Of a stretch of DNA of 64,000 nucleotides, positions 1 through 64,000 are shown piece after piece (the first letter of the stretch is position 1; every line of letters starts with the position of its first letter). The notes under the pieces are model-generated. The model searched no databases. It saw nothing but the letters and a program-made list of their open reading frames with translations, and was not told where the DNA came from. This stretch comes from Diplonema papillatum. Taxonomy: Eukaryota. The stretch spans positions 141,284 to 205,283 of the forward strand of contig JAPJBO010000372.1 in assembly GCA_030068145.1 (NCBI GenBank), read 5' to 3'. Both the position numbers and the translations under genes were made by a program.

Positions 1-3000
1 GCGTAGAAGAAATATGGCACCTCACAACATTTGTCTAATACCGCACGGTTTCGGTGCTACAGAGCACATGACTTGTTCACTGACTTGCAGGTCCCCAGAA
101 TCGATCCTTGGAACCCGAAGGATCGAACAGAAAAGCGGCGAAAGACGGGGGTTCAAGGCTTCGACATTTGGCACCCTTCACGAAAACTTGGATCTTCAAG
201 CCGCAGCGCTAGGCTGGGTGCATTCCAAGTTGGGACGAGCTGGGGGAAATTTGGGCCACTTCTGCAGTAGAATGTGTATGTCCCGGGAAACGAATGCTGT
301 TTGCAAAGGGGCGCCCCCAGAGCGATTCCTTGAAGGGCTCTTCTTTCTTGTTTAAAGTAGTGCAGTTGTACTGAAGGGCACATTTCCGGAACACCCAGCG
401 GTTGCACGTGGACGAGACAAAACGAAGTCAACGAAAAAATGCTAGTCCCAGAGAGTTTATACCCTGTACACGCGAAGAACAAGAAGCCTTTGTCTAATCA
501 CATCTTTCCATCACCCGCCCTTGGTCAGTTACTGCTGATCGTCCGTTACTTCGTTTATCACCAACTCTGGAAAATGTTCTTGCCCGCCGGGACGCCCTCG
601 CGCCCCGGGAAAAGAACGCTCGCTCTTCGACTGCACCAGTTTTCATGGCTCTTTGAAGCACATTGCCGGAACTGACCCACAGCTTCAGTAGTCTACTCCC
701 CCGTCCGGCCACAAGCGACAGTGTTGAGAACCCTTCCACCAAGAATAAACACACGCTTGCGTTTCCGAGCACCGAAACAAGAGTGGCTCCGTATCCTCTG
801 CCTTTTGTTGTTTAACTTCCAGCTGGAGCTCTCTCAAGAGCGAGCTAGTATGAATGAGAAGGAATGCAAAGAAAAGAGGAAGAAAGCCAACTTCAATAAC
901 TGGGGGGGGGGGTCGAATACGGGAGGTACCTTGCATAGAGAGGTACCTTGAATACAAGAAGCATTTTGGACATCTGGAAAAAGGTTGGATTTTTTCTTGG
1001 TCCGCATAACAGACCTTTTTCGACGGTTTTCTGATCGTGATGAGCTCCGATGAAGAGAACCGTGACAAATAGACCCGGGGACCACAAATTACGTGCGTCT
1101 TCCAAGAAGAAGGGGGTTCCCGCATGTTTCGAGTTTGCGGTACTGTTTTCTTTTTCTTTTTCGGGAAAATTGCACCCCCCGCCCCCGTAAGCAATGAAAC
1201 CGAATGGAGAAAGAAGAAGTTTGCACCGGGCAAGAATGCAACCGTCAAACGCGGCATGCAAATCTTAGTTAGCACGGTGATACAGCACGGTGATACAACT
1301 CCCGTCCGCTCTGCCTCGCTTAAAGGTGAACACGGAAAGTTAGTAACCACTTGACCTGCAGGTCCGTGGCTCTGCCAGTACCACCGTTTCGCAGGCTTCC
1401 CCTACATATGTGCTCGCAAGGGGTGTCGCCGATCACCTGCCAGATCCGTCCTAAAGTGGCCCCTGGCCGACCGACTTCGGTTGCTGCCCCTTAAATCAAC
1501 GAAGGAAAAATGAAGAAAGTTATCAACTTGGTACAAATTAAAATAACCAAGAGCCCGTTTTTTTTTGTGTCGAACCAACGTCGACCGTGCATGAAAACAG
1601 AAAAACGAAGTCCCTCCTTCACTTGGGTCGCTTGCGTTCGTGCATCCAGTTCACTCTCGTTCGTCGTACCTCGCGTCCGTTGTGCTGTGCTGGGTGCAGC
1701 CACGAGCTTTTGAAGCCGCGCCCGCGGAAGTTTACTCCTGAAAACGGGGGCACTGCGAAAAAGACGCTGTGTATTTTAACCAACCAGCCTGTCCGATATT
1801 CAACACCACTTCCATGCCCCAAGGCACCGACAGCACGGCAGCATGTCTTCAGCCACAGATCGGACAACATGCCGAAAAAGTCCGAAGCAACCACATCACT
1901 TTCTGATATCAGTGTCGCGTCGTAGTGATCTGCAACTACTGCATTCTGTCAGAAAGAGCATTGCCAACGACACACGTTTTCGCGAGAAACACGTTTGGGA
2001 AACCATGGCTCCAGGACCATTTCATGGTGCCTACATTGTCCTCTCAGGTTGAGGGTCAGGGATCTGTGTGTGATCCACAACGGAACCCACGGGCGCTTTA
2101 GAAAGGTTTTCTGGCAAACCTGCTTCCATTGAAAGGAATCCCATGAATTGTTTTGTATCTGAGCCGGTCCATTCCTGAGTGACAAGTTGGGTACAACATC
2201 AGGGTTCTCATGTCGGACCTGCCCCGCGTCGCTGATCCAGCACTGAACTCTGACATCCCTCATAGCACCAGAAGTGGCGTAATGCTCCAGAGGAAGGGCG
2301 GAAAGGTCAACAAGAACTGCACCCGGTCCATGTCCACATTGCATTTTTGATACTTGCACACAAACAGAACAAAGTGCCGTACGAATCTGCTTTGTACTTA
2401 CACCCGAACAAGAAGCGGAGGAAAAGCAAAGAGTCGATCAACTGGCACACACAAACAAAAAAAATGCGCCTGTCTCTTCGATGGAGACTAGGGGTTTGAG
2501 CTCTGCAACAGACAAGCCAGGACAATTCCAAAATAGCCGTACTGCTTGCGGCCTCGCGGCCGATATCCAATCCTGCCGCGCGATTGAGTCGCTGTGAAAC
2601 CTTTCTGATGCTGGTTTCAAAAAGATCCAAAGCTCAGAATTAATTCAATGCTTTTTGTCTTCTGACGCTTAGCTTTCGGCAGGCTCTTCTCGCTGACATC
2701 CAAAACTGGCATCCAAATCTTTAAAACTCGGGCCAGAGGATTTCTTCTTGACCCTCTTTTTTCTTCAAACCTGCAGTGCTCCTCTGAAATGCCGGATGAG
2801 GCCAAAGTGTCGGTAAAGGCGAGCCACGATGGAAATGTAGCAACCACGAAGAGGACCACCCTTTGATTAGGGAAAACGGAGGGACATTTCTGCGGTTACC
2901 CACTGGGCTTTTGCACAACTTTTATCACACTTCTATCGTGAAGAAGGGCAAACTTTCTTTAGCACTAACATTCGTGTGGGTTGCCAGGAATGCCCTAGTA

Positions 3001-5455
3001 CCAGTCGCGAAGACTTTGCTTAAATTTTACATTATAGCAATGTGGTCACTCCCACACCCCTAAGCAGTCTCCTGTCTGAGCATGAAACTGAGATTCCCCC
3101 CCCGGTCTGAGTGACTGGACCTCGCCTGGCCAACAAAGCAAACAGCCGTCTCGACCATACAAGCCTGCTCCAGCATGCGAGCTTCCCTCAAACAACTATC
3201 GCCGCGATTCTTGCTGAGCCCGCCCCCTTCTCCACATAACCGTTCACCACCCCGCATGGTTAGACAGAGGGGAAGCAGAAAAGAGGACGTGGCACACAGG
3301 AGAACGGTAGCAAAACGACAGACTGACGCATATAGTCGGAAACACAAAAAACCTGAGCACCACAAGCGATTAATAGGTCGAGCAAGACAATCCGTACTCT
3401 CATGGAGGAACACACAAGTTATTCTACCCATACCCAAAGAAGGAACAATCTAGAAAAATATTCCAGACCTCCACCTTCCTCGGAAACTCGCCACTCTGAC
3501 AAGCCTTTCTCCCCACGTTCTTCATTGTCACGCACCCTGAAAGATACGCGGTGGCCAGATAAAAGCATTGGGCACGGCGAACAAAACAAGGTAATAGTTA
3601 AGGAGTGAAGCGCTTGCTCTTGACTACATATACTGCAAGCAGGACCACTTGAAACTACCTTCCCAGGCAACTTGTTAACCCAGCAACAACGGCCAAAACT
3701 TGGAGTTCATTCTTCTTACTCGAACAACGTGTGGCCAACAAAGGCGGAAGGTCACCCGAGACTTTAAAATCCCGAAGTCTCAAGCGAACTTTCACTCTAA
3801 AACCCCCCAAGCCAGGACTACTGCTGGCGCGCGAACTGGACAATATAGAGAGAAGCAAACCTCTACGAAGTCAAAAATAGGCAGAAAGAGCAAAACGAAC
3901 CCAAACCAGTCCTGTATAAATGCAGCATTTTTCCCCCCCGAGTTGAAAGAAAAAATTAACGCTTAATATGGGTTCTGAAAGAACGAATAAAAGATAATAG
4001 CGGGGCTTTTCACTCTAAAAGACTGATCTTCGCCACCAATCTGGTACAGCTTTTGGCGCAAATAGTGGAGATTAGAAGGCCAGCTTTTGGGCTGTCCCTT
4101 CATCCTCTACTTCTGAGCCCGCCGCAACGCAACCCCTGCAACCTTTGGGGCTAGCCTGACACAAGCTGTCGTCAGGTTTAATTTGACACTTTGCCTCCCG
4201 GTCTAATAAAGATCAGGTAATAAATGTAGCCCCTCAAGAGCATGCCCGGACTCTGACCTAACTTTACAAAGGACTCCACCCAGCCTCGCAAGTCACTCGG
4301 AGACTTAAAACTACCGACTGCTGCACATAAGAAACAGTTTAGGTACGTGAGTGATGTCGAGACCACCCTTTGCGCGTTCAGAACGTTGCTCAAGCCGTTT
4401 GTGGAAGCACCCGTGGAACCTCGACAAGCCGGCGTTTGCGCAGATTGAAGCACAAGTCGGCGTGTTGGGCGCAGGATGACGTCCGAGTGACCGCTCCCTT
4501 GTACTTTAAAAAGTGGCATTTCAATCTGTACTTTGGAAAGTTCGTGTAGCGTTCTTGCGCAGGCAAGCGCCCGCGACCAAAGTCGGTAAACTGAAAAAGA
4601 AACTGACCTCTCCAGCATTTTTTGACTCTGCGCCCACATGGTGAAGTGATCCAAGGCATCAGGGATAAATTCCTTCGACGGGTCAGCCAGTATGGCATCC
4701 CCTCCCTTTTCTTCGAAGACTCGATGCTAGCATCAAACATGCAAGAGAGTGTCCTGCATAAGCATTGAACTAAGATTTTCGCCTCGGAAACCCAATGGAA
4801 CACACGTGAAAAGTGTTGTTTTTAGCCCCAATCAGTACGCCCATACCGGATCGTTGGAAACACAAGTCACCTGGCGGTCGTGCTTTTTATAGTGTACCTA
4901 CCCCGGTAATTGGGACAGTTTTGTCGCAACAATATTCCAATTGAGACACCTATTGCATTCGCTTTACTACCCGCCTTCGCGTTGTCAACAAAACGACGCA
5001 TTTCCTTCTGCGCAGCGTCCAGCATCCTCTTGCTATGGGCGTCGAGCCCACTCAGTCACCTGAAGTTTGATGGTTCAAGCTTCAGATGACCGGCGAGGCT
5101 GGCAAAATAGTCAGTTATGGCCGTACTTTGTAAAGGTCAGTTCAGCGAAGCTTCTGTGCCGCGTAGATCTGTGTGGGTTTGCGGTTGCCTGAAGGCCGGC
5201 ACACGGCAAGGGGTACTGTGTGAAAAGGTGACTTGGGTTCGCGTAGGTCTGAGCATGGGTGGGAAGCGCCCAGACCGGACGGGCCAGGTGACTTTTGAAA
5301 ATGTCGATTTCACCAGTTTCTGCTGGCAGTCGCCAGAGGGGAAAAATAGAAAGGAACCGGCAAAGTCTATTTCCTCCCCGTTTCAACGCCATCCTCCTTA
5401 CATTGAGTTCTACTTATAAAAGGGCGCGAAAGAGAGCGCACCCGTTTCTTTTTAC

Positions 5456-5497
5456 GTTCTTCTGCTTCTTCTTCTTCTTCTTCTTCGTCTTCTTCTG
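5456..5497. repeat. (TTC)n microsatellite just upstream of the CHO2-like gene start
   Basis: Direct read: ttcttctgcttcttcttcttcttcttcgtcttcttctgcg, about 150-250 bp 5' of the candidate ATGs at 5726 and 5807. Confidence 0.8.
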
Positions 5498-5725
5498 CGT
5501 TTGCTTTCCTTTCTCTTCGGAAAAGATCCGGCGGCAGAAACGGCCACGACAATCATTGTGTGGCTGATGAAATGCAGCGAACGTTTGGGAAAGTGCTTAT
5601 TGGATTCGCATCGGTCAGACAGGCGGCAATCTCTTCGAATGCATCGAGTGGTGTTTCCGGCGCCGATGGCTGTCAGTGCGTTTGAAAAGCCACAAATTAG
5701 CATCGAAAGCTGATCCCTGTGTTTT

Positions 5726-8576
5726 ATGGTTACATTTGAAAGCATTCAAGGGGTCTTGAACACGAAACAGTCTATAGGAGCGAGAACCGTCAACAAAAGC
5801 GAAAGGATGACAGACAAAGTGCCATCGTTGTCGATGGAGAACGTGGCGATGTCGGGCGGCCGAGGCAATGCAAAAGGACTTGCCTCCCACCAGCGTTTCC
5901 ACATGCCGGGGACCACTTCGTTCGCGGACGAACTGACGAGCACCAAATGCCTGCTGGGCCTGCCGACACAGGTGTACGTTCTGAGCTTCAGCTTGGTGGT
6001 CCTGACGTGGTTCTTCCGGAACATCATCCCGAGTTGGATGTTCGCCGTGCACTTCCTTGTGTGGAGGCTCGCGTACAACGTCGGTATCGGCTGGATGCTG
6101 TGGGTGCAGAGCCACAAGCTTCAGTTCAGCGAGTGGTTTCAAAAGATCTGCGCGGACCCTTCTCACCAATGGTGGCTGAAGAGGGTCGAGGACGGCACCC
6201 TGATCACCGTAGAAGGCAAGATCGTGGACTACAAGATGGCCGACTACCCCCACGAATTCAACGCCTGGATGGTCTTCCGCATCATCGTGAACATCATCCT
6301 TGCCAACGACCTCGTTTCGTACCTCGTCTTTGCCGCTGTGTACCTGGAGGTGCCGCAGTCCATTGACTTCGCAGACTTCCTATCATACAGTGTCGGCGTA
6401 GCTCTCATCGGGTTTGCCTTCTGGTCCAAGTCAGACGCACACCGGGTCCTGGGCAATTTCGCGTGGTACTGGGGCGACTTCTTCTTCCTCGTCGACGCCG
6501 ACCTGACCTTCGACGGCATCTTCCAGATGTTCCCGCACCCCATGTACACTGTGGGCTACTGCTTCATGTACGGGCTCAGTCTGATTTCGCAGAGTTACAC
6601 CGTGTTTTACATGTCCATTCTCGCGCACGTGGGGCAAATGGTGTTCCTCGCAGCTGTGGAGAACCCACACATCGAGAAGATCTACGGCCAGATGGGGACG
6701 CCGACGGCCGAAATGCGGGAGAAGGACGCGGTGTTGTTCAGGGACCAGTGGGGCTTCTTCTCCGGCAAGCGCGACATGATCCTGCTGTGGAACCTTTCGC
6801 CGTTCCACGCTGCCGACGTGTTCACGATGCTCATCCTTGTGTACTCGTCTGTGGTGGCCCTCTTGGTCAACAGGTGGGAGCTGCACCTTCTTCACCTCAT
6901 CATCTGGCGTGTTTTCCACACAGCGGGCTTAGGGTACATCCTCAACCGCCAGGCGAAAGACGGGTACTGGGTCAAGCACTTCTCCTCGCCTCAAAGCGCC
7001 TTCGACAGCTGGAAGAAGTATGCCTCCGTTCCACTTGCTACACACGATCCTCGGATCCTACGAGACTTCCGGCAAAGGTCCAAGTTATAATGAATGCATG
7101 TACCCTTTCTGCAGTGACGAAAGAACTGAGGCAAGACCTGCGAAACATAGGATCGTTACCCACAATCTTGCTCGTCGACTGGATTGAAGGCCGCATTATT
7201 TGAGTATACAGCCGACTGCTTTTCGACCTTCTTACTTACAATACTGAACCGCACAGGATCTACAATTTGTCGCTGACGATGAGCCACGCTCTGTTCCTGG
7301 TCTTCGCAGTGCATTGTTTCCGGTTCATGCCGGACAACACTATCATCATGCCGGGCGATTACCCGTTCTACTGCTTCAAGATTTGCTGCGGCATGGTGTG
7401 TTTTGCCTCATTCTACTTGGGCTGGTGATCAACCAAGTCAAGAAACTGTGAGTAGGGTAGGCAACTTTTTCTCACTCTATTCGCATCTCCCCCGAGAGGG
7501 GGGGCGACTGGACTATTAGCGCGAGGCCGGGTGGCCTTTCGTTGGAATGTTCTTTGTTTGTGCGCAACGCCTGTACATGATTGAAGTATCCGCCCGTGTT
7601 TTCGGGTTTCTAGTGTTTTTGTACAGGCAACTACTGAAGAGCGGGCTCTATATCACTCCGTTACCCGCTCTCAGCTTTGGACTTAAACACACCAACACAG
7701 CTCCTCATCGGGTTGAACTTGTACGTTTCCGACGCATGCCACAGCGTCCTGGGCGACTTCGGGTGGTTCTACGGCGATTTCTTCATTACCAGCGTCCCGA
7801 ACTCGCTGACCTACTCCGGCATTTACAGATACCTGAACAACCCTGGTATGCGTCAAAACAACCACTTTATGCTTTCCAGTGGTGCCTCCCTGCAAGCCAG
7901 CAGGCCGCTAGTCCGCAGACGAAACAGGCTCAAAATCAAAACTGCATTGAAAGGGACCGATCATTAACGAACTGAGCACCGGAAAGGGGGGTCGGGCAAA
8001 CACCAGACTGGGTTAAAAGGTTCGGATGGCCTGAGCAACACGCTTCCTCTAGACTCGCAAAGTGTGTCCTAACACCCATGTACTCCCTGGGGGATCGATT
8101 TCGACGCAGGGTGGTCTTCGGCAATTGCACTCGCGCGAGTCTCGGGACTCAAAAGCCCAGGTGGGTCGCTGACCGAGAGAAGCCACGGGTCCCAAACTCA
8201 ATGTGGAAACGCAAAACCGGCTGTTGAAAGGGACAAGGCGACACCTAGATCATACGCTACCTCTTTCACGCCACAGCCCGCGAACTAATCACACACCCAC
8301 ACACACTCAACAGAGGCGGTGATGGGATATGCTGGCTACTACGGCGTTGCTCTGATGTCCTCGTCGTACCGTGTTGGTATTGTTTCAGCCTGCTGCCATC
8401 TGTCAGCGATCCTGTTCTCCCATTTTGTGGAGGAGCCTTTCATGTGCCAGAAGTACGGTCCTTCCGTGCGCAAAGTCGGCGGCCTCGCAGAGGAGATTGT
8501 CAAGAAAACGGAACTCGCCAAGTCGACAATCGTCAAGACTCTCGTCTCGCCAACTTCGAGCAAGAAGACCGAGTAG
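5726..8576 (+). CDS. CHO2: Phosphatidylethanolamine N-methyltransferase, class I two-domain CHO2/PEM1 type; multi-exon gene model
   Basis: Exon 1 is ORF 5726-7090 (alternative in-frame ATG at 5807). It carries the motifs LVWRLAYNVGIGWML and HRVLGNFAWYWGDFFFLVDADLTFDGIFQMFPHPMYTVGYCFMYGLSLIS...ENPHIEKIYG, which match fungal Cho2 domain 1 residue by residue. A second PEMT domain is split over downstream exons: about 7677-7846 (LNLYVSDACHSVLGDFGWFYGDFFITS...GIYRYLNNP, donor gtatgcg at 7847) and the terminal exon about 8319-8576 (MMGYAGYYGVALM...HFVEEPFMCQKYG, stop at 8574-8576). Small intermediate exons around 7110-7430 (IYNLSLTMSHALFLVF...) are not precisely resolved. GT-AG introns are visible. 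Confidence 0.75.
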
Positions 8577-11500
8577 AATGTAGTGGTAACGCAGTGGTAC
8601 CTGCGCTAGCTCGCGGAACGGGGCTCGGGCAGGGTTAAACGGTTTGCAACGGAAAGCAAACCCCGTGGCACTTGCCCTCGAATGCCAACACTTCCAGGCG
8701 GCGCGCGCGCCGGTTGACAGGCTCAAGGGGGTCCCCGATGGATCTTCAGGTGCGACACGCGACCCGTGTCACGGTCCCAGCGAGGCCCGACTAGAAGGGG
8801 TACGCCTGGCCACTTGAGCTTGTCCGCTCCAATCGACGTCGGTTCCCATCCCAGGGGGCTTTCTGTCTCGCAAAAAGCTTCGCAGTCTGCACAGGGAAAA
8901 AAGTTCCCGGGGATGGGAGCCGATGGCGCACGGACTGGACAAGTGAGGACAAGCAAAGACAAGCAAAAAGACAAGATGCACAAACGACACAAAGAATGCT
9001 GTTCTGCACGTCGGGCGGTGTCGTGGCAACATGGGTGCGTTCCTGTCGCCGCTCGAGGTGCGGCGTCCGCGCATGTGACTTCCATCTAGACCGCATTTGT
9101 GTGAATATGAAGCTTGAAATGGGACACCTCCACCCACAAGCGAAAAATGCACCCCGGTCAAAGGGCGCTTCGCTGGCTCGTCTACTCATCCACCATCGCG
9201 GGAGGCAGTCGACCCGACCCCGTTGGGGCAATTTCAATTTTGCAGATTTACTAGTTTGCACGTCTTTCCGTCAGTAAGCGCCTGGAGGACCTCGTGCGGT
9301 TAGCGGCCCGCTGCACGAGAAAGGTCCCCTGGCCTTTTTTCACATGCATCCCATCCACAAGACACCCAAGAAGAAGGTGCGACCCCGAAGGGACGTATCT
9401 GCATCAAGACCGCCCACTATTTCTCGCAGTGGCAGCAGCAGACGTTTTCAACCCAATGCGAGCCTGGGCTTCAGCCGCGGGCTTTTCAGACGTCCTTCCG
9501 CCCGCTGCTGTTTCGACGAGAAAGACTCGCCCTGCTGTAAAAGATGCGTATAACGAAAGATCGTCGTCCGGCGACGCGTACATGTTGCAGGTGTCCGCTC
9601 GTCTGCGCGAGCAAATAAGTCGAACTTTGAGAGCGTGGGTCGAAGAAAAGCCCAGCATACTGGTTCCAGCCTGCTTAGCCCGGGTCTCTGGGTCGCGTCC
9701 TCTTGGTCGCCTGGTCTTGAATCTTGCTGGTTCGTCCGGGCTGGTTGCTTCGCGCTTTGCATCACCTCGAGCCGTGCAACTCCGCTTCGCTGACGGGACC
9801 CAAAACGATCAAAATATTGTGTTCCTAGCCGATTCGTGGTACTACTGGTGTATGTGGCCTCATTTTTGGCACGTTTCCAAGACACATTGCCAGACCCCCC
9901 GCACCCCTCCCCCAGGAATCACAGGAAGAGCTGAGGAAAAATATGCATTTTCCCTCTTGCCTGCATCTGATCCGGATAGATTAGGCCTGGTACCACGCGA
10001 AGACTTGACTTTTCGAAGAGGCGTAGCCTTGATACTGTTGTCGTACAGTGTCGAAGCAACGAATAATGTCTAAACGCGTCAATGCGTACCAACGAGAAAA
10101 TTGTCACACCCTCCCGCGCATTCGTTCGTTACGTGTCCTTCTTTTATTTCTTTTGCGAAGTACGGTTCAGCGACCTTCATACTCTTTCAATCCGGTCAAG
10201 GGGCCCTCTTCTAGCCTCCTGCGTACGCAAGCGACACCTTGCGTCGTGGAGTTGAAATGTTGTACGAGATAGTCAGGAAAGCCAGGAGCCGAAGGAATCA
10301 GATGATCCGTCTAAACGACCTTCAAAAAGGGGGTCAAGCTCGCTTCCCTGTTTTATCCGCTCCGCGAACATTCTCCCCACCCCCTTTTGCATAGCATAAA
10401 GCAGGACCGACCCCGTTCGTGAGAAAAAGTGAAGAATAGCGGTGTTTTACTACAGGTCTACATCAAGTCCTACAGAAGTCCTTTCCATATGGTTGTCATA
10501 ACCCGGTTGCCACCTACCCATTTGGTACCTAAAAAATCGCGACAACTCCAATTCTTCCAGAAGTGCAATTCCGATTCGGATAACACCAAATAAAAGCACT
10601 TCCATTTTCTAATCTGTTTTGTCAAGAGCTGCGACCCAGCTATTCTCAGCATCCCTGGGGGTTCCGGCAGAACAGCGATACCTCCCCTTTTTGCGAGTGT
10701 CCCGACACGGGAGCTTCACGTGATCGGCAGTACTACAGCGCCCAGGAGAAGCAACGGCAGGCAACCCAGGAAAGACAAGAAAGCCAAGCTGATAATAGGG
10801 AGTGACCAACCATCAGGAGAACGAAAGAAGAGACCGAAAAAGCAAAAAGGAAACGACGTACGAACTGTCCAACGAACGAACCAAGGCACCAATCAAACAC
10901 CTGCATCCTCCCCTTCTCTTCACCTCCACCCATCCCAGTGCCCCCCCCGGATTTCCTCACATCAAAGCTACGACCGATCAAACGCGTGGACTCCGTCTCT
11001 GTTCTTTTCTCGCTTTTCTTTCAAAATCAACATCCGTATTCTTCTTTTCTTTTGCTGTCAGGTCCGCTGGTTTTGCATCACTGCGCTACCTTTCCACACG
11101 TAACACGAGCACACCGGAGCGCTGACAGCGTCGTGTGAATTTGCTCATTGCATCAGGACCCGGACCTCTGAGTTCATAAATGTGTTAGAGACGCCCTTTC
11201 GAAGATTGCGGAAGTCCTAGCCCACGAGCAGGGTCGCGTTGCCTCTTCCCACGGAAGACTTTCACTCTAACATGTAAGCTCTCTTCGTATCAAAGCTTCG
11301 TCACACTCCATGTATGCACCCCGTTTCTTGCGGAATCACACGCGCCGTCCTGACTGGGACAGTTGCAGCGCGGAGCATGTCATTTTTCTTTTCTCACAGG
11401 GCGGCCGTTCACGTATTCCTGAGAGTGCGTTGTATAGCTGCCTCTTCCTCCGAGCCTTGGGATCTATATTTCACCCCCCGAGGTGCATCAAAGTCGCCCG

Positions 11501-14500
11501 GCTGGCAAAAGGCAACAAAGACACACACACAAGGACACGTACTGCAGATACAATACTACGATACCCTAAAGGAACCTTACGACACTGGTCAGCCGGAGGG
11601 ACTTTAAAACCCCGGACCTCTAAGTGAACTTACACTCTAAAAGCTACCTTCCCGCCTCGTTGTTTTCTGGCGCTCGGCTTTTGCACAGTGGCACTCGCGC
11701 AGAGGAGGTGACAAATTGCCCAAGAAGCTGTGTCTGCCGCGGAGATCGCAAGTTCCAAAAGAAAAAGTAGCAAATCAGAGGGTTTCGTTAGCTCGAGAAG
11801 TGCGGGTTTTGTGCGACTTCAGATTCGTACAACACTTCGTTCCGACCGTTCACGATGTGCGTTGGGCGTGCTTCAGTTCCGTAAGCACCGCTTTTTCCCG
11901 CGGCGCAACGAAGCCTTAGTCTCAGAGCGATGACCTCCTTTTTTGAAGTGCTGTGGGGCAAGATAAATCTGGAAAGTGCTTTCCCACCCAGCTGGAAGTT
12001 ACTAAAGAGAGGGGACCGCCAAGAAGTGCAGACCCAGACTTCGGGGTTCGTGCTTCTTAAAGCACCGAACGGCCAAGTTTAGCTGCGATCTTCTCTCATC
12101 GTACTTGTGCTCCCCAGATGAAGCAACCGTGGATACGATCAGGGACGAGGGGCGAGAAGGCCGCCACCGAGGCCACGAGTTCTGCCACCTCACCCCAGTC
12201 CACTACGGTCAACGAGTGCGAGTACAACTGAATGAACTGCTGCGCCGGAGTTGCGAGCTGCCAAGGTTTTTCTCGTCAGAAATCTTTGCCATTTTTTGTT
12301 TACTCTAACCCGAGTCCTCTAAATCTTGTTACCGTATCTGGAACATCCTGAACCGGAAAAACCCTGAACACGCCCAAAATCAGGCCAAAATGTTCAGGAT
12401 TCTTCCTGTTCAGGGGGGTTCTTTTTTTTGGCGACCTCACGGACTTAGTGAAAGAAAAGGGCTACGCCCGTGGTGAAGCACGGCATCACTTGTCTCCCAG
12501 AAATCCATGTTTCCCCTGTGGCGGCCGGGACCCAAACCGAGAGTTTACCTGGGGTCATGTGGTTCGGCCACAAATCGTTTTGTTGGCGTTCGTCCCTATG
12601 TAGCAGTCAGCCAGCGTATCTCTGTACGTCTCAGTGTGGCTATCCCGTACTCGAACTGCGGCCCTTCAGCATTCAGTGTCATCCGGGTGCCGAGCGCGAC
12701 AAAGGGAACATTCCCTCTTCGGGACGTGGCACGAACGGGATTTAAGACAAACGGAAACTCCCTGGACGCCCCCGAAGTGCTCAGAGGGTTTCCTGCTCGG
12801 TTTATTTCAGGGTCAGCATTCCAAATACGGTGGGTTGCCAGTGTATGGCAAGGGCTGTCGCTAGAACTTGCACACCGCTCTGTGCCTGGTGGTGGTGATT
12901 TGTGCCCCACTTCCGTTTGTGAGCGCGCGCCCAAACTCGCGGAGATGGGGAAGACGAAAGCGTTGTGACTACAGGCAGTAGTGAGCACGCGCGATGACAA
13001 CGTCTCGCTTCGTACTCAGCTGCCAAGGCGACGTCACGAAGAAACAGGGCCGACACATACTAGGTTACCAAAACTCTTCTTGCCTCGCTACCCAAAGTGC
13101 GTGCTTGCGCTTTTGCTCTCCTTCTGCTGCGTTCTTCATAGTTTCCTCCTCATCCCCGCCCATCACGCCGTTCGCTGCCGACTTCACAAGAGTGAAAAAA
13201 GGACAAAAAATACTGTCAAGAGGTACCATTCCGCACGCCTTTCTGCAATATAGTGAAGACACGAAACGTTCAGCCTCCGCGCTTGTCGAAGTAAAGCAGA
13301 GACTGGCACAAGAGGAATTTGTCTGTTTGAAGTGCCTCCAGGAGTGTGGTGCCGTGCACACCACACCTTCGGACAAAGCGCACACGACTACGACTGCAGC
13401 GGCAACAACTACGATTGCAAGGTGCAAGGTTCCAAACGGCATAGACTACTTAGACAGGCGCCTTCAAGCTGCCCGAATTGGATGCTTGTTGTGAATGCTC
13501 CTCCTATCTATGCACCCCCCAGAAGTATCTGCTTCGGATGCAACAAACCGTGCCTTTCGGCGGAGCAGAACCCATCTGCCTCTCGATACCCTCTGGAAGT
13601 TGCAAATTTGGGCAAAGTGCCGACCACGAACAATGTCACACGCATTCTTGAACGAGGTTCCGACAATGCCAGCTGATTTTCGCCGCATGGTTTTGCAGCT
13701 CGTATACATGGAATACAATGAGAAGGAGATCAATGCAGCGCTTCGCGGTTAAAGAATTCGCGGATGCAGTTGCAGAGAATTCTTCAGGAGCCTTCTGACA
13801 GCCGCCAAACCTCGGCCGTACAAGGAATACAACGCATTATCGCATCTTGGTGGTGGGATGCTAGTGAGCCTGATATCAGCCAGAAGCTCCTGGTCCTCTT
13901 CCTCTTGCATCTCTAGGCCTTCCAGGCTTATTACGACACGCAGAATCTCATCTTCCTGAGTAGTAGGAGCCCTGGATAAAGATCCTAAGCCCACAGGGTC
14001 TAGGCCCTCGTGGTGCCCCTAGTGGTATAGTACGGTGACACAGGGGAAAGCTGTGGCAGTCCATACACCCCCATCCCCGCCTCTAATGTGGCCAATCAAA
14101 GATGATTTTAATCCGGAGCATGCCTGAAAACTCTGTTCCAGGGGTGCTACCAAAAAACTGGCGACCCCCTCGATGGCAAAACATGCAAATGCGTTTTTCG
14201 CAAAACCTAATTTTGGAATTTAGCTCGCCAGATGTCGAACTTCGGAGCCCACCGAGAGTCGGAATGAAAAGACTGGATTCAAAACAGTTCAAAAACGCCC
14301 TCGGACCATGAAAATGACCCGGGGTTGACCTTCAGATGGTCGTTTCCATATTTGAAGTCGCCATGAGAATGACTGATGTAGGGTTTAGCTTTCATGGGAC
14401 GCCCACTGCAACCCCCCTGTCTATTCGTGTTCCCATCTGGGTCGTTCTCTACTCACCCTTCTCGCATTCGTGCCATATCTGACAGCTAGTGCAGCCCGCA

Positions 14501-14720
14501 ATTGGGTATTTCAGGTACCACGAGGGAGTATTCGGCGACAAAAGGGTGAAATTTTTGGCGACCCCAGGACGTGAAATTTGCTAAATAAAAGGGCCAAAAA
14601 ATCCTGTCTCCCCAAAGGTTACATACCAGTTACTGTCAATTACATGGCAGTTCCTGTCTAAAACAGGGGTTCAAACGCACGGCAACAGAAAACCCGGGTG
14701 GTGAAGGCGGGGTGCCGGGG

Positions 14721-15875
14721 ATGCCTCCGAAGAAGAAGCGGAAAGCAGCGGACGACAGCGGCTCTGCTGCTGGCAGCGCAGGGGGCGGGCCCGAAGGCGG
14801 GGCGGCTGCTGCGGCGGAGGGCGGGGCGCCGCGCGTGCCGCCGCTGGCGATGGACGGCGTTCCGGACGGGACGGGGGCCGTGCCCACCCTCGGCATGGGG
14901 TCTCCGCGGGAAGCCATCGAACGATTCCCGGCAGTCGGGCCGCGGCCGTTTGAGTTCTACCACCTCACCGATCTGCCGCTCAGTGTCGACCCCGCCGCGG
15001 GTGCTGCAGGCGACGCGGGGTGTGTCTTCTTTGAGTTCTTCGCCCGCTGGAGCAGAGCCGCTACCTGCAGCGCTTCCGGAGCGACTTACGCCCGCCGTAG
15101 GAGCACGAAGAGAAGTCGGGTGACCGGAAACTCCCCGGAGAGATGGTCCCTGCACTCTAAATCGCCCCTTCTTTGTGTTCTTCGCGTTAACATCGCACTG
15201 TGTTGACAAAAGTAGTCGATGGTGAAATACGCGAGCCCGCACAAACAAAAACCAACCAAAACCAAAAAATGAAAAACGACAACTGCCCGCACCCAAGGAT
15301 CCTGACTTAACACGAAGTGAACTAATATTTCCACCCCGAGACGGTACGAAACTCCGAACCTATGAAACTATGTTTTCCACCCCGTACACAGAAGTCGGAA
15401 GCGATACGCGTTGCCCGCATTTCTGTTAGACCCGCCTGCGACGGCGAGTGTGCCGGCTGAGTTGAATCTAGCGCAACTCGGACCTGACGTGGTGCAGAAG
15501 TTGATGCACCAAGCGATCAGCGTTGCGCCGCGAAGAAAAACGACGAAAATCACGCCCCGCCACACCGACGGGCCGTGCGGGGTTCCCCTCCCTGCTGACG
15601 GCAGGCCGGACGAGAAGCAAGCAGCTGTCGAAGAGGAGCGACGTCTGCTTGACTCGTACACCGACGGGGCTTTCCCGTTTTTGTTCCACGGGGGTGCCGT
15701 GCCGCCGGCCGCTCCTGCAGACGACTTCTTCACCGGGACTCTGCTTTCTCTGTTATCCCGCTACCAAGCTTCGGTTGACCCCCACCTGCGGCATATCCTT
15801 CAGAGCAACACCTTCATCGAGCTTCTCGCTGTCGAGCGGGCGCAGCAGATTCTCAGTCACGCAACCGGAACGTAG
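14721..15875 (+). CDS. Hypothetical protein; N-terminus MPPKKKRKAADD is NLS-like; probably two exons (about 14721-15112 and about 15400-15875)
   Basis: The ORF at 14712-15206 (real ATG at 14721) begins MPPKKKRK and has a possible donor gtgaccgg at about 15113. ORF 15411-15875 may be a second exon. The stretch is very GC-rich with overlapping antisense ORFs, so the model is weak and no homology was recognised. Confidence 0.22.
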
Positions 15876-16282
15876 GCAGCCATCCTGCAAAACCCGTGTC
15901 CAGCGTGTCCGCATGTAGTTACTAGCTGGCGTTTCTGTCACACAGTTTGCTACATTTGCAGGCCTATGGTGCCCTCTCCCGAATATTTGCTTGTGCTGAG
16001 GTAGTCCTGGGCTTGAGTGACGACTAACAGCCACCTGATGAACAGGTTACACACTTAGGAAAGGTCCACCTAATGTGTCCGTGAGTGATCGAAACACGAA
16101 GCAGATTTTAGAACACTTATTCCAAGCATCGACTCTTCTACCCCAGTAAGAGTCAGACGCTCACGGGCGTGGAAGATTCTGCAGTGCATCTGCATTTGTG
16201 TAGGCTTATCAACTGACACCCTCCAAAATGCCACCTAGCTCATTGACTTCGAACCAACGGGCCTCTCGTTAGGTCAACTCAT

Positions 16283-16284
16283 CC

Positions 16285-16322
<38 letters not shown>
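16283..16322. repeat. (CT)n/(AG)n microsatellite
   Basis: Direct read: tctctctctctctctctctctctctctc. It explains the RERERE... start of the spurious minus-strand ORF 16269-17084. Confidence 0.85.
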
Positions 16323-17473
16323 TTGTTGCCGAAAACCAAGGCTTCCGACCTGAGGCAACGCACGTTTCGAGCTGAGCACAGTCGGATGGTTGTTGCGGGG
16401 CCAACGTGTACCATCCTTGCTGCGAAGTCTCCTCTCAGACGTAGTTGCAGATTTTCTTTTCGTATCGATGCCACAGGTTCTCGCAGGCCGTGTTAAATAG
16501 TACGGCTGACTGTCGCCTCGTTGTGAACACACCGCAAGCGACGAAGAAGCGGTTCCGCGGTGACGATGATGGCTGGGTAAATCCACTGAGAGGCGTGTCA
16601 TGACGTACAAATGACATCCAGCTGTCGGTGCGTGAAAACACGCAGTAGTCGGGTACATAGTGAGCAGTGCACAGGTTAGGCTGTCTCGTATAGACAGCGC
16701 CAGAGGATCGCCATGCATGGTGAGAGACCCCATCGTGTTTTGAAACAGGAAGAAAAACAACACCAACCGGAAAACAAAAGGGAAAATGAAGACGGACGCA
16801 TCGCCGATGGATGACCACTGCACGAGTGCTCTGTCCGGATTCCCGGTCAGCGAGTGTGTGCGCGGGGCAGCGGAGGCACCGTGTGTCATGGCAGGCAATG
16901 ATGAGAGGAGTCTTGACTCGCAAGGACTGAGCTTGCTCAGCTCGGTGATGGATACAGAAGGCGAGTCGAGGGAAGACTTCTCGTTCGGGTTCGTGCAGCC
17001 GAAGGCAGCCGAACGGTCCTTCGTTGCGAACACGCCGGAGGTTAGAAAGAAGAGGTCCCGTGACGACAACTGCAGTCCTTCCACTGGTGGCTTGTCATCA
17101 AGTACCGCTGGCGCTCAGTTGTCACCGCAGACGCCGAGCACCGACGGAAAGAAGACACGCGTGCGCACAGAGTGCATCACAGGCGTTCGCATCAACGAAG
17201 TCGGAAGGGTCGTCCCCATCAGCCGTACCACCGCCCGCGCCCCGAGCGTGTCCAGCGACAGCGTCAACATGCCCGCGGTCAAGAGGAAAGATGGTGTCGA
17301 GATCAGGTTTCTTCCCCGCCCACCCGCGCCCCCCTCCTTCTTGTGTTAAAAATCAGTAGTTGGCAGCGTACTACATGAAACTTACCAAAAGCAGATGAGT
17401 TCCGCTAGTGCACAAACACACTGCGGAACAGCAGCCACCAAAGCTGGCTCCCCCGTTCGCAGGAGATATATAT

Positions 17474-17950
17474 GAGACGATGCCAAAACCCCCCCCCCCC
17501 CCCTTTGCACTAATAAAATATTTTTTGACGTCACTCCATACTGGCCCCGAACCCCCATCTGTGTGGCCCAAAACGGGTCCCAAACGGTTTTTGACGGGCT
17601 GAGTTGAGGTAAAGGGGTCTCTGAAGGCCCACGAATGGGCCCAGGTGGGCCCAGGTGGGCCCCGGAGCGGGCTCTCAGTGCGAGGGGGTGTGCCCCCAAA
17701 ATGGGGTCATTTTCAAAGCCTCGCCACTACTCAAGCTAGTCAAACACCTTCTGGCCTCCAGCGGGAAACCCAGACTACACAACGACAAGATCGGCTGTGT
17801 TCCGCTGTAGATAGCCACCAGCGGGTCCTCTTGAAGCCGAAGAGTGTTCTCAGGGGTCACAGATAGCCCTACTTGGCCACCCCGCCTGCAGCGCCTGCAG
17901 TGGGCAGGCACACATTGTAAATAGAGTGGGTGCAGCAGGTGCACCCTGCC
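17474..17950. repeat. Left TIR of the long-TIR transposon
   Basis: Inverted match to 19988-20460; contains a C14 run at 17490-17503. Confidence 0.6.
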
Positions 17951-18015
17951 TTTACCAGCAGTACTAATTAAGAATACAGGTTGACCCAGGAAAACGGAAA
18001 CTAAGAGAGGGGAAA

Positions 18016-19893
18016 ATGCCAAAGATCACGGGTCTGGAGTTCGTGGAGTCATCGGTGCGAGCAATGCAGAAGTTATCGCCGTTTCATGAGGAAACAAGAC
18101 GTGGTCAGTCCATGCAGAGACGACTCGTAGCCAGCAGGACCTTTTGTGAAAAGGTCTCTGGTGACGACCTGATCGGTTTCTTTCTCGCCCTAATGACAGA
18201 GGAGGAGAAGGTTGACATCTGGAAGCGCCTTTCTGGTAGGCTTTCAGAAGCCTTCAACAGCCTTGACGACGAGGCGAGCCGGCGACGCATCGTGAGCGGT
18301 TTGGACTGGGCACGTGCCCGGTACAGGGCTGTTGGAATGGTCGTGGGTGACAATCTCTGGAAGAACCGGGGAAAGGCTGCCGAGATTGGCGTTGGCGGGA
18401 GGCCCACAGTTGTCACACCAGAGATGCGTGAAAAGGTATCTCAGGAGCATGACCAATTCTCCACGCCAACATCAAGGGTACTGAAGAGGCTTTCAAAAGA
18501 AGAAGAAGAAGAGCCTGTCACGGCACACAACCTCTTGGTACCGTACCGTCTTGTGTACGACGAGAGCGACCTGCAGGATGAGGTGTCGTACACTACGTAC
18601 CGGCGCATGCGGAATCCGAAGTTTCAGCATCTGTCCCGACGAACTGACGTGTGTGACATCTGCGATGCGGGGGAGACCGTCAAATCTCAGATGCGGCGAT
18701 ACATTGACGCGAACCGCCAGCACCTGACCTCAGCGCATTGGTACAACGCCAACAACCCGATGTTCCTCACCGCTTGCCTGTATGAGAAGATGATCCCGGA
18801 ACGGGTAAGAAAGTGCATGAGCGGCTTCTTGCACCAGCTCATGGAGGTCCAACACCACACGACCAGTGCAGAACGACAACGGAGCGCCTACAGAGCGCAC
18901 TACACATCACCACCCGCCGGGACTGTGGTAGTCACTGTCGACTTCAAGCAGAAGGGAAGGCTGCCCATGTTGAAGCAGGAGCCCGGAAAGCTCTTTTACA
19001 GCCAGGGTGCCTTCTCACTGCTCGGTTTCGGCCTACACTGGACCGAAGATGTAGTTGTCAGGCGGCACCATGTGGATGTGCTTCTTCGCACGCATAATCA
19101 GGACTCCATGGTATTCGTGCGTGCTTACGAATTGGTCAAGAACCGCCTCCCGCAGGACCGCAAGGTCATCTTTTGGATGGACTCTGGTCGGCACTTCCGA
19201 TCGGTGCTTTCTGTTAGTCGTCTCCTGCTAGATCCTGACACACAGTCCATCAACTTTTTTGTTGGAGGGCACGGAAAGAATGACCGGGACCAGCACTTCG
19301 GAGCCATCAGCAGGAAACTGGAGATGGTGTCCAAGTCCACAGACATTCTGAACCTCGGGCAAGTTAAAAAAGCCATCGAACAGATCCGAAACACAACGGC
19401 GCCCAAGCTTTGCCTTCGCAGCCAGGTTGCTGAATTTGAGGTGCTCGACATACCGAACCTCATGATGATTTCTTCTTTCGAGCGAGACCCCCTGACAGGT
19501 GCCTTATCGGTACACGAGCACTCTGGCGACAATGGCTTTCTGCTCAAAAAGCGAGTCCACGTCATAAAGTTCAAGTTTGTTGCCAAGGTTTCGGACAAAC
19601 TGCCACTGGGCGAGTCAGATACTGACTGCTCAAGGTGTTCAGACGACATTGGCTCAAGTGCTTCCAGTGATGAACAGGAGACCGTGGCCGAGAAGATGCA
19701 GAAAAAGAGGACAAAGAAGAAAGAGATGTTTGCCAAGATGGCAGACCAGGAAATAAAAAACAGGGCCCGGGGAAAACATCCACCCAAGGAGAAGCCATCA
19801 GCAAAAGCCCAGGCCAAACCGCGTCCAAAGACATCCAAGTCCAGTGAACGGAGTTCAGATGCAGCCCCTCCAAGCAAGCGTCAGAAAAAGTGA
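18016..19893 (+). CDS. Putative transposase (625 aa) of unrecognised superfamily, with a lysine-rich NLS-like C-terminus
   Basis: This uninterrupted 1.9-kb ORF fills the space between the TIRs, in a genome whose other genes have introns. Candidate acidic residues are spaced like a DDE/D triad: VTVDFKQKG at about aa 303, IFWMDSGRHF at about aa 388 and GHGKNDRDQHF at about aa 421-423 (roughly DD35D spacing). The ORF also has a CDICD motif and a KKRTKKK...KRQKK tail. Assignment to a superfamily is not possible by eye. Confidence 0.5.
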   Translation: MPKITGLEFVESSVRAMQKLSPFHEETRRGQSMQRRLVASRTFCEKVSGDDLIGFFLALMTEEEKVDIWKRLSGRLSEAFNSLDDEASRRRIVSGLDWARARYRAVGMVVGDNLWKNRGKAAEIGVGGRPTVVTPEMREKVSQEHDQFSTPTSRVLKRLSKEEEEEPVTAHNLLVPYRLVYDESDLQDEVSYTTYRRMRNPKFQHLSRRTDVCDICDAGETVKSQMRRYIDANRQHLTSAHWYNANNPMFLTACLYEKMIPERVRKCMSGFLHQLMEVQHHTTSAERQRSAYRAHYTSPPAGTVVVTVDFKQKGRLPMLKQEPGKLFYSQGAFSLLGFGLHWTEDVVVRRHHVDVLLRTHNQDSMVFVRAYELVKNRLPQDRKVIFWMDSGRHFRSVLSVSRLLLDPDTQSINFFVGGHGKNDRDQHFGAISRKLEMVSKSTDILNLGQVKKAIEQIRNTTAPKLCLRSQVAEFEVLDIPNLMMISSFERDPLTGALSVHEHSGDNGFLLKKRVHVIKFKFVAKVSDKLPLGESDTDCSRCSDDIGSSASSDEQETVAEKMQKKRTKKKEMFAKMADQEIKNRARGKHPPKEKPSAKAQAKPRPKTSKSSERSSDAAPPSKRQKK

Positions 19894-19987
19894 AGTCGCC
19901 ATCTCCACCTCTTGGTTCTTTTGCATTTTTCCACCTTATATTCTGCGTTTTCCTGGTAAGCACTGTGTTCTCAAAAGCGGGTGAAGC

Positions 19988-20460
19988 CGGATTCTAGGCA
20001 GGGCGCACTTGCACACCGCACATTCTAAGCGTGTGCCTGCCCACTGCTGGCGCTGCGCACATGGGGCTAACTGTGACCCCCGAGAGCATTCTTCGGCTTC
20101 AAGAGGACCCGCTGGTGGCTATCTACGGCGGAACACAGCCGATCTTGTCGTTTTGAAGTCTGGGTTTCCCGCTGGAGGCCAGAAAGTGTTTGACTAGCTT
20201 GAGTAGTGGCGAGGCCCGAAAATGACCCCATTTTGGGGACTCTCCCCCTCGCGCTCCAGGGGCCTACCTGGGCCTACCTGGGCCCACCTGGGCCTATTCG
20301 TGGGCCTTCAGAGACCCCTTTACCTCGACTCAGCCCGCCAAAAACCGTTTGGGAACCGTTTTGGGCCACACAGGTGGGGGTTCGGGGCCAGTATGGGGTG
20401 ACATCAAAAAAAGTTTTATTAGTGCAAAGGGGGGGGGGGGGGGGGTTTTGGCATCGTACC
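19988..20460. repeat. Right TIR of the long-TIR transposon
   Basis: Inverted match to 17474-17950; contains a G-run at 20429-20445. Confidence 0.6.
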
Positions 20461-23400
20461 ATATAGATCTATAAGTCTCACAGACAACATCCCCTTTTGG
20501 CCCAAGCCTTGAAACGGTAACATACCCGGCTTCACTAGAGTGCCGGCTCCCGGCGAGCTACGAGGGAACAGCAAGCTTTCCACACCCTCACACACCGTTG
20601 GCTTGCTGTTTCGAACCGTCGGTCACTCGAAGTTTGCGGTCGCACGACAGTCGTTGCTGCCCGCACTTGAGAAAACAATGCACCTCCTCAGTCAGGGAGG
20701 CCTCGGGAAACCTGCGCGCAACATCTAGATCTTAGAACACTTTCGATACTATTCGGACGAGAGCTACCATTTGTACGTCCACCTGGTCACAGAACATTCG
20801 CGCACGGTCGCACGGCGTGCATCCGTGGCCTAGAGAGTCCTCGGACTTCAGACTAAAACGTGTTGGGCACACACCAAGCACGTTCTTACCTCCGAAACAA
20901 ACCTTTCTACAGGACAACACCGTCGGCACAGCTTGGCCCAAAAGTCAATCTGTCGAGAAAACTTGCCTTTGACGACGACATGATTGCGGCTCTGGAGCAA
21001 CTCTCGATTTGGAAGAAGTAATTATTTTCACAAGCCTCAATGCCATACTAGCCTCAAAGGTAGCCAGACGGCGCAAAACGAAGCAAGAAAACACCGTCGT
21101 TTCTCCATTCCTTTTATTTTTAACTTGACCCGTCCTTCCTCTCATGCGCGAGTCTGGTTTCTTTTTATATTTTATTATTGTCACGTCCTCCGCACCTGCT
21201 GCAGCGACCTCGTGTAGGGGTTGGACGATACAGCTTCCGTTTCAGTTATTTATGTCTTTCAACAAAACTACGCATTTCTTTCGGACGGTCCGGGGCAGCA
21301 ATCAGAGGCAGGCACCTTTGAGCGCAGGAAAAGTGCTCCGGGAAAACCTGCCGAAGACGGTGCAAAAAAGAATTCCCCCGCCCAGCAACGCAGAGGAATC
21401 CTGGTACGGGTTCTGTCAGTGGAGTTCCCGATGCATCGCAAGACTGCAACGCAACGGGCCTGCAGGCCGAGTCGCGAAGTTTCATAACCTTGCACTTCAG
21501 CAAAAATACGCGTATGGCGTGGACGTCGGCGTTCCTTCCGACAAGGAGATTACCCGCAAGGCATTATTACCACCGTTCATATATGATGCAATGGTTATAT
21601 CCCCAGCCTTCTGAACTCAACCCAGCACTCACTCAACTCCCGGATTTTCATAGCAGCACAGACTTGTCCCCGAATTGTGTTGACAGGTTCAAATATGTTC
21701 GCATCGTAAGTATGGTGCAGGAAAGCTTGCATCTCGGCGCCATAAACCATACAGGGAGAGAAGGAACACGTTACAAAACTTGATTGCCCACTCCGTAGGT
21801 CTGCAACATCCGCAATCACAACACAGAAGGCCAGGTGCCTTTCAAATGGTACCTCTGCTTGCGCTCCCGCCCCGGAGCGATCTTCCGCTTATCCTTCTTA
21901 TCTTGTTCTTTCACCTGCCCTCCCCGCCATTCTTCTGCAATGCCCACAACCAAGACCATAGGAGACGGAATCCACCGAAAGACGTCTTACACTGAGGTAC
22001 TGTGTGAACAGGTTGAAAAGATGGAACGCCACGTTTCTTTGAAGCGTTCCGTTTGTCCCCGTACCCAGAACCCTGAAAGCGTCTGCGTCAACCAAGATTC
22101 CTTCCGGAAATTAAGGCCAGTTACGTTAAGAAGTTCATTCGTGCTGAGCCAAACAGTAATATCGTGTTTGGAGCCACAGCCGAGCTGCGTCCCGGTCTGC
22201 TCTTGACCTACGGGAACAGCATGACTGCTAACCCACAGCAACGAAGTACGTGCATGGGGGATGCTTCAACGCTCTTCACCATCTCATACGTCAGCTGAAG
22301 AAATACGCCACACGCACCTCCGGCACCCGCTGGCTCAAGGGCGCTCTCAGTACTCAAACATCTCAGGAAAAGAACGGCCCTGCATCAAACGGCCGCCCTA
22401 CTACTCTACCTTTCCGTGCCACTGCACACGGGGAGCCTATCCTCCATGTTGTGCTCTTCTTTTCAGTCCTCTTTTTTCTTCTTTCGTTTAGTTTTTCTTT
22501 CGAACTTCAGCTTGTTTTTCACGTAACGGTCAGCTCTCAATGAAAAACCCTGCCTAAATTCTAAAAGTCTTTGGTCATCAAAAAATCGAGCGAAATGCAA
22601 AAAAACACAGGCAGTCCTGCTGGACTGCATTTCATGGTTTGGGAATGGCCAAAACATCAATCTGCTAAGTGTTCAGAAGCGAGCTTGCAGTACGCAGGCC
22701 GCGGGAGGAGCAAAAGTGGGGACTGCGGCTCCGTTTTGAGCGCAGGTTTTTGTCCTACATATAGCCCTGATTTAATTCTCCCGAATGCTCCAACTGAAGG
22801 ACTATAGAGACAATAGGGAAAAGTTAATTGCTGATCCACTGAGAAAGTAGTATCACGGAGTTTTTCTTTTTTATTTTTTCCGCGTCTCAGAAGTTTGATA
22901 GAATTCTAGAACCGTATTTAAGAAACAGAAAACAAAGTGTGCAAAGAACAGAACAATAGAATGACATCGAGAAGGGGTGCGGAAAAAGAGAAGGGCCAAC
23001 ACGGCGTAGCCAGCAGATGGAGGACAGAACTCGTCGTCTTTTTTTAAGAATTCATTGTTCGCACTAGACTCTCTTAGCATCTGAAAAAGAAAAACCAGGG
23101 TTCAGAATGCGGCGAGAAAAGTGTTCAAAATCTGCTGTCCTGCACGGCGTTGTGCCTCGTGTTTCTATCACACGGTTTCCCGGCTCGCACCCACCGGAAC
23201 TTTTTCTTCAGCTCCCCCTTGCGTTGATGAGTTCCAGTACCAAGGAAGACTTTCAGTTCGAGGCAGGGGCGCGCCTGATTGAATGGAAACATTCATAACC
23301 TACGCCGAAGCTGTACACTTCCTGTTTCCCCTTAGCTTGCTCTTCCTGACAACAACGCATCCTCTTGTTCGCCGTTTTTGTCCGTATCGCCACGCAGGAA

Positions 23401-24189
23401 TGAGGGAAACTATTCTTGAATAGTTACGCCTATTCAAGGCACATGACAAACCCGGGAAACAGGTCTCGGGTGGATAGCGTTACCTCCACTGTTCCGGCCT
23501 TCCTCTCCAACCAAAAATAGCGAACATCAAAAGCAAACAACAAACCACACAAAATACACGTCTCAACACAATAGCTTCAGTTGAACTTATCAAGAGAAAA
23601 GTAAAATGGCCGACTGAAGGGAGAAGAAGATACGAACAACATGGAGCTTCTCCGGAAGAGGAAAGGACCCGGCGCGGCGAAGGCTGTAGGTTGGGGCGGC
23701 CAGTCGCACGCTATTCAGAAGCTGCTGGAAAGAGTCGCCCGCATAACTGGCGATGCACCGATACCTCCCTTGGCACGCACGCAGCTTTTGTACGTGGCAG
23801 AGCTCGTGCACAGCAAACTCGATCTAGCTTGCTCAACTTCGGCACCTGTGTCCATCAAGCTCGTGGTGGAGGCTTTTCACATGATCGAAGAGTACCTTCT
23901 TGAGCTGAACACGTTGTGCGGCTACCCGCAAGAAGCTGACCTCGTCACAGATTTGGCTGCCGCATTCAAAGCAGAGCCTGCGGCTCTCCCTAAAGTCGGG
24001 TTTTTGCGCGATGCTGGAGGCAAGGTATCTTTCGTCCCACCCTTGTGCCAGTGTAGGGGCTGCTTGAATTGAAAAAGCATCGAGCTAGCCTGGTGGTGCC
24101 AACCCTCGTGGGGAGGGAGGCGTATCCCCAAGTTCACGTATTCTGAAAGCGAAATTGGGCCCACTTCTATCGGACTTTGACCTGTTGTG

Positions 24190-24295
24190 TTTGTGTGATT
24201 TGTCGTGTAGGGGTAGACCCGCATGACCTCACGTCCTTTCAACACGTGGTTCGGTAGTTACAGCACTTGGAATCCCTTCTGTTCTTTGTCGGGCA
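24190..24295 (+). repeat. Short dispersed repeat (about 100 bp); other copies at 26040-26075 (+, internally deleted) and 49540-49632 (-)
   Basis: cgtgtaggggtagacccgcatgacctcacgtcctttcaacacgtggttcggtagttacagcacttggaatccc matches the reverse complement of 49540-49632. The copy at 26040 joins cgtgtag directly to ttccagcacttgg, lacking the central 50 bp. Confidence 0.6.
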
Positions 24296-24953
24296 GCATC
24301 GTCGAGCATTTCCTTTCAAGCTGGCGCTTAAGTAAAATCACACGCTGCTAAGGCTCTCCGGACTCGGTTTGCGTCGGGAGAAACTTCGGATTCTGCACCA
24401 GTCTTCCAGAAAGGGGAGACGGATTCCCGGTTTCCTTTGGTGAGGTCCTTGTAGCTTAGTGTTAAGCAGCAAGCGAGGGGGGCATGCTATCATTGCTCTT
24501 TACAGATGTTCTTGTTGGTCTTAGTCAAGCAGTTGAAGTAGGTGTTCACCTTCGCCTGCCCACCTGCGCCGGTGAACGAAATCAGGGTTCTTATTGCTGG
24601 GAAGAGCGGGTGTGTTGCTGAGACACACGTGTTCTTACGGGTTCCGGCGTGTATACTCGAGATTTTGAAGGGTTCAAGCTTTATCGTTCGAAGTGAACGC
24701 TGGCTGTTGCACACGTCGTTTTGTTCATAGGAACATCAGCGGTCGTAATAGTATCGTGAGGAGAGATGTAGCACCGCCACACCTGCAGATTCGGATAGGA
24801 ACGCTTCACAGAGGAGGTGACGACAGAAGCGGTGCGGGACATCACCCCACGTTGGAGTTTAGCGGTTCGCCAAACAAGTACCAACAGCTGGCGATCGAGA
24901 GCCGGCGCGAGAGTTCGTTGTCGAAACCAGGCACTGAAGAACCGAGCAGTGCG

Positions 24954-27900
24954 ATGTTGGGCCCCGACGAACCATGTGCGGGCACGAGCGCAAGAACTGC
25001 AGGGCTGATGGTGTCATTATGGAAGGCTAAGCAGATGTGGAAAAAACCGCTACGCAGCCCCCGGTCGCATTCTGCGCGGCCGGGGCACGACGTGCTCGGC
25101 ATCAACAAGGACAGCTCCTCGCAAGAGCTTGGCAAACCGCCATTAAGTCCTCGCCCTCCATCATCGCCTATGACTCCCTTCAATGCACGAGGAGACCTGA
25201 CAGCAACCTTGCTGGTCAATGCCAACCTGCAGCCCCGGTACCAGCAGCAGCAGTCAGCCTCCACTAGCGCGCTCATCGCGGAGCTGTCGCAGAAGTGCAC
25301 GGAAATCGAAAAAACGAGAGACCTGCAGCGCGACCTGAGGGATAAACGCCAACAACTGGGTATCGAGTTTCTCGAACTGAAAGCTGCGGCACAGCGCCAG
25401 AACGCTGATTTGCAGAAAGAGAACCAAGAACTGAAGGATACGATTGCAGGTTTGCAAAGCGACCTCGACGCAAAAGGTTTGTTCCCCGCTATCTTGTATC
25501 TTGGCTCGACGTAGGCACCAAACATGCTGGAGTTATTCTAGAACTACTATTGCGGAGCAAATTGGGGTACGTGCACCTGGAGAAGAGAAATCCGGGGTTT
25601 AAGCTCAGGATGTATCCTCACTTAGGCGTACCATACCGTGTGCCGAGGGCGGCAAGGCCTCAAGAACATCAGTGTGCCCTCGTCGCTGCCCAAGTTCTCG
25701 CTTTCCGTTGCCTGTCTGGTTCCTCGGTGAAGGTACTACGTGTGCAACCAAGTGGGTCGGCATCGGTATATATTCGAGGTGACAAGCCGCGCACGAAAAT
25801 GCTGGACCCCTACACGGAAATGCACTTTCGGCAGGAATCCTGCGTAAGTCCCATGTTCACAGCAATGCAAAAAATACTCGACGTAGCTGCTTTGACCCAC
25901 CCGAATGGAAGGGAGGAAATATAGAGGTAAGAGGAGCAAATACAATACAAACACAATCTGATTTGTTTTTCGCTGCCACCGTGTGCTGTGTTTTTCACTC
26001 ACAGGACTGTTGAGATTGTGTTTGTGTCTTGTCGTGTAGTTCCAGCACTTGGCGGTCTTGGGATCCCTTCGGTTCTTTGTCCAGGACGAAGTGCACAAAA
26101 TATCCACCCCACTGCAAAACTCGCCTCTCCGTAGGTCGAGCCGTGACGGATCTGCGCCGTGGTATGTACAAGGAGGTGTGCCTCTTGACGCAGCAAGTGG
26201 CCGCCTTGCGGCGAGGTGAAGCAGCCGCGAAAAACGGCTCAGTCGAGCTGGGCAACGTCCTGTCTATGCTCGACTTGGCGCTCACGGGGCTGGAAGAGCC
26301 GAAAGAGAATGAGCTCAGCAAGTACGCGGATCAGGAGTACCGAAGGATTCTGCGCGAGATCAACGTCGACGCCGACAACGGAGCACCACTCAAGGCAGGG
26401 GCCGCCCTGCTTGCGAAGTACAAGCTGCAGCAAACGGCGAAGAACGCACGCAATGCGAAGGCGCCCCCGCCGTCCCCGACGAGCAAAGAACCGATGCGGC
26501 ACCTCCATCCTTACTACAAGCTCAAGGTCGCGGAGCAAACGTTGAAGCTCCTGCAACAAAAATACGCTTTGGACAAACGCGTCTGGGCGAACCGCCAGGC
26601 GCAGCTTCAACAGCGCATCCGGGCCGCTGTAAACGAAAGGACCGGGCTGTTTCCAAAATATTTTCCGCAGTACCTGGGCAAGAGCACAGTCACGGCCGGG
26701 TTCCGAATCCGGCAGCTTCACCTCGTCGAAGAGCACTACTACCTTATGCAGGACTCCGTCGACATTCTCAAGGGCGACTTTTGCGTCATGAGCAACACTG
26801 TGCATGACGCCCTGGACGGCTTCCGTAGCGAGTTCGCAGCGTTGACAGCTTCACTCGAGCAGCTTAGCGCCTCTGCACGAGTGGACGAGGCTGAGCTGGC
26901 GCGTCTGTCGCCTTATCAGGAGCTGGCCGTCGGAATTGTGACCTTCTTCAAGCCACTCTCCACATACAGTGGTGAACCCGGCAGTCCGCATCCGTGGTCA
27001 TACGGGAACCGAAGGTTTGTGCATGCTTGGGTGTAAAAAGAGAAAAGAAACACTCTGTGGCATCACAGCTCAAGTCTACGGGAAAGATAGAAGGCTTTAT
27101 GCGACAGGAAGGGCACAAAAATAGCACTGATCTTGACCTCGGAGGGAGCCTCAGTTCTAATGCCGTTGCTATATCCTTAGTATTATTGAGCACTGGGTTT
27201 TTTTTTGGGCCTGCAGCCATTGGAAGGACCAAAAAGACTACAAACATGGCTACCCCCGAACCGCAATTGAGTGGTCGGTTGGGTTAGCTTGGTGATGTCA
27301 GACGTGCCGGAGGCTGTCGACCCTTCATCACCAATGCGTGTTCCCCGAGAGAGAGTTTGGCTTCCAAAAAGAGTATTGCATCCCGACCGAATCCAGACCA
27401 TAAAATGAAGTTTCCGTCAATATGATGACTGCTAAACAGTCCTGAGCGAACTGTCTCAAATGCGGTCTGTTGTCACACGAGCTCTGGTTGTAGTAAAATC
27501 AACAAAAGGTTTCCCCTTGACGATTACATTGGCGACTCGTGCGGGTGCGAAGCTTTGCGTGAACTCAGGCCGCTGACAGCAGAGCTGCATGGCATCTACT
27601 ACAGCATCATGAAGCTGTTGCTGCCGCAATTGGACTCCGAAGATGCCGAATCAACACGAAGAAGCTCTCGAAATCTGCAGTCAGGCATCGAATCTCTGCA
27701 GCAATGCGAGCTGACACCCGAAGAGGCGGAGAACCTGCGGGTAGTGCGTGACACAGACCTGTCCCATGCATCGCAAATCGTGTGCTTCAACTTCCAAATC
27801 GGCTTCGCACTGCTCCGCATGCAGAAGATGCTTTCACGGCTCGCAACGGCAAATGCCCTGCAAGTAGCAGCAGTCCGCGTGTCGGTTGAATCTACGGACT

Positions 27901-28144
27901 GCCTGCTTCAGACTCTGCGCGGTATTATTTTGCACTTTTTAAAATTTCGTATTTGTTCCTGGAAACGCTGGCGAATCTGGGGAAAATGTCGAGCAAATGT
28001 TGTAAATCATTGACAGTTGGCTCTTTGCACTTTTCCCTTCTGCAGTCCCACCGAGACTTGATCGAATTGTTACGCAATGCGCACACGGTGGGTCAAAGAG
28101 CGGAAAAATGGGCTATATTCCGCGCAGGGATTACCCACAACTGA
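24954..28144 (+). CDS. Hypothetical coiled-coil protein, multi-exon (exons about 24954-25486, about 26135-27036, about 27555-27950, about 28044-28144)
   Basis: ORFs 24693-25514 (...IAELSQKCTEIEKTRDLQRDLRDKRQQLGIEFLELKAAAQRQNADLQKENQELKDTIAGLQSDLDAKG, candidate donor aaag|gtttgt) and 26029-27036 (heptad-rich: QQVAALRRGEAAAKNG...LKLLQQKYALDKRVWANRQAQLQQRIRAAV) are linked by a candidate acceptor ctccgtag at about 26134. Downstream exons 27555-27950 and 28044-28144 have GT-AG boundaries (gtatttgttcc...ttctgcag). No specific family was recognised. Confidence 0.4.
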
Positions 28145-29907
28145 GCTTTTACACCCACACACGCCGTGGTCGTGCTTTCGTGACGGGAGGCACCACGTTT
28201 ACACACACGCGCGCACACACATGGGGTAGCAGTCGTCAGCATTGCAGAAGGCTTGGCGACAAGTGACTCGCGCCACTTCCCCGTGCGAGCGAGTCTCGGA
28301 ACAGGACTCAAAACTGTGACCCAGGTAGTGACTGCCGAATGCTTGCACCAAGAGTTTGGAACAGCTAGTCAGGCCAAGCTCATTGCACAGAGAGAGCATG
28401 CCACATCCTCGGGTGAGATGTGCCGCCTGTGTGAAGACACTCAACTGGTGCCCGGGGCCGAAAACCCCGTGCAGCTATCACCGCAAGATGAAAACAGGTG
28501 TCTTGAGCCGAGTGCCGGATGGAGAAGCTGACAGCCTCCCACGCTCTATCCGTTTCCTGAAGAATCCCGCCCCACCCACCGAGTCACAGGACCCAAAAGC
28601 AGCGTGTCGGAAACTCAAAGCTGACTGGTGAAAGTGACAAGTGGGCTATATTTCGATTCAGACGTTACCCACACAGCCCTGAACTTAACACACACACGCA
28701 CAGCAAAAAAGGCCGTCTTACAGAAAAAGAGAAAGACGAACGCTGAAAACATCGCCGATTTGTGGATGAAGGTCCATGCTTCTGACGACGAGCCTGAGTA
28801 CACGACGGAAGGCACACAACCTTTTGTGTTGGGCAGAAGCAGCGCCATAGCCGCAGGTGCAGCCCTCCTGACAAGTGATTCCATCAGTGAAGAATCAGGC
28901 TCAAACCCTGGTGAAGCACTCGATTAAGTAAGCAAATGCGCGGGCTCTTCTCGAACTGAGATAATTATCTCAGCGAGCTCATTCTCCCATGTGGCGCAAA
29001 CGTGTCCTTTGTCACGGCTAGGTTGGAGTCTTTTCAGGCTCACAGCCCATCAGTGGACTCCCTTCCAGCAAGGTAGCTGTTGCGAACTTTGCCAACAAAC
29101 AGTGTCCATTCATTCTGGTCTCTGTTTTCACCCTCAGAGTTTGTTCGTGCGCATAGTGAGAAAGCAAATGCAGTCTTGGCTAGGAATGTCAGTGTTCAAA
29201 TTGAACAACTCGATGTTGAGAAGGCACCTTTCCCATGTGCTGATTCCACAACAGATACAGACCACAACCAGAGCGACTGCACACGGTTAGCACGGGGAAA
29301 TCCGCAACGCCGCGGGAAGGGGAAACCAGTTTAGGTTGTCGTCTAGCAGAACAATTGTCAATATATCTCGCGCAGTGACCTCTTTTCCAACAAAAGGAAA
29401 CCGAATCCAGAAGGCGAACAATGGCGAATCTGACAGTCATCCACTTGAAGACGAACCAGTACACTCATATACTCGTATGCTTTGCTTTAATTAGGGTGTG
29501 TGGAAATTCTAAGCGTGCGTTTGAGTCGCTTTGTGGTGCTCACGCAAGGCCTGCTTTCGCGTCTTCCATTTTCAAAGCGCAGTAGCCTGCCAGCCTGATG
29601 CCAGTCATCTAGACCCCGCCAGCCAGCCAGCCGGTCAAGCCAAAACCGGTCGAAATACAGGCAATAACGCAGCGCCAAAACGGTCAAGGAAGCTACCCCC
29701 TGAGGTGATCCCTTCTGTGTGCTTCCACGGCCGGTTGCTTCATACCTCACGGTACGCCCATAATTGGGAATCATGCAATAAGGAACCAGGTTCTGCGAAG
29801 CAAACCGTGGAAGAATGGCAAGGGCGTGCAGAAATCTTGCGACCACGCACAAAAACAAAGGAAAATAGGACGACAAGCCGCGATTCACCTCAAACGCACA
29901 CATACAG

Positions 29908-32900
29908 GACAACAATGCATCCGCCACCCTTTTGAGAGTCGGGCCGCTCACTTACACGAAGAGCGAACACGAACACGTATGTTTTGAAAGAGATTCTAGT
30001 CATCTTGGTTTAACTCCGTTGTAATTACTGTCCGGGTCTAGTTGGGAGCTGATCATTGGCGGCTTGCGTCGCTCATATAATATATATTATATACGCACCT
30101 TTGACTGACGTCAGACCCACACGCAGAGCACGAAGACGAAGAACAGAACGAGGAAGAATGATCCGGGTCAACCAATTGGCGGCCAAAGAGATACATCTCC
30201 TTCTTCAACTTTTCTGAATAAAAGCAGCAATAGTGTTCCAAACCATTGAACCCTTCACACAGATTCTTTGCGAACCAAAAGCTTTTGTGGTTGTCCCCCC
30301 GAGACACTACTGCATTGTCGAGAATCCTGTGCAGCGAAAAGACGATGGTACTCCGGTTCTCGACAGCGAGGGGTATGCCCAAAATCACCGCTGCATTTCG
30401 CATCTCTCCCCTCGGAAAAATTAAATTCAGGGTAATCGTTATTCAAGCGGAGGTTTCTAGGCTGACACAATTGTCTTTCTCTGGGTCTTTGAAAGGCTAC
30501 CAAAAGCCCATCGCAGATCTCGATTCATTTTGTTGGCCGTCTGCCTCCGGTAACGCAGCTCAGGTACATACCATACACACACTATACACGCATTACCTAA
30601 TGCAGGCAAGCTGTCGTTCAGCTTGGCGACAGCGAGATTCGAATGGATTGCGCACCATTCCCGCTGTACCCTGGCGAACAGCTCAGCAAGGCAGTGCCAC
30701 TTCCACTGCAAGTTTTGCCTCCCAACATGGCCAACCGAGTCAAGGCGACGAGGAACTTTGATGACAAGGTATGCCTGCTGTTTCATGTCAAGCCGAAGTG
30801 CTCCGATTTGTTGCCAGGACTGGCCCCACCGGTTGATATGGTTGCATACAGCGACCCGAACCACACTGCTCCCTCCTGCACCCATCAGTTCCGGGCTTGC
30901 GGGTTTGCGTGGGGGTGCAGTTCCTGCTACCGGTTAGCAGGCTTCTGAACGCGTTCCCGAATTGGTGGTCCCGAGCAGTTGAGGCGAAGTTCAAAGGCTG
31001 GGTTTCGTCCCGACTGACTTCGTACACCCGGGGCTCGCGTATTACTCCGTCTACGCTCTGCAAGCACCTTCCTTTTAAGATGGCTTCGACGCCCGTCTCT
31101 TCGGTTGCAGGAGGTTCTTGGTACACGCCGGCGAGGATGCTTGTTCCGGGCCCTCTTGGCAATGGCCGCGGGTCAAGTCAAAGGATGCAGAAAGTATGCG
31201 GGTCAAAGCGCTTGCACCAAATTTGGGGACGCGAAGAGGCAGTGTCGAAGATACCCAGGGGATGACGGTAGAGCCAGGTACCTGGATACCGTGGAACACG
31301 CAATTAATCTGCCTACGCCTACGCGCAGGCTCGCACAGCTCTCTCCCACAGCCGTCTGACAACGTTGTCGCGCGAAATGGAGCACCTTGCCCCGTCTTCT
31401 CTCTATTTTCCCGCTTTGCGTGTCCCGTATACTCCCGTTTCTCCCCTGTTGGATGGTATTAACAACAGGATTTGTGGTGGAAATCCTCCTTGACCCTCTG
31501 ACAGGGGACGGCTCCAACCCCCCCGACGTTTTTGCATTTCCACACCTCCTGTCGGGGGTTAAATGTACGGCCACTTTTTTGTTGTTGGGTTGGTCAGAAC
31601 ATACGCAAAGCAGGAAGAGTTAACACTCACACCAACAGCTTGCCGACGAGACGGTTGTAAAGAGGATTGCCGGCGATGAGTGGCTGGTTGAGGGCCCGTG
31701 CACGTACTACCCTCACGTGTGCAAGGAAGTCGTGCAGACAGTGAAGGCGAACTTCATCGGGAAGAACGAGGCGTTGAAGCTTCGCGCTGTCAACAAGTTC
31801 GTGGATCGGACGGGGACTGAGCGGAAAGTCGGGAGCGAGTGGCTGTGGGCAGAGTTTGGACCTTACATGCCGTCTGTGGACGAGATGGTGGTCGAGGTTG
31901 TGAAGGCGAACATTCTGTCTGAGATGAAAGCGATCCATGTGCACTGCTTGTACGCGTTCACCGACTGCTTTGGGCAGGAGAGAAGGGCAGGGGACCAGTG
32001 GTTGGTGACAAACAAGGACACCGAGACCTACATTCCGACACCGAACGAGACAGTGTCGAAGGAAGTACCGCTGTGTGTGTTGAACAAGAAGCAGTACTGC
32101 ATTGTGGTTGACCCTTACGACTCCAAGACGAAGATGAACCAGCTGAGCGTGCGGAAGCTTATCAAAGGCCCCAGCCGATTCTTCCTGCACCCTGGAGAGA
32201 AGCTGGAAGGAGGGTGTGCTAAGGACGTGTATGTGATGATGGCCGACGAGGCGCTTCTTCTAGAGGCGAGCGAAACATTCACCGACGAGAACGGTGTTGC
32301 ACGCGAGGCGGGAGACCTGTGGATGATCAACGGGCCGTGCGAGTACATCCCCCCTGTGCAAGTTGTTGTGGTTGAAAAGAGGACAGCCATGGCCATGCAC
32401 GAGTACGAGGGTGTGTACGTGAGAGATCTGAAGACTGGTGTTGTGCGCTCACAGATGGGCCCGTGCAGCTACATGTTGCAGGCTGGGGAGGAGTTGTGGG
32501 AAAAGGAACTGTCGCAGGAGGTGGAAGGCCTGCTGGGCAAGATCACTGAAGGCTCCACCCGAGGCACGTGGAGCACAAAGGCTGGCTCGAGCACGCGAGA
32601 CAGAACGCGAGTCATTGTGTACTCGGTGCCGCACAACTCTGTGTGCCAGATCTTCGACTACAAGACGAAGACATCGCGCTGCATCTGCGGTCCTGACATG
32701 GTCAGTTTGAACCCTGACGAAGAATTCACTGTCATTTCGCTGTCAGGCGGAAAGCCCAAGGTTTGTATTTGTCCACTGTATCATGGGGTCATCAAACGGT
32801 GAAGTGGGTTCTTTCTGTTTGCATGAGGACACGCAGGTGCACATCACAATTGTCGGAATTGCTGAACTCTTGGTCTTCTTGCACTGTGTTGTCAAACATT

Positions 32901-34156
32901 TCGAAGTATGCCAAGTACCATGTATGCACGCAATGCAAATCCCTCAGGTTGCCGGGCGGATCAAGTGTCTTTCGCTGTTCTTGGGACCCGACTTCATGAC
33001 TGACAACATCAAGGTGGAGACAGCGGACCACGCCAGGTTGGAACTGCAGCTATCGTACAGCTGGCGTTTTGCAGTGGACCCGAAAGATAAGACGGCGGTG
33101 CGGAAGGTGTTCAGCGTTCCGGACTTCGTGGGAGACAGCTGCAAGGCGATTGCAAGCAAGATCAGAGGCTGCTGTGCAGGTGTCACATTCGACAACTTCC
33201 ACAAGAACTCATCGTCTATCATTCGATACGCTGTTTTCGGGTCGAAGGATGCGTGGATCTCGGGTGGGCGTCCTCTGTCCGTCGGAGATGTCATCGTGAC
33301 GGCAGACGGGAAGAAGGAGAAGGTGACCAAAATCGACAAGATGGAGGTGACAGCAGATTCTGGACCGGTGGCAGACCCGACGACGCTGGCGACAGCAGAT
33401 GGGAACGAGATCAAGCGGGGCAAGTGGCCGCACGAGGCTTTGCACTTCAACAACGGGTTGGTGATTTCGAACGTCGACATCCAGAGCATGGAACCTGTGG
33501 ACCAGAAGACAAAGGACAGCTTGATCAAGTCGGTGCAGCTTGCCATCCACATCACGACGCAGAGCCAAGAGGCGGCGGCGAAGCACAAGGCTACAGAAGA
33601 GGAGCAAAAGGCACGTGGTGAGCTTGAGTCGCAGCTGATCAAGGACAAGGCAATGTCAGAAAGGGAACGCATGAAGCTTCTTCGACTCAAGGCAGAGTCG
33701 CAGACCATCGAGACGTCGGGGGCCCAACGCGCGGAAGCTCAAGCAGCCGCTGAGGCAGCGCGTGTTGAAGCTAAGTCGCTTGTGGAGCTGGCCAGGATGA
33801 AGGCAGAGGCGCAAAAGATTCAATCCCAGATGGACGTCGATCTCGACAATGCCCGCTGCAGCGAAGAACTGAGACACCAGGAATCGATGAATTCCTTAGA
33901 AGTCGACAAGGCCCAGTTCTTGGCACGTATCGAGGCAGACAAGTTCAAGAAGACGGTCGGATCCATTGGCAAAGACACCATCCAGGCGATCGCTCGTGCA
34001 GGACCCGAGAACCAAGTCAGACTTCTCAAGGCGCTCAACCTGCAAGGCTACATGGTCACAGATGGGTCTTCTCCCATCAACCTGTTCAACGCTGCTCAGG
34101 GCATGACAGGCCAGATGGCAAACCAGGCTAACGCAATCGTTGCTGGCGCTCACTAG
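29908..34156 (+). CDS. MVP: Major vault protein, copy 1; resolved exons 29908-29976, 30263-30372, 30606-30768, 31639-32760, 32948-34156; the 5'-most exon with the ATG is not found
   Basis: Translated exons align along vertebrate MVP: DNNASATLLRVGPLTYTKSEHEH (MVP: VSRVEVGPKTYIRQDNERV), ILCEPKAFVVVPPRHYCIVENPVQRKDDG (MVP: VTVPPRHYCTVANPVSRD), QAVVQLGDSEIRMDCAPFPLYPGEQL (MVP: LEIRLAQDPFPLYPGEVL), then the 374-codon repeat-domain exon (LADETVVKRIAGDEWLVEGPCTY...YSVPHNSV...LSGGKPK) and the shoulder/cap-helix exon (GPDFMTDNIKVETADHARLELQLSY...VQLAIHITTQSQEAAAKHKATEEEQKARGELES...DGSSPINLFNAAQGM, stop tag at 34154-34156). All introns are GT-AG with consistent phases. Confidence 0.9.
30074..30113 (+). 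promoter_or_regulatory. Candidate promoter elements upstream of MVP copy 1: an AT-rich TATA-like block and a perfect CRE-like palindrome TGACGTCA (30106-30113)
   Basis: Direct read: gctcatataatatatattatatacgcacctttgactgacgtcagac, about 150 bp upstream of MVP exon 3 and about 100 bp downstream of exon 2. Position relative to the unidentified first exon is uncertain. Confidence 0.15.
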
Positions 34157-34689
34157 GAATAGAGGCATCTCTGCTGGTCTGAAAGTCTTATCTGACAGAA
34201 CTGATAATGACGAAATGGTACACGCGCGAAGCACTTTCTCTAGCCTCCATTTGTTCCACCCCCTTTTTCTTTTTCTTCCCTATCTTCTAATATTTTTTTC
34301 TCGGCAGGGGAATGCCCTCTGCCAAACTATTTTTACACTCAAAAGCAAAGAAGCCTGCAACACCTGCGTCAAGTCCCCGAGCTTCATCGAATCCTGCACA
34401 ACACCGCCACGGCAACCTCCGGCTTCGCGCTGCTTTTTCTGCTGAAGGTGCAGAGAACATGCCCACACTATGATGATGGGCGTGTGAGAGAACTAGCCAA
34501 GATGTTGCGTTATGTCGATTTTCGGTGTGGCAATTGTAACAACAAACAACGCATTTTTCGAGACTGGAGGTCCTATGAACATGCAATGTGAATAGCCTCT
34601 ATTCGAGCCAACCCGGCTTTTCTTCATGAAAAAAGTGTATTGTTTTTGGAAAGAGCCGGGCAAGCTTTTTTTTTTCCTCGCAGAAGGTA

Positions 34690-34765
34690 TGCGGGTGGCA
34701 GAGTGACCGGGCGCCGGCCTTCAGACCGGTGAGTCCGGGTTCGAACCCCGCCCATGACATTTTTC
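34690..34765 (+). repeat. tRNA-derived SINE-like head (degenerate tRNA with pol III A-box tggcagagtga and B-box gggttcgaacccc, followed by a ttttt run); further copies at 38110-38175 (-) and 41040-41100 (-)
   Basis: gggtggcagagtgaccgggcgccggccttcagaccggtgagtccgggttcgaaccccgcccatgacattttt. I could not fold it into a canonical cloverleaf (acceptor and T stems do not pair), so it is called a tRNA-like repeat rather than a tRNA gene. Confidence 0.5.
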
Positions 34766-34859
34766 CGGTCGAAGATTGTTTTCGAGGTTTGTTGCGTTTC
34801 GGGGTCAAATGTGCCCGAAAATTGCGTTTTTGGCGGAGTTTCTCAGTATCTCGCGGTAT

Positions 34860-35470
34860 TTGGGTCACCCCGGGAAACGGAGTCGGGCGGCCGAGCTTGC
34901 CATCACAGGCCAAACTTGCTACGAGAACCGAACTTTGCTTCACCAGAACTCAGCTTCGTGCGAACTTTGCTTCGTCTGCGCCCGTACCAGAATTTAGCAT
35001 CGCCCGAACTTTGCTTCGCCAGAACTTAACTTCGCCCGAGCGTTGCTTCGCCCGAACTCAGCTGCGCCCGAACTTTGCTTCACCAGAACTTAGCTCCGCC
35101 CGAACTTAGGATCACTCGAACTCATTATCGTCCGAACTGAGCTTCACCAGAACTTAGCTCCGCCCGAACTTTTGCTTCGCCGGGGGGCGGCGGGGGGGGC
35201 GCCCACCCGGGTAGCAGCGCCAAACTTTTCCCGCACTCGGTGGGTCGGGGGGGATCCGGGGGGGGTGTCCCCCCCCGGGTACGAGCACCGACCTTGGCTT
35301 CACCCGGACTTTACACCCTGGCCGAACTTCGCTTCGTGCCCGAACTGTTTTTTAGTACCAGCGCAGCCTGAGGGCTTAGCAACGCCCGAACTAAGCATCA
35401 CTCGAACTTAGCTTCACCAGCATTGCCCGAACTTAGCTTCGCCCGAACTTTACTGTTCCCCGAACTTTAA
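34860..35470. repeat. Minisatellite, unit about 21-22 bp (gcccgaacttagcttcgccagaact and variants), with an embedded G/C-homopolymer block at 35180-35280
   Basis: Tandem units read directly (ccgaactttgcttcaccagaactcagcttcgtgcgaactttgcttcg...). The inverse array is at 37690-37930, with a short piece at 38250-38320. Confidence 0.7.
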
Positions 35471-38400
35471 CTGCTGCCTCCAGTCTCGCCACGCGCCGGC
35501 CTTAGCCGAGCGCACGTACTCAACGTGTTTGTTTTTGTAGTAGCTCACGGCAGCCTTTCCTAGAGTTGAGCACGAGTGGCACGACATGGTTTTGTTCTCT
35601 CGTATCATAGCTAAGAGCAGAAAGAGATCCAGCGGGCATCGCAGTGCTACTGAACAGGAAAATAATCTTTAAGAGCAAGCAATGGAGACAACACGGACAG
35701 ATTGCACCAGAGACAGGAAGTGCAACAAAATCGAAAAGCAACAGACAGTACTGCAATCCCGGTCGTCAGAACACAAAAGAACTCTCGAAGGAAAAATCTC
35801 ATCTTTGCGTACGCAGAGGTGTGAGACCTCCTAAACGTTTTGAATGCTCTCGTGACGCCTACGCCAACGTACCCGAGTCAGTAGAGTGTTGTCCCTGAGG
35901 ATGAGCTGCCGGCCGGGTCAGACGACACCATCTGCCGCAGGTTCAGCAATTGCTGGGCATGCAATGGCGAAAAAATTGAACGGCCCACTCAACGAAGCAA
36001 TGAACGAATCAATAAATAATGGGTCATGATGCAATGTTCTTTCGGAACAGGGGAATGCAGAGGGATGCGCACTCTTCACGAAGAAAGCTGAGCTTTCTCA
36101 CCCAAGCCAACCTCTTTCTCAATACGACGTTTTCCCTCTCACCAATCCTGGGTTCTATTTTTTGCAGACAGCTCTGTGAAGTTGTAGCTTTGCGAGGCCC
36201 CGGCAAGCTTGCAAAGTCAAGCAGGGCTGTACCCCTCTGCCGCATCGTGAACAGTAGGTTTGTTCTGGTTGGTGCCTCTCACCTCTGCCCTTCCCGGATT
36301 TCTCCCTTTATGATGCTTTGTTTTTTTTGTCCCATTCGAGCCAACTCTACCCAGCGGAAGTCGGCAAGGAACTCCATTACATAAGGGCGACCGTAGATTG
36401 CAAAGACGTTGTATAAACTGTGTAAATGATTCCATGATGAGGAGATCAAGTCGTTCTGGCCGAGAAGAAATCTAAGCTGCCGGTCAGAACTAGTGTTGAC
36501 AGTGGTTCAAAAACAGAGAACACATGACGCTTTCATTGCATGTTGTCGCCTCTATTCGCGACAGGTGAAACATCCGCATAGATTCACGGCTTTCAAGATC
36601 TCTGCGCCACCTTGTACTTCAGGTGGAACCGTGCTTTCAAGAGTATGCAAGACCGTGAGAGGAACTGCACACAGCTAAGACCGGGGGGGAAACACGAAAT
36701 GCTGCAGGATCGTGAAAACCCAGGTTTAGTTGTCGTTTCGGAGAACCAGCTGACTCGTTCACTCTGGCCGCTTTGCCAAAACACATCTCATGCAGTGATC
36801 TCTTCTCCCCGCCAACAAGAAAGAGAACAATCAAAACGAAAAATGGCGAATCTGACTGTCATCCACTTGAAGACGAACCAGTACACTCACATACTTGTAT
36901 GTCTCCTCAGTTGAATCGAGCGTGGTAGTCTTTCGATGGACTAGAGACACAGCATCAATACGAGATGCCAACCCGAGGCTGGTTATTATTGAAGGATGTC
37001 ACTTAGCCCGGAGGCCTCCAGGGCTTGGCGCCTCTCGAGGCTGGGGCACTAGGCGAAGCTTTGAGGGCTGAGGGCTAAGGTTGTGCCTGGGCCGAGGCAG
37101 CACAGATCGCCCGGACAAGGCTCGAACATGAAACCAACCGGTCGTTAGGCCATGTTTTCGCATCGAAGACCCCTGTGAGAGCGTGTATCGTGCACGAGGT
37201 TTTTGTTCCGACTGAGCATGCCACCCGCATTATTGTCAGACAGGCCGCCCCAGCCAAACTCCACCTAGTGCATCTCGAATCGGGCGGTGCGATATCACAA
37301 GCATCACCCTACCATAAAAAACCTTGAGTACAGTCATCCGGGCTCCACAACTCCAGCTCTCAGCCCAGGCTGGTCACCTTTAGTTGTCTAGCAGGGTGAA
37401 GTCTTCTGCCGACTCTACCAGTCCCAAAACGATTGGTCTGCAAACCCGCCAGCGCCTGCCACATCCGGAGTGAATCCGTGTTCTCTTACTTTGTTTTGGA
37501 GGGGTTAGTTTAGAAGCGTGATGAGTAGAGCTCTCCCGCATTAGTGCGAAAGGGGAGACTCTTAAGGGGGGGTGCGAAACGGGAGGTCCTTCCATGTGGC
37601 AGATGTCAACTTGCTACCAGCAGAAATTCAACAAAGTACGTGCGCTCGGCTAAAGACCGGCGCGGGGCGAGACTGGAAGCAGCAGTTAAAGTTCGGGAAA
37701 CAGTAAAGTTCGGGCGAAGCTAAGTTCGGGCGATGCTAAGTTCTGGTGAAGCTCAGTTCGCTAAGTTCAGCGATGCTAAGTTCGGGCGAAGCAAAGGTCG
37801 GGCGATTCTGGTGAAGCTCAGTTCGACAATGCTAAGTTCGAGTGATGCTAAGTTCGGGCGAAGCAAAGTTCGGGCGAAGGGGAAGTTCGGGCGAAGCAAA
37901 GTTTGGGCTCTGAGATGCTGAGTTCGGCGTGTGGTAGCGCAAGTTTGGCCTGTGATGGCAAGTTCGGCCCCAGTACCCGGGGGGGGTGACCCCCCCGGAC
38001 CCCCCCCGACTCCGTTTCCCGGGGTGACCCAAGTACCGCGAGATACTGAGAAACTCCGCAAAAAACGCTAATATCGGGCCCCTGGAACGCAACTAACCTC
38101 GAAAACAATCTTCGACCGGAAAAGTGTGATGGGTGGGGTGCGAACCCGGGCCTACCAGCCTAAAGGCCGACGCCCGCTCACTCTGCCACCCCCCCCCCCC
38201 CCCCCCCTTCAAACCCAAGAAACATTTTCCCCCCCGGGTACTGGCGCTAAACTTGCTACCACACGCCGAACTCAGCGTCACCAGAACCCGAACACAACTT
38301 GCTTCGCCCCAACTTTGCTGTGTTTTTCTTGTCGTATAGGATCGAAGATCTTAGAAGATTTATACCTATTCCGACGAGAACTAACACTTGTTCAAAGGTT

Positions 38401-38640
38401 ATTACCCCGTCGCTCCCGAGAAAAACACCGTAATTTTACCCCTCGCTTGAAGAAGAAGTTCGTGGCATACACAAGAGAATCTTTGCATGACCTTTCTACG
38501 TTTGTTACGCACCATCAATCTGGCATCACACACCAGCAAGGACGAGAGCAGCGTATGGAGCAGCGAGACGGGCGAGGAGGAGAGTATCACCAGACAATGC
38601 CTGCATTGGGGCTCGACAAAGAAAGAAAGGGGAAAGACAC

Positions 38641-40760
38641 CATAGATGGCCGTTATATAACGTTATATAACGTTATATAACGTTATTCCCGGAGTTATTT
38701 GTTACCCCCCCCCTAAATCCAGAAAAACCGTTATTGACCGTTATAAAACCGTTATTTGCCATTTTTGGTAAAAATAACGTTATTTGACCGTTATAACGTT
38801 ATATAACGTTATATAACGTTATAATAACGGTATAATAACGTTATATAACGTTATAATAACGTTATATAACGTTATAATAACGTTATATAACGTTATATAA
38901 CGTTATATAACGGTTTTTTACCAATCCATGGGAGGTCACACTGTCCTCCAGATTTTGGTCATTTTTGGCCATTTTTGCCACATTTTCCAGATTTTGGCCA
39001 ATTTTGGTTATTTTTGCCAATTTTTCCAGATTTTGGTCAATGTTGACCAGTTTTGCCGTGTTTTCCAGATTTTGGCCCATTTTGGCCGTTTTTACCGATT
39101 TGGCCAGGATTGGCCATTTTTGCCATGTTTTTCAAAAATTTGGCTATTTTTGCCGATTTTTCCAGGTTTTGGTCATTTTTGGCCAGTTTTGCCATGTTTT
39201 CCAGACTTTGCCCATTTTGGCCGTTTTTGCCGATTTTTCCAGGGTTTTGGTCATTTATGCCCTGCCCCTCACCAGAGCTATTCTTGTCTGAGTTTCTTAA
39301 ACCCGCACAAGCTCGAACAGGCAGTCCGTGCGCGGAAAAAAAAAAAGGTCGAAAGACACCAATCTGTACACCCATTCGGGATCGTCGGAAACACAAAAAC
39401 ACGTGTACCGCCCCACCCGCTTCGATTTCAGCCACACTAGTCTTTCCAAAGGGAATATCGACTATGCCTGCGAAAAGCTCCCCGAAGGTCCAGCCGAAGC
39501 CGAAGGTTCAACCTAAAGCTCAGCCGAAAGCTCAGCCGAAGACCCCAGGTACACAGCGCAAACGGCCTCGCGCCGAAAGTACGGATAGCAACAGCAGCAG
39601 CAGCAGCGCCTCGGTTGCAAAGGCGCGACGCGGAAGGAAGAAGGTGGCGGAAACGCTGCGCGTCGAGGCCTTGTCCCGCGACCTGGCATTGACTGGCCCC
39701 AGCGTTCTCCCTGTCACGAAACCACCAAGTAAGAGCCCGGAACAACGATTCATCGACCGGATCAAGAAAACCGACCCCGGGCTGGCTGGGTTCTACGGGA
39801 AGCGCCAGCTGTGACTGCTCGACTTTGCATGTCTCGTGCTCATCATGCACCCATATTTGGTACTGGGACCTTGTCTGACTGGCATAGTACGCAACGGTCT
39901 GCCGAGTGGACAAGCTTGGACAAGTTGGACTCCAGTGGCCGGATCATGCTGGTGACATCTGCTGCCTCACGAAGGACACTGCAAACGACCGTTACGGGCC
40001 ACCGACTGAGGGACACGCGCCGGAAACCCAAAACTGCAGACATCCACATCCCAAGAACAACATCGCACAGTGAAAGAGTCATGTGAATCCGGAAGGATCG
40101 CGTTTGTCGCGCTTGGGTGGAAGTCCGCAAGAAAATAAGTAAAAGAGAAAAAGCTCTGGGGAGGGGCTATACGGACCCCTGAGGACCGGTTACTACGAAT
40201 TCTTTTCGGACCAGGGTTTGTTTCCGAACAGTTTTTGTGACCGGGATCCAAAAATCGGCAAAAGTCTGGAAAAATTGGCAAAAATGGCCGAAATTGACCA
40301 AAATCTGGAAAATCGGGAAATCTGGAAAAATCGGAAAAAATGGCCGAAATTGACTGATCTGGATAAATCGGCCAGAGTGGCCAAAATCTCAAAATTGTCC
40401 AAAATCTTGAAAAATCGGCAAAAATGGCCGAAATCTGGAAAAATCGGCAAAGATTGCCGAAATCTGGAAAAAATCGGCAAAATGGCCAAAACCTGAAAAA
40501 ATCGGCAAAAGTCTGGAAAAATTGGCTAAGATTGACCAAAATCTGGCAAAAATGGCCAAAATCGGAAAAAATGGCCGAAATGGACCAAAATGAGGAAAAA
40601 ATGACAAAAATCTGGAAACATGGCCAAAATCGGAAAAATTCTAAAAACCGTTATTTGCGTTATTTTTTCCGTTATTTTGCGTTTTCGACCGTTATTTAAC
40701 GTTATATAACGTTATATAACGTTATCACCGTTATAACGTTATATAACGTTATATAACGTT
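38641..40760. repeat. Palindromic satellite domain: outer arrays of the self-complementary 10-mer ACGTTATATA (38641-38920; 40690-40760) and inner arrays of phased T-tract repeats about 10.5 bp apart (T-rich strand 38960-39290; A-rich strand 40230-40650)
   Basis: Left arm: cgttatataacgttatataacg... then ttttggccatttttgccacattttccagattttggccaattttgg.... Right arm is its reverse complement (aaaatcggcaaaaatggccgaaatctggaaaaa... then ...aacgttatataacgttatataacg). The unique centre at 39300-40190 holds the basic ORF below. The track ORFs 38928-39440, 38965-39291, 39967-40539, 40193-40489 and similar are satellite translations. Confidence 0.75.
39464..39814 (+). CDS. Small basic K/P-rich protein (116 aa) with PKxQ repeats, KRPR and RRGRKK AT-hook/NLS-like motifs; a hypothetical linker-histone/HMG-like nuclear protein
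   Basis: ATG at 39464 (ctATGcctgcgaaaagc), stop tga at 39812-39814. Sequence: MPAKSSPKVQPKPKVQPKAQPKAQPKTPGTQRKRPRAESTDSNSSSSSASVAKARRGRKKVAETLRVEALSRDLALTGPSVLPVTKPPSKSPEQRFIDRIKKTDPGLAGFYGKRQL. It sits exactly at the centre of the palindromic satellite. Composition is non-repetitive apart from the (A/V)QPK repeats. Confidence 0.35.
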   Translation: MPAKSSPKVQPKPKVQPKAQPKAQPKTPGTQRKRPRAESTDSNSSSSSASVAKARRGRKKVAETLRVEALSRDLALTGPSVLPVTKPPSKSPEQRFIDRIKKTDPGLAGFYGKRQL

Positions 40761-40779
40761 ATCAACCGGCCATCTATGA

Positions 40780-41235
40780 GACACACTATTCAAACATCAC
40801 CCATGCATTCAAGTCAAGAATTTCAACACCAGGCCCACCCGGGCTCCCCCGACAAACCCGCATGTCAAGTTCGGTATGTGGTGGCAAGGTCGACACCAGT
40901 ACCCAGGGGGGGACCCCCATCCCCGGGAAGTTTGGCACTCGTACCCTCCGGGGGCCGGCGGGGCGACCCAAATACCACGAGATTATGAGAAACTCCGCAA
41001 AGAAACGCAAATTTCGGGCACATTAGACCCCCGAAACGCAACAAACCTCGAAAACAATTTTCGACCGGAAAAGTGTGATGGGCGGGCCGAAGCCAGCTCA
41101 CGTATACTTTTGGGCAGGGGGGAAAAAAGCTAGCTCCGCGCTCGTATCCAGTCCAAAAGCTCGCAACACTAAAAGCCGGGTTGACTCGAATAGAGGCTAT
41201 TCACATTGCATGTTCATAGGACCTCCAGTCTCGAA
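40780..41235 (-). repeat. Third, inverted copy of the SINE-head/minisatellite/X-box module, abutting MVP copy 2
   Basis: 40990-41100 is the reverse complement of 34695-34990 (ctcgaaaacaattttcgaccggaaaagtgtgatgggcggg...). 41165-41232 (aaaagccgggttgactcgaatagaggctattcacattgcatgttcataggacctccagtctcgaaaa) is the reverse complement of 34553-34620, which lies immediately 3' of MVP copy 1. Confidence 0.55.
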
Positions 41236-41255
41236 AAATATTTGGAACAACACAG

Positions 41256-44200
41256 GACAACAATGCATCCGCCACCATTTTGAGAGTCGGGCCTCTCACT
41301 TACACGAAGAGCGAACACGAACACGTATGTTTAGGCTCGTTCGTCTTTCACTGTTGCCCACACGCACCATCGGCAAAACCCCTGCAAGAACGAAATCAAC
41401 GGGGCATCTTCAAGTGTTGTGACTGACTGCCCCACAGTTGGAAAACAAGATCTTGGTTGTTGTCAGACTCCCCCCCTAGGCATACATTCTGGAGGGAGTC
41501 TGACAGCAAGGCAAGACCTTTCTTGCTGTCGTTGGGAAATTTGAAACCTGGGTTTAGCTGACCTCATTATCCTAAAAAAGTGCGCCGTCACTCTTCTTGC
41601 AAACCAACCTCTCCTCACAGATCCTCTGCGAACCGAAAGCTTTTGTGGTTGTCCCTCCGAGACACTATTGCACGGTTGAGAATCCTGTTCAGCGGAAGGA
41701 CGATGGAACTCCGGTTCTCGACAGCGAGGGGTATGCCAAAAGTTACCTGTTGCATCACAGGCCTGCACTTCACAGATTTCCTCATCAGGAAATAACATTC
41801 ATCGATAATTTTAGGTTTCCAGGTTGACCCTCAACGGGTTTCCAACCATTCTTTGCCTGCAGAAAGCTGCGACGGAAGACCAGTTTCTAACATAATGCAG
41901 ATCATCATCAAAAAGTCTCCAAACGGCGAAACGCCTTCCGACGAATCATGCCTGCGGTCTCACTAGGTTGTCCTGTTGCGCAGCGTTCTCTTTTGCTCAG
42001 TTACATACCATACCCAAACCATTTACACACCACCAATGCAGGCAAGCTGTCGTTCAGCTTGGCGACAGCGAGATTCGAATGGATTGTGCACCATTCCCGC
42101 TGTACCCTGGCGAACAGCTCAGCAAGGCAGTGCCACTTCCACTGCAGGTTTTGCCTCCGAACATGGCCAACCGAGTCAGGGCAACGAGGAACTTTGACGA
42201 CAAGGTATGCCTGCTGTTTCACAGCCCGAGACCCGACCCAATAGCTGCGGCCAGCGCTTCGCGGAAGAAATAGGCGTTTTCAGACGTCTACGCTGAAGCT
42301 TTCCGCTCAGTCGTACATGACATCGCTGCACCCTATTTCGTGGTGTTCCGGCGGGGAAAAGAACGTTGGGCCAAGAACCGAAAAGTCGGCTTCCACTACG
42401 ACCTTGAGCTTTCGGTGGGTAGAGGTTCCACGGGGGCCACCGTGGACCCTAAGAACGTGAAACGTATCCCGTATAATGATCCCAAGCGCCGCGTATCAAC
42501 TAGGATACGCGACGGTGGAGAACCTGACGCGACTCCTGTCCAACAAGCGCAACGCTTCAGCGGCGTTGCTGCTCGTCACTGCTGCTTGGGGCGGGGTACT
42601 GCCGAGACACCAGGCCTGCATCACCCGTTGTTGGTTGAAAAGATCCCTCCGTTCTTCCCTCTTTCCTATGTGCTTCCGAACCTTTACGTGTCATACCCTC
42701 ACCAACAGCTTGCCGACGAGACGGTTGTAAAGAGGATTGCCGGCGATGAGTGGCTGGTTGAGGGCCCGTGCACGTACTACCCTCACGTGTGCAAGGAAGT
42801 CGTGCAGACAGTGAAGGCGAACTTCATCGGGAAGAACGAGGCGTTGAAGCTTCGCGCTGTCAACAAGTTCGTGGATCGGACGGGGACTGAGCGGAAAGTC
42901 GGGAGCGAGTGGCTGTGGGCAGAGTTTGGACCTTACATGCCGTCTGTGGACGAGATGGTGGTCGAGGTTGTGAAGGCGAACATTCTGTCTGAGATGAAAG
43001 CGATCCATGTGCACTGCTTGTACGCGTTCACCGACTGCTTTGGGCAGGAGAGAAGGGCAGGGGACCAGTGGTTGGTGACAAACAAGGACACCGAGACCTA
43101 CATTCCGACACCGAACGAGACAGTGTCGAAGGAAGTACCGCTGTGTGTGTTGAACAAGAAGCAGTACTGCATTGTGGTTGACCCTTACGACTCCAAGACG
43201 AAGATGAACCAGCTGAGCGTGCGGAAGCTTATCAAAGGCCCCAGCCGATTCTTCCTGCACCCTGGAGAGAAGCTGGAAGGAGGGTGTGCTAAGGACGTGT
43301 ATGTGATGATGGCCGACGAGGCGCTTCTTCTAGAGGCGAGCGAAACATTCACCGACGAGAACGGTGTTGCACGCGAGGCGGGAGACCTGTGGATGATCAA
43401 CGGGCCGTGCGAGTACATCCCCCCTGTGCAAGTTGTTGTGGTTGAAAAGAGGACAGCCATGGCCATGCACGAGTACGAGGGTGTGTACGTGAGAGATCTG
43501 AAGACTGGTGTTGTGCGCTCACAGATGGGCCCGTGCAGCTACATGTTGCAGGCTGGGGAGGAGTTGTGGGAAAAGGAACTGTCGCAGGAGGTGGAAGGCC
43601 TGCTGGGCAAGATCACTGAAGGCTCCACCCGAGGCACGTGGAGCACAAAGGCTGGCTCGAGCACGCGAGACAGAACGCGAGTCATTGTGTACTCGGTGCC
43701 GCACAACTCTGTGTGCCAGATCTTCGACTACAAGACGAAGACATCGCGCTGCATCTGCGGTCCTGACATGGTCAGTTTGAACCCTGACGAAGAATTCACT
43801 GTCATTTCGCTGTCAGGCGGAAAGCCCAAGGTTTGTATTTGTCCACTGTATCATGGGGTCATCAAACGGTGAAGTGGGTTCTTTCTGTTTGCATGAGGAC
43901 ACGCAGGTGCACATCACAATTGTCGGAATTGCTGAACTCTTGGTCTTCTTGCACTGTGTTGTCAAACATTTCGAAGTATGCCAAGTACCATGTATGCACG
44001 CAATGCAAATCCCTCAGGTTGCCGGGCGGATCAAGTGTCTTTCGCTGTTCTTGGGACCCGACTTCATGACTGACAACATCAAGGTGGAGACAGCGGACCA
44101 CGCCAGGTTGGAACTGCAGCTATCGTACAGCTGGCGTTTTGCAGTGGACCCGAAAGATAAGACGGCGGTGCGGAAGGTGTTCAGCGTTCCGGACTTCGTG

Positions 44201-45226
44201 GGAGACAGCTGCAAGGCGATTGCAAGCAAGATCAGAGGCTGCTGTGCAGGTGTCACATTCGACAACTTCCACAAGAACTCATCGTCTATCATTCGATACG
44301 CTGTTTTCGGGTCGAAGGATGCGTGGATCTCGGGTGGGCGTCCTCTGTCCGTCGGAGATGTCATCGTGACGGCAGACGGGAAGAAGGAGAAGGTGACCAA
44401 AATCGACAAGATGGAGGTGACAGCAGATTCTGGACCGGTGGCAGACCCGACGACGCTGGCGACAGCAGATGGGAACGAGATCAAGCGGGGCAAGTGGCCG
44501 CACGAGGCTTTGCACTTCAACAACGGGTTGGTGATTTCGAACGTCGACATCCAGAGCATGGAACCTGTGGACCAGAAGACAAAGGACAGCTTGATCAAGT
44601 CGGTGCAGCTTGCCATCCACATCACGACGCAGAGCCAAGAGGCGGCGGCGAAGCACAAGGCTACAGAAGAGGAGCAAAAGGCACGTGGTGAGCTTGAGTC
44701 GCAGCTGATCAAGGACAAGGCAATGTCAGAAAGGGAACGCATGAAGCTTCTTCGACTCAAGGCAGAGTCGCAGACCATCGAGACGTCGGGGGCCCAACGC
44801 GCGGAAGCTCAAGCAGCCGCTGAGGCAGCGCGTGTTGAAGCTAAGTCGCTTGTGGAGCTGGCCAGGATGAAGGCAGAGGCGCAAAAGATTCAATCCCAGA
44901 TGGACGTCGATCTCGACAATGCCCGCTGCAGCGAAGAACTGAGACACCAGGAATCGATGAATTCCTTAGAAGTCGACAAGGCCCAGTTCTTGGCACGTAT
45001 CGAGGCAGACAAGTTCAAGAAGACGGTCGGATCCATTGGCAAAGACACCATCCAGGCGATCGCTCGTGCAGGACCCGAGAACCAAGTCAGACTTCTCAAG
45101 GCGCTCAACCTGCAAGGCTACATGGTCACAGATGGGTCTTCTCCCATCAACCTGTTCAACGCTGCTCAGGGCATGACAGGCCAGATGGCAAACCAGGCTA
45201 ACGCAATCGTTGCTGGCGCTCAGTAA
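41256..45226 (+). CDS. MVP: Major vault protein, copy 2 (tandem paralog); exons 41256-41324, 41621-41730, 42042-42204, 42709-43830, 44018-45226
   Basis: Exon structure is identical to copy 1. Exons 2-4 are about 90-97% identical to copy 1 with diverged introns. From 15 bp upstream of the exon-5 acceptor to the stop codon (42694-45221 versus 31624-34151, offset exactly 11070 bp) the two copies are identical at every position I compared, including intron 5. The final codon differs (cag taa versus cac tag; Q versus H) and downstream sequence is unrelated. Track ORF 42340-43872 reads through intron 4 and is not the true CDS. Confidence 0.85.
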
Positions 45227-45861
45227 ATGGGATAGCCACAGTAAGTTCGGCCTCGAGTTGCATATGTACACACACAATCAAGTATAATAATACTGTTGCC
45301 TAAAGGCAAACGCAGGTGTGTAAGAGTTTCGATTCAGTCCTGAAACTGTCTGACATACCTGGATCGGCTAGCGTTCGATCTGCCCCAATACGGGAATCAA
45401 CCAAAGATTAAAATCTTCCGTTCTGTCTTTCTTCTCTTTTTTTTTGCCACCCCGAGGGCCGTTGCTCTTGGGGGTTCATTCTATATTTTCCCGGTCTGCA
45501 CTACAGCAATTCGCAGAACTTCCCTCTCTTTGCTCCAACCGACTTTCAGCTTCCTCTCTTTCTGAGAGTAGCATATGGGGCCATCGCTCCGGAATCGTTA
45601 GTCTTTTCTTTTTTTCCCCCCGGAAGTAGCAGCAAGGTGTTATCCTACAAGTGTGGGTGTGCCGGTGGAGCTCGATCCTCGCATTTAGCAACTGCACAGA
45701 GGACAAATTGGATGTTGAGCAAATTAGTAGCGTTTTGCACCGGTGGTGCCGTATTACCTGCATCTGCAGGATGTAACTTCGCGCAATGAAAAATAAAGCC
45801 CCATCAAATGCTAAAGGCCGCCGCTGTAGTACGGGAAACAAACTGCCCAGAGAGGTAGTTT

Positions 45862-47455
45862 GTTCTCTAAGGGTAGGCGGGTTTTTCTTTTTTGGCCCAT
45901 GTCCGCGTGCGCGTAAATTTTTGGAAACTCCCGGAAAAAAAAAACTTTTGCCAAAAAAAAAACTCTTAGGATCTGTGCATTGGAACCGGTCGTGAGAGCG
46001 ACTGCAGGCGTAGTCACGAGCGTGTCCGGCTCGGGAAAGTCGAAAACCTGTTCATCAAACCGATACTTCACGGCGATGCAAATCGCGTAGACTTTGTTTA
46101 CCTCAGTGTGTATTGACTTTGAAGCTGACTATGCCCGGTGCTGGGTTGGTGCGCTGGGCAAGCAATATCGTGCTACTTTGACGTTGGTGTCAATCTAAAC
46201 AGCAAGATATGCGTAGCTTTAGCCAGCTCCTACTGGACGAAGCACGCGGGATACAAGCACAGCCTCAGCCTCGAAAGTGTGCGCGGTTTTACCGGCAAGG
46301 GTCGGGAGGTTTTGCCACTGTGGTGCGATTATCACACAAAACCAGTCCGGGGCAGTACACGCGTCTATGCCTTCCAGCTACTAGCATCTGAGACGCGACT
46401 GAGGAGGCATTAAAAGGACGCGGGGCAAGCGATGCGTTCACGGTGCTTGCGACATAGTGCACTTGACCGGCGGCAATGCCTTGTGCCGCGGTATATTTGC
46501 GAAGAAAACGGCACTCGTCGCCTGACAGTCTAGACTGCACATCCCTGAGCATAACTGCCTTCGTTGCACACGGCGTCTAACCAATTGCCGTGTGCTAGAA
46601 GCACCTGCCCTCCGTGTGGTCACTGGTCTCTTTCGATGTGGGTGAGGTACATCTTGTGAGTCCGGCGCCGTTTGCTACGCATCAGAAGGTGGACGGCAGA
46701 GTACCGACAAACTCCGTTTACACCAAGCAGGGCATTTTGTGTACTCGGGTAATATTGACAAAGCCACTACACCCGAAGTGACGGTGTCGACGTCCGCCTT
46801 TGGGGGTTTCAACAGCAGACCGCCGCAGAAGCCGCGAGAGCAACCATCCTTGCACAAGGTGGAGGAAAGCAGAAGTTGAAGTTCACCATACTCTGCGGGT
46901 AGCTGGCGCTTATTCTCGCCGATGGAAATGCCACCGACCAGCCGTCAGTTCGCACGGTGGTCCGTGACATCGCACTGGGGCATGTCAGAAGAGAGATACA
47001 AGATTGACGGACACCCGCACAATCGACAGTCCTCTGGGTCACTGCTTTATTGTTCGCAGCGTACCCAGCGAACCGCGATCTCGAGTTCAAACCCGAGTGT
47101 TTTTTTCCTGTGGCATCGTCTATTATCTGCAGCCTCCGACTATGGAAGGTTTTTTCGAAACGCACCCCGTGCGACGTTCAGGACTGTTGAACTCTAGACT
47201 GCCACTGCAACCCCTCGGACACATCAAGTTCATCATCACACTCACCTTTGAGCTCATCGTCCAGGAATTCTAACAACAACGGGCACAAAAGTGCCAACAG
47301 CGGACTGGCCAGTAGTATAGCCGGCACATATGGTGTGACATCCAGTAGCAGAAAGTCTTGTGGCAAAAGTTTTTTTTCTTCTGAAAAGTTTTTTTTTTGC
47401 GCGCGCGCGTGTAAATTTCTGTGGGCCGACGGAAAAAAAAAAAACCGCCTACCCT
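45862..47455. mobile_element. MITE-like non-autonomous element of about 1.6 kb, flanked by roughly 100-bp inverted repeats rich in A10/T10 runs
   Basis: 45862-45965 (agggtaggcgggtttttcttttttggcccatgtccgcgtgcgcgtaaatttttggaaactcccggaaaaaaaaaacttttgccaaaaaaaaaact) matches the reverse complement of 47345-47455 (...cttctgaaaagttttttttttgcgcgcgcgcgtgtaaatttctgtgggccgacggaaaaaaaaaaaaccgcctaccct). The interior has no convincing ORF. Confidence 0.4.
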
Positions 47456-47990
47456 AACTCGTCTCTCTATCTCCATGTGTTGATAGTTGAGTGTGCAGGC
47501 ATGCGCATCCTGTCGTTTTGGTTTTGCGATACAAACCTTCGTACCCGGCTCTTGCAGGGCTTTTGTAGGCCTGAGTACGCACTGCGCCACATGAAATACG
47601 GTAGGGGCTTGAGGTGATTACCTCCCACATTCAAGTTCTCAGACCGAGAGTGCTCTATTTCCTCCCACTTAAGACAGCTGTAGTTGTTGTGTGCATGATG
47701 AGCACTCCTGCGTGGAAACACTGCTCTCGACTCGATGTCCATCTTTCTACTCCTTCCTCACGCCATCGGACGGCCCTCCCGTTATGCTCGAGAACGTAGT
47801 TTCATGTTCTTCCGCTTCTTTTTTTTGCTGCGACGCACTCACAAAGCTGGAGAGGGTCTGACACCTATTCCCTCCAGAAGACAAGATGCGCACCGAAAGT
47901 CGGGGGGAACCTTGGCCACCAGTTAGTACCTGTCCCATTGTAGTTGAATCCTGCCCATAGCATATCCACAATACTCCACACTGGCACAGG

Positions 47991-50447
47991 TTGGGCATGG
48001 TCACTCGATCCCAGAAGGTTGGGGCCGCGGTCGCATGTGTTGCGTTGAGTGTGCTGTTATGGAGTGACGAAAATATATGGGGGACTGCAGAGAATGCCTC
48101 TTCGACCGCCGAGTGGGTTTGGTCTGATGGTTCAGACGATTCTGAAGTAGACGGACATATCGATTACTTCGCAAAGTTCCTTTCGTCAGAAGCCGATTAC
48201 GAACTGAGTGTGTCCGCACAACAAGGATGCTCCGCATTTCACCATCATTCACAGAAAGAAGTAGCACCCGACACTTGCAACATTAAGGCCGAGGCAAGTC
48301 CAGGGTGCTTGAGCTGTCGGGAGCGCTTGCCAAGTAGCTTCGCTTACATGGAAGGGTGGCGTGTGCCAGAGTTCTACCACAGTTCGAGAATCGACTCCGC
48401 CAATTGGAGGCCGATTTTATCGGCACTGGACAGTTACCTGATGGAGAAAATCGCGCAGAACACATCCCAAGAGCGCCTACGCAAACGGCTCATCGTCGAT
48501 ATTGGCTTTTCGCACAGTTCCGAACTGTCGTGGATGGCTGATATGTATCACGCACCCGCGACATCTCTCTTTTCTTTCGAGCCGCATCCCGACACGTTCC
48601 GCACACTGCAGGCCGAAGTTGCCGCAAAAGGTCTGAGACGCAAGATGCCGATCGTCTTGCACAATAAAGGTGTCGGGCACATTGATGGACAACAAAGGTT
48701 TTGGCTGAACAAGAACAGTAGCAAAGCATCTTTTCAGAGAGTGCGGAGAGACGACTACGAACAGATCCCGTTCATGGTGAATGTCACAAGGCTGGATACC
48801 GCTATGCCAAAACTGACCAATACGGTTGTGCCGCTTATGAAGGTGCGCTTTACTCCACGAGCAATTCGTTTCTTCGGGTGTTTTCGCGTTCTGTAGGGGC
48901 AGCAGCATCTGGCCGAGGACGGGTCTGGCAGCAGCGACATTGCGAGCACGAGTCAGACAAACCGCTTCTTTATTAGGTGACAGTAGGCCGATACACCGAA
49001 AAGTAAACGTAAAGAAAAACAACGAAGTAGAGTGTCGGTCCGCGTTCCTTTTTTCCGGCGCCATGCACTTGATCACTGGCTTTTGGCGTTCTGCTTGGCA
49101 TGTGCGATTCTCCTCCTCTCCAGATGGTACTGCCCACACGGGAATTTCTCTCGATGCAGGTAATCCTACGGCTCATTGCCCCTCGTGTCTGTGGACCTGT
49201 ACCGCCTCCTGCATCACACACACGCCTTCTCCTTCCCTTTTTGGTCTCCTGGTCCTCTGGAGTGCCAGCACCTCTGCTGCTCGGGCGTCCCGCACTTTAA
49301 ACTGATCTCTTCGTCACGTCCTGTTGGTTGTGGTGCAGTCATCTTCGATATCTCTTGGTGGTGAGTTGTTTCTACTTACGCAGTTAAAAATACAATGTTT
49401 GGGGCAGAAAACTCTTCTTTCCAGGTTAGTGTTCCCTGCAGGATTCGGGTTCCCTAATTTGCGAATGCTATTATTATCCGTAAGAGTTCTTTTTTGTACA
49501 TAAGCATCATCTTGGAGAGGGGAAAAGAACCGCAGGGATCCCAAGTGCTGGAACTACCAAACCACGTGTTGAACGGACGTGAGGTCATGCGGGTCTATCC
49601 CTACACGACAAGACACACAAACGACCCAGCGACCCGGATCCAACAAAACTGCGCCGCGCCTAGCGACCTGGTCGCTGCGTCCAACCGCCTCATGACTATC
49701 GCAGACAGACTGCAGTCAAAAGTTGCAGAACAGGCCTCGAATAATGTTGGACTGGCATAACAAGGAGAGAGGCTGTCCAAGTTTATTCCGGTCCAGAATA
49801 TTTCCATTTAGGGTATGTACGACGAATACTTAACACTTGTACCCCCCAGAAAGCATCACCCCTCGCCGGATATTGAACCATGCTAGAATCCTTGAAATGA
49901 AGTCGACATTTTGGGAAGGCCCAGCTTATTAGATCCACAGTTCACGAAGCACACAAGGGGTACCTGATCTCGTACCGACTTTACTCCGCAATTGTGTTTG
50001 TAGCATCTGACATGCCACAGACCATCGTTCCCACGTTTCTTTTTGCCGATTTGAAGGCCTCTTTCTAGTGACAGCTGACCCGTTTGACGTGCACAAATAG
50101 AGCAGATGTTATTTAATCCATTTTGCCAACAGGTGAGCGCAGGCCGCTGGGAATACGCAGCACTCCTCGGAGCACACCATGTTCTGAACCGCACTGCTGT
50201 GGTCATTGCAGACATAAGCGCAATGCCCAACAATTCTGCGATTGTCCAGTTTCTCTCTACCAACGGCTTTCATGTTTACGCTCTCGGGTGTGGCTCGCTT
50301 GCTCGAATCCCTCAAGATCGTCCTTGGTGGTGGTCCTCTGTCCTGGCAGTGAAGACGATTTTGAAACCTGCGGCGGAGCAGTTTGTGTGCTGGGACTTCT
50401 CGAACACAACTCTCGTCTGTGATTCGCCACATGCAGCAAAGGTTTGA
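47991..50447 (+). CDS. Secreted or membrane FkbM-family (Methyltransf_21) methyltransferase; first exon 47991 to about 48842, last exon about 50118-50447; middle exon(s) unresolved
   Basis: Exon 1 has an N-terminal hydrophobic signal-like segment (VGAAVACVALSVLLW) followed by LIVDIGFSHSSELSWMADMY...FSFEPHPDTFRTLQAEVAAKGL...IVLHNKGVGHIDGQQRFW, which matches the FkbM motifs (vDiGAn..., yafEPnp..f..L..n, ...s...g). A possible donor is aag|gtgcgc at 48843. ORF 50106-50447 (...VVIADISAMPNNSAIVQFLSTNGFHVYALG...) fits the C-terminal part of the FkbM domain after the acceptor ccaacag at about 50117. The IDLLKIDVEG-like segment was not located. Confidence 0.45.
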
Positions 50448-51648
50448 CAGTCTTTTTGTTTTTGGAAAGCGGAGAATCAATACAAGCCTGCTTCTCATAG
50501 ATTGTGCAGAGATTATCTCGAGGAGGACAGAATCAAATCTTGACAGCCGGCGATGAAGCTACTGGAGTCTGCACATTTATACACACACACACAGTATGCT
50601 CCCGAGGGTTGCAGGGAGGAGGCCTCACCGGCGCTTGACATTTATCGTACTCTCGACCACGACATGGATCCTGTCGAGACGACTGCTATGTATGCCTCAC
50701 ATTTTCGCAATCAGCACACCCAGTTGTTGGCTCATTGTAGTTAATCCGCCGAGTATTGCCGCCATTTAGTCTTTTCTTCATGGAGATTTTCACCTTTCAC
50801 ACATAGTTGGCTGAATCGGTAGCAAATGTCAACTCTCAATCAGGGCGTCTCCAGATACACATAGGAAGCTCAAGATGATTTTTCTCGCAGTTGCGTTCAC
50901 TTCAATTGCAGTTGTGGGTTACTATCTTGTCGTTCCAATCACAATGGTGCTCCTTCGTTTTCGGAGAGCATCAGATTACGAGATGCAGAAAACCAGTCGC
51001 AAAGGATCTTTTGATGTGGAATCCGATATTACATTGTCCCCGATAACGTTTTTGAACTCGAAGACGAACAATGTACTTTGATCAACAGCAACCAATTTCC
51101 GGTGAGTGAGTGCTCGTTTCAGCAGTCAGTCAATGACTGTGAAACAGACTATCCGAAGAAATGTGTAGCAAGTCTGGCTGGGCAAACCATCAATAAACAC
51201 CACCGTCTATCCGGGTCACAACCCTAGCTTGCCTCATCTCTTGCTATCGTCTTGTCAATGTAACCGACTCTCCTTTGTGTTTCTTTCGTTCCCTTTTGGC
51301 TACCGATTACACGACCGATAGAACGTAGTTGACAATCAATCATCAATCAAGAATCATGAAGGATGACACATGGAAAGAAAAAGCTATGAATGGGGTTTTT
51401 GTTTCTATTCTGTGGAGTGGCAGTTTGGACTGGATTTGAACTGAATTGTACACTGGATTTGTGGGTGTGTGGGCCTTTGAAGCGTAAGTGATTCCTCTCG
51501 CGTTGCTCCTCATGCCCCACCGTTCACGGGCTTCATTGCTTCACTGCCCCGCATCATCTGTTCGTCCCTAGTCTTATTATATTTGCCTCTGCCTGGGTTT
51601 TTGGTTCCTTCGTTCCGAGACTAACCTTTAGGGAAAAATGAAGAGAAC

Positions 51649-52980
51649 ATGATCCTGCGATGCCTTCGACAGACACGGAAAGCGACTTTGCAACAGAAGA
51701 AAACGACGAATGACGATGACATTGCTGTGCAGCTCCTGCACGAGAAGTACTGTTCTGTCATTTCCATTCCGAACAAGAAGTATGGCCGTCGACATGTGCT
51801 GCCAGCTTCACAGTTAATACGAACTGCTGACGAAATGGCACGAATGGTTCGAGAGTGGAAGCAAGGAGAAGGTTGGATCATTGGTTTCCAAACTTGCGAA
51901 GCGGTGCTGCGGTTCATGGCAAACCACGGCCTTGGAGGTCAAGCATGGACTTTCCGTTGTTGGATGGCAATCGAAGAGATTGCTATTATGAGAACCTCTG
52001 ACCGATTCAAGCTCGATTTACTGTGTCTCAGAGCGGCTGCGAAAGAAAGAAGTCTTGCTGATGCAACACGAACGAAGTGTGAACACAAAAGCCTCCCACA
52101 GAAGATATGGAGCAGCATGCACTGGACATACAATTTGTCTGATTTGCCAGCATTCCTTCTATCACAGTTGGCCGTTGCGCTTCTTTCTATTGGAGAGACC
52201 GGTGAGGCGCATCGTGCTATCAAGGTGATTCACACGACACAACCACACTTTCGACTTCATACCCCTGTGTGGTCAGCGCTTGTTGTAAATGCTGAAAACC
52301 TGGAAGCTGCAGTTCGGCAGTTTGAGACTGCACGAAAAGAGGTACCACCCGACGCTGTTCTGTACCACAATCTCTTCCAAAAATGCCGAAGCTCCCTAGA
52401 GGGAGCACTTCGCAAAAGTGGAAAAACCCATCGCCTGTCTCTGATTGAGTCGACACTTGCAACTGAAAGCACACAAAGTAGCAGCAGTGGAAAAGCCATT
52501 CCAACAGAGAACCGTGTACCACCTAACTTTCGTACTCTAGCCCAAGGCACAACAGCACATTTCAGCAAGAATTTGATTTCCAACTCGCTGACACTTGCGG
52601 CTGATGACTTGGAAATGCTTGCCTCACGAACAGAAGCTGATGAAGTCATCATTGCAATGCGGTATTTTCATCAAGCTCTGGGAGACACGTGCATCGGTAT
52701 CCCTGTCTGGACAGGCTTATCAGATCTTTTTCTGACAGCAGAAGATCTGTTTGAACAATTGAGCATCGTGTCACGCGGGCCTGCTGTATCAGGTACATAT
52801 GCCAATTTGATACAGCAAGTTTCATACATTGCTAATTCAGCTTCCAGTGATGCAGAGATGTTTGGAACATTCTTCACACTCTTGTATGAGGACACAACAT
52901 CACTTGGATTTTCATCTAGTTACATTCGAAGATTGTTCTCAGCTCATGCACCTTCGTTTCACAGGGCTGTTGGTGTGTAG
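51649..52980 (+). CDS. Hypothetical protein, 443 aa, single exon, no recognisable family (ORFan)
   Basis: Long uninterrupted ORF with ordinary amino-acid composition, in a locally AT-richer segment (about 45-48% GC versus about 55-58% in the MVP/CHO2 regions). Confidence 0.35.
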   Translation: MILRCLRQTRKATLQQKKTTNDDDIAVQLLHEKYCSVISIPNKKYGRRHVLPASQLIRTADEMARMVREWKQGEGWIIGFQTCEAVLRFMANHGLGGQAWTFRCWMAIEEIAIMRTSDRFKLDLLCLRAAAKERSLADATRTKCEHKSLPQKIWSSMHWTYNLSDLPAFLLSQLAVALLSIGETGEAHRAIKVIHTTQPHFRLHTPVWSALVVNAENLEAAVRQFETARKEVPPDAVLYHNLFQKCRSSLEGALRKSGKTHRLSLIESTLATESTQSSSSGKAIPTENRVPPNFRTLAQGTTAHFSKNLISNSLTLAADDLEMLASRTEADEVIIAMRYFHQALGDTCIGIPVWTGLSDLFLTAEDLFEQLSIVSRGPAVSGTYANLIQQVSYIANSASSDAEMFGTFFTLLYEDTTSLGFSSSYIRRLFSAHAPSFHRAVGV

Positions 52981-53145
52981 AAATCTTCTATCATTCTTGT
53001 TCCTTCGACTTCACACAGACAGCTAAATTACTTACACAAACTCAACCCCTGAAGGACCACACTTAGAACACATGCCTCAAATCTTCATCTTTTTTAGGGA
53101 GGAGTCAGTTGCATGCAAACAAGTGCCACACTATACCTCATGGGG

Positions 53146-53830
53146 TGATTTCGCCTTGTTTTCGCATTCTGCACCCATTATTTCAGCCTAAACGAGCATC
53201 CGACCACGTATTTTGCATTTCCCGAGCATTTTAGGACCACCCAAGTGGTAGGTTTCTGGTTTTGAGCTGCGGGCCCCCCCCCCTTTTTTCCGAAAAACAG
53301 GGGTCTTTCAGGGTCCTTTCAGGGTCCCGGCGGTTTGGCGACACATTTTGCAGGCGTTTTATGAACCCACACCGGTGTGGATCAAACTTTCCTGGGGTTT
53401 CCGATTGTTTTTGGGTTCCGTTTGCGGTTGTGTCCTAGTCGGGCTGCTTTTTGTGGCTGCAGTTTGGGTTTTTGATGATTTTCCTTAAGGAATTGCCTAG
53501 GAATTGGCTTGTGGGGGTGATTTGGCCTTGTTTTCGCATTCTGCAGCCATTATTTCAGCCTAAACGAGCGTCTGACTACTTTTTCCGCCGTTTTGGAGCA
53601 TTTTATGAGCACCTGAGGGGTAGGTTTCGAGTTTTGGATTTCTGGTGACACCCCCCCTGGGTTTTCTGATGTTTTCCTTAAGGAATTGCCTAGGAATTGG
53701 CTTGTGGGGGTGATTTGGCCTTGTTTTCGCATTCTGCAGCCATTATTTCAGCCTAAACGAGCGTCTGACCACTTTTTCCGCCGTTTTGGAGCATTTTATG
53801 AGCACCTAAGTGGTAGGTTTCGGAAAAAAA
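53146..53830. repeat. Tandem repeat with a unit of about 190 bp (three copies)
   Basis: ggtgatttggccttgttttcgcattctgca(c/g)ccattatttcagcctaaacgagc(a/g)tc(c/t)gac(c/t)ac...tttatgagcacct(g/a)ag(g)gtaggtttc recurs at 53146, 53516 and 53706. The unit is prefixed by ccttaaggaattgcctaggaattggcttgtggg in copies 2 and 3. Confidence 0.7.
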
Positions 53831-53899
53831 AAAAAAAAATCCTCATCATCAGTCAGCGGAAGCAAAAACAAACAAACAAACCAAAGTCTCTAAGGGCCC

Positions 53900-55560
53900 C
53901 CGGTTGTTTTAGTGGGCGGACGAAGTCTCCACGGACGACGGGGCAGGCAGCAGCAGGAGCAACAGCAGCAGCAGCGTCGCGAGCGGCGGCGGAGGTGGCG
54001 GCGGCGCCCCGGAAGGCGGAGGCGCCCCCGGCGGACCGCAGGCGCCGGCAGAGCAGGGGGGGCAGGGTGAACAGGGAGATGAGGGACGAGCGCCCGGCGC
54101 CCAAGCTGCCCCTCGGGGGCAGGTGCCGATCACTGGGGGGGTAGAGCCGATCCCCCGAGTCCCCCCCCCTCACCACCCAGCGCCACACACCCGGGTCACG
54201 TGCGAGCTGTAGCGGGCCAGCCGTCACGACCGACCACACGCATGCCGGACCAAGGGCACCCGGCATGCACACCACCACGGCGGAGGGGTTCGGCTCTACC
54301 ACCCTTTTTCACGTGACACCCCCCGACACACCCCGGACTCCTGAACCCGAAACGGCGCAAGGGTCGGCGGCGAGGCCAGGCACCTCGGGGCCGGATGGCC
54401 AGGCCGGCGACCCAGGAGCGGAGCTGTTCCCTGCGAGTTTCCCGTTTGGTTTCCGCGCCCATGAAAATGGAACCCCCATGAGCGCGTTACGGGGTCCCAA
54501 GTGCCGGGTGGAGCGGCGTAACAAAAAAAAAAAAAAAAAACCACCAACAAACCCACAGGCACCCCCCAAAAAACGAGAGCTCCCCCCCCCGAAAAACGCC
54601 TCAGCACCCGAAACAAACCCGCAGGCACCTCCCCCAAAACGAGAGCCACTCCCCCCGAAAAACGCACCAGCACCGGAAACAAACCCGCAGGCACTCAAGA
54701 GAAAAGACCCCCCGGTGGACTGAGCAACCCACAACTCTTGAAGCCGCCGCCGGGCGGCGGCGCACGACTGCCAAAGACGGGGGGCACAAAAGGAGGGGAC
54801 AGACGCCGGAGCCCGCTCCCCACCTACCCGCCCAAGCCCCGCCCGAAAGAAACTGAGGCCCACCCCTAGCAAAGAAGAAAGGAGGGTAAAAGCGGGGCGC
54901 CGACGGGAGGCCCGGGCCAAAAGGAGGGAGGAGGAAGGGCAGCAGCCCCGCAGCCCCAGCCCGGCCCCCCGAAAGGAGGACGAGGGGGACCCGCCCACCA
55001 CGAAGGGGAGGTGGTGGGCGAGAAACAAAAGGAGGAGGGAGGGTGGAAGGAGAAAGACCCGTCCCCACAAGAAGAGACGGGAAGGCCTCCGCAGGCCTGC
55101 CCCGCCCGAGGAGGACGAAGAGACCCCGGTCTCGTGCCCGCAAGGCAGGGGCGCCCCCCCCAGGAGGGCGGGAGGGTGGAAGAAGGGACCCTCCCCTGGT
55201 CTAGGCGTGTGGGGGTTAATCGTACTGTGCGGGGCGTTCTGCCTCGGGCAGGCGACCCCACGGCCCCAGGGGGTGGTACGCGGCCGGTGGGGGGCACAAC
55301 CCTCCACCGACGACGGCGAACCCACGCCGACACCGGAGGCCCGGTGCCCAAGGACGCCCCGCCCCCCCCGCCCCAGCCCCCGCCCTCGCCCCCCTTCCCG
55401 GTCTGACGATGGGGGGGAACAACGCGCCAGGGTTGGAGAGCGGCCACAAGACCGGCCATCCCCCCCACGACCCCCCCAAGAGAACAGACACACCCCCCGG
55501 CCGCCTATGAAGGAGGGAGGGGGCAGGGGGCGAGCGGCCCCGTGGCCCCTCCCCCCGGAG
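53900..55560. repeat. Extreme GC-rich, strand-skewed low-complexity block (G/A-rich on + strand), including a 3x tandem repeat of about 64 bp at 54527-54715
   Basis: Runs of gcagcagcagc, gcggcggcgg, ggggg and ccccc; the 64-bp repeat cccgaaaaacgc..cagcacc.gaaacaaacccgcaggcac.tcccccaaaacgagagc recurs three times. The long ORFs called here (53853-54302, 54309-56279, 54601-55143, 54866-55468, 55011-55406 and others) are low-complexity artefacts. Confidence 0.7.
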
Positions 55561-55580
55561 GGGGGACAAGACCCGGAAAC

Positions 55581-56072
55581 CCCGCAAACCCGCAAACCCG
55601 CAAACCCGCAAACCCGCAAACCCGCAAACCCGCAAACCCGCAAACCCGCAAACCCGCAAACCCGCAACCCGCAAACCCGCAAACCCGCAAACCCGCAAAC
55701 CCGCAAACCCGCAAACCCGCAAACCCGCAAACCCGCAAACCCGCAAACCCGCAAACCCGCAAACCCGCAAACCCGCAAACCCGCAAACCCGCAAACCCGC
55801 AAACCCGCAAACCCGCAAACCCGCAAACCCGCAAACCCGCAAACCCGCAAACCCGCAAACCCGCAAACCCGCAAACCCGCAAACCCGCAAACCCGCAAAC
55901 CCGCAAACCCGCAAACCCGCAAACCCGCAAACCCGCAAACCCGCAAACCCGCAAACCCGCAAACCCGCAAACCCGCAAACCCGCAAACCCGCAAACCCGC
56001 AAACCCGCAAACCCGCAAACCCGCAAACCCGCAAACCCGCAAACCCGCAAACCCGCAAACCCGCAAACCCGC
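55581..56072 (+). repeat. (CCCGCAAA)n 8-mer satellite array 1, about 61 units (complement TTTGCGGG)
   Basis: Near-perfect units with one 7-mer variant at about 55667. The array ends at cccgcactagaaatgagcacatggtctaagcacgttaggagagttggttttggtgtgctttccgccaa. Confidence 0.9.
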
Positions 56073-56643
56073 ACTAGAAATGAGCACATGGTCTAAGCAC
56101 GTTAGGAGAGTTGGTTTTGGTGTGCTTTCCGCCAAAGAAGGCCAAGTCAAGGCTTCGTGGCCAGATTTGGTCGCAAAATCTTCATCCTTCTCCTTCCCCT
56201 TTTCCTTCCAGGGTCTGTTTTCCTGTGGCGCTGGCACTGCCCGACCGCCCCTGTTTCTTTTCCTTAAAATTTTGGACAACCAACGATTTAAAAGCTACAG
56301 TTTCTGTACTTTATTGGTACTTTAACACACCTTGACAGCCTAAGGGCTGCTATTTTGGCTTGGCCAGGTCCCTCTTGAAGGGGCCTGGCCTTTCTTTTAT
56401 CAAACATTGCCTTGGAGAGCATAGCCCTTTCATGGGGGACAAGAACCTGACCTGCACCTCCTCGTGGTGTCCCTCGGAAACGTGCCAAAACAAGGCACGG
56501 CTGACGCAGGCAGTATTTGTTGATGCATTTCCCCTTTTTCTTCAGGTGGTGGGATCCAAAAAATCACCGGATGCCCAAAAAACGCATTTCAAGGTCAATC
56601 CCTTGAAACCTGTGCAAGATGTGTTTTTACTTTTCCTTCAATT

Positions 56644-56760
56644 GGATACGACCATACTCTGGTGAAAGCACCCCATCCCGCCTGATTTGGGAAGTTAAGC
56701 ACCAGCAGGCTGACTAGTACTGCGGTGAGTGATCACGTGGGAACCCCAGGTGTTGTATTC
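56644..56760 (+). rRNA. 5S ribosomal RNA gene, copy 1
   Basis: ggatacgaccatactctggtgaaagcaccccatcccgcctgatttgggaagttaagcaccagcaggctgactagtactgcggtgagtgatcacgtgggaaccccaggtgttgtattc aligns with the universal 5S consensus (CCATAC...CTGAA..GCACC..GATCTCGTCTGATCTCGGAAGCTAAGCAGGG...GGTTAGTACTTGGATGGGAGACC..GGGAATACCGGGTGCTGTA). The 5' ggatacgac pairs with the 3' guuguauuc in helix I, and a T-run terminator (ttttcc) follows. This copy has one C fewer than copy 2 (caggctgac versus caggcctgac). Confidence 0.85.
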
Positions 56761-57483
56761 TTTTCCCTTCTCCTTCTCCTTCTCCCTTCTCCTTCTCCTT
56801 CTCCTTCTCCTTCTCCTTCTCCTTCTCCTTCTCCTCCTTCTCCCTTCTCCTTTTCCTTCCAGGGTCTGTTTTCCTGTGGCGCTGGCACTGCCCGACCGCC
56901 CCTGTTTCTTCTCCTTAAAATTTTGGATAACCAACGATTTAAAAGCTACAGTTTCTGTACTTTATTGGTACTTTAACACACCTTGACAGCCTAAGGGCTG
57001 CTATTTTGGCTTGGCCAGGTCCCTCTTGAAGGGGCCTGGCCTTTCTTTTATCAAACATTGCCTTGGAGAGCATAGCCCTTACGTACTCCTCCTTCTCCTT
57101 CTCCTCCTTCTCTTTCTCCTCCTTCTCCTTCTCCTCCTTCTCCTTCTCCTCCTTCTCCTTCTCCTCCTTCTCCTTCTTCTTTGCGCCCCTCTCGCAGCAG
57201 GCCGAACATGGAAAGGTACCTTCTTCCAGGTGGCTCTCAAGCAAAGCGGGTTGCAGTGGATTTTGTTCAGCCCCAAGCAGAAGTAAGCACATTTGGTTCT
57301 TTATGACCCCTTGTTTCTGACAGCTCCCAAGAAGAAGGCTGTAAAGTGGGTAAGGTGGATATTGTGCGGCCTATTCTGGTCTGGGCTATTTCTGACAGCC
57401 CCAAGACAAAAGGGAAGCAAGTTGCATTTCAAGGTCAATCCCTTGAAACCTGTGCAAGATGTGTTTTTACTTTTCCTTCAATT

Positions 57484-57601
57484 GGATACGACCATACTCT
57501 GGTGAAAGCACCCCATCCCGCCTGATTTGGGAAGTTAAGCACCAGCAGGCCTGACTAGTACTGCGGTGAGTGATCACGTGGGAACCCCAGGTGTTGTATT
57601 C
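57484..57601 (+). rRNA. 5S ribosomal RNA gene, copy 2, 840 bp downstream of copy 1 on a tandem unit
   Basis: Same sequence as copy 1 with caggcctgactag, followed by tcttttcc. The roughly 440 bp upstream of each copy (56200-56643 and 56860-57483) is the same spacer, which includes a (CTCCTT)n run. Confidence 0.88.
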
Positions 57602-57846
57602 TCTTTTCCCTCGCCCCAATTGTGCACCCCCCCAAAGGGAACATCAAACATCAATTTGATCAAACACCCTTCTTTCCTTGCTTCCCCCCCTCGACTCGAC
57701 CTTGGTTGGATTTGCGGGTTTGCGGCATCAAGATCTGTTCAGGTCAATGCCCCCTGGCCCACCCTTTTTCTTGTTTCGTGTCTTCAGCATGCATCATCCG
57801 CGCTTGATCATCCACAACCTGCTTTTGCTTTCTCCTGATTCTGGGC

Positions 57847-58037
57847 ATACCTTCTCGGCCTTTTGGCTAAGATCAAGTGTAGTATCTGTTCTTATCAGCT
57901 TAATATCTGATACAGCACACTTGTGTGCTGAGATATTATGTGAATTTTTCACGGGGGTGGCGGGTAGCTCTGAGGCAACTCAGAGTCCGCCACACGTGTT
58001 GCCCTGGAGCTGCACTACATCCAGGAGTGGCACACCC
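57847..58037 (+). ncRNA. U2 spliceosomal snRNA gene
   Basis: ataccttctcggccttttggctaagatcaagtgtagtatctgttcttatcagcttaatatctgata... has the conserved U2 5' end (CUUCUCGGCCUUUUGGCUAAGAUCAAGUGUAGUAUCUGUUCUUAUCAG.UUAAUAUCUGAUA), the GUAGUA branch-point box, an Sm-like site gaatttttcac, 3' stem-loops (gggtagctctgaggcaactcagagtccgcc; ccctggagctgcactacatccagg) and a T6 run at 58041-58046. Confidence 0.85.
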
Positions 58038-58077
58038 ATCTTTTTTACCATCCCTCCTACCTCTATCCCTCCCACCC

Positions 58078-58200
58078 ACTTCTCCTTCTCCTTCTCCTTC
58101 TCCTTCTCCTTCTCCTTCTCCTTCTCCTTCTCCTTCTCCTTCTCCTTCTCCTTCTCCTTCTCCTTCTCCTTCTCCTTCTCCTTCTCCTTCTCCTTCTCCA
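58078..58200. repeat. (CTCCTT)n hexamer microsatellite; other arrays at 56762-56850, 57086-57180, 58757-58842 and 59560-59645
   Basis: Direct read of ctccttctccttctcctt.... These generate the poly-SP, poly-EK, poly-FS and poly-L ORFs in the track. Confidence 0.9.
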
Positions 58201-58259
58201 AATTTTAAGGAAAAGAAGCAGAGGGGGTCGGGCAGTGCTGGCGGCCTTGGACTCAGCCG

Positions 58260-60260
58260 TCCCTAAGGCCTCACCTGGCCAGGGCTTCCCACTTGCTGCC
58301 TTCTCTCATGCAGAAGAGGGGAAAAGTGGATTCCAGATTTTGGTACCGGATTTCAGGTGGCCTCACTTGGCCAGGGCTTCCCACTTGCTGCCATCTCTCA
58401 TGCAGAAGAGGGGAAAAGTGGATTCCAGATTTTGGTACCGGATTTCAGGTGGCCTCACTTGGCCAGGGTTTGGGTTCAGGTCTTCAGCCTTTCTCTTTCC
58501 CTTCAGACTTTCCTTCCAAAGAATCAAAAGAAGGCCAAAGCTCCCACAAAGGAAGCCAAGGCTCACTGTAAGCATAGGCAAACTGCCATTCAGGGTGTTT
58601 AAGTACCAATAAAGTACAGAAACTGTAGCTTTTAAATCGTTGGTTGACCAAAATCTGAAGCAAAGGAAACACTGCATTTGAAAGATCCTTGTGCAACTGG
58701 GTCCCCAGTCCCTGGTCCCCAAAAAACCCAACTTCGGGGAATTGACCAAAAATCGATTTCTCCTTCTCCTTCTCCTTCTCCTTCTCCTTCTCCTTCTCCT
58801 TCTCCTTCTCCTTCTCCTTCTCCTTCTCCTTCTCCAAATTTTAAGGAAAAGAAGCAGAGGGGGTTGGGCAGTGCTGGCGGCCTTGGACTCAGCCGTCCCT
58901 AAGGCCTCACCTGGCCAGGGCTTCCCACTTGCTGCCTTCTCTCATGCAGAAGGGGGGAAAAGTGGATTCCAGATTTTGGTACCGGATTTCAGGTGGCCTC
59001 ACTTGGCCAGGGCTTCCCACTTGCTGCCTTCTCTCATGCAGAAGGGGGGAAAAGTGGATTCCAGATTTTGGTACCGGATTTCAGGTGGCCTCACTTGGCC
59101 AGGGCTTCCCACTTGCTGCCTTCTCTCATTCCAGATTTTGGTACCGGATTTCAGGTGGCCTCACTTGGCCAGGGCTTCCCACTTGCTGCCATCTCTCATG
59201 CAGAAGAGGGGAAAAGTGGATTCCAGATTTTGGTACCGGATTTCAGGTGGCCTCACTTGGCCAGGGTTTGGGTTCAGGTCCCTAGCCTTTCTCTTTCCCT
59301 TCAGACTTTCCTTCCAAAGAATCAAAAGAAGGCCAAAGCTCCCACAAAGGAAGCCAAGGCTCACTGTAAGCATAGGCAAACTGCCATTCAGGGTGTTTAA
59401 GTACCAATAAAGTACAGAAACTGTAGCTTTTAAATCGTTGGTTGACCAAAATCTGAAGCAAAGGAAACACTGCATTTGAAAGATCCTTGTGCAACTGGGT
59501 CCCCAGTCCCTGGTCCCCAAAAAACCCAACTTCGGGGAATTGACCAAAAATCGGATTTTCTCCTTCTCCTTCTCCTTCTCCTTCTCCTTCTCCTTCTCCT
59601 TCTCCTTCTCCTTCTCCTTCTCCTTCTCCTTCTTTTCCTTCTCCAAATTTTAAGGGTCGGGCAGTGCTGGCGGCCTTGGACTCAGCCGTCCCTAAGGCCT
59701 CACCTGGCCAGGGCTTCCCACTTGCTGCCTTCTCTCATCAGAAGGGGGGAAAAGTGGATTCCAGATTTTGGTACCGGATTTCAGGTGGCCTCACCTGGCC
59801 AGGGATTCCCACTTGCTGCCTTCTCTCATGCAGAAGGGGGGAAAAGTGGATTCCAGATTTTGGTACCGGATTTCAGGTGGCCTCACTTGGCCAGGGCTTC
59901 CCACTTGCTGCCTTCTCTCATTCCAGATTTTGGTACCGGATTTCAGGTGGCCTCACTTGGCCAGGGCTTCCCACTTGCTGCCTTCTCTCATGCAGAAGGG
60001 GGGAAAAGTGGATTCCAGATTTTGGTACCGGATTTCAGGTGGCCTCACCTGGCCAGGGATTCCCACTTGCTGCCTTCTCTCATTCCAGATTTTGGTACCG
60101 GATTTCAGGTGGCCTCACTTGGCCAGGGCTTCCCACTTGCTGCCTTCTCTCACGCAGAAGGGGGGAAAAGTGGATTTCAGATTTCAGTGGTGGATTTCAG
60201 GCGGCCTCACCTGGCCAGGGCTTCCCACTTGCTGCCATCTCTCAGGCAGAAGAGGGGTAA
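58260..60260. repeat. Tandem repeat family with a 91-bp unit (cctcac(c/t)tggccagggcttcccacttgctgcc(a/t)tctctcatgcagaag(a/g)ggg(g)aaaagtggattccagattttggtaccggatttcaggtgg) plus shorter deletion-variant units of about 64 bp; three blocks (58260-58480, 58890-59280, 59690-60250), each followed by the same roughly 300-bp tail
   Basis: Unit starts are at 58269, 58360 and 58451 (period 91). Variant units lack atgcagaag..gtggatt (for example 59100-59165). Each block is followed by the same tail (58480-58760, 59280-59560, 60380-60660: ...ccaaagaatcaaaagaaggccaaagctcccacaaaggaagccaaggctcactgtaagcataggcaaactgccattcagggtgtttaagtaccaataaagtacagaaactgtagcttttaaatcg...). Part of that tail is the reverse complement of the 5S spacer segment 56262-56330. 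Confidence 0.8.
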
Positions 60261-61151
60261 AGTGGATTTCATGAGAAGATTTCTGGTCAATTTCAGGAAA
60301 CTTTTTCCCTAAAACCATTTTAGTCAGAAGAAAGCCAAGGCCACCCAAAGGTAACCAAGGCTATTGCACAATAGCCCATAGGGCATTCCCTTCAGACTTT
60401 CCTTCCAAAGAATCAAAAGAAGGCCAAAGCTCCCACAAAGGAAGCCAAGGCTCACTGTAAGCATAGGCAAACTGCCATTCAGGGTGTTTAAGTACCAATA
60501 AAGTACAGAAACTGTAGCTTTTAAATCGTTGGTTGACCAAAATCTGAAGCAAAGGAAACACTGCATTTGAAAGATCCTTGTGCAACTGGGTCCCCAGTCC
60601 CTGGTCCCCAAAAAACCCAACTTCGGGGAATTGACCAAAAATCGGATTTTTGGGGTATGTCCCCAACAAGCTCCGTGAGTCAATTGCACGAAAAAGAGAC
60701 CCCACTTTGGATTTTTACTGATATTTGGGTTGGGGGGGGGGATCTCAGCCATTCGTTCCTATGAGGTGCTGTTGGCAGTGGTTTTGGTAGTGTTTCCTAT
60801 AGAAGGGTCATATGCCCTTAACTTCGTGAATCAAAACATTGGACGAATACTGGCCAAAATCAGGAACCCGTAGTAGGTTTGAATCCAGATCGATCCGATG
60901 GGTTCATTCCATCTATCCTTCAAATGTGATCGGCCTCAACGAGGCCACTCAGACCCAAAAGTCGATTTTTCAAGTTTCAGAGGGCCATTCGTAGATCGAA
61001 TAATGGTCAAAACCAAAAACCCGTAACTGGCCTGAAACCTCCCGAAAGATCTGGATTCATTGGTGCTATAATTTTCAGATTTTCGAAGTTTAAAAAAACA
61101 TTCCTCCACCGGTACAGTTTTGACCCGCAATTTCGCAAAAGGTAGGGAGTA

Positions 61152-61812
61152 ACCCGCAAACCCGCAAACCCGCAAACCCGCAAACCCGCAAACCCGCAAA
61201 CCCGCAAACCCGCAAACCCGCAAACCCGCAAACCCGCAAACCCGCAAACCCGCAAACCCGCAAACCCGCAAACCCGCAAACCCGCAAACCCGCAAACCCG
61301 CAAACCCGCAAACCCGCAAACCCGCAAACCCGCAAACCCGCAAACCCGCAAACCCGCAAACCCGCAAACCCGCAAACCCGCAAACCCGCAAACCCGCAAA
61401 CCCGCAAACCCGCAAACCCGCAAACCCGCAAACCCGCAAACCCGCAAACCCGCAAACCCGCAAACCCGCAAACCGCAAACCCGCAAACCCGCAAACCCGC
61501 AAACCCGCAAACCCGCAAACCCGCAAACCCGCAAACCCGCAAACCCGCAAACCCGCAAACCCGCAAACCCGCAAACCCGCAAACCGCAAACCCGCAAACC
61601 CGCAAACCCGCAAACCCGCAAACCCGCAAACCCGCAAACCCGCAAACCCGCAAACCCGCAAACCCGCAAACCCGCAAACCCGCAAACCCGCAAACCCGCA
61701 AACCCGCAAACCCGCAAACCCGCAAACCCGCAAACCCGCAAACCCGCAAACCCGCAAACCCGCAAACCCGCAAACCCGCAAACCCGCAAACCCGCAAACC
61801 CGCAAACCCGCA
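61152..61812 (+). repeat. (CCCGCAAA)n 8-mer satellite array 2, about 82 units, same orientation and same 3' flank as array 1
   Basis: Units with occasional 7-mer variants at about 61470 and 61580. The array ends at cccgcactagaaatgagcacgtgaccgaagcaggttaggagagttgggtttggtgtggtttccgccaag. Track ORFs 60936-61886, 61007-61813 and 61090-61797 are artefacts. Confidence 0.9.
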
Positions 61813-62125
61813 CTAGAAATGAGCACGTGACCGAAGCAGGTTAGGAGAGTTGGGTTTGGTGTGGTTTCCGCCAAGTTTTCGAACATATTTCGAAAGGGCC
61901 CTTAAGCCCATGAAAATGCACCCCTTGCCTTTTCATGGGCCTGAGGATTCTGTGGGGGACGAAATCTGACCTGCACCTCCTCGTGGTGTCCTCTGGAAAC
62001 GCGCAAGCCGCGGCCAACGCAGGCAGTAACGTAATCATTTATATTTGCCTGGTTGGGGCGTTCTTCGGGGCAGATAGCATTTCATTCTTAAAACAAACAG
62101 GAAATCTAAAAAAAAAACACGCACT

Positions 62126-64000
62126 TTGAAAATGAACAACTATCTTGGTGTGCCGTTGCTGCCTCCGTTCGAGCTGCGCCCTGGGCCTGCCGTAGAGGTA
62201 CCGCCTAAATCTCCACTCTCGGAACCGAATGGATTGGAGAACACTGCAGACTTTGAGAGACACGCCCAAATCATGGCAGAAAACCCGGTAAGACCCCCAC
62301 CGCAAAGGATGTCAAGGGTGATCATCGTCCTTAATGGCCGTTATGATGTAATCCCTCTTCTCCCAAGATTCTTCCTGGCACCCCAGAAACCGGAGAACCC
62401 TCCGGCCATTTCAAGGTGTGAAGACTTTGGGGGTTCGGTAGACGTCTGCCCCCCTGAATCGCTTGACGAAGGTATGGAACAAATTTCTTTGTGGCATTAC
62501 TTTCCAAAATTGTAATAGCACCCTGCTGCCCAGATATAGCAGATAATTCTAAACAATCAAAATGATCACAGGTGACCTGGGAATGGCAGACCTTGTGGAA
62601 GACGCCATGTCAGAAGAGAAGGCTGATTATGAATCTGGCTGGTGCCCTGAAGATGACTGGATCCAGTATCAGAAATTGCAAACCCGGGACACAGGTATAT
62701 ATAGTTTCTTTGTCCGTTGATAAAAGTGCTTGCCGTTTGCCACGGCAACTTTATTTGCAATACATGCTCTGGAATTCCTTTGGGAAATGCCTCCTACCAA
62801 CCCCTAAACCGGCAGGCCGCAAGGTGACGTTCTTCTTTCCTGAGGAGGGGCCATGCGAAGACAGAGATGATGATGAAAATGGGCCCATTGATTCGGACCA
62901 AAAGGTCCCATGCGCAGAAGAAAATGCTGTTCACCACCTGCCGGCCAATGAAACAGATCAAGGTATGTGCCAAAGGGCCTAAATTTTCTTTAAGTATGGA
63001 ATCAGCACCAAAGGGCCCTACAATCCCACACAACCCAAAATTCAACAGGTGACACGGATCTGGATGAGCCTACTCTTTTGGAACTGATGATTGGAATTCA
63101 AATGTGTGAACAAACAATTCTTCTCAGCCAGCCTGGCCACAGGGCTTGCCGCCATTCTGGATGCAACCTGGTGTTTAAGACAAGGAGGGAATTACTTCAG
63201 CACCAAAAAACCTGCCCCCACAACCCAGACGCAGATAACTACGAGGTCTGCAAGTACTGCAAGGTGGCAATAAAGAGGGATTCCCTGGAGGCGCATATGC
63301 GCACAACAACATGCAGATGTTTTTGCAGGTCCTGCGGCAAGAGGCACAGGACAGTGGAGAAAGCGGAAGCCTGTTGCAGTATTGAAACAAAGAAACGTTC
63401 ATTGAAAAGAAAAGATAAGGACACTGACAAGGAGGACGATGGCAGCAAAGGAAAGAAGCAGAGGAGAGAACCTGACTGCCCTCAAGAGAGTGGGAGCACA
63501 AGGGACCCCGAAGGTGGCAGCAGCCACAGTTCGGGCCCTATTGGTGATCCCATTAATAGGTGCAAGCACTGCCTTCTGGAACACCAAGCTGGCAATGGTC
63601 AGAGGCATGAGGGTTCCTGCATATTTGAGGGGATGGACATGATAAAATACCTCCGGGCTGCTGGGGAAAATGAATCCACCTACAGGCTGGCCATTCTTCT
63701 TATGCAACAATCTGTTCACCAGTCAGAAAGTAAGACCAGAAAGGCAGCCAAAGGAAGTTTCCAAAAGCACAAGAATAGAGTTCTTGCAAAGCTGGCAGAT
63801 GCCATGGGAGGAACAGACCCTCTAGAGCAGATAAGAGCAAAGTGTGTTTCAGACAGGATTTATGAGGATTGGGTGAGCAAGAACGCATTTGTGCACCAGG
63901 TTCTTAATAGAAGCAAACACTCTGCAGCCATTACAATAGAGGAATACCAGGAAGGCTCTATAGAGGAGCACTCATGCGGGGATATGGTGGCTTGCCCCCG
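62126..64000 (+). CDS. Partial multi-exon gene encoding a TRAF-type zinc-finger protein; the 3' end lies beyond the window
   Basis: Exon candidates: 62126-62287 (donor gtaagacc), a short exon at about 62310-62414 (donor gtgtgaagac), 62572-62968 (acidic DDDENGPIDSDQKVPCAEENAVHHLPANETDQ, donor gtatgtgcc), and a last exon from about 63048 (acceptor ttcaacag) that stays open to 64000. The last exon encodes ...GHRACRHSGCNLVFKTRRELLQHQKTCPHNPDADNYEVCKYCKVAIKRDSLEAHMRTTTCRCFCRSCGKRH..., i.e. tandem C-x2-C-x11-12-H-x3-5-C TRAF-type/C2HC fingers. Confidence 0.5.

Follow-up and report, generated by a model that had tools for sequence, protein, structure and literature searches.

The human fetal globin genes HBG1 and HBG2 are the textbook tandem pair in which interlocus conversion has left one sharply bounded, near-identical segment, intron included (an account reportedly due to Slightom, Blechl and Smithies in 1980). 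Closer at hand, concerted evolution is documented for tandem arrays of Trypanosoma brucei, a member of the Kinetoplastida, the sister group of diplonemids (Jackson 2007, PMC1855330). In these arrays the history of a coding sequence may differ from that of its UTRs, and copies are shielded from conversion where their non-coding boundaries have been rearranged (PMC1855330).

Several genes for the major vault protein (MVP) are likewise present in the genomes of T. brucei (MVP1-3), Dictyostelium (MVP-alpha and MVP-beta), and other diplonemids. The trypanosome paralogues, at 52-58% similarity, co-assemble into one vault shell (PMC12547018). All these sets are dispersed, diverged over their whole length, and without a homogenised segment. 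Five loci fetched from other diplonemid genomes each hold one MVP, with no tandem pair among them; the dispersed paralogues in assembly ERZ25333236 have 72-81% identity.

The Diplonema papillatum locus is different. Here two MVP1-type genes (KAJ9455593 and KAJ9455594) stand in tandem on the same strand, and their 3' parts are identical across 2,523 bp, with 0 mismatches and 0 gaps, next to diverged 5' exons and unalignable introns and 3' flanks. Recent, probably repeated, non-allelic gene conversion between old tandem paralogues is the likely cause, homogenising a block that comprises exons 5 and 6 and the intron between them. As in the T. brucei arrays, the setting is euglenozoan, with polycistronic, same-strand tandem duplicates, and conversion would homogenise parts of the repeat units. 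Unlike those arrays, which are often multi-copy and whose genes lack introns, the locus has two copies with five introns each, and homogenisation is confined to the 3' 2.5 kb, its edges fixed by an unalignable intron and UTR. The globin pair shares the sharply bounded near-identical segment in otherwise diverged tandem paralogues; there, however, the 5' part is reportedly converted up to an intronic simple-sequence repeat, whereas at the MVP locus it is the 3' part, bounded by the limits of homology.

The gene models were established within the window (the whole 64-kb stretch of DNA analysed; Table 1). The copy-1 protein maps exactly onto it, with GT-AG introns throughout. Aligned to the copy-1 exons, those of copy 2 are intact and in frame, with conserved GT-AG sites. 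They include an exon 1, at 36843-36896, that the earlier note had missed. Both copies code for intact 908-aa proteins, which differ at four of the 908 residues. The NCBI model of copy 2 (KAJ9455594.1) is 5'-truncated at 797 aa and needs extension to 908 aa. NCBI annotates the two as separate genes, and both proteins are entered as MVP1 in Table S3 of PMC12547018. Translations of exons 5 and 6 contain Vault repeats (Pfam PF01505, PF17794, PF17795, and PF17796; best E-value 1e-55) and the MVP_shoulder domain (PF11978; E-value 1e-42). Over their full length the proteins match D. papillatum KAJ9455593/4 at 100% identity, other diplonemid MVPs at 62-70%, and annotated animal and amoebozoan MVPs at 40-50%.

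Table 1. Features of the tandem MVP locus (window coordinates)
Feature	Position	Strand	Remarks
MVP copy 1 (KAJ9455593.1)	29421..34156	+	908 aa, stop TAG
Copy 1 exons	29421-29474, 29908-29976, 30263-30372, 30606-30768, 31639-32760, 32948-34156	+	
Diverged 5' part, copy 1	29421..30768	+	exons 1-4, introns 1-3; exons differ from those of copy 2 at 23/396 sites
Copy 1 intron 4	30769-31638	+	
Identity tract, copy-1 side	31630..34152	+	100% identical to 42700-45222
Intron 5	32761-32947 (copy 1), 43831-44017 (copy 2)	+	187 nt, identical between copies
Left arm of large imperfect inverted repeat	34553..35520	.	downstream of copy-1 stop
Repeat X1	34553-34890	.	within left arm
16-nt tandem array	34928-35181	.	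within left arm
MVP copy 2, full-length model	36843..45226	+	908 aa, stop TAA
Copy 2 exons	36843-36896, 41256-41324, 41621-41730, 42042-42204, 42709-43830, 44018-45226	+	
Diverged 5' part, copy 2	36843..42204	+	exons 1-4, intron 1, introns 2-3
Copy 2 intron 1	36897-41255	+	4,359 nt
Right arm of inverted repeat	37635..38191	.	inside copy-2 intron 1
Foldback-like repeat element	38641..40778	.	inside copy-2 intron 1
Repeat X3	40959..41239	.	third X-repeat copy, inverted relative to X1; ends 17 nt before copy-2 exon 2
Copy 2 intron 4	42205-42708	+	
Identity tract, copy-2 side	42700..45222	+	100% identical to 31630-34152

Comparison of the window with itself places the tract at an offset of 11,070 bp and finds it to be the sole long perfect repeat in the 64 kb. 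It begins with the final 9 nt of intron 4, takes in exon 5 and intron 5 entire, and continues through exon 6 as far as base two of the last sense codon. The earlier note had claimed identity at every position compared, over about 2,528 bp beginning about 15 bp before the exon-5 acceptor. The identity stands, and the exact pairwise alignment proposed as a check found none of the scattered mismatches looked for; the length is slightly smaller and the upstream edge nearer, 9 nt before the acceptor (exon 5 begins at 31639 and 42709). Similarly, the 11,070-bp spacing applies to the tract only: exon 1 is offset by 7,422 and exons 2-4 by 11,348-11,436.

Both edges are abrupt. Upstream, three of the next five positions match, and farther out there is no alignment. 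Downstream, identity is lost where the earlier note had placed the loss (cactag versus cagtaa): the last codon and stop read CAC TAG (His-stop) in copy 1 and CAG TAA (Gln-stop) in copy 2, with no alignment beyond. (A cryptic splice donor at the copy-2 stop, CA/GTAAAT, was considered and set aside; it is unlike the GTATG donors of this gene, and no evidence speaks for it.) The two ends of the tract are both in register, with frame and splice sites preserved, and alignment of both edges revealed neither junction insertions nor filler sequence.

Outside the tract the copies look old. Exons 1-4 differ at 23 of 396 sites (exon 1, 3/54; exon 2, 2/69; exon 3, 12/110; exon 4, 6/163), with dS 0.25 and dN 0.012. 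The resulting 89-97% identity agrees with the earlier estimate of about 90-97% for exons 2-4, as do the largely unalignable introns: in introns 1-4 only 8-48 nt adjoining the splice sites can be aligned, and the remainder, like the 3' flanks, scores like shuffled sequence. Synonymous changes account for 19.5 of the 23 differences, and dN/dS is about 0.05, which implies that exons 1-4 are translated.

Had the tract diverged like exons 1-4, about 175 differences would be expected; none is observed (Poisson P(0) about 6e-77). Moreover, under a Sawyer/GENECONV-type criterion, the max-spacing bound for 2,327 identical coding nt in a row, given 25 coding differences, is P about 4e-20. Together these figures exclude chance as the source of the identity. 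None of the approximately 524 synonymous sites in the tract differs; neutral divergence there is at most about 0.4% (95% bound), lower than the dS of exons 1-4 by a factor of 60 or more.

This pattern is that of interlocus conversion: diverged or unalignable sequence on both sides, unchanged copy number and register, and similarity that spans silent sites and the non-coding intron 5. Recent gene conversion or homogenisation, as proposed in the earlier note, is thus the best-supported reading, given identical silent sites and intron, diverged flanks, and ends in register. The note also regarded boundaries aligned with gene structure as unusual for simple tandem-duplicate decay. For conversion they are not unusual, as the edges are simply the limits of the sole long alignable block.

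A plausible course of events can be sketched. A break or gap in one MVP copy would be repaired from the neighbouring copy by homologous recombination. Heteroduplex and DNA synthesis would run across the 2.5 kb of continuous homology and halt where it ends, since the copies can be aligned neither in intron 4, on the upstream side, nor in the 3' UTR, on the downstream side. Two differences that abut this heterology, the mismatch at the third position of the last codon and the differing stops, would remain unconverted. Ends in register are expected, because repair is homology-guided. A difficulty is that resolving a conversion itself requires homology, yet this one extends to the final homologous base; stalling of heteroduplex at the heterology may be the explanation. 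The 5' exons (54-163 nt), where homology is limited to short stretches set among introns that do not align, would be converted rarely and thus drift to a dS of about 0.25. The presumed outcome is two near-identical proteins expressed with unrelated 3' UTRs. D. papillatum has a haploid genome, into which constructs can be integrated at chosen targets by homologous recombination (PMC10161547 and its reference 29). The event is of a known kind and reveals no new mechanism.

The abrupt loss of identity, without flanking homology for classical resolution, could also be read as one replacement event independent of homology, or as a partial re-duplication (template switching of the FoSTeS/MMBIR type), in which exons 5 to 6 of one paralogue were copied over the other and the breakpoints fell at the acceptor and the stop by coincidence. 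The genome is rich in repeats and in tandem partial gene duplications (PMC10161547), which lends this reading some footing. However, homology-independent breakpoints would be improbable at two junctions that are both in register, free of indels, and respectful of frame and splice site, and insertions or filler are absent from both; such an origin is unlikely.

Assembly provides a different kind of explanation, namely that the copies are real but their appreciably differing 3' parts were flattened to one consensus by read correction or contig merging or, at the extreme, that the tract exists only once. The assembly was built from about 19x PacBio coverage, with long reads corrected by short (Illumina) reads before assembly and Canu and Celera contigs then merged; two noisy consensuses identical over 2.5 kb are a typical product of such correction. 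Against this, PacBio reads average 8.5 kb and run up to 45 kb, longer than the tract, so that they anchor in unique flanks, and a linear path has to join both 5' halves and both 3' flanks to it, so that at least its ends must be present twice. Repeats of about 97% identity evidently escaped flattening: a 939-bp repeat elsewhere in the window retains 21 mismatches and 7 gaps. Assembly duplication would leave the copies identical including their flanks, whereas here the 5' exons (23 substitutions, mostly synonymous), the introns, and the 3' flanks differ; to judge from the sequence, that worry appears largely answered. Correction could nevertheless erase a few paralogue-specific variants, and true identity may be slightly below 100%, at least about 99.9%. 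Even at 99%, the contrast with unalignable flanks would still require conversion, and an artefact is quite unlikely as the source of the pattern.

The 5' edge at an acceptor site recalls conversion templated by RNA or cDNA from a partially processed transcript, for example with an internal spliced-leader acceptor as the edge, in an organism whose mRNAs are all SL trans-spliced. Yet intron 5 is present in both copies, along with 9 common nt of intron 4; a cDNA would bring the donor's 3' UTR, and identity stops at the last codon; and similar acceptor-proximal conservation occurs in the unconverted introns 1-3. This route is very improbable. Purifying selection alone, despite the conservation of MVP shoulder and cap-helix regions among diplonemids, has a negligible chance of being the cause, refuted as it is by the identity of silent sites and a whole intron beside exons that reached dS 0.25 under equal protein constraint.

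Old flanks on both sides likewise rule out simple unequal crossover and a recent whole-gene duplication with decay, which is at odds with introns 1-4 and 3' flanks that are unalignable beside perfect identity. Nor is a third paralogue a likely donor of a replaced 5' half. The sole other D. papillatum MVP reported, MVPx (DP_006421; PMC12547018), lies outside the MVP1 clade and is an unlikely source of 94%-identical 5' exons; no further D. papillatum protein was among the matches listed in the homology search.

The 5' exons may carry traces of earlier exchange. Divergence in exon 3 exceeds that in the remaining 5' exons (Fisher p = 0.014). Older conversion limited to exons fits both this excess and unalignable introns beside an exon dS of only 0.25 with moderate codon bias (ENC 48). 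At 0.72, GC3 in the tract exceeds the 0.62 of exons 1-4, a contrast compatible with GC-biased conversion.

In D. ambulator, MVP transcripts occur in variants that are distinguished by their final residue alone (K versus H), a hint of long-term concerted evolution. It is conceivable, though doubtful, that such evolution has a fixed 3' stop at the last codon common to at least D. papillatum and D. ambulator, with two MVP1 mRNAs of near-same coding sequence and unrelated 3' UTRs held apart by selection. The 3' UTRs would then provide separate handles for post-transcriptional control in an organism with polycistronic transcription. (A 23-mer from the 3' end had 0 matches in JGI metagenome contigs.)

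To our knowledge, recombination is hardly described in diplonemids, an abundant group of marine protists. For this group the MVP pair supplies a clean example of probable interlocus gene conversion with well-defined limits, and a case of mitotic or ectopic homologous exchange that would shape paralogues in a haploid, repeat-rich genome. There are practical consequences as well: neither short reads, RNA-seq, nor peptides can distinguish the two genes in their 3' 2.5 kb, which leaves the 5' exons, the last codon, and the UTRs as the sole diagnostic parts; MVP knock-out or tagging by homologous recombination in D. papillatum must reckon with both copies.

Finally, the inverted-repeat spacer had been suggested as a possible mediator of the exchange, but the sequence gives no support for this. 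With exon 1 at 36843, most of that spacer is copy-2 intron 1 (4.36 kb). Moreover, the repeat arms do not lie at the tract endpoints: the nearest are 401 nt past the end on the copy-1 side (34553 versus 34152) and 1,461 nt before the start on the copy-2 side (41239 versus 42700). The left arm pairs in inverted orientation with the right arm at 77-94% and with X3 at 91-99%, and the 2.1-kb loop between the arms (35521-37634) holds copy-2 exon 1. These inverted repeats do not recur elsewhere in the 64-kb window, and the spacer ORFs have no Pfam domain. The foldback-like element, without a recognisable protein domain, is bounded by terminal inverted repeats of 46 nt (93%); its subterminal arrays, also inverted, are built of 10-nt (CGTTATATAA) and 39-nt units.

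The copy 1 and copy 2 major vault protein (MVP) genes share an identical 3′ tract: 31630-34152 equals 42700-45222, 2,523 bp with 0 mismatches and 0 gaps. Comparison of the window with itself returned a single perfect run at an offset of 11,070 bp, so the base-perfect 2.5-kb block described in the earlier note is borne out, offset included, in the assembled sequence. It is the sole long perfect repeat within the 64-kb window; a second repeat, of 939 bp, retains 21 mismatches and 7 gaps. The left edge of the tract lies 9 nt upstream of the exon-5 acceptor AG; three of the next five upstream positions match, and farther upstream the copies are unrelated. The right edge falls inside the last sense codon, after its second base. 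The last codon and stop read CAC TAG in copy 1 and CAG TAA in copy 2, nothing aligns 3′ of them, and the 3′ junctions (…GCTCACTAGGAAT versus …GCTCAGTAAATGG) are diagnostic for the two copies.

How literally "base-perfect" may be taken depends on the assembly. Long reads (PacBio; the read table works out at a coverage of about 19x) were first corrected with short reads and then assembled with Canu, and the contigs were afterwards merged with short-read contigs. The short reads derive from both copies, so correction with them could have removed a few variants that distinguish the paralogues. The two-copy structure is nonetheless well founded, since an average long read exceeds the tract in length. 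Near-identity set against unalignable flanks, and hence the argument for conversion, is independent of literal base-perfect identity.

The exon-5 and exon-6 translations contain Vault repeat domains and the MVP shoulder domain. A protein search found 100% identity to a Diplonema papillatum protein, and cluster look-up returned KAJ9455593.1 (908 aa) and KAJ9455594.1 (797 aa), both named "major vault protein" and both from the same 208-kb contig. The closest other relatives, at 62-70% identity, are all diplonemids: D. ambulator, Rhynchopus, Flectonema, and Lacrimia. A 2025 paper lists two MVP1 entries and one divergent MVPx for D. papillatum (PMC12547018); one of the former, DP_P001658, represents copy 2 in EukProt. 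The term "gene conversion" is absent from that paper, from the genome paper (PMC10161547), and from the supplementary files searched.

The public copy-2 model, KAJ9455594.1, is 5′-truncated and lacks exon 1. Intact exons 1-3 are present in the sequence, and the copy-2 exons are intact with GT-AG sites conserved with copy 1. Each gene therefore encodes 908 aa, with four residue differences (L26I, I59T, K124R, and the C-terminal H/Q), and the copy-2 protein is under purifying selection. Copy-2 exon 1 lies 4.36 kb upstream of exon 2, across a repeat-filled intron 1, and the two genes are in fact 2.7 kb apart (34157-36842). Given this exon 1, the "inverted-repeat spacer" that the earlier note placed between the genes is mostly copy-2 intron 1. 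In copy-2 exon 4, a synonymous CAA-to-CAG change at codon 113 (42149-42151) creates the sequence CTGCAG/GTTTTG. The NCBI model (start ML/VLPPNM) appears to use this AG as an acceptor: either a real alternative or spliced-leader (SL) splice site, or an annotation artefact.

Features of the two MVP genes and of repeats in the window
Feature	Positions	Strand or orientation	Basis or description
Copy 1, six exons	29421-29474, 29908-29976, 30263-30372, 30606-30768, 31639-32760, 32948-34156	+	KAJ9455593 mapped onto the window
Copy 2, six exons	36843-36896, 41256-41324, 41621-41730, 42042-42204, 42709-43830, 44018-45226	+	alignment of copy-1 exons
Large imperfect inverted repeat	34553-35520 vs 37635-38191		~0.8-1 kb, 77-94% identity
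Third copy of terminal repeat	40959-41239		
Foldback-like element in copy-2 intron 1	38641-40778		46-nt terminal inverted repeats, inverted subterminal arrays
Two long arrays of 8-nt unit ACCCGCAA	55571-56073 and 61151-61812	same orientation	63 and 83 copies, 98-99% matches

Outside the tract the genes look old. Exons 1-4 show 23 differences in 396 sites (3/54, 2/69, 12/110, and 6/163, exon by exon), and 19.5 of the 23 are synonymous: dS is 0.25, dN 0.012, and dN/dS about 0.05. Copy-2 5′ exons that went untranslated should have accumulated non-synonymous changes by the dozen; both 5′ halves are therefore functional. Introns 1-4 and the 600 nt 3′ of the stops score like shuffled sequence, except for 8-48 nt at splice sites, and just ~150 nt upstream of the ATG retains 67% identity. 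Within the tract, all ~524 synonymous sites and all 187 intron-5 positions are identical. Divergence at the exon 1-4 level predicts about 175 differences there (probability of zero, ~6e-77), and the spacing bound for an identical run of this length among 25 coding differences is ~4e-20. Neutral divergence within the tract is at most ~0.4% (95% upper bound), which makes the tract younger than the 5′ exons by a factor of at least 60.

The pattern is best explained by non-allelic gene conversion acting on an old pair of tandem paralogues, and the earlier note's proposal of this origin is supported: silent sites and intron 5 are identical, the flanks are unalignable, and register is kept at both ends. 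Preservation of register, reading frame, and splice site, as with homology-guided repair, favors conversion. Unequal crossover would give one diverged side only, and fresh duplication would not leave the tract flanked by unalignable sequence; both are ruled out. Selection alone is ruled out by the identity of silent sites and an intron.

The sharp boundaries that the earlier note remarked on, near the exon-5 acceptor and the stop codon, mark where the sole long stretch of alignable homology ends. Heteroduplex or repair synthesis would traverse exon 5, intron 5, and exon 6, and halt at intron 4 and the 3′ UTR. The last codon's mismatched third position and the two different stop codons adjoin this heterology, and presumably were left unconverted. 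GC3 is 0.72 in exons 5-6 (31639-34153) and 0.62 in exons 1-4 of both copies (29421-30768 for copy 1), a contrast compatible with GC-biased conversion, although the 5′ part is a small sample of just 132 codons.

Two observations suggest a process that is older and recurrent rather than one event: the introns are unalignable even though exon dS is no more than 0.25 and codon bias is moderate (ENC 48); and among the 5′ exons, exon 3 stands out as significantly more diverged (Fisher p = 0.014). Rare, exon-limited exchanges between the short 5′ exon islands would fit both the intron/exon contrast and the exon-3 excess.

The biology of the organism fits gene conversion between the MVP copies. The two copies are not allelic, since the D. 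papillatum genome behaves as haploid, and homologous recombination can be used for targeted integration in this species. Its genes are organised as same-strand polycistronic clusters, transcripts undergo SL trans-splicing, and expression control is thought to be mainly post-transcriptional (PMC10161547). In Trypanosoma brucei, of the sister group, gene conversion is documented as a cause of concerted evolution in tandem arrays, and non-coding boundaries isolate copies (PMC1855330). The MVP pair is a tidy new example of a well-known process, accompanied by a useful annotation correction.

Comparison with relatives gives a hint of longer history. MVP proteins from the D. ambulator transcriptome (P0002/P0125 and P0123/P0124; four Trinity isoforms, compared at the protein level) make up a 2 x 2 set: length is 918 or 812 aa, the C-terminal residue is K or H, and, long or short 5′ end aside, they differ at that residue alone. 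This mirrors D. papillatum, with divergence beginning exactly at the last codon, and would be expected if D. ambulator, too, had two MVP1 genes homogenised up to that codon. A more novel but less likely reading is long-term concerted evolution that always halts at the last codon, which would maintain two differently regulated mRNAs for one protein. In three other diplonemid assemblies (loci L001-L005), each locus carries a single MVP gene. Assembly ERZ25333236 holds three dispersed MVP paralogues, 72-81% identical throughout, with no homogenised segment among the three. The genes at L001-L005 are uninterrupted ORFs across the D. papillatum intron-5 position, and the paralogue P0010 (904 aa) is wholly intronless; the D. 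papillatum introns therefore are not common to all diplonemid MVP genes.

The inverted repeats, which the earlier note suggested as mediators of conversion, are real, but nothing ties them to it because the arms closest to the tract ends are 401 nt and 1,461 nt away. The arms of the large imperfect inverted repeat contain 16-nt tandem arrays (GAACTTAGCTTCGCCC) and G/C-run motifs; the 2.1-kb loop between them holds exon 1 and the 5′ UTR of copy 2. The subterminal arrays of the foldback-like element comprise the palindromic 10-mer CGTTATATAA and 39-nt units, and its central 253-aa ORF is rich in PK(V/A)Q repeats. As single-stranded DNA the element folds strongly (z = -11). Neither it nor the inverted repeats recur elsewhere in the 64-kb window, and ORFs of the repeat region, the 253-aa ORF included, have no Pfam match.

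Some smaller features deserve mention. The copy-2 last codon and stop (45221-45230, CA/GTAAAT) look like a 5′ splice donor, a likeness that is probably coincidental because the motif is unlike the GTATG donors elsewhere in the gene; P0001, an older EukProt model, stops at ...VAGA and lacks the final Q. Between the two ACCCGCAA arrays sits a block of 92/162-nt tandem repeats (58267-60271), and composition is extreme at 54-56 kb (GC 0.68, AT skew 0.64).

What the first reader, a model, noticed from the sequence alone, without database searches (positions are those of the whole stretch)
34553..41235. Seven-kb inter-MVP spacer built from three inverted copies of a SINE-head plus minisatellite module (foldback architecture)
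The module is an X-box, then a tRNA-like head with A/B boxes and an oligo-T, then a 21-22-bp minisatellite. It occurs once in plus orientation immediately 3' of MVP1 (34553-35520). It occurs twice in minus orientation (37640-38175 and 40780-41235), the second immediately 5' of MVP2. The whole spacer is therefore a nested foldback. Such structures are hotspots for rearrangement and could explain both the tandem duplication and the conversion tract. Also notable are the tRNA-like head with pol III boxes but no foldable cloverleaf, and the G/C homopolymer blocks inside the arms.
Basis: seen in the sequence. Interest (0 to 1): 0.6.

Follow-up and report, generated by a model that had tools for sequence, protein, structure and literature searches.

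The report
Inverted repeat-element copies between MVP genes
The 7-kb gap between two vault-protein genes of the marine protist Diplonema papillatum holds several decayed, oppositely oriented copies of an unclassified repeat element plus a separate foldback transposon, which is ordinary for a genome that is half repeats and does not explain the gene duplication.

Summary
The inverted copies are real. One full module lies at 34553-35520 (+). A 5'-damaged copy lies at 37635-~38240 (-) and a 3'-truncated copy at ~40863-41239 (-). Arm identities are 83-99% (BLAST E 1e-28 to 1e-51).

Corrections:
- The minisatellite period is 16 bp, not 21-22.
- The third copy has lost its A box.
- An A/B-box pair is present in two copies and is unlikely by chance (about 4e-4 per window). 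There is no tRNA cloverleaf above chance level and no Rfam match.

The SINE label fails:
- About 136 bp upstream of the boxes is part of the repeat.
- There is no 3' tail.
- A T4-5 run follows the head directly.

An independent foldback element sits at 38641-40778. Its arms are tandem-repeat arrays and it has a perfect 6-bp target duplication.

The organism is Diplonema papillatum (52% repeats, no curated transposon library). Collinear homology with the MVP1 upstream region suggests most of these elements inserted into the MVP2 5' flank after the duplication. Family status elsewhere in the genome could not be tested. Verdict: an uncharacterised repeat-element cluster of low to moderate interest.

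The parts
34553..35520 (+). c1: the only full-length copy of the ~0.97-kb module. Order: 5' block, linker with T10, A/B-box head, conserved body, 16-bp minisatellite, G/C block, second minisatellite stretch, 3' end.
   Evidence: Its 5' end is shared with c3 and its 3' end with c2, with unrelated flanks in each case. Flanking hexamers are CAACGC (34547-34552) and CAACGT (35521-35526), a 5/6 match and a possible 6-bp target duplication.
34553..34621 (+). 69-nt 5' terminal block. It folds as a 19-bp imperfect hairpin and ends in GGCTTTT.
   Evidence: 68/69 identical to 41239-41171. Fold -19.7 kcal/mol, z = -1.8.
34559..34570 (+). 12-nt motif CGAGACTGGAGG. Its exact inverted copy CCTCCAGTCTCG lies at 35477-35488, near the 3' end of c1.
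   Evidence: Read. My estimate of the chance of a 12-mer match between two ~50-nt ends is about 1.4e-4. c2 keeps the motif with 1 mismatch (37667-37678).
34689..34758 (+). tRNA-like head of c1: A box at 34696-34706, B box at 34738-34748, T5 at 34760-34764.
   Evidence: A/B pair. (no significant cloverleaf, no Rfam hit).
34765..34890 (+). Conserved body downstream of the head. This is the part kept in all three copies.
   Evidence: 91% identical to c3 and 85% to c2.
34928..35181 (+). 16-bp minisatellite (GAACTTAGCTTCGCCC), about 14 units. A second, more degenerate stretch lies at about 35290-35477.
   Evidence: TRF periods 16/32/64. Unit listing.
35182..35320 (+). G/C homopolymer block carrying a G7-8 N3 C7-8 GGGTAC palindrome. 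The block is conserved in c2 (37952-38010) and c3 (40863-40926).
   Evidence: 82% and 74% identity.
37635..38240 (-). c2: a copy with an intact 3' end, minisatellite, G/C block, body and A/B-box head. Its 5' leader is replaced by C19 (38189-38207) and it lacks the 69-nt block.
38246..38315 (+). f4: a module fragment (G/C-block end plus the first minisatellite units). It lies head-to-head with c2, and the junction falls in a C-run.
   Evidence: 81% identical to 37883-37949 (-) and 81% to 34909-34949 (+).
38641..40778 (.). Independent foldback-type element with termini CATAGATGGCCG.../...CGGCCATCTATG. Each arm carries a palindromic (ATAACGTTAT)n array followed by ~39-bp TTTTGGCCA-type repeats (38641-~39260 and ~40240-40778).
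   Evidence: I2, I25; 38790-39242 vs 40766-40322, 74%. Perfect 6-bp direct repeat AGACAC at 38635-38640 and 40779-40784.
39464..39814 (+). 116-aa K/P/S-rich ORF in the centre of the foldback element. No recognisable function.
   Evidence: No Pfam hit. No homologue among 5.8 billion proteins. Not related to the nearby transposase.
40863..41239 (-). c3: a 3'-truncated copy with the 69-nt 5' block, linker, body and G/C block. A ~45-nt deletion removes the A box and most of the head.
29904..34152 (+). MVP1 duplication unit (5' flank, N-terminal exons, then the 100% tract 31630-34152). Stop codon at 34154-34156.
   Evidence: Pfam Vault and MVP_shoulder domains. Homology to 41252-45222.
41252..45222 (+). 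MVP2 duplication unit. Its homology with MVP1 begins 12 bp from the outer end of c3.

Best explanation
The spacer between the two MVP genes is a patch of decayed mobile or dispersed repeat elements in the repeat-rich Diplonema papillatum genome.

It holds three and a half copies of one unclassified, non-autonomous ~1-kb element. That element has discrete ends. From 5' to 3' it consists of a hairpin-forming 69-nt block, a tRNA-derived or tRNA-mimicking A/B-box segment, a conserved body, a 16-bp minisatellite, a G/C palindrome block, and a 3' end carrying an inverted copy of a 12-nt 5' motif.

The spacer also holds a younger foldback-type TIR element, which inserted with a 6-bp target duplication.

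The alternating orientation comes from separate insertions, perhaps with one local rearrangement at a C-run (the c2/f4 junction). Most insertions went into the 5' flank of MVP2 after the MVP duplication. The foldback look is therefore a consequence of repeat accumulation, not the cause of the duplication or of the coding-region homogenisation.

Shown: the copies, their shared ends with unrelated flanks, the A/B boxes, the target duplication of the foldback element, and the collinear homology that brackets the insertions.

Inferred: mobility of the module, the order of events, and any effect on transcripts. The inverted arms would form double-stranded RNA if the spacer is transcribed as part of a polycistron.
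For: DISCRETE ELEMENT ENDS
- c1 and c3 begin at the same base (ATTTTTCGAG...) with unrelated flanks.
- c1 and c2 end at the same base (...GCACGTACT) with unrelated flanks.
- The ends are better conserved than the interior: 99% and 94% against 74-91%.
- A 12-nt inverted motif lies near both ends, and c1 has a 5/6 flanking hexamer match.

AN INDEPENDENT TRANSPOSON IN THE SAME SPACER
- The foldback element 38641-40778 has a perfect AGACAC target duplication.

ACTIVE-LOOKING DNA TRANSPOSONS IN THE SAME WINDOW

ORGANISM AND GENOME CONTEXT
- Residues 137-625 of that ORF are 100% identical to Diplonema papillatum KAJ9435684.1.
- The window carries the SL RNA-5S-U2 unit that PMC10161547 describes as particular to this species.
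- That genome is 52% repeats, with about 9,800 unclassified dispersed motifs, intergenic regions over 10 kb inside gene clusters, and no curated transposon library.

ORDER OF EVENTS
- 29270-29479 / 36658-36901 and 29904-30785 / 41252-42221 are collinear. They are 424 bp apart in unit 1 and 4350 bp apart in unit 2. The extra DNA is c2, f4, the foldback element and c3.
Against: - No copy of the module was found outside this 7-kb spacer. There is none in the other 57 kb of the window. Two motif scans each of the metagenome and prokaryote-genome collections, plus one of the viral collection, found nothing. A translated-ORF search also found nothing. These collections do not hold the D. papillatum genome, so the negative result is weak, but mobility remains unproven.
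- The extreme termini are not inverted repeats.
- The c1 target duplication is imperfect (5/6; my estimate of chance is about 0.5% per fixed length, more once alternative lengths are allowed).
- Identity varies strongly along the arms, which could also reflect gene conversion between local copies.
- The upstream homology block 29270-29479 / 36658-36901 is only 67% identical overall (65-bp core at 94%) and could itself be a dispersed repeat.
Confidence: 0.6

Rival explanations
1. One reading: a tRNA-derived SINE family with a minisatellite tail. Pol III transcribes it from the A/B boxes and it is retroposed. The copies form a foldback that drove the MVP duplication and conversion.
For: - An A/B-box pair with canonical spacing is present in c1 and c2.
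- A 5/6 flanking hexamer match around c1 could be a retroposition target duplication.
- The PMC10161547 supplement reports RepeatMasker SINE-type hits in this genome, scored against a human-derived library.
Against: - 136 bp upstream of the head, including the best-conserved 69-nt block, belongs to the repeat.
- The 3' end has no A-rich or simple tail.
- A T5/T4 run follows the head directly.
- The cloverleaf signal is at chance level.
- The MVP copies are direct repeats, and their homology brackets the module copies as insertions.
Confidence: 0.08
2. No transposition at all: the copies arose locally by inverted segmental duplication or template switching at the G/C palindromes and homopolymer runs, followed by decay and patchy gene conversion.
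For: - All copies lie within 7 kb and there are none elsewhere in the window.
- The c2/f4 head-to-head junction falls in a C-run, and the c2 leader is replaced by C19.
- Identity is mosaic, with 99% next to ~65-75% segments.
Against: - The shared sharp ends have unrelated flanks on both sides.
- There is a hexamer match flanking c1.
- An unrelated, clear transposon with a target duplication sits in the same spacer, which shows the site accumulates insertions.
Confidence: 0.2
3. The head of c1 (~34686-34764), or the 69-nt hairpin block, is a functional pol III unit. It could be a vault-type small RNA linked to the MVP genes. It could also be a 'tRNA-like' extragenic promoter of the kind trypanosomatids use for snRNA genes. 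c2 and c3 would then be dead copies.
For: - A/B boxes, a 5'/3' stem and a T5 terminator give a ~78-nt unit.
- The 69-nt block ends in T4 and is 99% conserved.
- The three substitutions in the central stem between c1 and c2 keep or restore pairing (read).
- tRNA-like A/B-box elements act as promoters in Leishmania (PMC4950102).
- The location between two vault-protein genes is suggestive.
Against: - No Rfam Vault or tRNA match at E<=10.
- Folding z-scores are only -0.8 to -1.8.
- The unit is embedded in a larger repeat with a minisatellite.
- c3 lost the A box and c2 lost its leader.
- In trypanosomatids the tRNA-like element is divergent from its client gene, whereas here both units read the same way.
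Confidence: 0.04
4. Assembly artefact: long-read assembly of a repeat-rich region created spurious inverted joins or homopolymer runs, and perhaps also the 100%-identical MVP copies.
For: [quoted passage not shown]
- The C19 run and the G/C blocks are error-prone sequence.
- The 2523 bp at 100% identity ends abruptly.
Against: - The module copies differ by 1-26%, with indels and different truncations, which collapse or duplication artefacts would not produce.
- The MVP flanks are diverged (66-97%), and the last codon and stop codon differ between the copies (CAC TAG against CAG TAA).
Confidence: 0.05

Closest known systems
tRNA-derived SINEs (general class; from established knowledge)
   Same: An internal pol III A box and B box with starts 42 nt apart, followed by a tRNA-unrelated body. 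Size is in the sub-kb to 1-kb range.
   Different: The repeat unit begins 136 bp upstream of the head. It has no 3' A-rich, simple-repeat or LINE-derived tail. A T4-5 run follows the head directly. It has a 12-nt inverted motif near both ends and an internal minisatellite plus a G/C palindrome.
Foldback (FB-type) transposons and long-TIR MITE-like elements whose arms are tandem-repeat arrays (Drosophila FB is the classic case; from established knowledge)
   Same: For 38641-40778: inverted arms of ~540-620 bp built from short tandem repeats, conserved extreme termini, a short non-transposase centre, and a target-site duplication.
   Different: The arm repeats are a perfect 10-bp palindrome (ATAACGTTAT) followed by ~39-bp units. 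The target duplication is 6 bp. No partner transposase has been identified.
Trypanosomatid 'tRNA-like' extragenic pol III promoter elements (PMC4950102)
   Same: A euglenozoan sequence with A and B boxes but no functional tRNA fold.
   Different: Those elements sit divergently upstream of an snRNA or 7SL gene. Here no known small-RNA gene is adjacent, and the element is part of a repeated module.
Vault RNA genes (Rfam RF00006)
   Same: A short pol III-type unit with A/B boxes, a terminal stem and a T-run. It lies beside vault-protein genes.
   Different: No covariance-model match. The unit is shorter than typical vault RNAs. It is present as decaying copies inside a repeat.
SVA-type composite retroelements (SINE-VNTR-Alu; from memory, as an analogy only)
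   Same: A pol III-derived piece joined to a variable tandem-repeat array.
   Different: SVA has a poly(A) tail and LINE-1-type target duplications and is specific to hominids. None of these features is seen here.

Membership tests
tRNA-derived SINE | Internal pol III promoter (A and B boxes) in the head | tested here: met
   c1 34696/34738 and c2 38188/38146, box starts 42 nt apart. About 4e-4 such pairs are expected per window by chance. c3 lost the A box.
tRNA-derived SINE | The element starts at or near the head, because sequence upstream of the transcript start is not copied | tested here: not met
   c1 and c3 share 34553-34621 (99%) and part of the linker, 136 bp upstream of the tRNA-like segment.
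tRNA-derived SINE | A 3' tail: poly(A), a simple repeat or a LINE-derived end | tested here: not met
   c1 and c2 both end in ...GCCGAGCGCACGTACT and then diverge.
tRNA-derived SINE | Head recognisably derived from a tRNA (cloverleaf or a sequence match) | tested here: inconclusive
   ARAGORN at default settings finds none. There is no Rfam tRNA hit at E<=10. Relaxed-threshold hits occur at the rate seen in shuffles. Only the boxes and a type-II-like anticodon arm resemble a tRNA (my reading of the sequence).
tRNA-derived SINE | Many dispersed genomic copies with target duplications | not testable with these tools
   The D. papillatum genome is not in any searchable collection. All motif and ORF searches returned 0 hits. 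The c1 flanks match 5/6.
Foldback / long-TIR element (applied to 38641-40778) | Long inverted arms made of tandem subrepeats with matching extreme termini | tested here: met
   (I25: 46 nt at 93%; I2 and I4).
Foldback / long-TIR element (applied to 38641-40778) | Target-site duplication flanking the termini | tested here: met
   AGACAC at 38635-38640 and 40779-40784.
   The flanks CAACGC and ATTTGG do not match. The interior contains sequence collinear with the MVP1 upstream region (36658-36901).
TIR DNA transposon / MITE (applied to module c1) | Terminal inverted repeats at the extreme ends | tested here: not met
   The 5' end ATTTTTCG... and the reverse complement of the 3' end, AGTACGTG..., do not match. 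Only a subterminal 12-mer is inverted (34559-34570 / 35477-35488).
tRNA gene | Cloverleaf with a 7-nt anticodon loop that scores above detector thresholds | tested here: not met
Vault RNA | Match to the family model, or association with vault particles | tested here: not met
   No RF00006 match at E<=10. Association with particles is not testable here.

The most novel reading that the evidence does not exclude
The c1 head (about 34686-34764) has A/B boxes, a terminal stem and a T5 terminator. It could be a live pol III gene for a vault-associated or otherwise functional small RNA that is physically linked to the two major-vault-protein genes in a diplonemid. The other copies would be pseudogenes carried along by a repeat.
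Probability: 0.03. Interest if true: 0.7.

Novelty: new member of a known kind. Interest (0 to 1): 0.25.

Why it matters
Diplonemids are among the most abundant marine protists. Half of the one sequenced genome is unclassified repeat, and no curated euglenozoan transposon library exists.

This locus gives concrete sequences with defined ends that could seed a repeat library:
- a pol III-box-bearing ~1-kb module;
- a foldback element with a 6-bp target duplication;
- nearby, a DDE transposon whose protein is annotated only as hypothetical.

The locus also shows that coding-region homogenisation of tandem paralogues coexists with fast turnover of the spacer, as is known from kinetoplastid gene arrays. 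It does not reveal a new mechanism, and the proposed link between the foldback and the gene duplication is not supported.

Tried and rejected
1. Looking for the family elsewhere.
- Exact-motif scans with CCGGTCGAARATTGTTTTCGAGG in the metagenome, prokaryote-genome and viral collections, and with CGAGACTGGAGGTCCTATGAAC in the metagenome and prokaryote-genome collections, gave 0 hits.
- Translated module ORF 34729-35109 and foldback ORF 39053-39811 against 5.8 billion proteins gave 0 hits.
- These collections lack the D. papillatum genome, so the result is uninformative rather than negative.

2. Fetching more D. papillatum DNA. Exact-protein look-ups of the ORF starting at 18016, of its 489-aa form and of P0122 were not on record.

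3. Relatives. The closest MVP genes are 65-67% identical and come from ENA assembly ERZ25333236 (loci L001 and L002). They share no spacer sequence with the window.

4. Dinoflagellate origin. The DinoSL sequence is absent. This idea was rejected in favour of Diplonema once the spliced-leader sequence and the 100% protein match were found.

5. tRNA, tRNA-Sec and vault RNA identity. Rfam and ARAGORN were negative, and the relaxed-threshold hits are at chance level.

6. The whole spacer as one long-TIR transposon. There is no common target duplication, and the interior is collinear with the MVP1 upstream region.

7. A helitron-like reading (a 3' GC hairpin 7 nt from the end). The 5' end is not TC and the 3' end is not CTRR, so it was rejected on sequence alone.

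8. A relation between the foldback ORF and the nearby transposase, or between the transposon TIR and the module. Only low-complexity or poly-C matches were found.

9. Repeat sequences in the supplementary files of the genome paper. None are listed there.

10. A tRNA-Tyr call from relaxed ARAGORN at 58404 and 59202. Rfam does not support it.

Full report
WHAT THE WINDOW IS

The window is eukaryotic. It carries a U2 snRNA gene and two 5S rRNA genes, and the MVP gene has a canonical GT-AG intron.

It also carries a 39-nt kinetoplastid/diplonemid-type spliced leader, AACCAACGATTTAAAAGCTACAGTTTCTGTACTTTATTG|GT, next to the 5S and U2 genes. That exact leader is listed as a euglenozoan SL in PMC3795323. 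An alternating SL RNA-5S-U2 unit is described as particular to Diplonema papillatum (PMC10161547).

The decisive evidence is a protein match. Residues 137-625 of ORF 18016-19893 are 100% identical to 'hypothetical protein DIPPA_61256/DIPPA_55275 [Diplonema papillatum]' (KAJ9435684.1, KAJ9442633.1).

According to PMC10161547, that genome has these properties:
- It is about 280 Mb and 52% repeats, with about 9,800 unclassified dispersed motifs.
- No curated euglenozoan transposon library exists.
- Genes lie in unidirectional clusters, probably transcribed as polycistrons, with intergenic regions that can exceed 10 kb.
- A full RNAi gene set is present.

THE TWO MVP GENES

Pfam finds Vault and MVP_shoulder domains in 31717-34156.
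- 31630-34152 is 100% identical to 42700-45222 over 2523 bp.
- Upstream, 29904-30785 aligns with 41252-42221 at 66% overall. Within that, 29904-29984 reaches 97.5%, and other blocks reach 87% and 93%. This region includes N-terminal MVP coding sequence, for example ...VVVPPRHYCTVENP... in ORF 41597-41827.
- Identity stops 4 nt before the stop codons. MVP1 ends GCT CAC TAG and MVP2 ends GCT CAG TAA.
- Nothing downstream of the two genes is similar.

CHECK OF THE OBSERVATION

The inverted copies exist and are far beyond chance.
- c1, 34553-35520 (+), is the only complete copy.
- c2, 37635-38191 (-), has weak similarity extending to about 38240. It matches c1 at 85% over head plus body and at 94% over the last 103 bp.
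- c3, about 40863-41239 (-), matches c1 at 68/69 over the first 69 nt and at 91% over the body. It has a ~45-nt deletion that removes the A box, and it lacks the minisatellite and the 3' end.
- A fourth fragment, f4 at 38246-38315 (+), abuts c2 head-to-head.
- No other copy exists in the window.

Three details needed correction.
- The minisatellite unit is 16 bp, GAACTTAGCTTCGCCC, not 21-22 bp.
- The T10 run precedes the head, and a T5/T4 run follows it directly.
- 40780-40862 is not module sequence.

The G/C homopolymer blocks are real. They include a conserved G7-8 N3 C7-8 GGGTAC palindrome.

THE 'tRNA-LIKE HEAD'

The A box (TGGCAGAGTG) and the B box (GGTTCGAACCC in c1, GGTTCGCACCC in c2) start 42 nt apart in c1 and c2. 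Such a pair is expected about 4e-4 times per window by chance.

There is no tRNA, however.
- ARAGORN at default settings finds none in the window.
- Rfam finds no tRNA, tRNA-Sec or Vault match in the spacer even at E<=10.
- The degenerate cloverleaves that ARAGORN reports at relaxed thresholds are as frequent in shuffled sequence as in the real window. At -ps90 there are 3 hits against 1-4 in shuffles; at -ps80 there are 36 against 34-53.
- Folding energies are unremarkable, with z between -0.8 and -1.5.

WHY IT IS NOT A SINE

- The repeat unit starts 136 bp upstream of the tRNA-like segment. Its first 69 nt are the best-conserved part (99% between c1 and c3). They fold into a 19-bp hairpin and end in GGCTTTT.
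- The 3' end shared by c1 and c2 is ...GCCGAGCGCACGTACT, with no tail.
- A T4-5 run sits right after the head.

A pol III retroposon would not copy its upstream flank and would normally end in a tail.

WHAT SPEAKS FOR A DISCRETE, PROBABLY MOBILE ELEMENT

- c1 and c3 share the same first base, with unrelated flanks.
- c1 and c2 share the same last base, with unrelated flanks.
- The 12-mer CGAGACTGGAGG (34559-34570) recurs inverted at 35477-35488. Chance is about 1.4e-4. c2 keeps the motif with one mismatch.
- c1 is flanked by CAACGC and CAACGT, a 5/6 match. This is suggestive only.
- The extreme termini are not inverted repeats, so the element cannot be placed in a transposon superfamily from this locus alone.

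A SECOND, CLEARER ELEMENT

- Its termini are CATAGATGGCCG... and ...CGGCCATCTATG.
- Its arms are built from the perfect 10-bp palindrome ATAACGTTAT in tandem, followed by ~39-bp TTTTGGCCA-type units.
- A perfect 6-bp direct repeat, AGACAC, lies on both sides (38635-38640 and 40779-40784).
- Its centre holds a 116-aa lysine/proline/serine-rich ORF with no Pfam match and no homologue.

ORDER OF EVENTS

The MVP1 upstream sequence 29270-29479 aligns with 36658-36901 (E 1e-25, 65-bp core at 94%). This block is collinear with the 29904 / 41252 block.

The two blocks are 424 bp apart in unit 1 and 4350 bp apart in unit 2. The extra DNA is c2, f4, the foldback element, c3 and about 1.1 kb of unassigned sequence. 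Homology with unit 1 resumes within 12 bp of the outer end of c3.

The simplest reading is that these elements inserted into the 5' flank of MVP2 after the duplication. The duplication is direct, and neither end of the 100% tract lies at a module. The tract pattern is identical coding sequence with diverged or unrelated flanks. From established knowledge, this is the pattern known for tandem gene arrays in kinetoplastids that are homogenised by gene conversion. I therefore find no support for the idea that the foldback produced the duplication or the conversion tract.

CONTEXT FROM THE SAME WINDOW

17464-20470 is a transposon with 409-bp inverted ends (91% identical) and a C15/G17 run just inside each end.

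Its 625-aa protein has no Pfam domain but has 312 homologue clusters. Conserved residues include D211, C213, C216, H281 and D309 (invariant) and D389 (at least 90%).

WHAT COULD NOT BE DONE

The key test is whether the module is a genome-wide family, and it needs the D. papillatum assembly. None of the searchable collections contains that assembly, so all searches returned nothing. These negatives carry little weight.

VERDICT

It is wrong or unsupported on SINE identity and on a causal role in the duplication.

The most likely explanation (confidence about 0.6) is a cluster of decayed copies of an unclassified non-autonomous repeat element, plus a foldback transposon, accumulated in an intergenic spacer of a repeat-rich genome.

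The main rivals are local inverted duplication without mobility (about 0.2), a true SINE (about 0.08), an assembly artefact (about 0.05) and a functional pol III small-RNA gene linked to MVP (about 0.04). The last is the most novel reading not excluded.

Interest is low to moderate. The practical value is as seed sequences for a diplonemid repeat library.

Noticed in passing
[not shown]
   Followed up: yes
window 56270-56330, 56920-56985 (+); 58592-58671, 59390-59469, 60481-60560 (-): Spliced-leader RNA gene copies (SL exon AACCAACGATTTAAAAGCTACAGTTTCTGTACTTTATTG) interleaved with two 5S rRNA genes (56644, 57484) and a U2 gene (57847). CTCCTT microsatellites and ~800-bp tandem units lie at 58.1-60.7 kb. 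This matches the SL-5S-U2 unit reported for Diplonema papillatum.
   Followed up: partly
window 55578-56073 and 61309-61874: About 60 tandem copies of the 8-bp unit CCCGCAAA. The array and its flank are duplicated at 98% identity 5.7 kb downstream.
   Followed up: no
window 53900-55570: A stretch with 68% G+C and strong A-over-T skew (0.64), rich in purine and C homopolymer runs. It lies just upstream of the CCCGCAAA array. Its nature is unknown.
   Followed up: no
window 31630-34152 and 42700-45222: The two MVP coding regions are 100% identical over 2523 bp, intron included. Yet the last sense codon and the stop codon differ (CAC TAG against CAG TAA), and the 3' flanks are unrelated. No 100% MVP match exists in the protein database although other D. 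papillatum proteins are present, so these MVP genes may be unannotated in the public record.
   Followed up: partly
window 56434-56511 (+): A weak, sub-threshold Rfam match to an HDV-like ribozyme model (28 bits against a gathering score of 44, E 0.03), between an SL RNA gene copy and a 5S gene. It may be chance.
   Followed up: no
window 24189-24287 and 49524-49622: A 99-bp inverted match at 91% identity between two distant sites. It is probably another dispersed repeat.
   Followed up: no
window 38170-38235 vs 17480-17525: The C19 run that replaces the 5' leader of c2 is preceded by TGCCA and followed by TT. The C15 run inside the transposon end reads TGCCAAAA-C15-TTTG. The similarity is mostly homopolymer (E 0.001) and may be coincidence.
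   Followed up: partly

Follow-up and report, generated by a model that had tools for sequence, protein, structure and literature searches.

Foldback elements are defined by a middle domain enclosed in long composite inverted arms, each a series of short tandem sub-repeats, and their copies are mostly non-autonomous with unequal arms (Tetris, PMC4079207; Tm1, PMC3169594). [quoted passage not shown] In Drosophila FB, the sub-repeat reportedly changes from 10 to 20 and then to 31 bp going inward from the terminus. [quoted passage not shown] 2013). Trypanosomatids reportedly lack class II transposons, and little is known of such elements in other Euglenozoa, with Merlin known in Bodo and Perkinsela and with counts of transposase-like ORFs alone for Diplonema. 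The 280-Mb genome of D. papillatum, about half of which is unclassified dispersed repeat, has no curated TE library, and 46 MULE-domain ORFs have been reported in it.

Here, we analysed a 64-kb stretch of the Diplonema (Paradiplonema) papillatum genome, referred to as the window, to which all positions apply. The region 38641–40778 is probably a complete, non-autonomous DNA transposon of class II (cut-and-paste) with foldback-like structure. The structural foldback features listed above, including the change of sub-repeat from the terminus inward, recur at this locus, with the differences that the TSD is 6 bp long, the outer sub-repeat is self-complementary, the inner ones are phased T-tracts and the host is a diplonemid. 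The element type is already known, and what is new is its occurrence in the diplonemid lineage, for which our literature search found no described foldback element. A first-pass annotation, made from the letters alone, had named a foldback transposon among several candidate roles for this region while stating that no described element of exactly this layout was known to its author; the former proposal gained support, and the latter statement is contradicted by the published foldback definition.

A bounded unit in a vault-gene spacer

The bounded unit of 2,138 bp lies in the intergenic spacer separating two vault-protein genes within a same-strand gene cluster (Table 1). Its TIRs match at 12 of 12 positions and, in the one copy examined, the hexamers AGACAC directly outside them match at 6 of 6, an agreement for which we calculated a chance of ~1/4096 at fixed adjacency. 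The terminal heptamer ATGGCCG occurs 6 times in the element compared to 0.35 copies expected, the right inner array containing 4 copies besides those at the termini, a recurrence that may be analogous to the extra binding sites of Galileo. These termini escaped the first-pass annotation, which started exactly at the left TIR and stopped 18 bp short of the right end at 40778, so that what it regarded as the internal region of a foldback transposon in fact covers essentially the whole element. The right flank, AGACACAC, is of slightly low complexity, and the TSD is read from a single instance. A C19 homopolymer was detected near the element at 38189–38207 by TRF.

Table 1. Coordinates of the element and its parts in the 64-kb window.
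Feature	Positions	Strand	Basis and remarks
Left TSD copy AGACAC (putative, 6 bp)	38635..38640		Directly outside TIR; identical to 40779-40784; sequence reading
Left terminal inverted repeat CATAGATGGCCG, 12 bp, perfect	38641..38652	+	Inverted pair, pattern search, arm alignment
Outer array 1, (CGTTATATAA) x3.6, self-complementary unit	38651..38686		TRF, 100% matches; ssDNA hairpin z -6.1
Left-arm-only segment	38687..38790		C9-bearing unique spacer, then degenerate CCGTTAT(T/A)n units; unit listing
Outer array 2, 10/11-bp units ACGTTATATA / ACGTTATAATA	38791..38912; (ACGTTATATA)n from 38774		TRF, inverted pair
Left inner T-tract array, about 30 units	38947..39262	+	TRF, periodicity, curvature model
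Unique middle domain, 983 bp	39263..40245		No internal or window-wide repeats; modelled curvature at background
116-aa K/P/S/R-rich orphan ORF	39464..39814	+	ORF list; strand is that of flanking vault-protein genes
Right inner array, inverted counterpart of left T-tract array	40249..40639	-	TRF; inverted pairs 70-88%
Right outer region	40640..40762		Degenerate (C)CGTTAT-T-run units, with (ACGTTATATA)n following from 40690; TRF, unit listing
Right terminal inverted repeat CGGCCATCTATG	40767..40778	-	Inverted pair, pattern search, arm alignment
Right TSD copy AGACAC (putative)	40779..40784		Sequence reading, arm alignment

The element is present in a single copy within the window, and its flanks are members of other repeats. 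At vault-protein gene copy 1, the paralogous upstream spacer lacks the element, and the anchors common to both spacers lie 425 bp apart there compared to 4,351 bp here. This spacer, which belongs to the other copy of the duplicated vault-protein unit, has only short anchors in common with the occupied one, and no paralogue in the 64-kb window spans an empty-site junction with the flanks joined by one AGACAC. Neither the element sequence nor the gene IDs appear in the supplements to the genome paper. Mobility of the element is proposed on the basis of the single TIR/TSD pair and the copy number of the encoded protein.

Composite arms and predicted curvature

The two arms (38641–39262, 622 bp, and 40245–40778, 534 bp) are clearly related, with an alignment score of 416 compared to 84 +/- 16 for shuffled arms and with 70–88% complementarity in the inverted pairs, and they are unequal. 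Their global alignment contains 400 matches in 701 columns, 246 of which are gap columns, corresponding to 88% identity over the ungapped columns, and ~100 bp of the left arm (38687–38790) align to nothing in the right arm. The description of this domain as perfectly palindromic in the first-pass annotation therefore does not hold. In the left-arm-only segment, a TTTGCCATTTTTGG unit is embedded among the degenerate CCGTTAT(T/A)n units, and the CCGTTAT stretches of the left and right arms are in direct orientation.

In each arm, (ACGTTATATA)n and CGTTAT arrays on the outside are followed by T-tract arrays (A-tract in the right arm) on the inside, with TRF periods of 10, 21, 39, 29 and 58 bp. 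Outer array 2 is locally palindromic and shows 5.8 copies of a 21-bp higher-order unit; the left inner array is made of TTTTGGCCA, TTTTTGCCGA, TTTTTCCAGA and TTTTGGTCA units organised in a 39-bp higher-order repeat, and the right inner array shows higher-order repeats of 29, 49 and 58 bp. As noted from the letters before, one inner array is T-rich and the other A-rich; on the plus strand, the T-rich one is that of the left arm (38947–39256) and the A-rich one that of the right arm (40249–40639). These sequences are strongly confined to the element: the CGTTAT hexamer is found 51 times inside it compared to 0.24 expected from the remainder of the window, and a 17-mer of the arrays has 28 matches in the 64-kb window, every one within the element, where 0 are expected. 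In wider scans, (CGTTATATAA)n returned only 4 matches among metagenomes, each a three-copy site in an unrelated, bacterial-looking contig; a scan of prokaryote genomes gave zero matches; the T-tract 17-mer returned 24 single viral matches, one per contig and with no arrays. The arrays also contain CCATTTTGG-like units.

The hairpin potential attributed earlier to the self-complementary 10-mer of the outer arrays was borne out by folding of single-stranded DNA, in which these arrays form extended hairpins (z-scores from -6 to -10), including a hairpin of -51.5 kcal/mol at outer array 2 (z -10.4) and one with z -8.8 in the right outer region.

The inner arrays contain 30 (left) and 38 (right) tracts of 3–6 bases, confirming the presence of T-tracts, and their spacing departs from the 10–11 bp proposed initially. 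The AA/TT periodicity in the left arm peaked at 9.75 bp with a power of 17.4, the right arm showed a weaker peak at 9.25–10 bp, and the power at 10.5 bp was near zero. A wedge model predicted curvature of 21.4 degrees per turn for the left and 18.1 degrees per turn for the right array compared to the window median of 6.3, making the T-tract arrays the eight most curved 300-bp blocks in the 64 kb. The T-tract arrays are thus predicted to be intrinsically curved, in agreement with the earlier suggestion. In the same model, the end-to-end/contour ratio was 0.6–0.7 for the arrays compared to 0.34 for an ideally phased control; with a period of 9.75 bp and power close to zero at 10.5 bp, the arrays are therefore expected to follow a superhelical path and not to bend in one plane. 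Similar to curved A-tract DNA, such as the kinetoplast minicircle bend and curved satellites, runs of 4–6 A/T recur here about once per helical turn. In contrast, the period is about 10.5 bp in those sequences and 9.75 bp here, where the tracts are sub-repeats of a transposon arm.

The middle domain and its ORF

The middle domain contains no recognisable transposase. Its 116-aa ORF, which appears in the ORF list at the positions given in the first-pass annotation, encodes a protein with a basic N-terminus of SPK/PKxQ repeats, RKRPR and RRGRKK motifs and predicted C-terminal helices. An AT-hook, also suggested earlier, was not recovered: RRGRKK is without the proline of the AT-hook core R-G-R-P, and a Pfam search of the ORF revealed no family, AT_hook included, even at E<=10. 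The ORF has the top codon score among six frames and a host-like GC3 of 0.70. In a single-sequence AF2 model (pLDDT 68, pTM 0.22), the N-terminal half was disordered and the C-terminal helices were of low confidence.

The search for homologues that the first-pass annotation recommended was productive within the species: the relatives of the ORF are D. papillatum hypothetical proteins only, near-identical and reported on 14 contigs (1 for DIPPA_34896, 8 for DIPPA_23784/16970 and 5 for DIPPA_10786), and HMMER, run exhaustively over 1.84 billion representatives, yielded nothing beyond D. papillatum proteins. These copies are identical save for a 4-aa tandem-repeat indel and differing model starts. 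The number of 14 contigs counts annotated proteins, and some of the contigs may be artificially duplicated, a risk raised in Valach et al. (2023). A protein search intended to reveal arrays next to other copies, with a different reading frame that runs through the left array into the neighbouring part of the centre as its query, matched zero annotated proteins. Several DIPPA models are 5′-partial, starting right after AG dinucleotides and without a downstream in-frame Met, so that a conserved protein gene becomes less convincing.

Relation to transposon groups, mechanism and alternatives

The foldback-like label is structural and implies no superfamily placement, because classical Foldback/Mutator elements have 9-bp TSDs, which the 6 bp found here does not fit. 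The TSD of Mutator/Foldback (MULE) elements is 8–10 bp, usually 9; the IS256/MuDR range has been quoted as 4–10 bp (PMC10045372), so that a 6-bp TSD is atypical of MULEs and still compatible with them. The IS3EU/GingerRoot group shares the 6-bp TSD but has TA..TA, occasionally TG..CA, termini, in contrast to CA..TG here. Galileo differs from the present element in its THAP transposase and 7-bp TSD, compared to no transposase and 6 bp. Dada and some hAT subgroups also have 6-bp TSDs; Dada targets small-RNA genes, whereas no such gene is present at the insertion site described here. The hAT elements have an 8-bp TSD and a YARNG terminal motif, compared to the 6-bp TSD and the CATAG terminus, with T at the R of YARNG, in our element.

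The best reading of these data is that the element was recently amplified by a transposase supplied in trans. Such a transposase would recognise the 12-bp ends together with roughly 50 CGTTAT/ATAACG sub-terminal motifs, synapse both ends, excise the element and insert it with 6-bp staggered cuts; its most plausible source might be one MULE-domain gene of those reported in the genome. The arrays are proposed to expand, contract and diverge through slippage and unequal exchange, which would explain the asymmetry of the arms. The predicted curvature and the hairpin/cruciform potential may aid pairing of the ends or may be a mere by-product of array evolution. The ORF could be a passenger or an accessory; as it lies in the orientation of the surrounding polycistronic genes, read-through transcription alone could account for its annotation. 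A bolder version, which we regard as unlikely, holds that the 116-aa product is an architectural protein encoded by the element, which would bind the narrow minor groove of the element's own phased A/T-tract arrays and, as a DNA-bending or bridging cofactor matched to the curved arms, help to fold the arms together for transposition, and that this lineage with its 6-bp TSDs perhaps represents an undescribed transposase group of Euglenozoa.

The same repeats and ORF could have arisen without transposition. The 116-aa basic protein might be the product of a multi-copy host gene lying between inverted satellite arrays and spread by segmental duplication, the arrays being structural or regulatory (bent-DNA, nucleosome-positioning). 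The reference genome indeed lists the ORF as a gene, with its models on 14 contigs, its codon score is the best of the six frames and its GC3 host-like, the predicted curvature of the arrays is strong, and tandem repeats next to genes are a known trait of the D. papillatum genome (Valach et al. 2023). However, perfect 12-bp inverted termini adjoined by an identical 6-bp direct repeat are unexpected for a segmental duplicate, the flanks are unrelated repeats, and a paralogous spacer exists without the unit. The absence of homologues outside the species and the 5′-partial models that start after AG without a downstream in-frame Met also argue against a host gene, making this origin quite improbable.

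Even less probable is a chromosome-structural satellite of a centromere, subtelomere or replication origin, roles also listed in the first-pass annotation. Satellites and some origins often contain phased A/T-tracts and short repeats that are self-complementary, and the locus shares both, with predicted curvature that tops the window. Nevertheless, the arrays here are only 36–390 bp long, ~1.1 kb in total, and are enclosed by the TIR/TSD pair, compared to kb–Mb for centromeric and subtelomeric satellites; the rest of the 64 kb has no copy of the 10-mer, the arrays lie in an intergenic spacer of a same-strand cluster between vault-protein genes, and recurrence of the centre on many contigs points to a dispersed sequence and not to one landmark of a chromosome. 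An assembly artefact, whether a hairpin chimera of long reads or the collapse of a repeat, the latter anticipated in the first-pass annotation, is the least credible of these alternatives. The assembly was made from PacBio long reads with a caution by its authors on duplicated and collapsed repeats (Valach et al. 2023), and nearby homopolymer runs such as the C19 suggest a local risk of error. Yet artefactual palindromes copy the adjacent sequence almost perfectly, whereas the arms here are unequal, diverged and rich in indels around a unique centre, the ORF in this centre is annotated on many independent contigs, and TIR and TSD are present at the termini.

An intact foldback-type family with TIRs, TSDs and near-identical copies, if confirmed, would be a concrete seed for a TE library and would suggest that cut-and-paste transposition was recently active in a model diplonemid. 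The autonomous partner could be sought with the termini as bait, and the hypothetical-protein gene models DIPPA_34896, 23784, 16970, 10786 and others would be marked as transposon-borne. In other organisms, satellites are seeded and inversions driven by foldback elements, a point of relevance to the expansion of the D. papillatum genome.

The exact D. papillatum spliced-leader (SL) exon was found 5 times in the window, with 5S rRNA and U2 genes alongside, an SL-5S-U2 unit described as exceptional to D. papillatum (Valach et al. 2023), which confirms the organism. A dinoflagellate origin, considered in view of the clustered 5S and U2 genes and the CCATTTTGG-like units, was rejected, as DinoSL was absent from the window and the Diplonema SL exon was present instead. 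The motif CCAGATTTTGG is common to the element and the 92-bp repeats of the SL region, which we judged to be one independent 11-mer coincidence.

Boundaries and composite arms

The exact inverted ends and the hexamer AGACAC directly outside both of them define a unit of 2,138 bp with a perfect 12-bp terminal inverted repeat (TIR) and a candidate 6-bp target-site duplication (TSD), sharply bounded on reading of positions 38000–41500. The first-pass annotation, which had described the interval 38641–40760 as a perfectly palindromic domain, placed the left terminus correctly and left out the final 18 bp at the right end. Its perfect palindrome gave way to arms of unequal length (622 and 534 bp), with 88% of ungapped columns matching in a global alignment (400 matches in 701 columns; score 416 compared with 84 ± 16 for shuffles) and ~100 bp of the left arm finding no aligned partner in the right arm.

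Features of the element and spliced-leader (SL) exon copies, in window coordinates
Feature	Position	Description
Left TIR, CATAGATGGCCG	starts 38641	12 bp, perfect; read from sequence
Right TIR, CGGCCATCTATG	ends 40778	exact reverse complement of left terminus
AGACAC, candidate TSD	38635–38640 and 40779–40784	6 bp, directly outside both TIRs
10-mer ACGTTATATA arrays	38651–38686, 38774–38912, 40690–40762	outer region; tandem-repeat analysis
Left inner T-tract array	38947–39262	higher-order period 39 bp
Right inner array	40249–40639	inverted counterpart, A-rich on + strand; higher-order periods 29/49/58 bp
Middle domain	between arms	unique sequence, 983 bp
ORF, 116 aa	39464–39814	same strand as neighbouring genes
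SL exon copies, +	56278–56316, 56929–56967	
SL exon copies, −	58607–58645, 59405–59443, 60496–60534	

Both arms consisted of an outer and an inner region. The outer arrays, in which the self-complementary 10-mer noted initially was borne out, also carried 8–11-bp variants, a 21-bp higher-order unit and degenerate CCGTTAT-plus-T-run units, and as single strands gave long hairpins (z-scores −6 to −10 relative to shuffles). A 17-mer of the array matched 28 times in the window compared with 0 expected, 28 of 28 inside the element, and the CGTTAT/ATAACG hexamer occurred 51 times in the element compared with 0.24 expected from the rest of the window. Only unrelated or chance matches came from scanning metagenomic, prokaryotic and viral collections with the array sequences.

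In the inner arrays, a T4–5 tract was followed by a five-base GC-rich block (for example TTTTGGCCA, TTTTTGCCGA, TTTTTCCAGA and TTTTGGTCA), and the right array held four further copies of the terminal heptamer ATGGCCG. The model-independent AA/TT periodicity of the left array had its maximum at 9.75 bp (power 17.4, background 99th percentile 9.5); on the right, a weaker peak lay at 9.25–10 bp, and power at 10.5 bp was essentially zero in these arrays. A dinucleotide wedge model gave 21.4 (left) and 18.1 (right) degrees per helical turn compared with a window median of 6.3, values that depend on the model parameters used (Bolshoy–Trifonov); in this model, the inner arrays were the eight most curved 300-bp blocks in the 64 kb. 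As the period falls short of one helical repeat, the model traces a superhelix (end-to-end/contour ratio 0.6–0.7) rather than the planar arc of an ideally phased control (0.34). The T-tract DNA proposed earlier to be curved was therefore predicted in silico to be so, along a superhelical rather than a planar path.

The middle domain and its open reading frame

The 116-aa ORF of the middle domain encodes a protein with an SPK/PKxQ repeat at its N-terminus, the motifs RKRPR and RRGRKK, a serine run, and predicted helices in its C-terminal part. Its AF2 model (pLDDT 68, pTM 0.22) showed a disordered N-terminal half. No Pfam family was found in it even at E ≤ 10, and the AT-hook-like motif ascribed to it on first reading was not sustained, its RGRK differing from the AT-hook core RGRP. 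Relatives fell into one cluster only, both among 5.8 billion clustered proteins and among 1.84 billion representatives scanned exhaustively with HMMER. The three members of this cluster, all D. papillatum ('hypothetical protein DIPPA_...', 100% identity match), were a 112-aa form on 8 contigs and partial forms of 85 aa on 5 contigs and 87 aa on 1 contig, and differed from the window copy only in one 4-aa tandem-repeat unit and in the model start. Near-identical ORF copies on several contigs thus point to a multi-copy element centre with little divergence between copies, which, to judge from these sequences, indicates recent amplification and is uninformative on selection acting on the protein.

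By codon usage, the annotated frame was the best of six (GC3 0.70), but among window ORFs its score reached only the top 16%. The two partial models begin at the first codon after an AG (39547–48 and 39555–56), with no later in-frame Met. These AGs, internal to the ORF, may serve as splice acceptors or as sites of SL addition, in which case at least some transcripts would be unable to encode the protein. Read-through polycistronic transcription of the ORF is expected in D. papillatum since it is co-oriented with the neighbouring genes.

Probable assignment to foldback-like elements

In its anatomy the element agrees with how foldback elements are defined structurally in the literature: conserved, short inverted ends next to a direct repeat, long arms of unequal length built from tandem sub-repeats whose type changes inward, a middle domain without transposase, and a putatively dispersed set of near-identical copies (counted at the protein level). 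Given this fit, the element is probably a class II transposon of foldback-like type, non-autonomous and moved by a transposase acting in trans, in line with the foldback transposon among the candidate roles of the first-pass annotation; the evidence for mobility comprises one DNA copy and the protein-level copy number. Tandem-repeat TIRs like these arms are found in Tetris, whose TSD-flanked, non-autonomous copies have a middle domain between long TIRs that contain tandem repeats (PMC4079207), and in Tm1, where the composite TIRs consist of 13–15-bp tandem motifs that differ in number between the ends of one element (PMC3169594), as in the unequal arms here. With Galileo as precedent, in which TIR tandem repeats bear secondary transposase-binding sites (noted in PMC4079207), the CGTTAT motifs and internal ATGGCCG copies are putative transposase-binding sites.

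A host gene family bordered by regulatory bent-DNA arrays is an unlikely source of this structure, as neither a TIR/TSD boundary nor species-restricted, near-identical copies would be expected of it. Still less probable is the centromeric, origin or subtelomeric satellite suggested in part on first reading: the arrays are tiny, bounded and located in a genic spacer, and the rest of the 64 kb lacks the 10-mer. The least credible reading is a long-read palindrome artefact, at odds with diverged and unequal arms, a unique centre and independent copies of that centre.

The foldback-like element showed no clean fit among the MULE, IS3EU/GingerRoot, hAT and P/Galileo superfamilies. Neither hAT (8-bp TSD, YARNG) nor P/Galileo (7–8-bp TSD) fits the element. 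Foldback elements have mostly been placed in Mutator, with TSDs of 8–10 bp (PMC4079207, PMC3169594), compared with 6 bp here; a MULE would be atypical but possible, because a range of 4–10 bp is given for IS256/MuDR (Kojima, PMC10045372). IS3EU/GingerRoot elements share the 6-bp TSD length, but their TA..TA or TG..CA termini (PMC10045372) do not fit the CA..TG of the element. The D. papillatum genome is reported with 46 MULE-domain ORFs, 12 'TATE' ORFs and 1 Tc5-like ORF.

In the literature searched, we found no paper linking foldback elements with Euglenozoa or describing TIR elements of (Para)diplonema. The genome paper (Valach et al. 2023) explicitly defers TE characterisation, and a trypanosomatid mobilome paper reports class II elements as absent from trypanosomatids, with only Merlin in Bodo and Perkinsela. 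The element therefore adds an example of an established kind from a little-explored lineage, of use for annotation.

Genomic surroundings

The element sits in the spacer of two tandem major vault protein genes (31717–34156 and 42340–45226, +). It is absent from the paralogous spacer that lies upstream of the first gene copy, shared anchors spanning 425 bp there compared with 4,351 bp here; the spacers are otherwise too different, and no clean empty site was obtained from the vault-protein spacers in the window. The gene copies lie ~11.07 kb apart and are up to 99% identical, and each comprises two overlapping ORFs in different frames, a split suggestive of an intron, a frameshift or sequencing error in a homopolymer.

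SINE-like dispersed repeats border the element on both sides (37713–38191 and 40866–41239), with a reverse-complement copy at 34553–35181 and 16-bp sub-repeats CCAGAACTTAGCTTCG / CCCGAACTTTGCTTCG. A minus-strand stretch at ~38120–38185 that is tRNA-like by eye (GGCCCGGGTTCGCACCCC) precedes a C19 run; ARAGORN called no tRNA in it. The repeat looks like a tRNA-derived SINE.

Two 5S rRNA genes, a full-length U2 gene and five exact copies of the 39-nt SL exon AACCAACGATTTAAAAGCTACAGTTTCTGTACTTTATTG, listed as a unique euglenozoan SL (PMC3795323), were also present in the window. An SL-5S-U2 repeat unit is described as exceptional to Diplonema papillatum, and all SL genes are reported to be located in such clusters (Valach et al. 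2023). The 100% match of the 116-aa ORF to D. papillatum proteins established this species as the source of the window. The two + exon copies lay within SL-5S-U2 type units, and the three − copies within a different repeat of ~798 bp, where the exon was followed by GGTACTTAAACACCCTGAATGG... compared with the intron GGTACTTTAACACACCTTGACAG... in the + copies; the − copies may represent either another variant of the SL-RNA gene or a repeat derived from the SL. Two arrays of an 8-bp satellite, (ACCCGCAA)n, bracket the SL/5S/U2 region (55571–56073 and 61151–61812; 63 and 83 copies, 98–99% identity), the first inside a GC-rich (68%), strongly strand-skewed block at 54–56 kb. Tandem repeats of 92 and 162 bp at 58238–60245 contain CCAGATTTTGGTACCGGATTTCAGG, which has an 11-mer in common with the T-tract units of the element; this was judged a coincidence, but similar 'ATTTTGG' units may be widespread components of D. 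papillatum repeats. Long ORFs without a Pfam family were located at 18016–19893 (+, 625 aa) and 51649–52980 (+, 443 aa); the latter, with a GC3 of 0.43 that is atypically low for the window, could be TE-derived or foreign.
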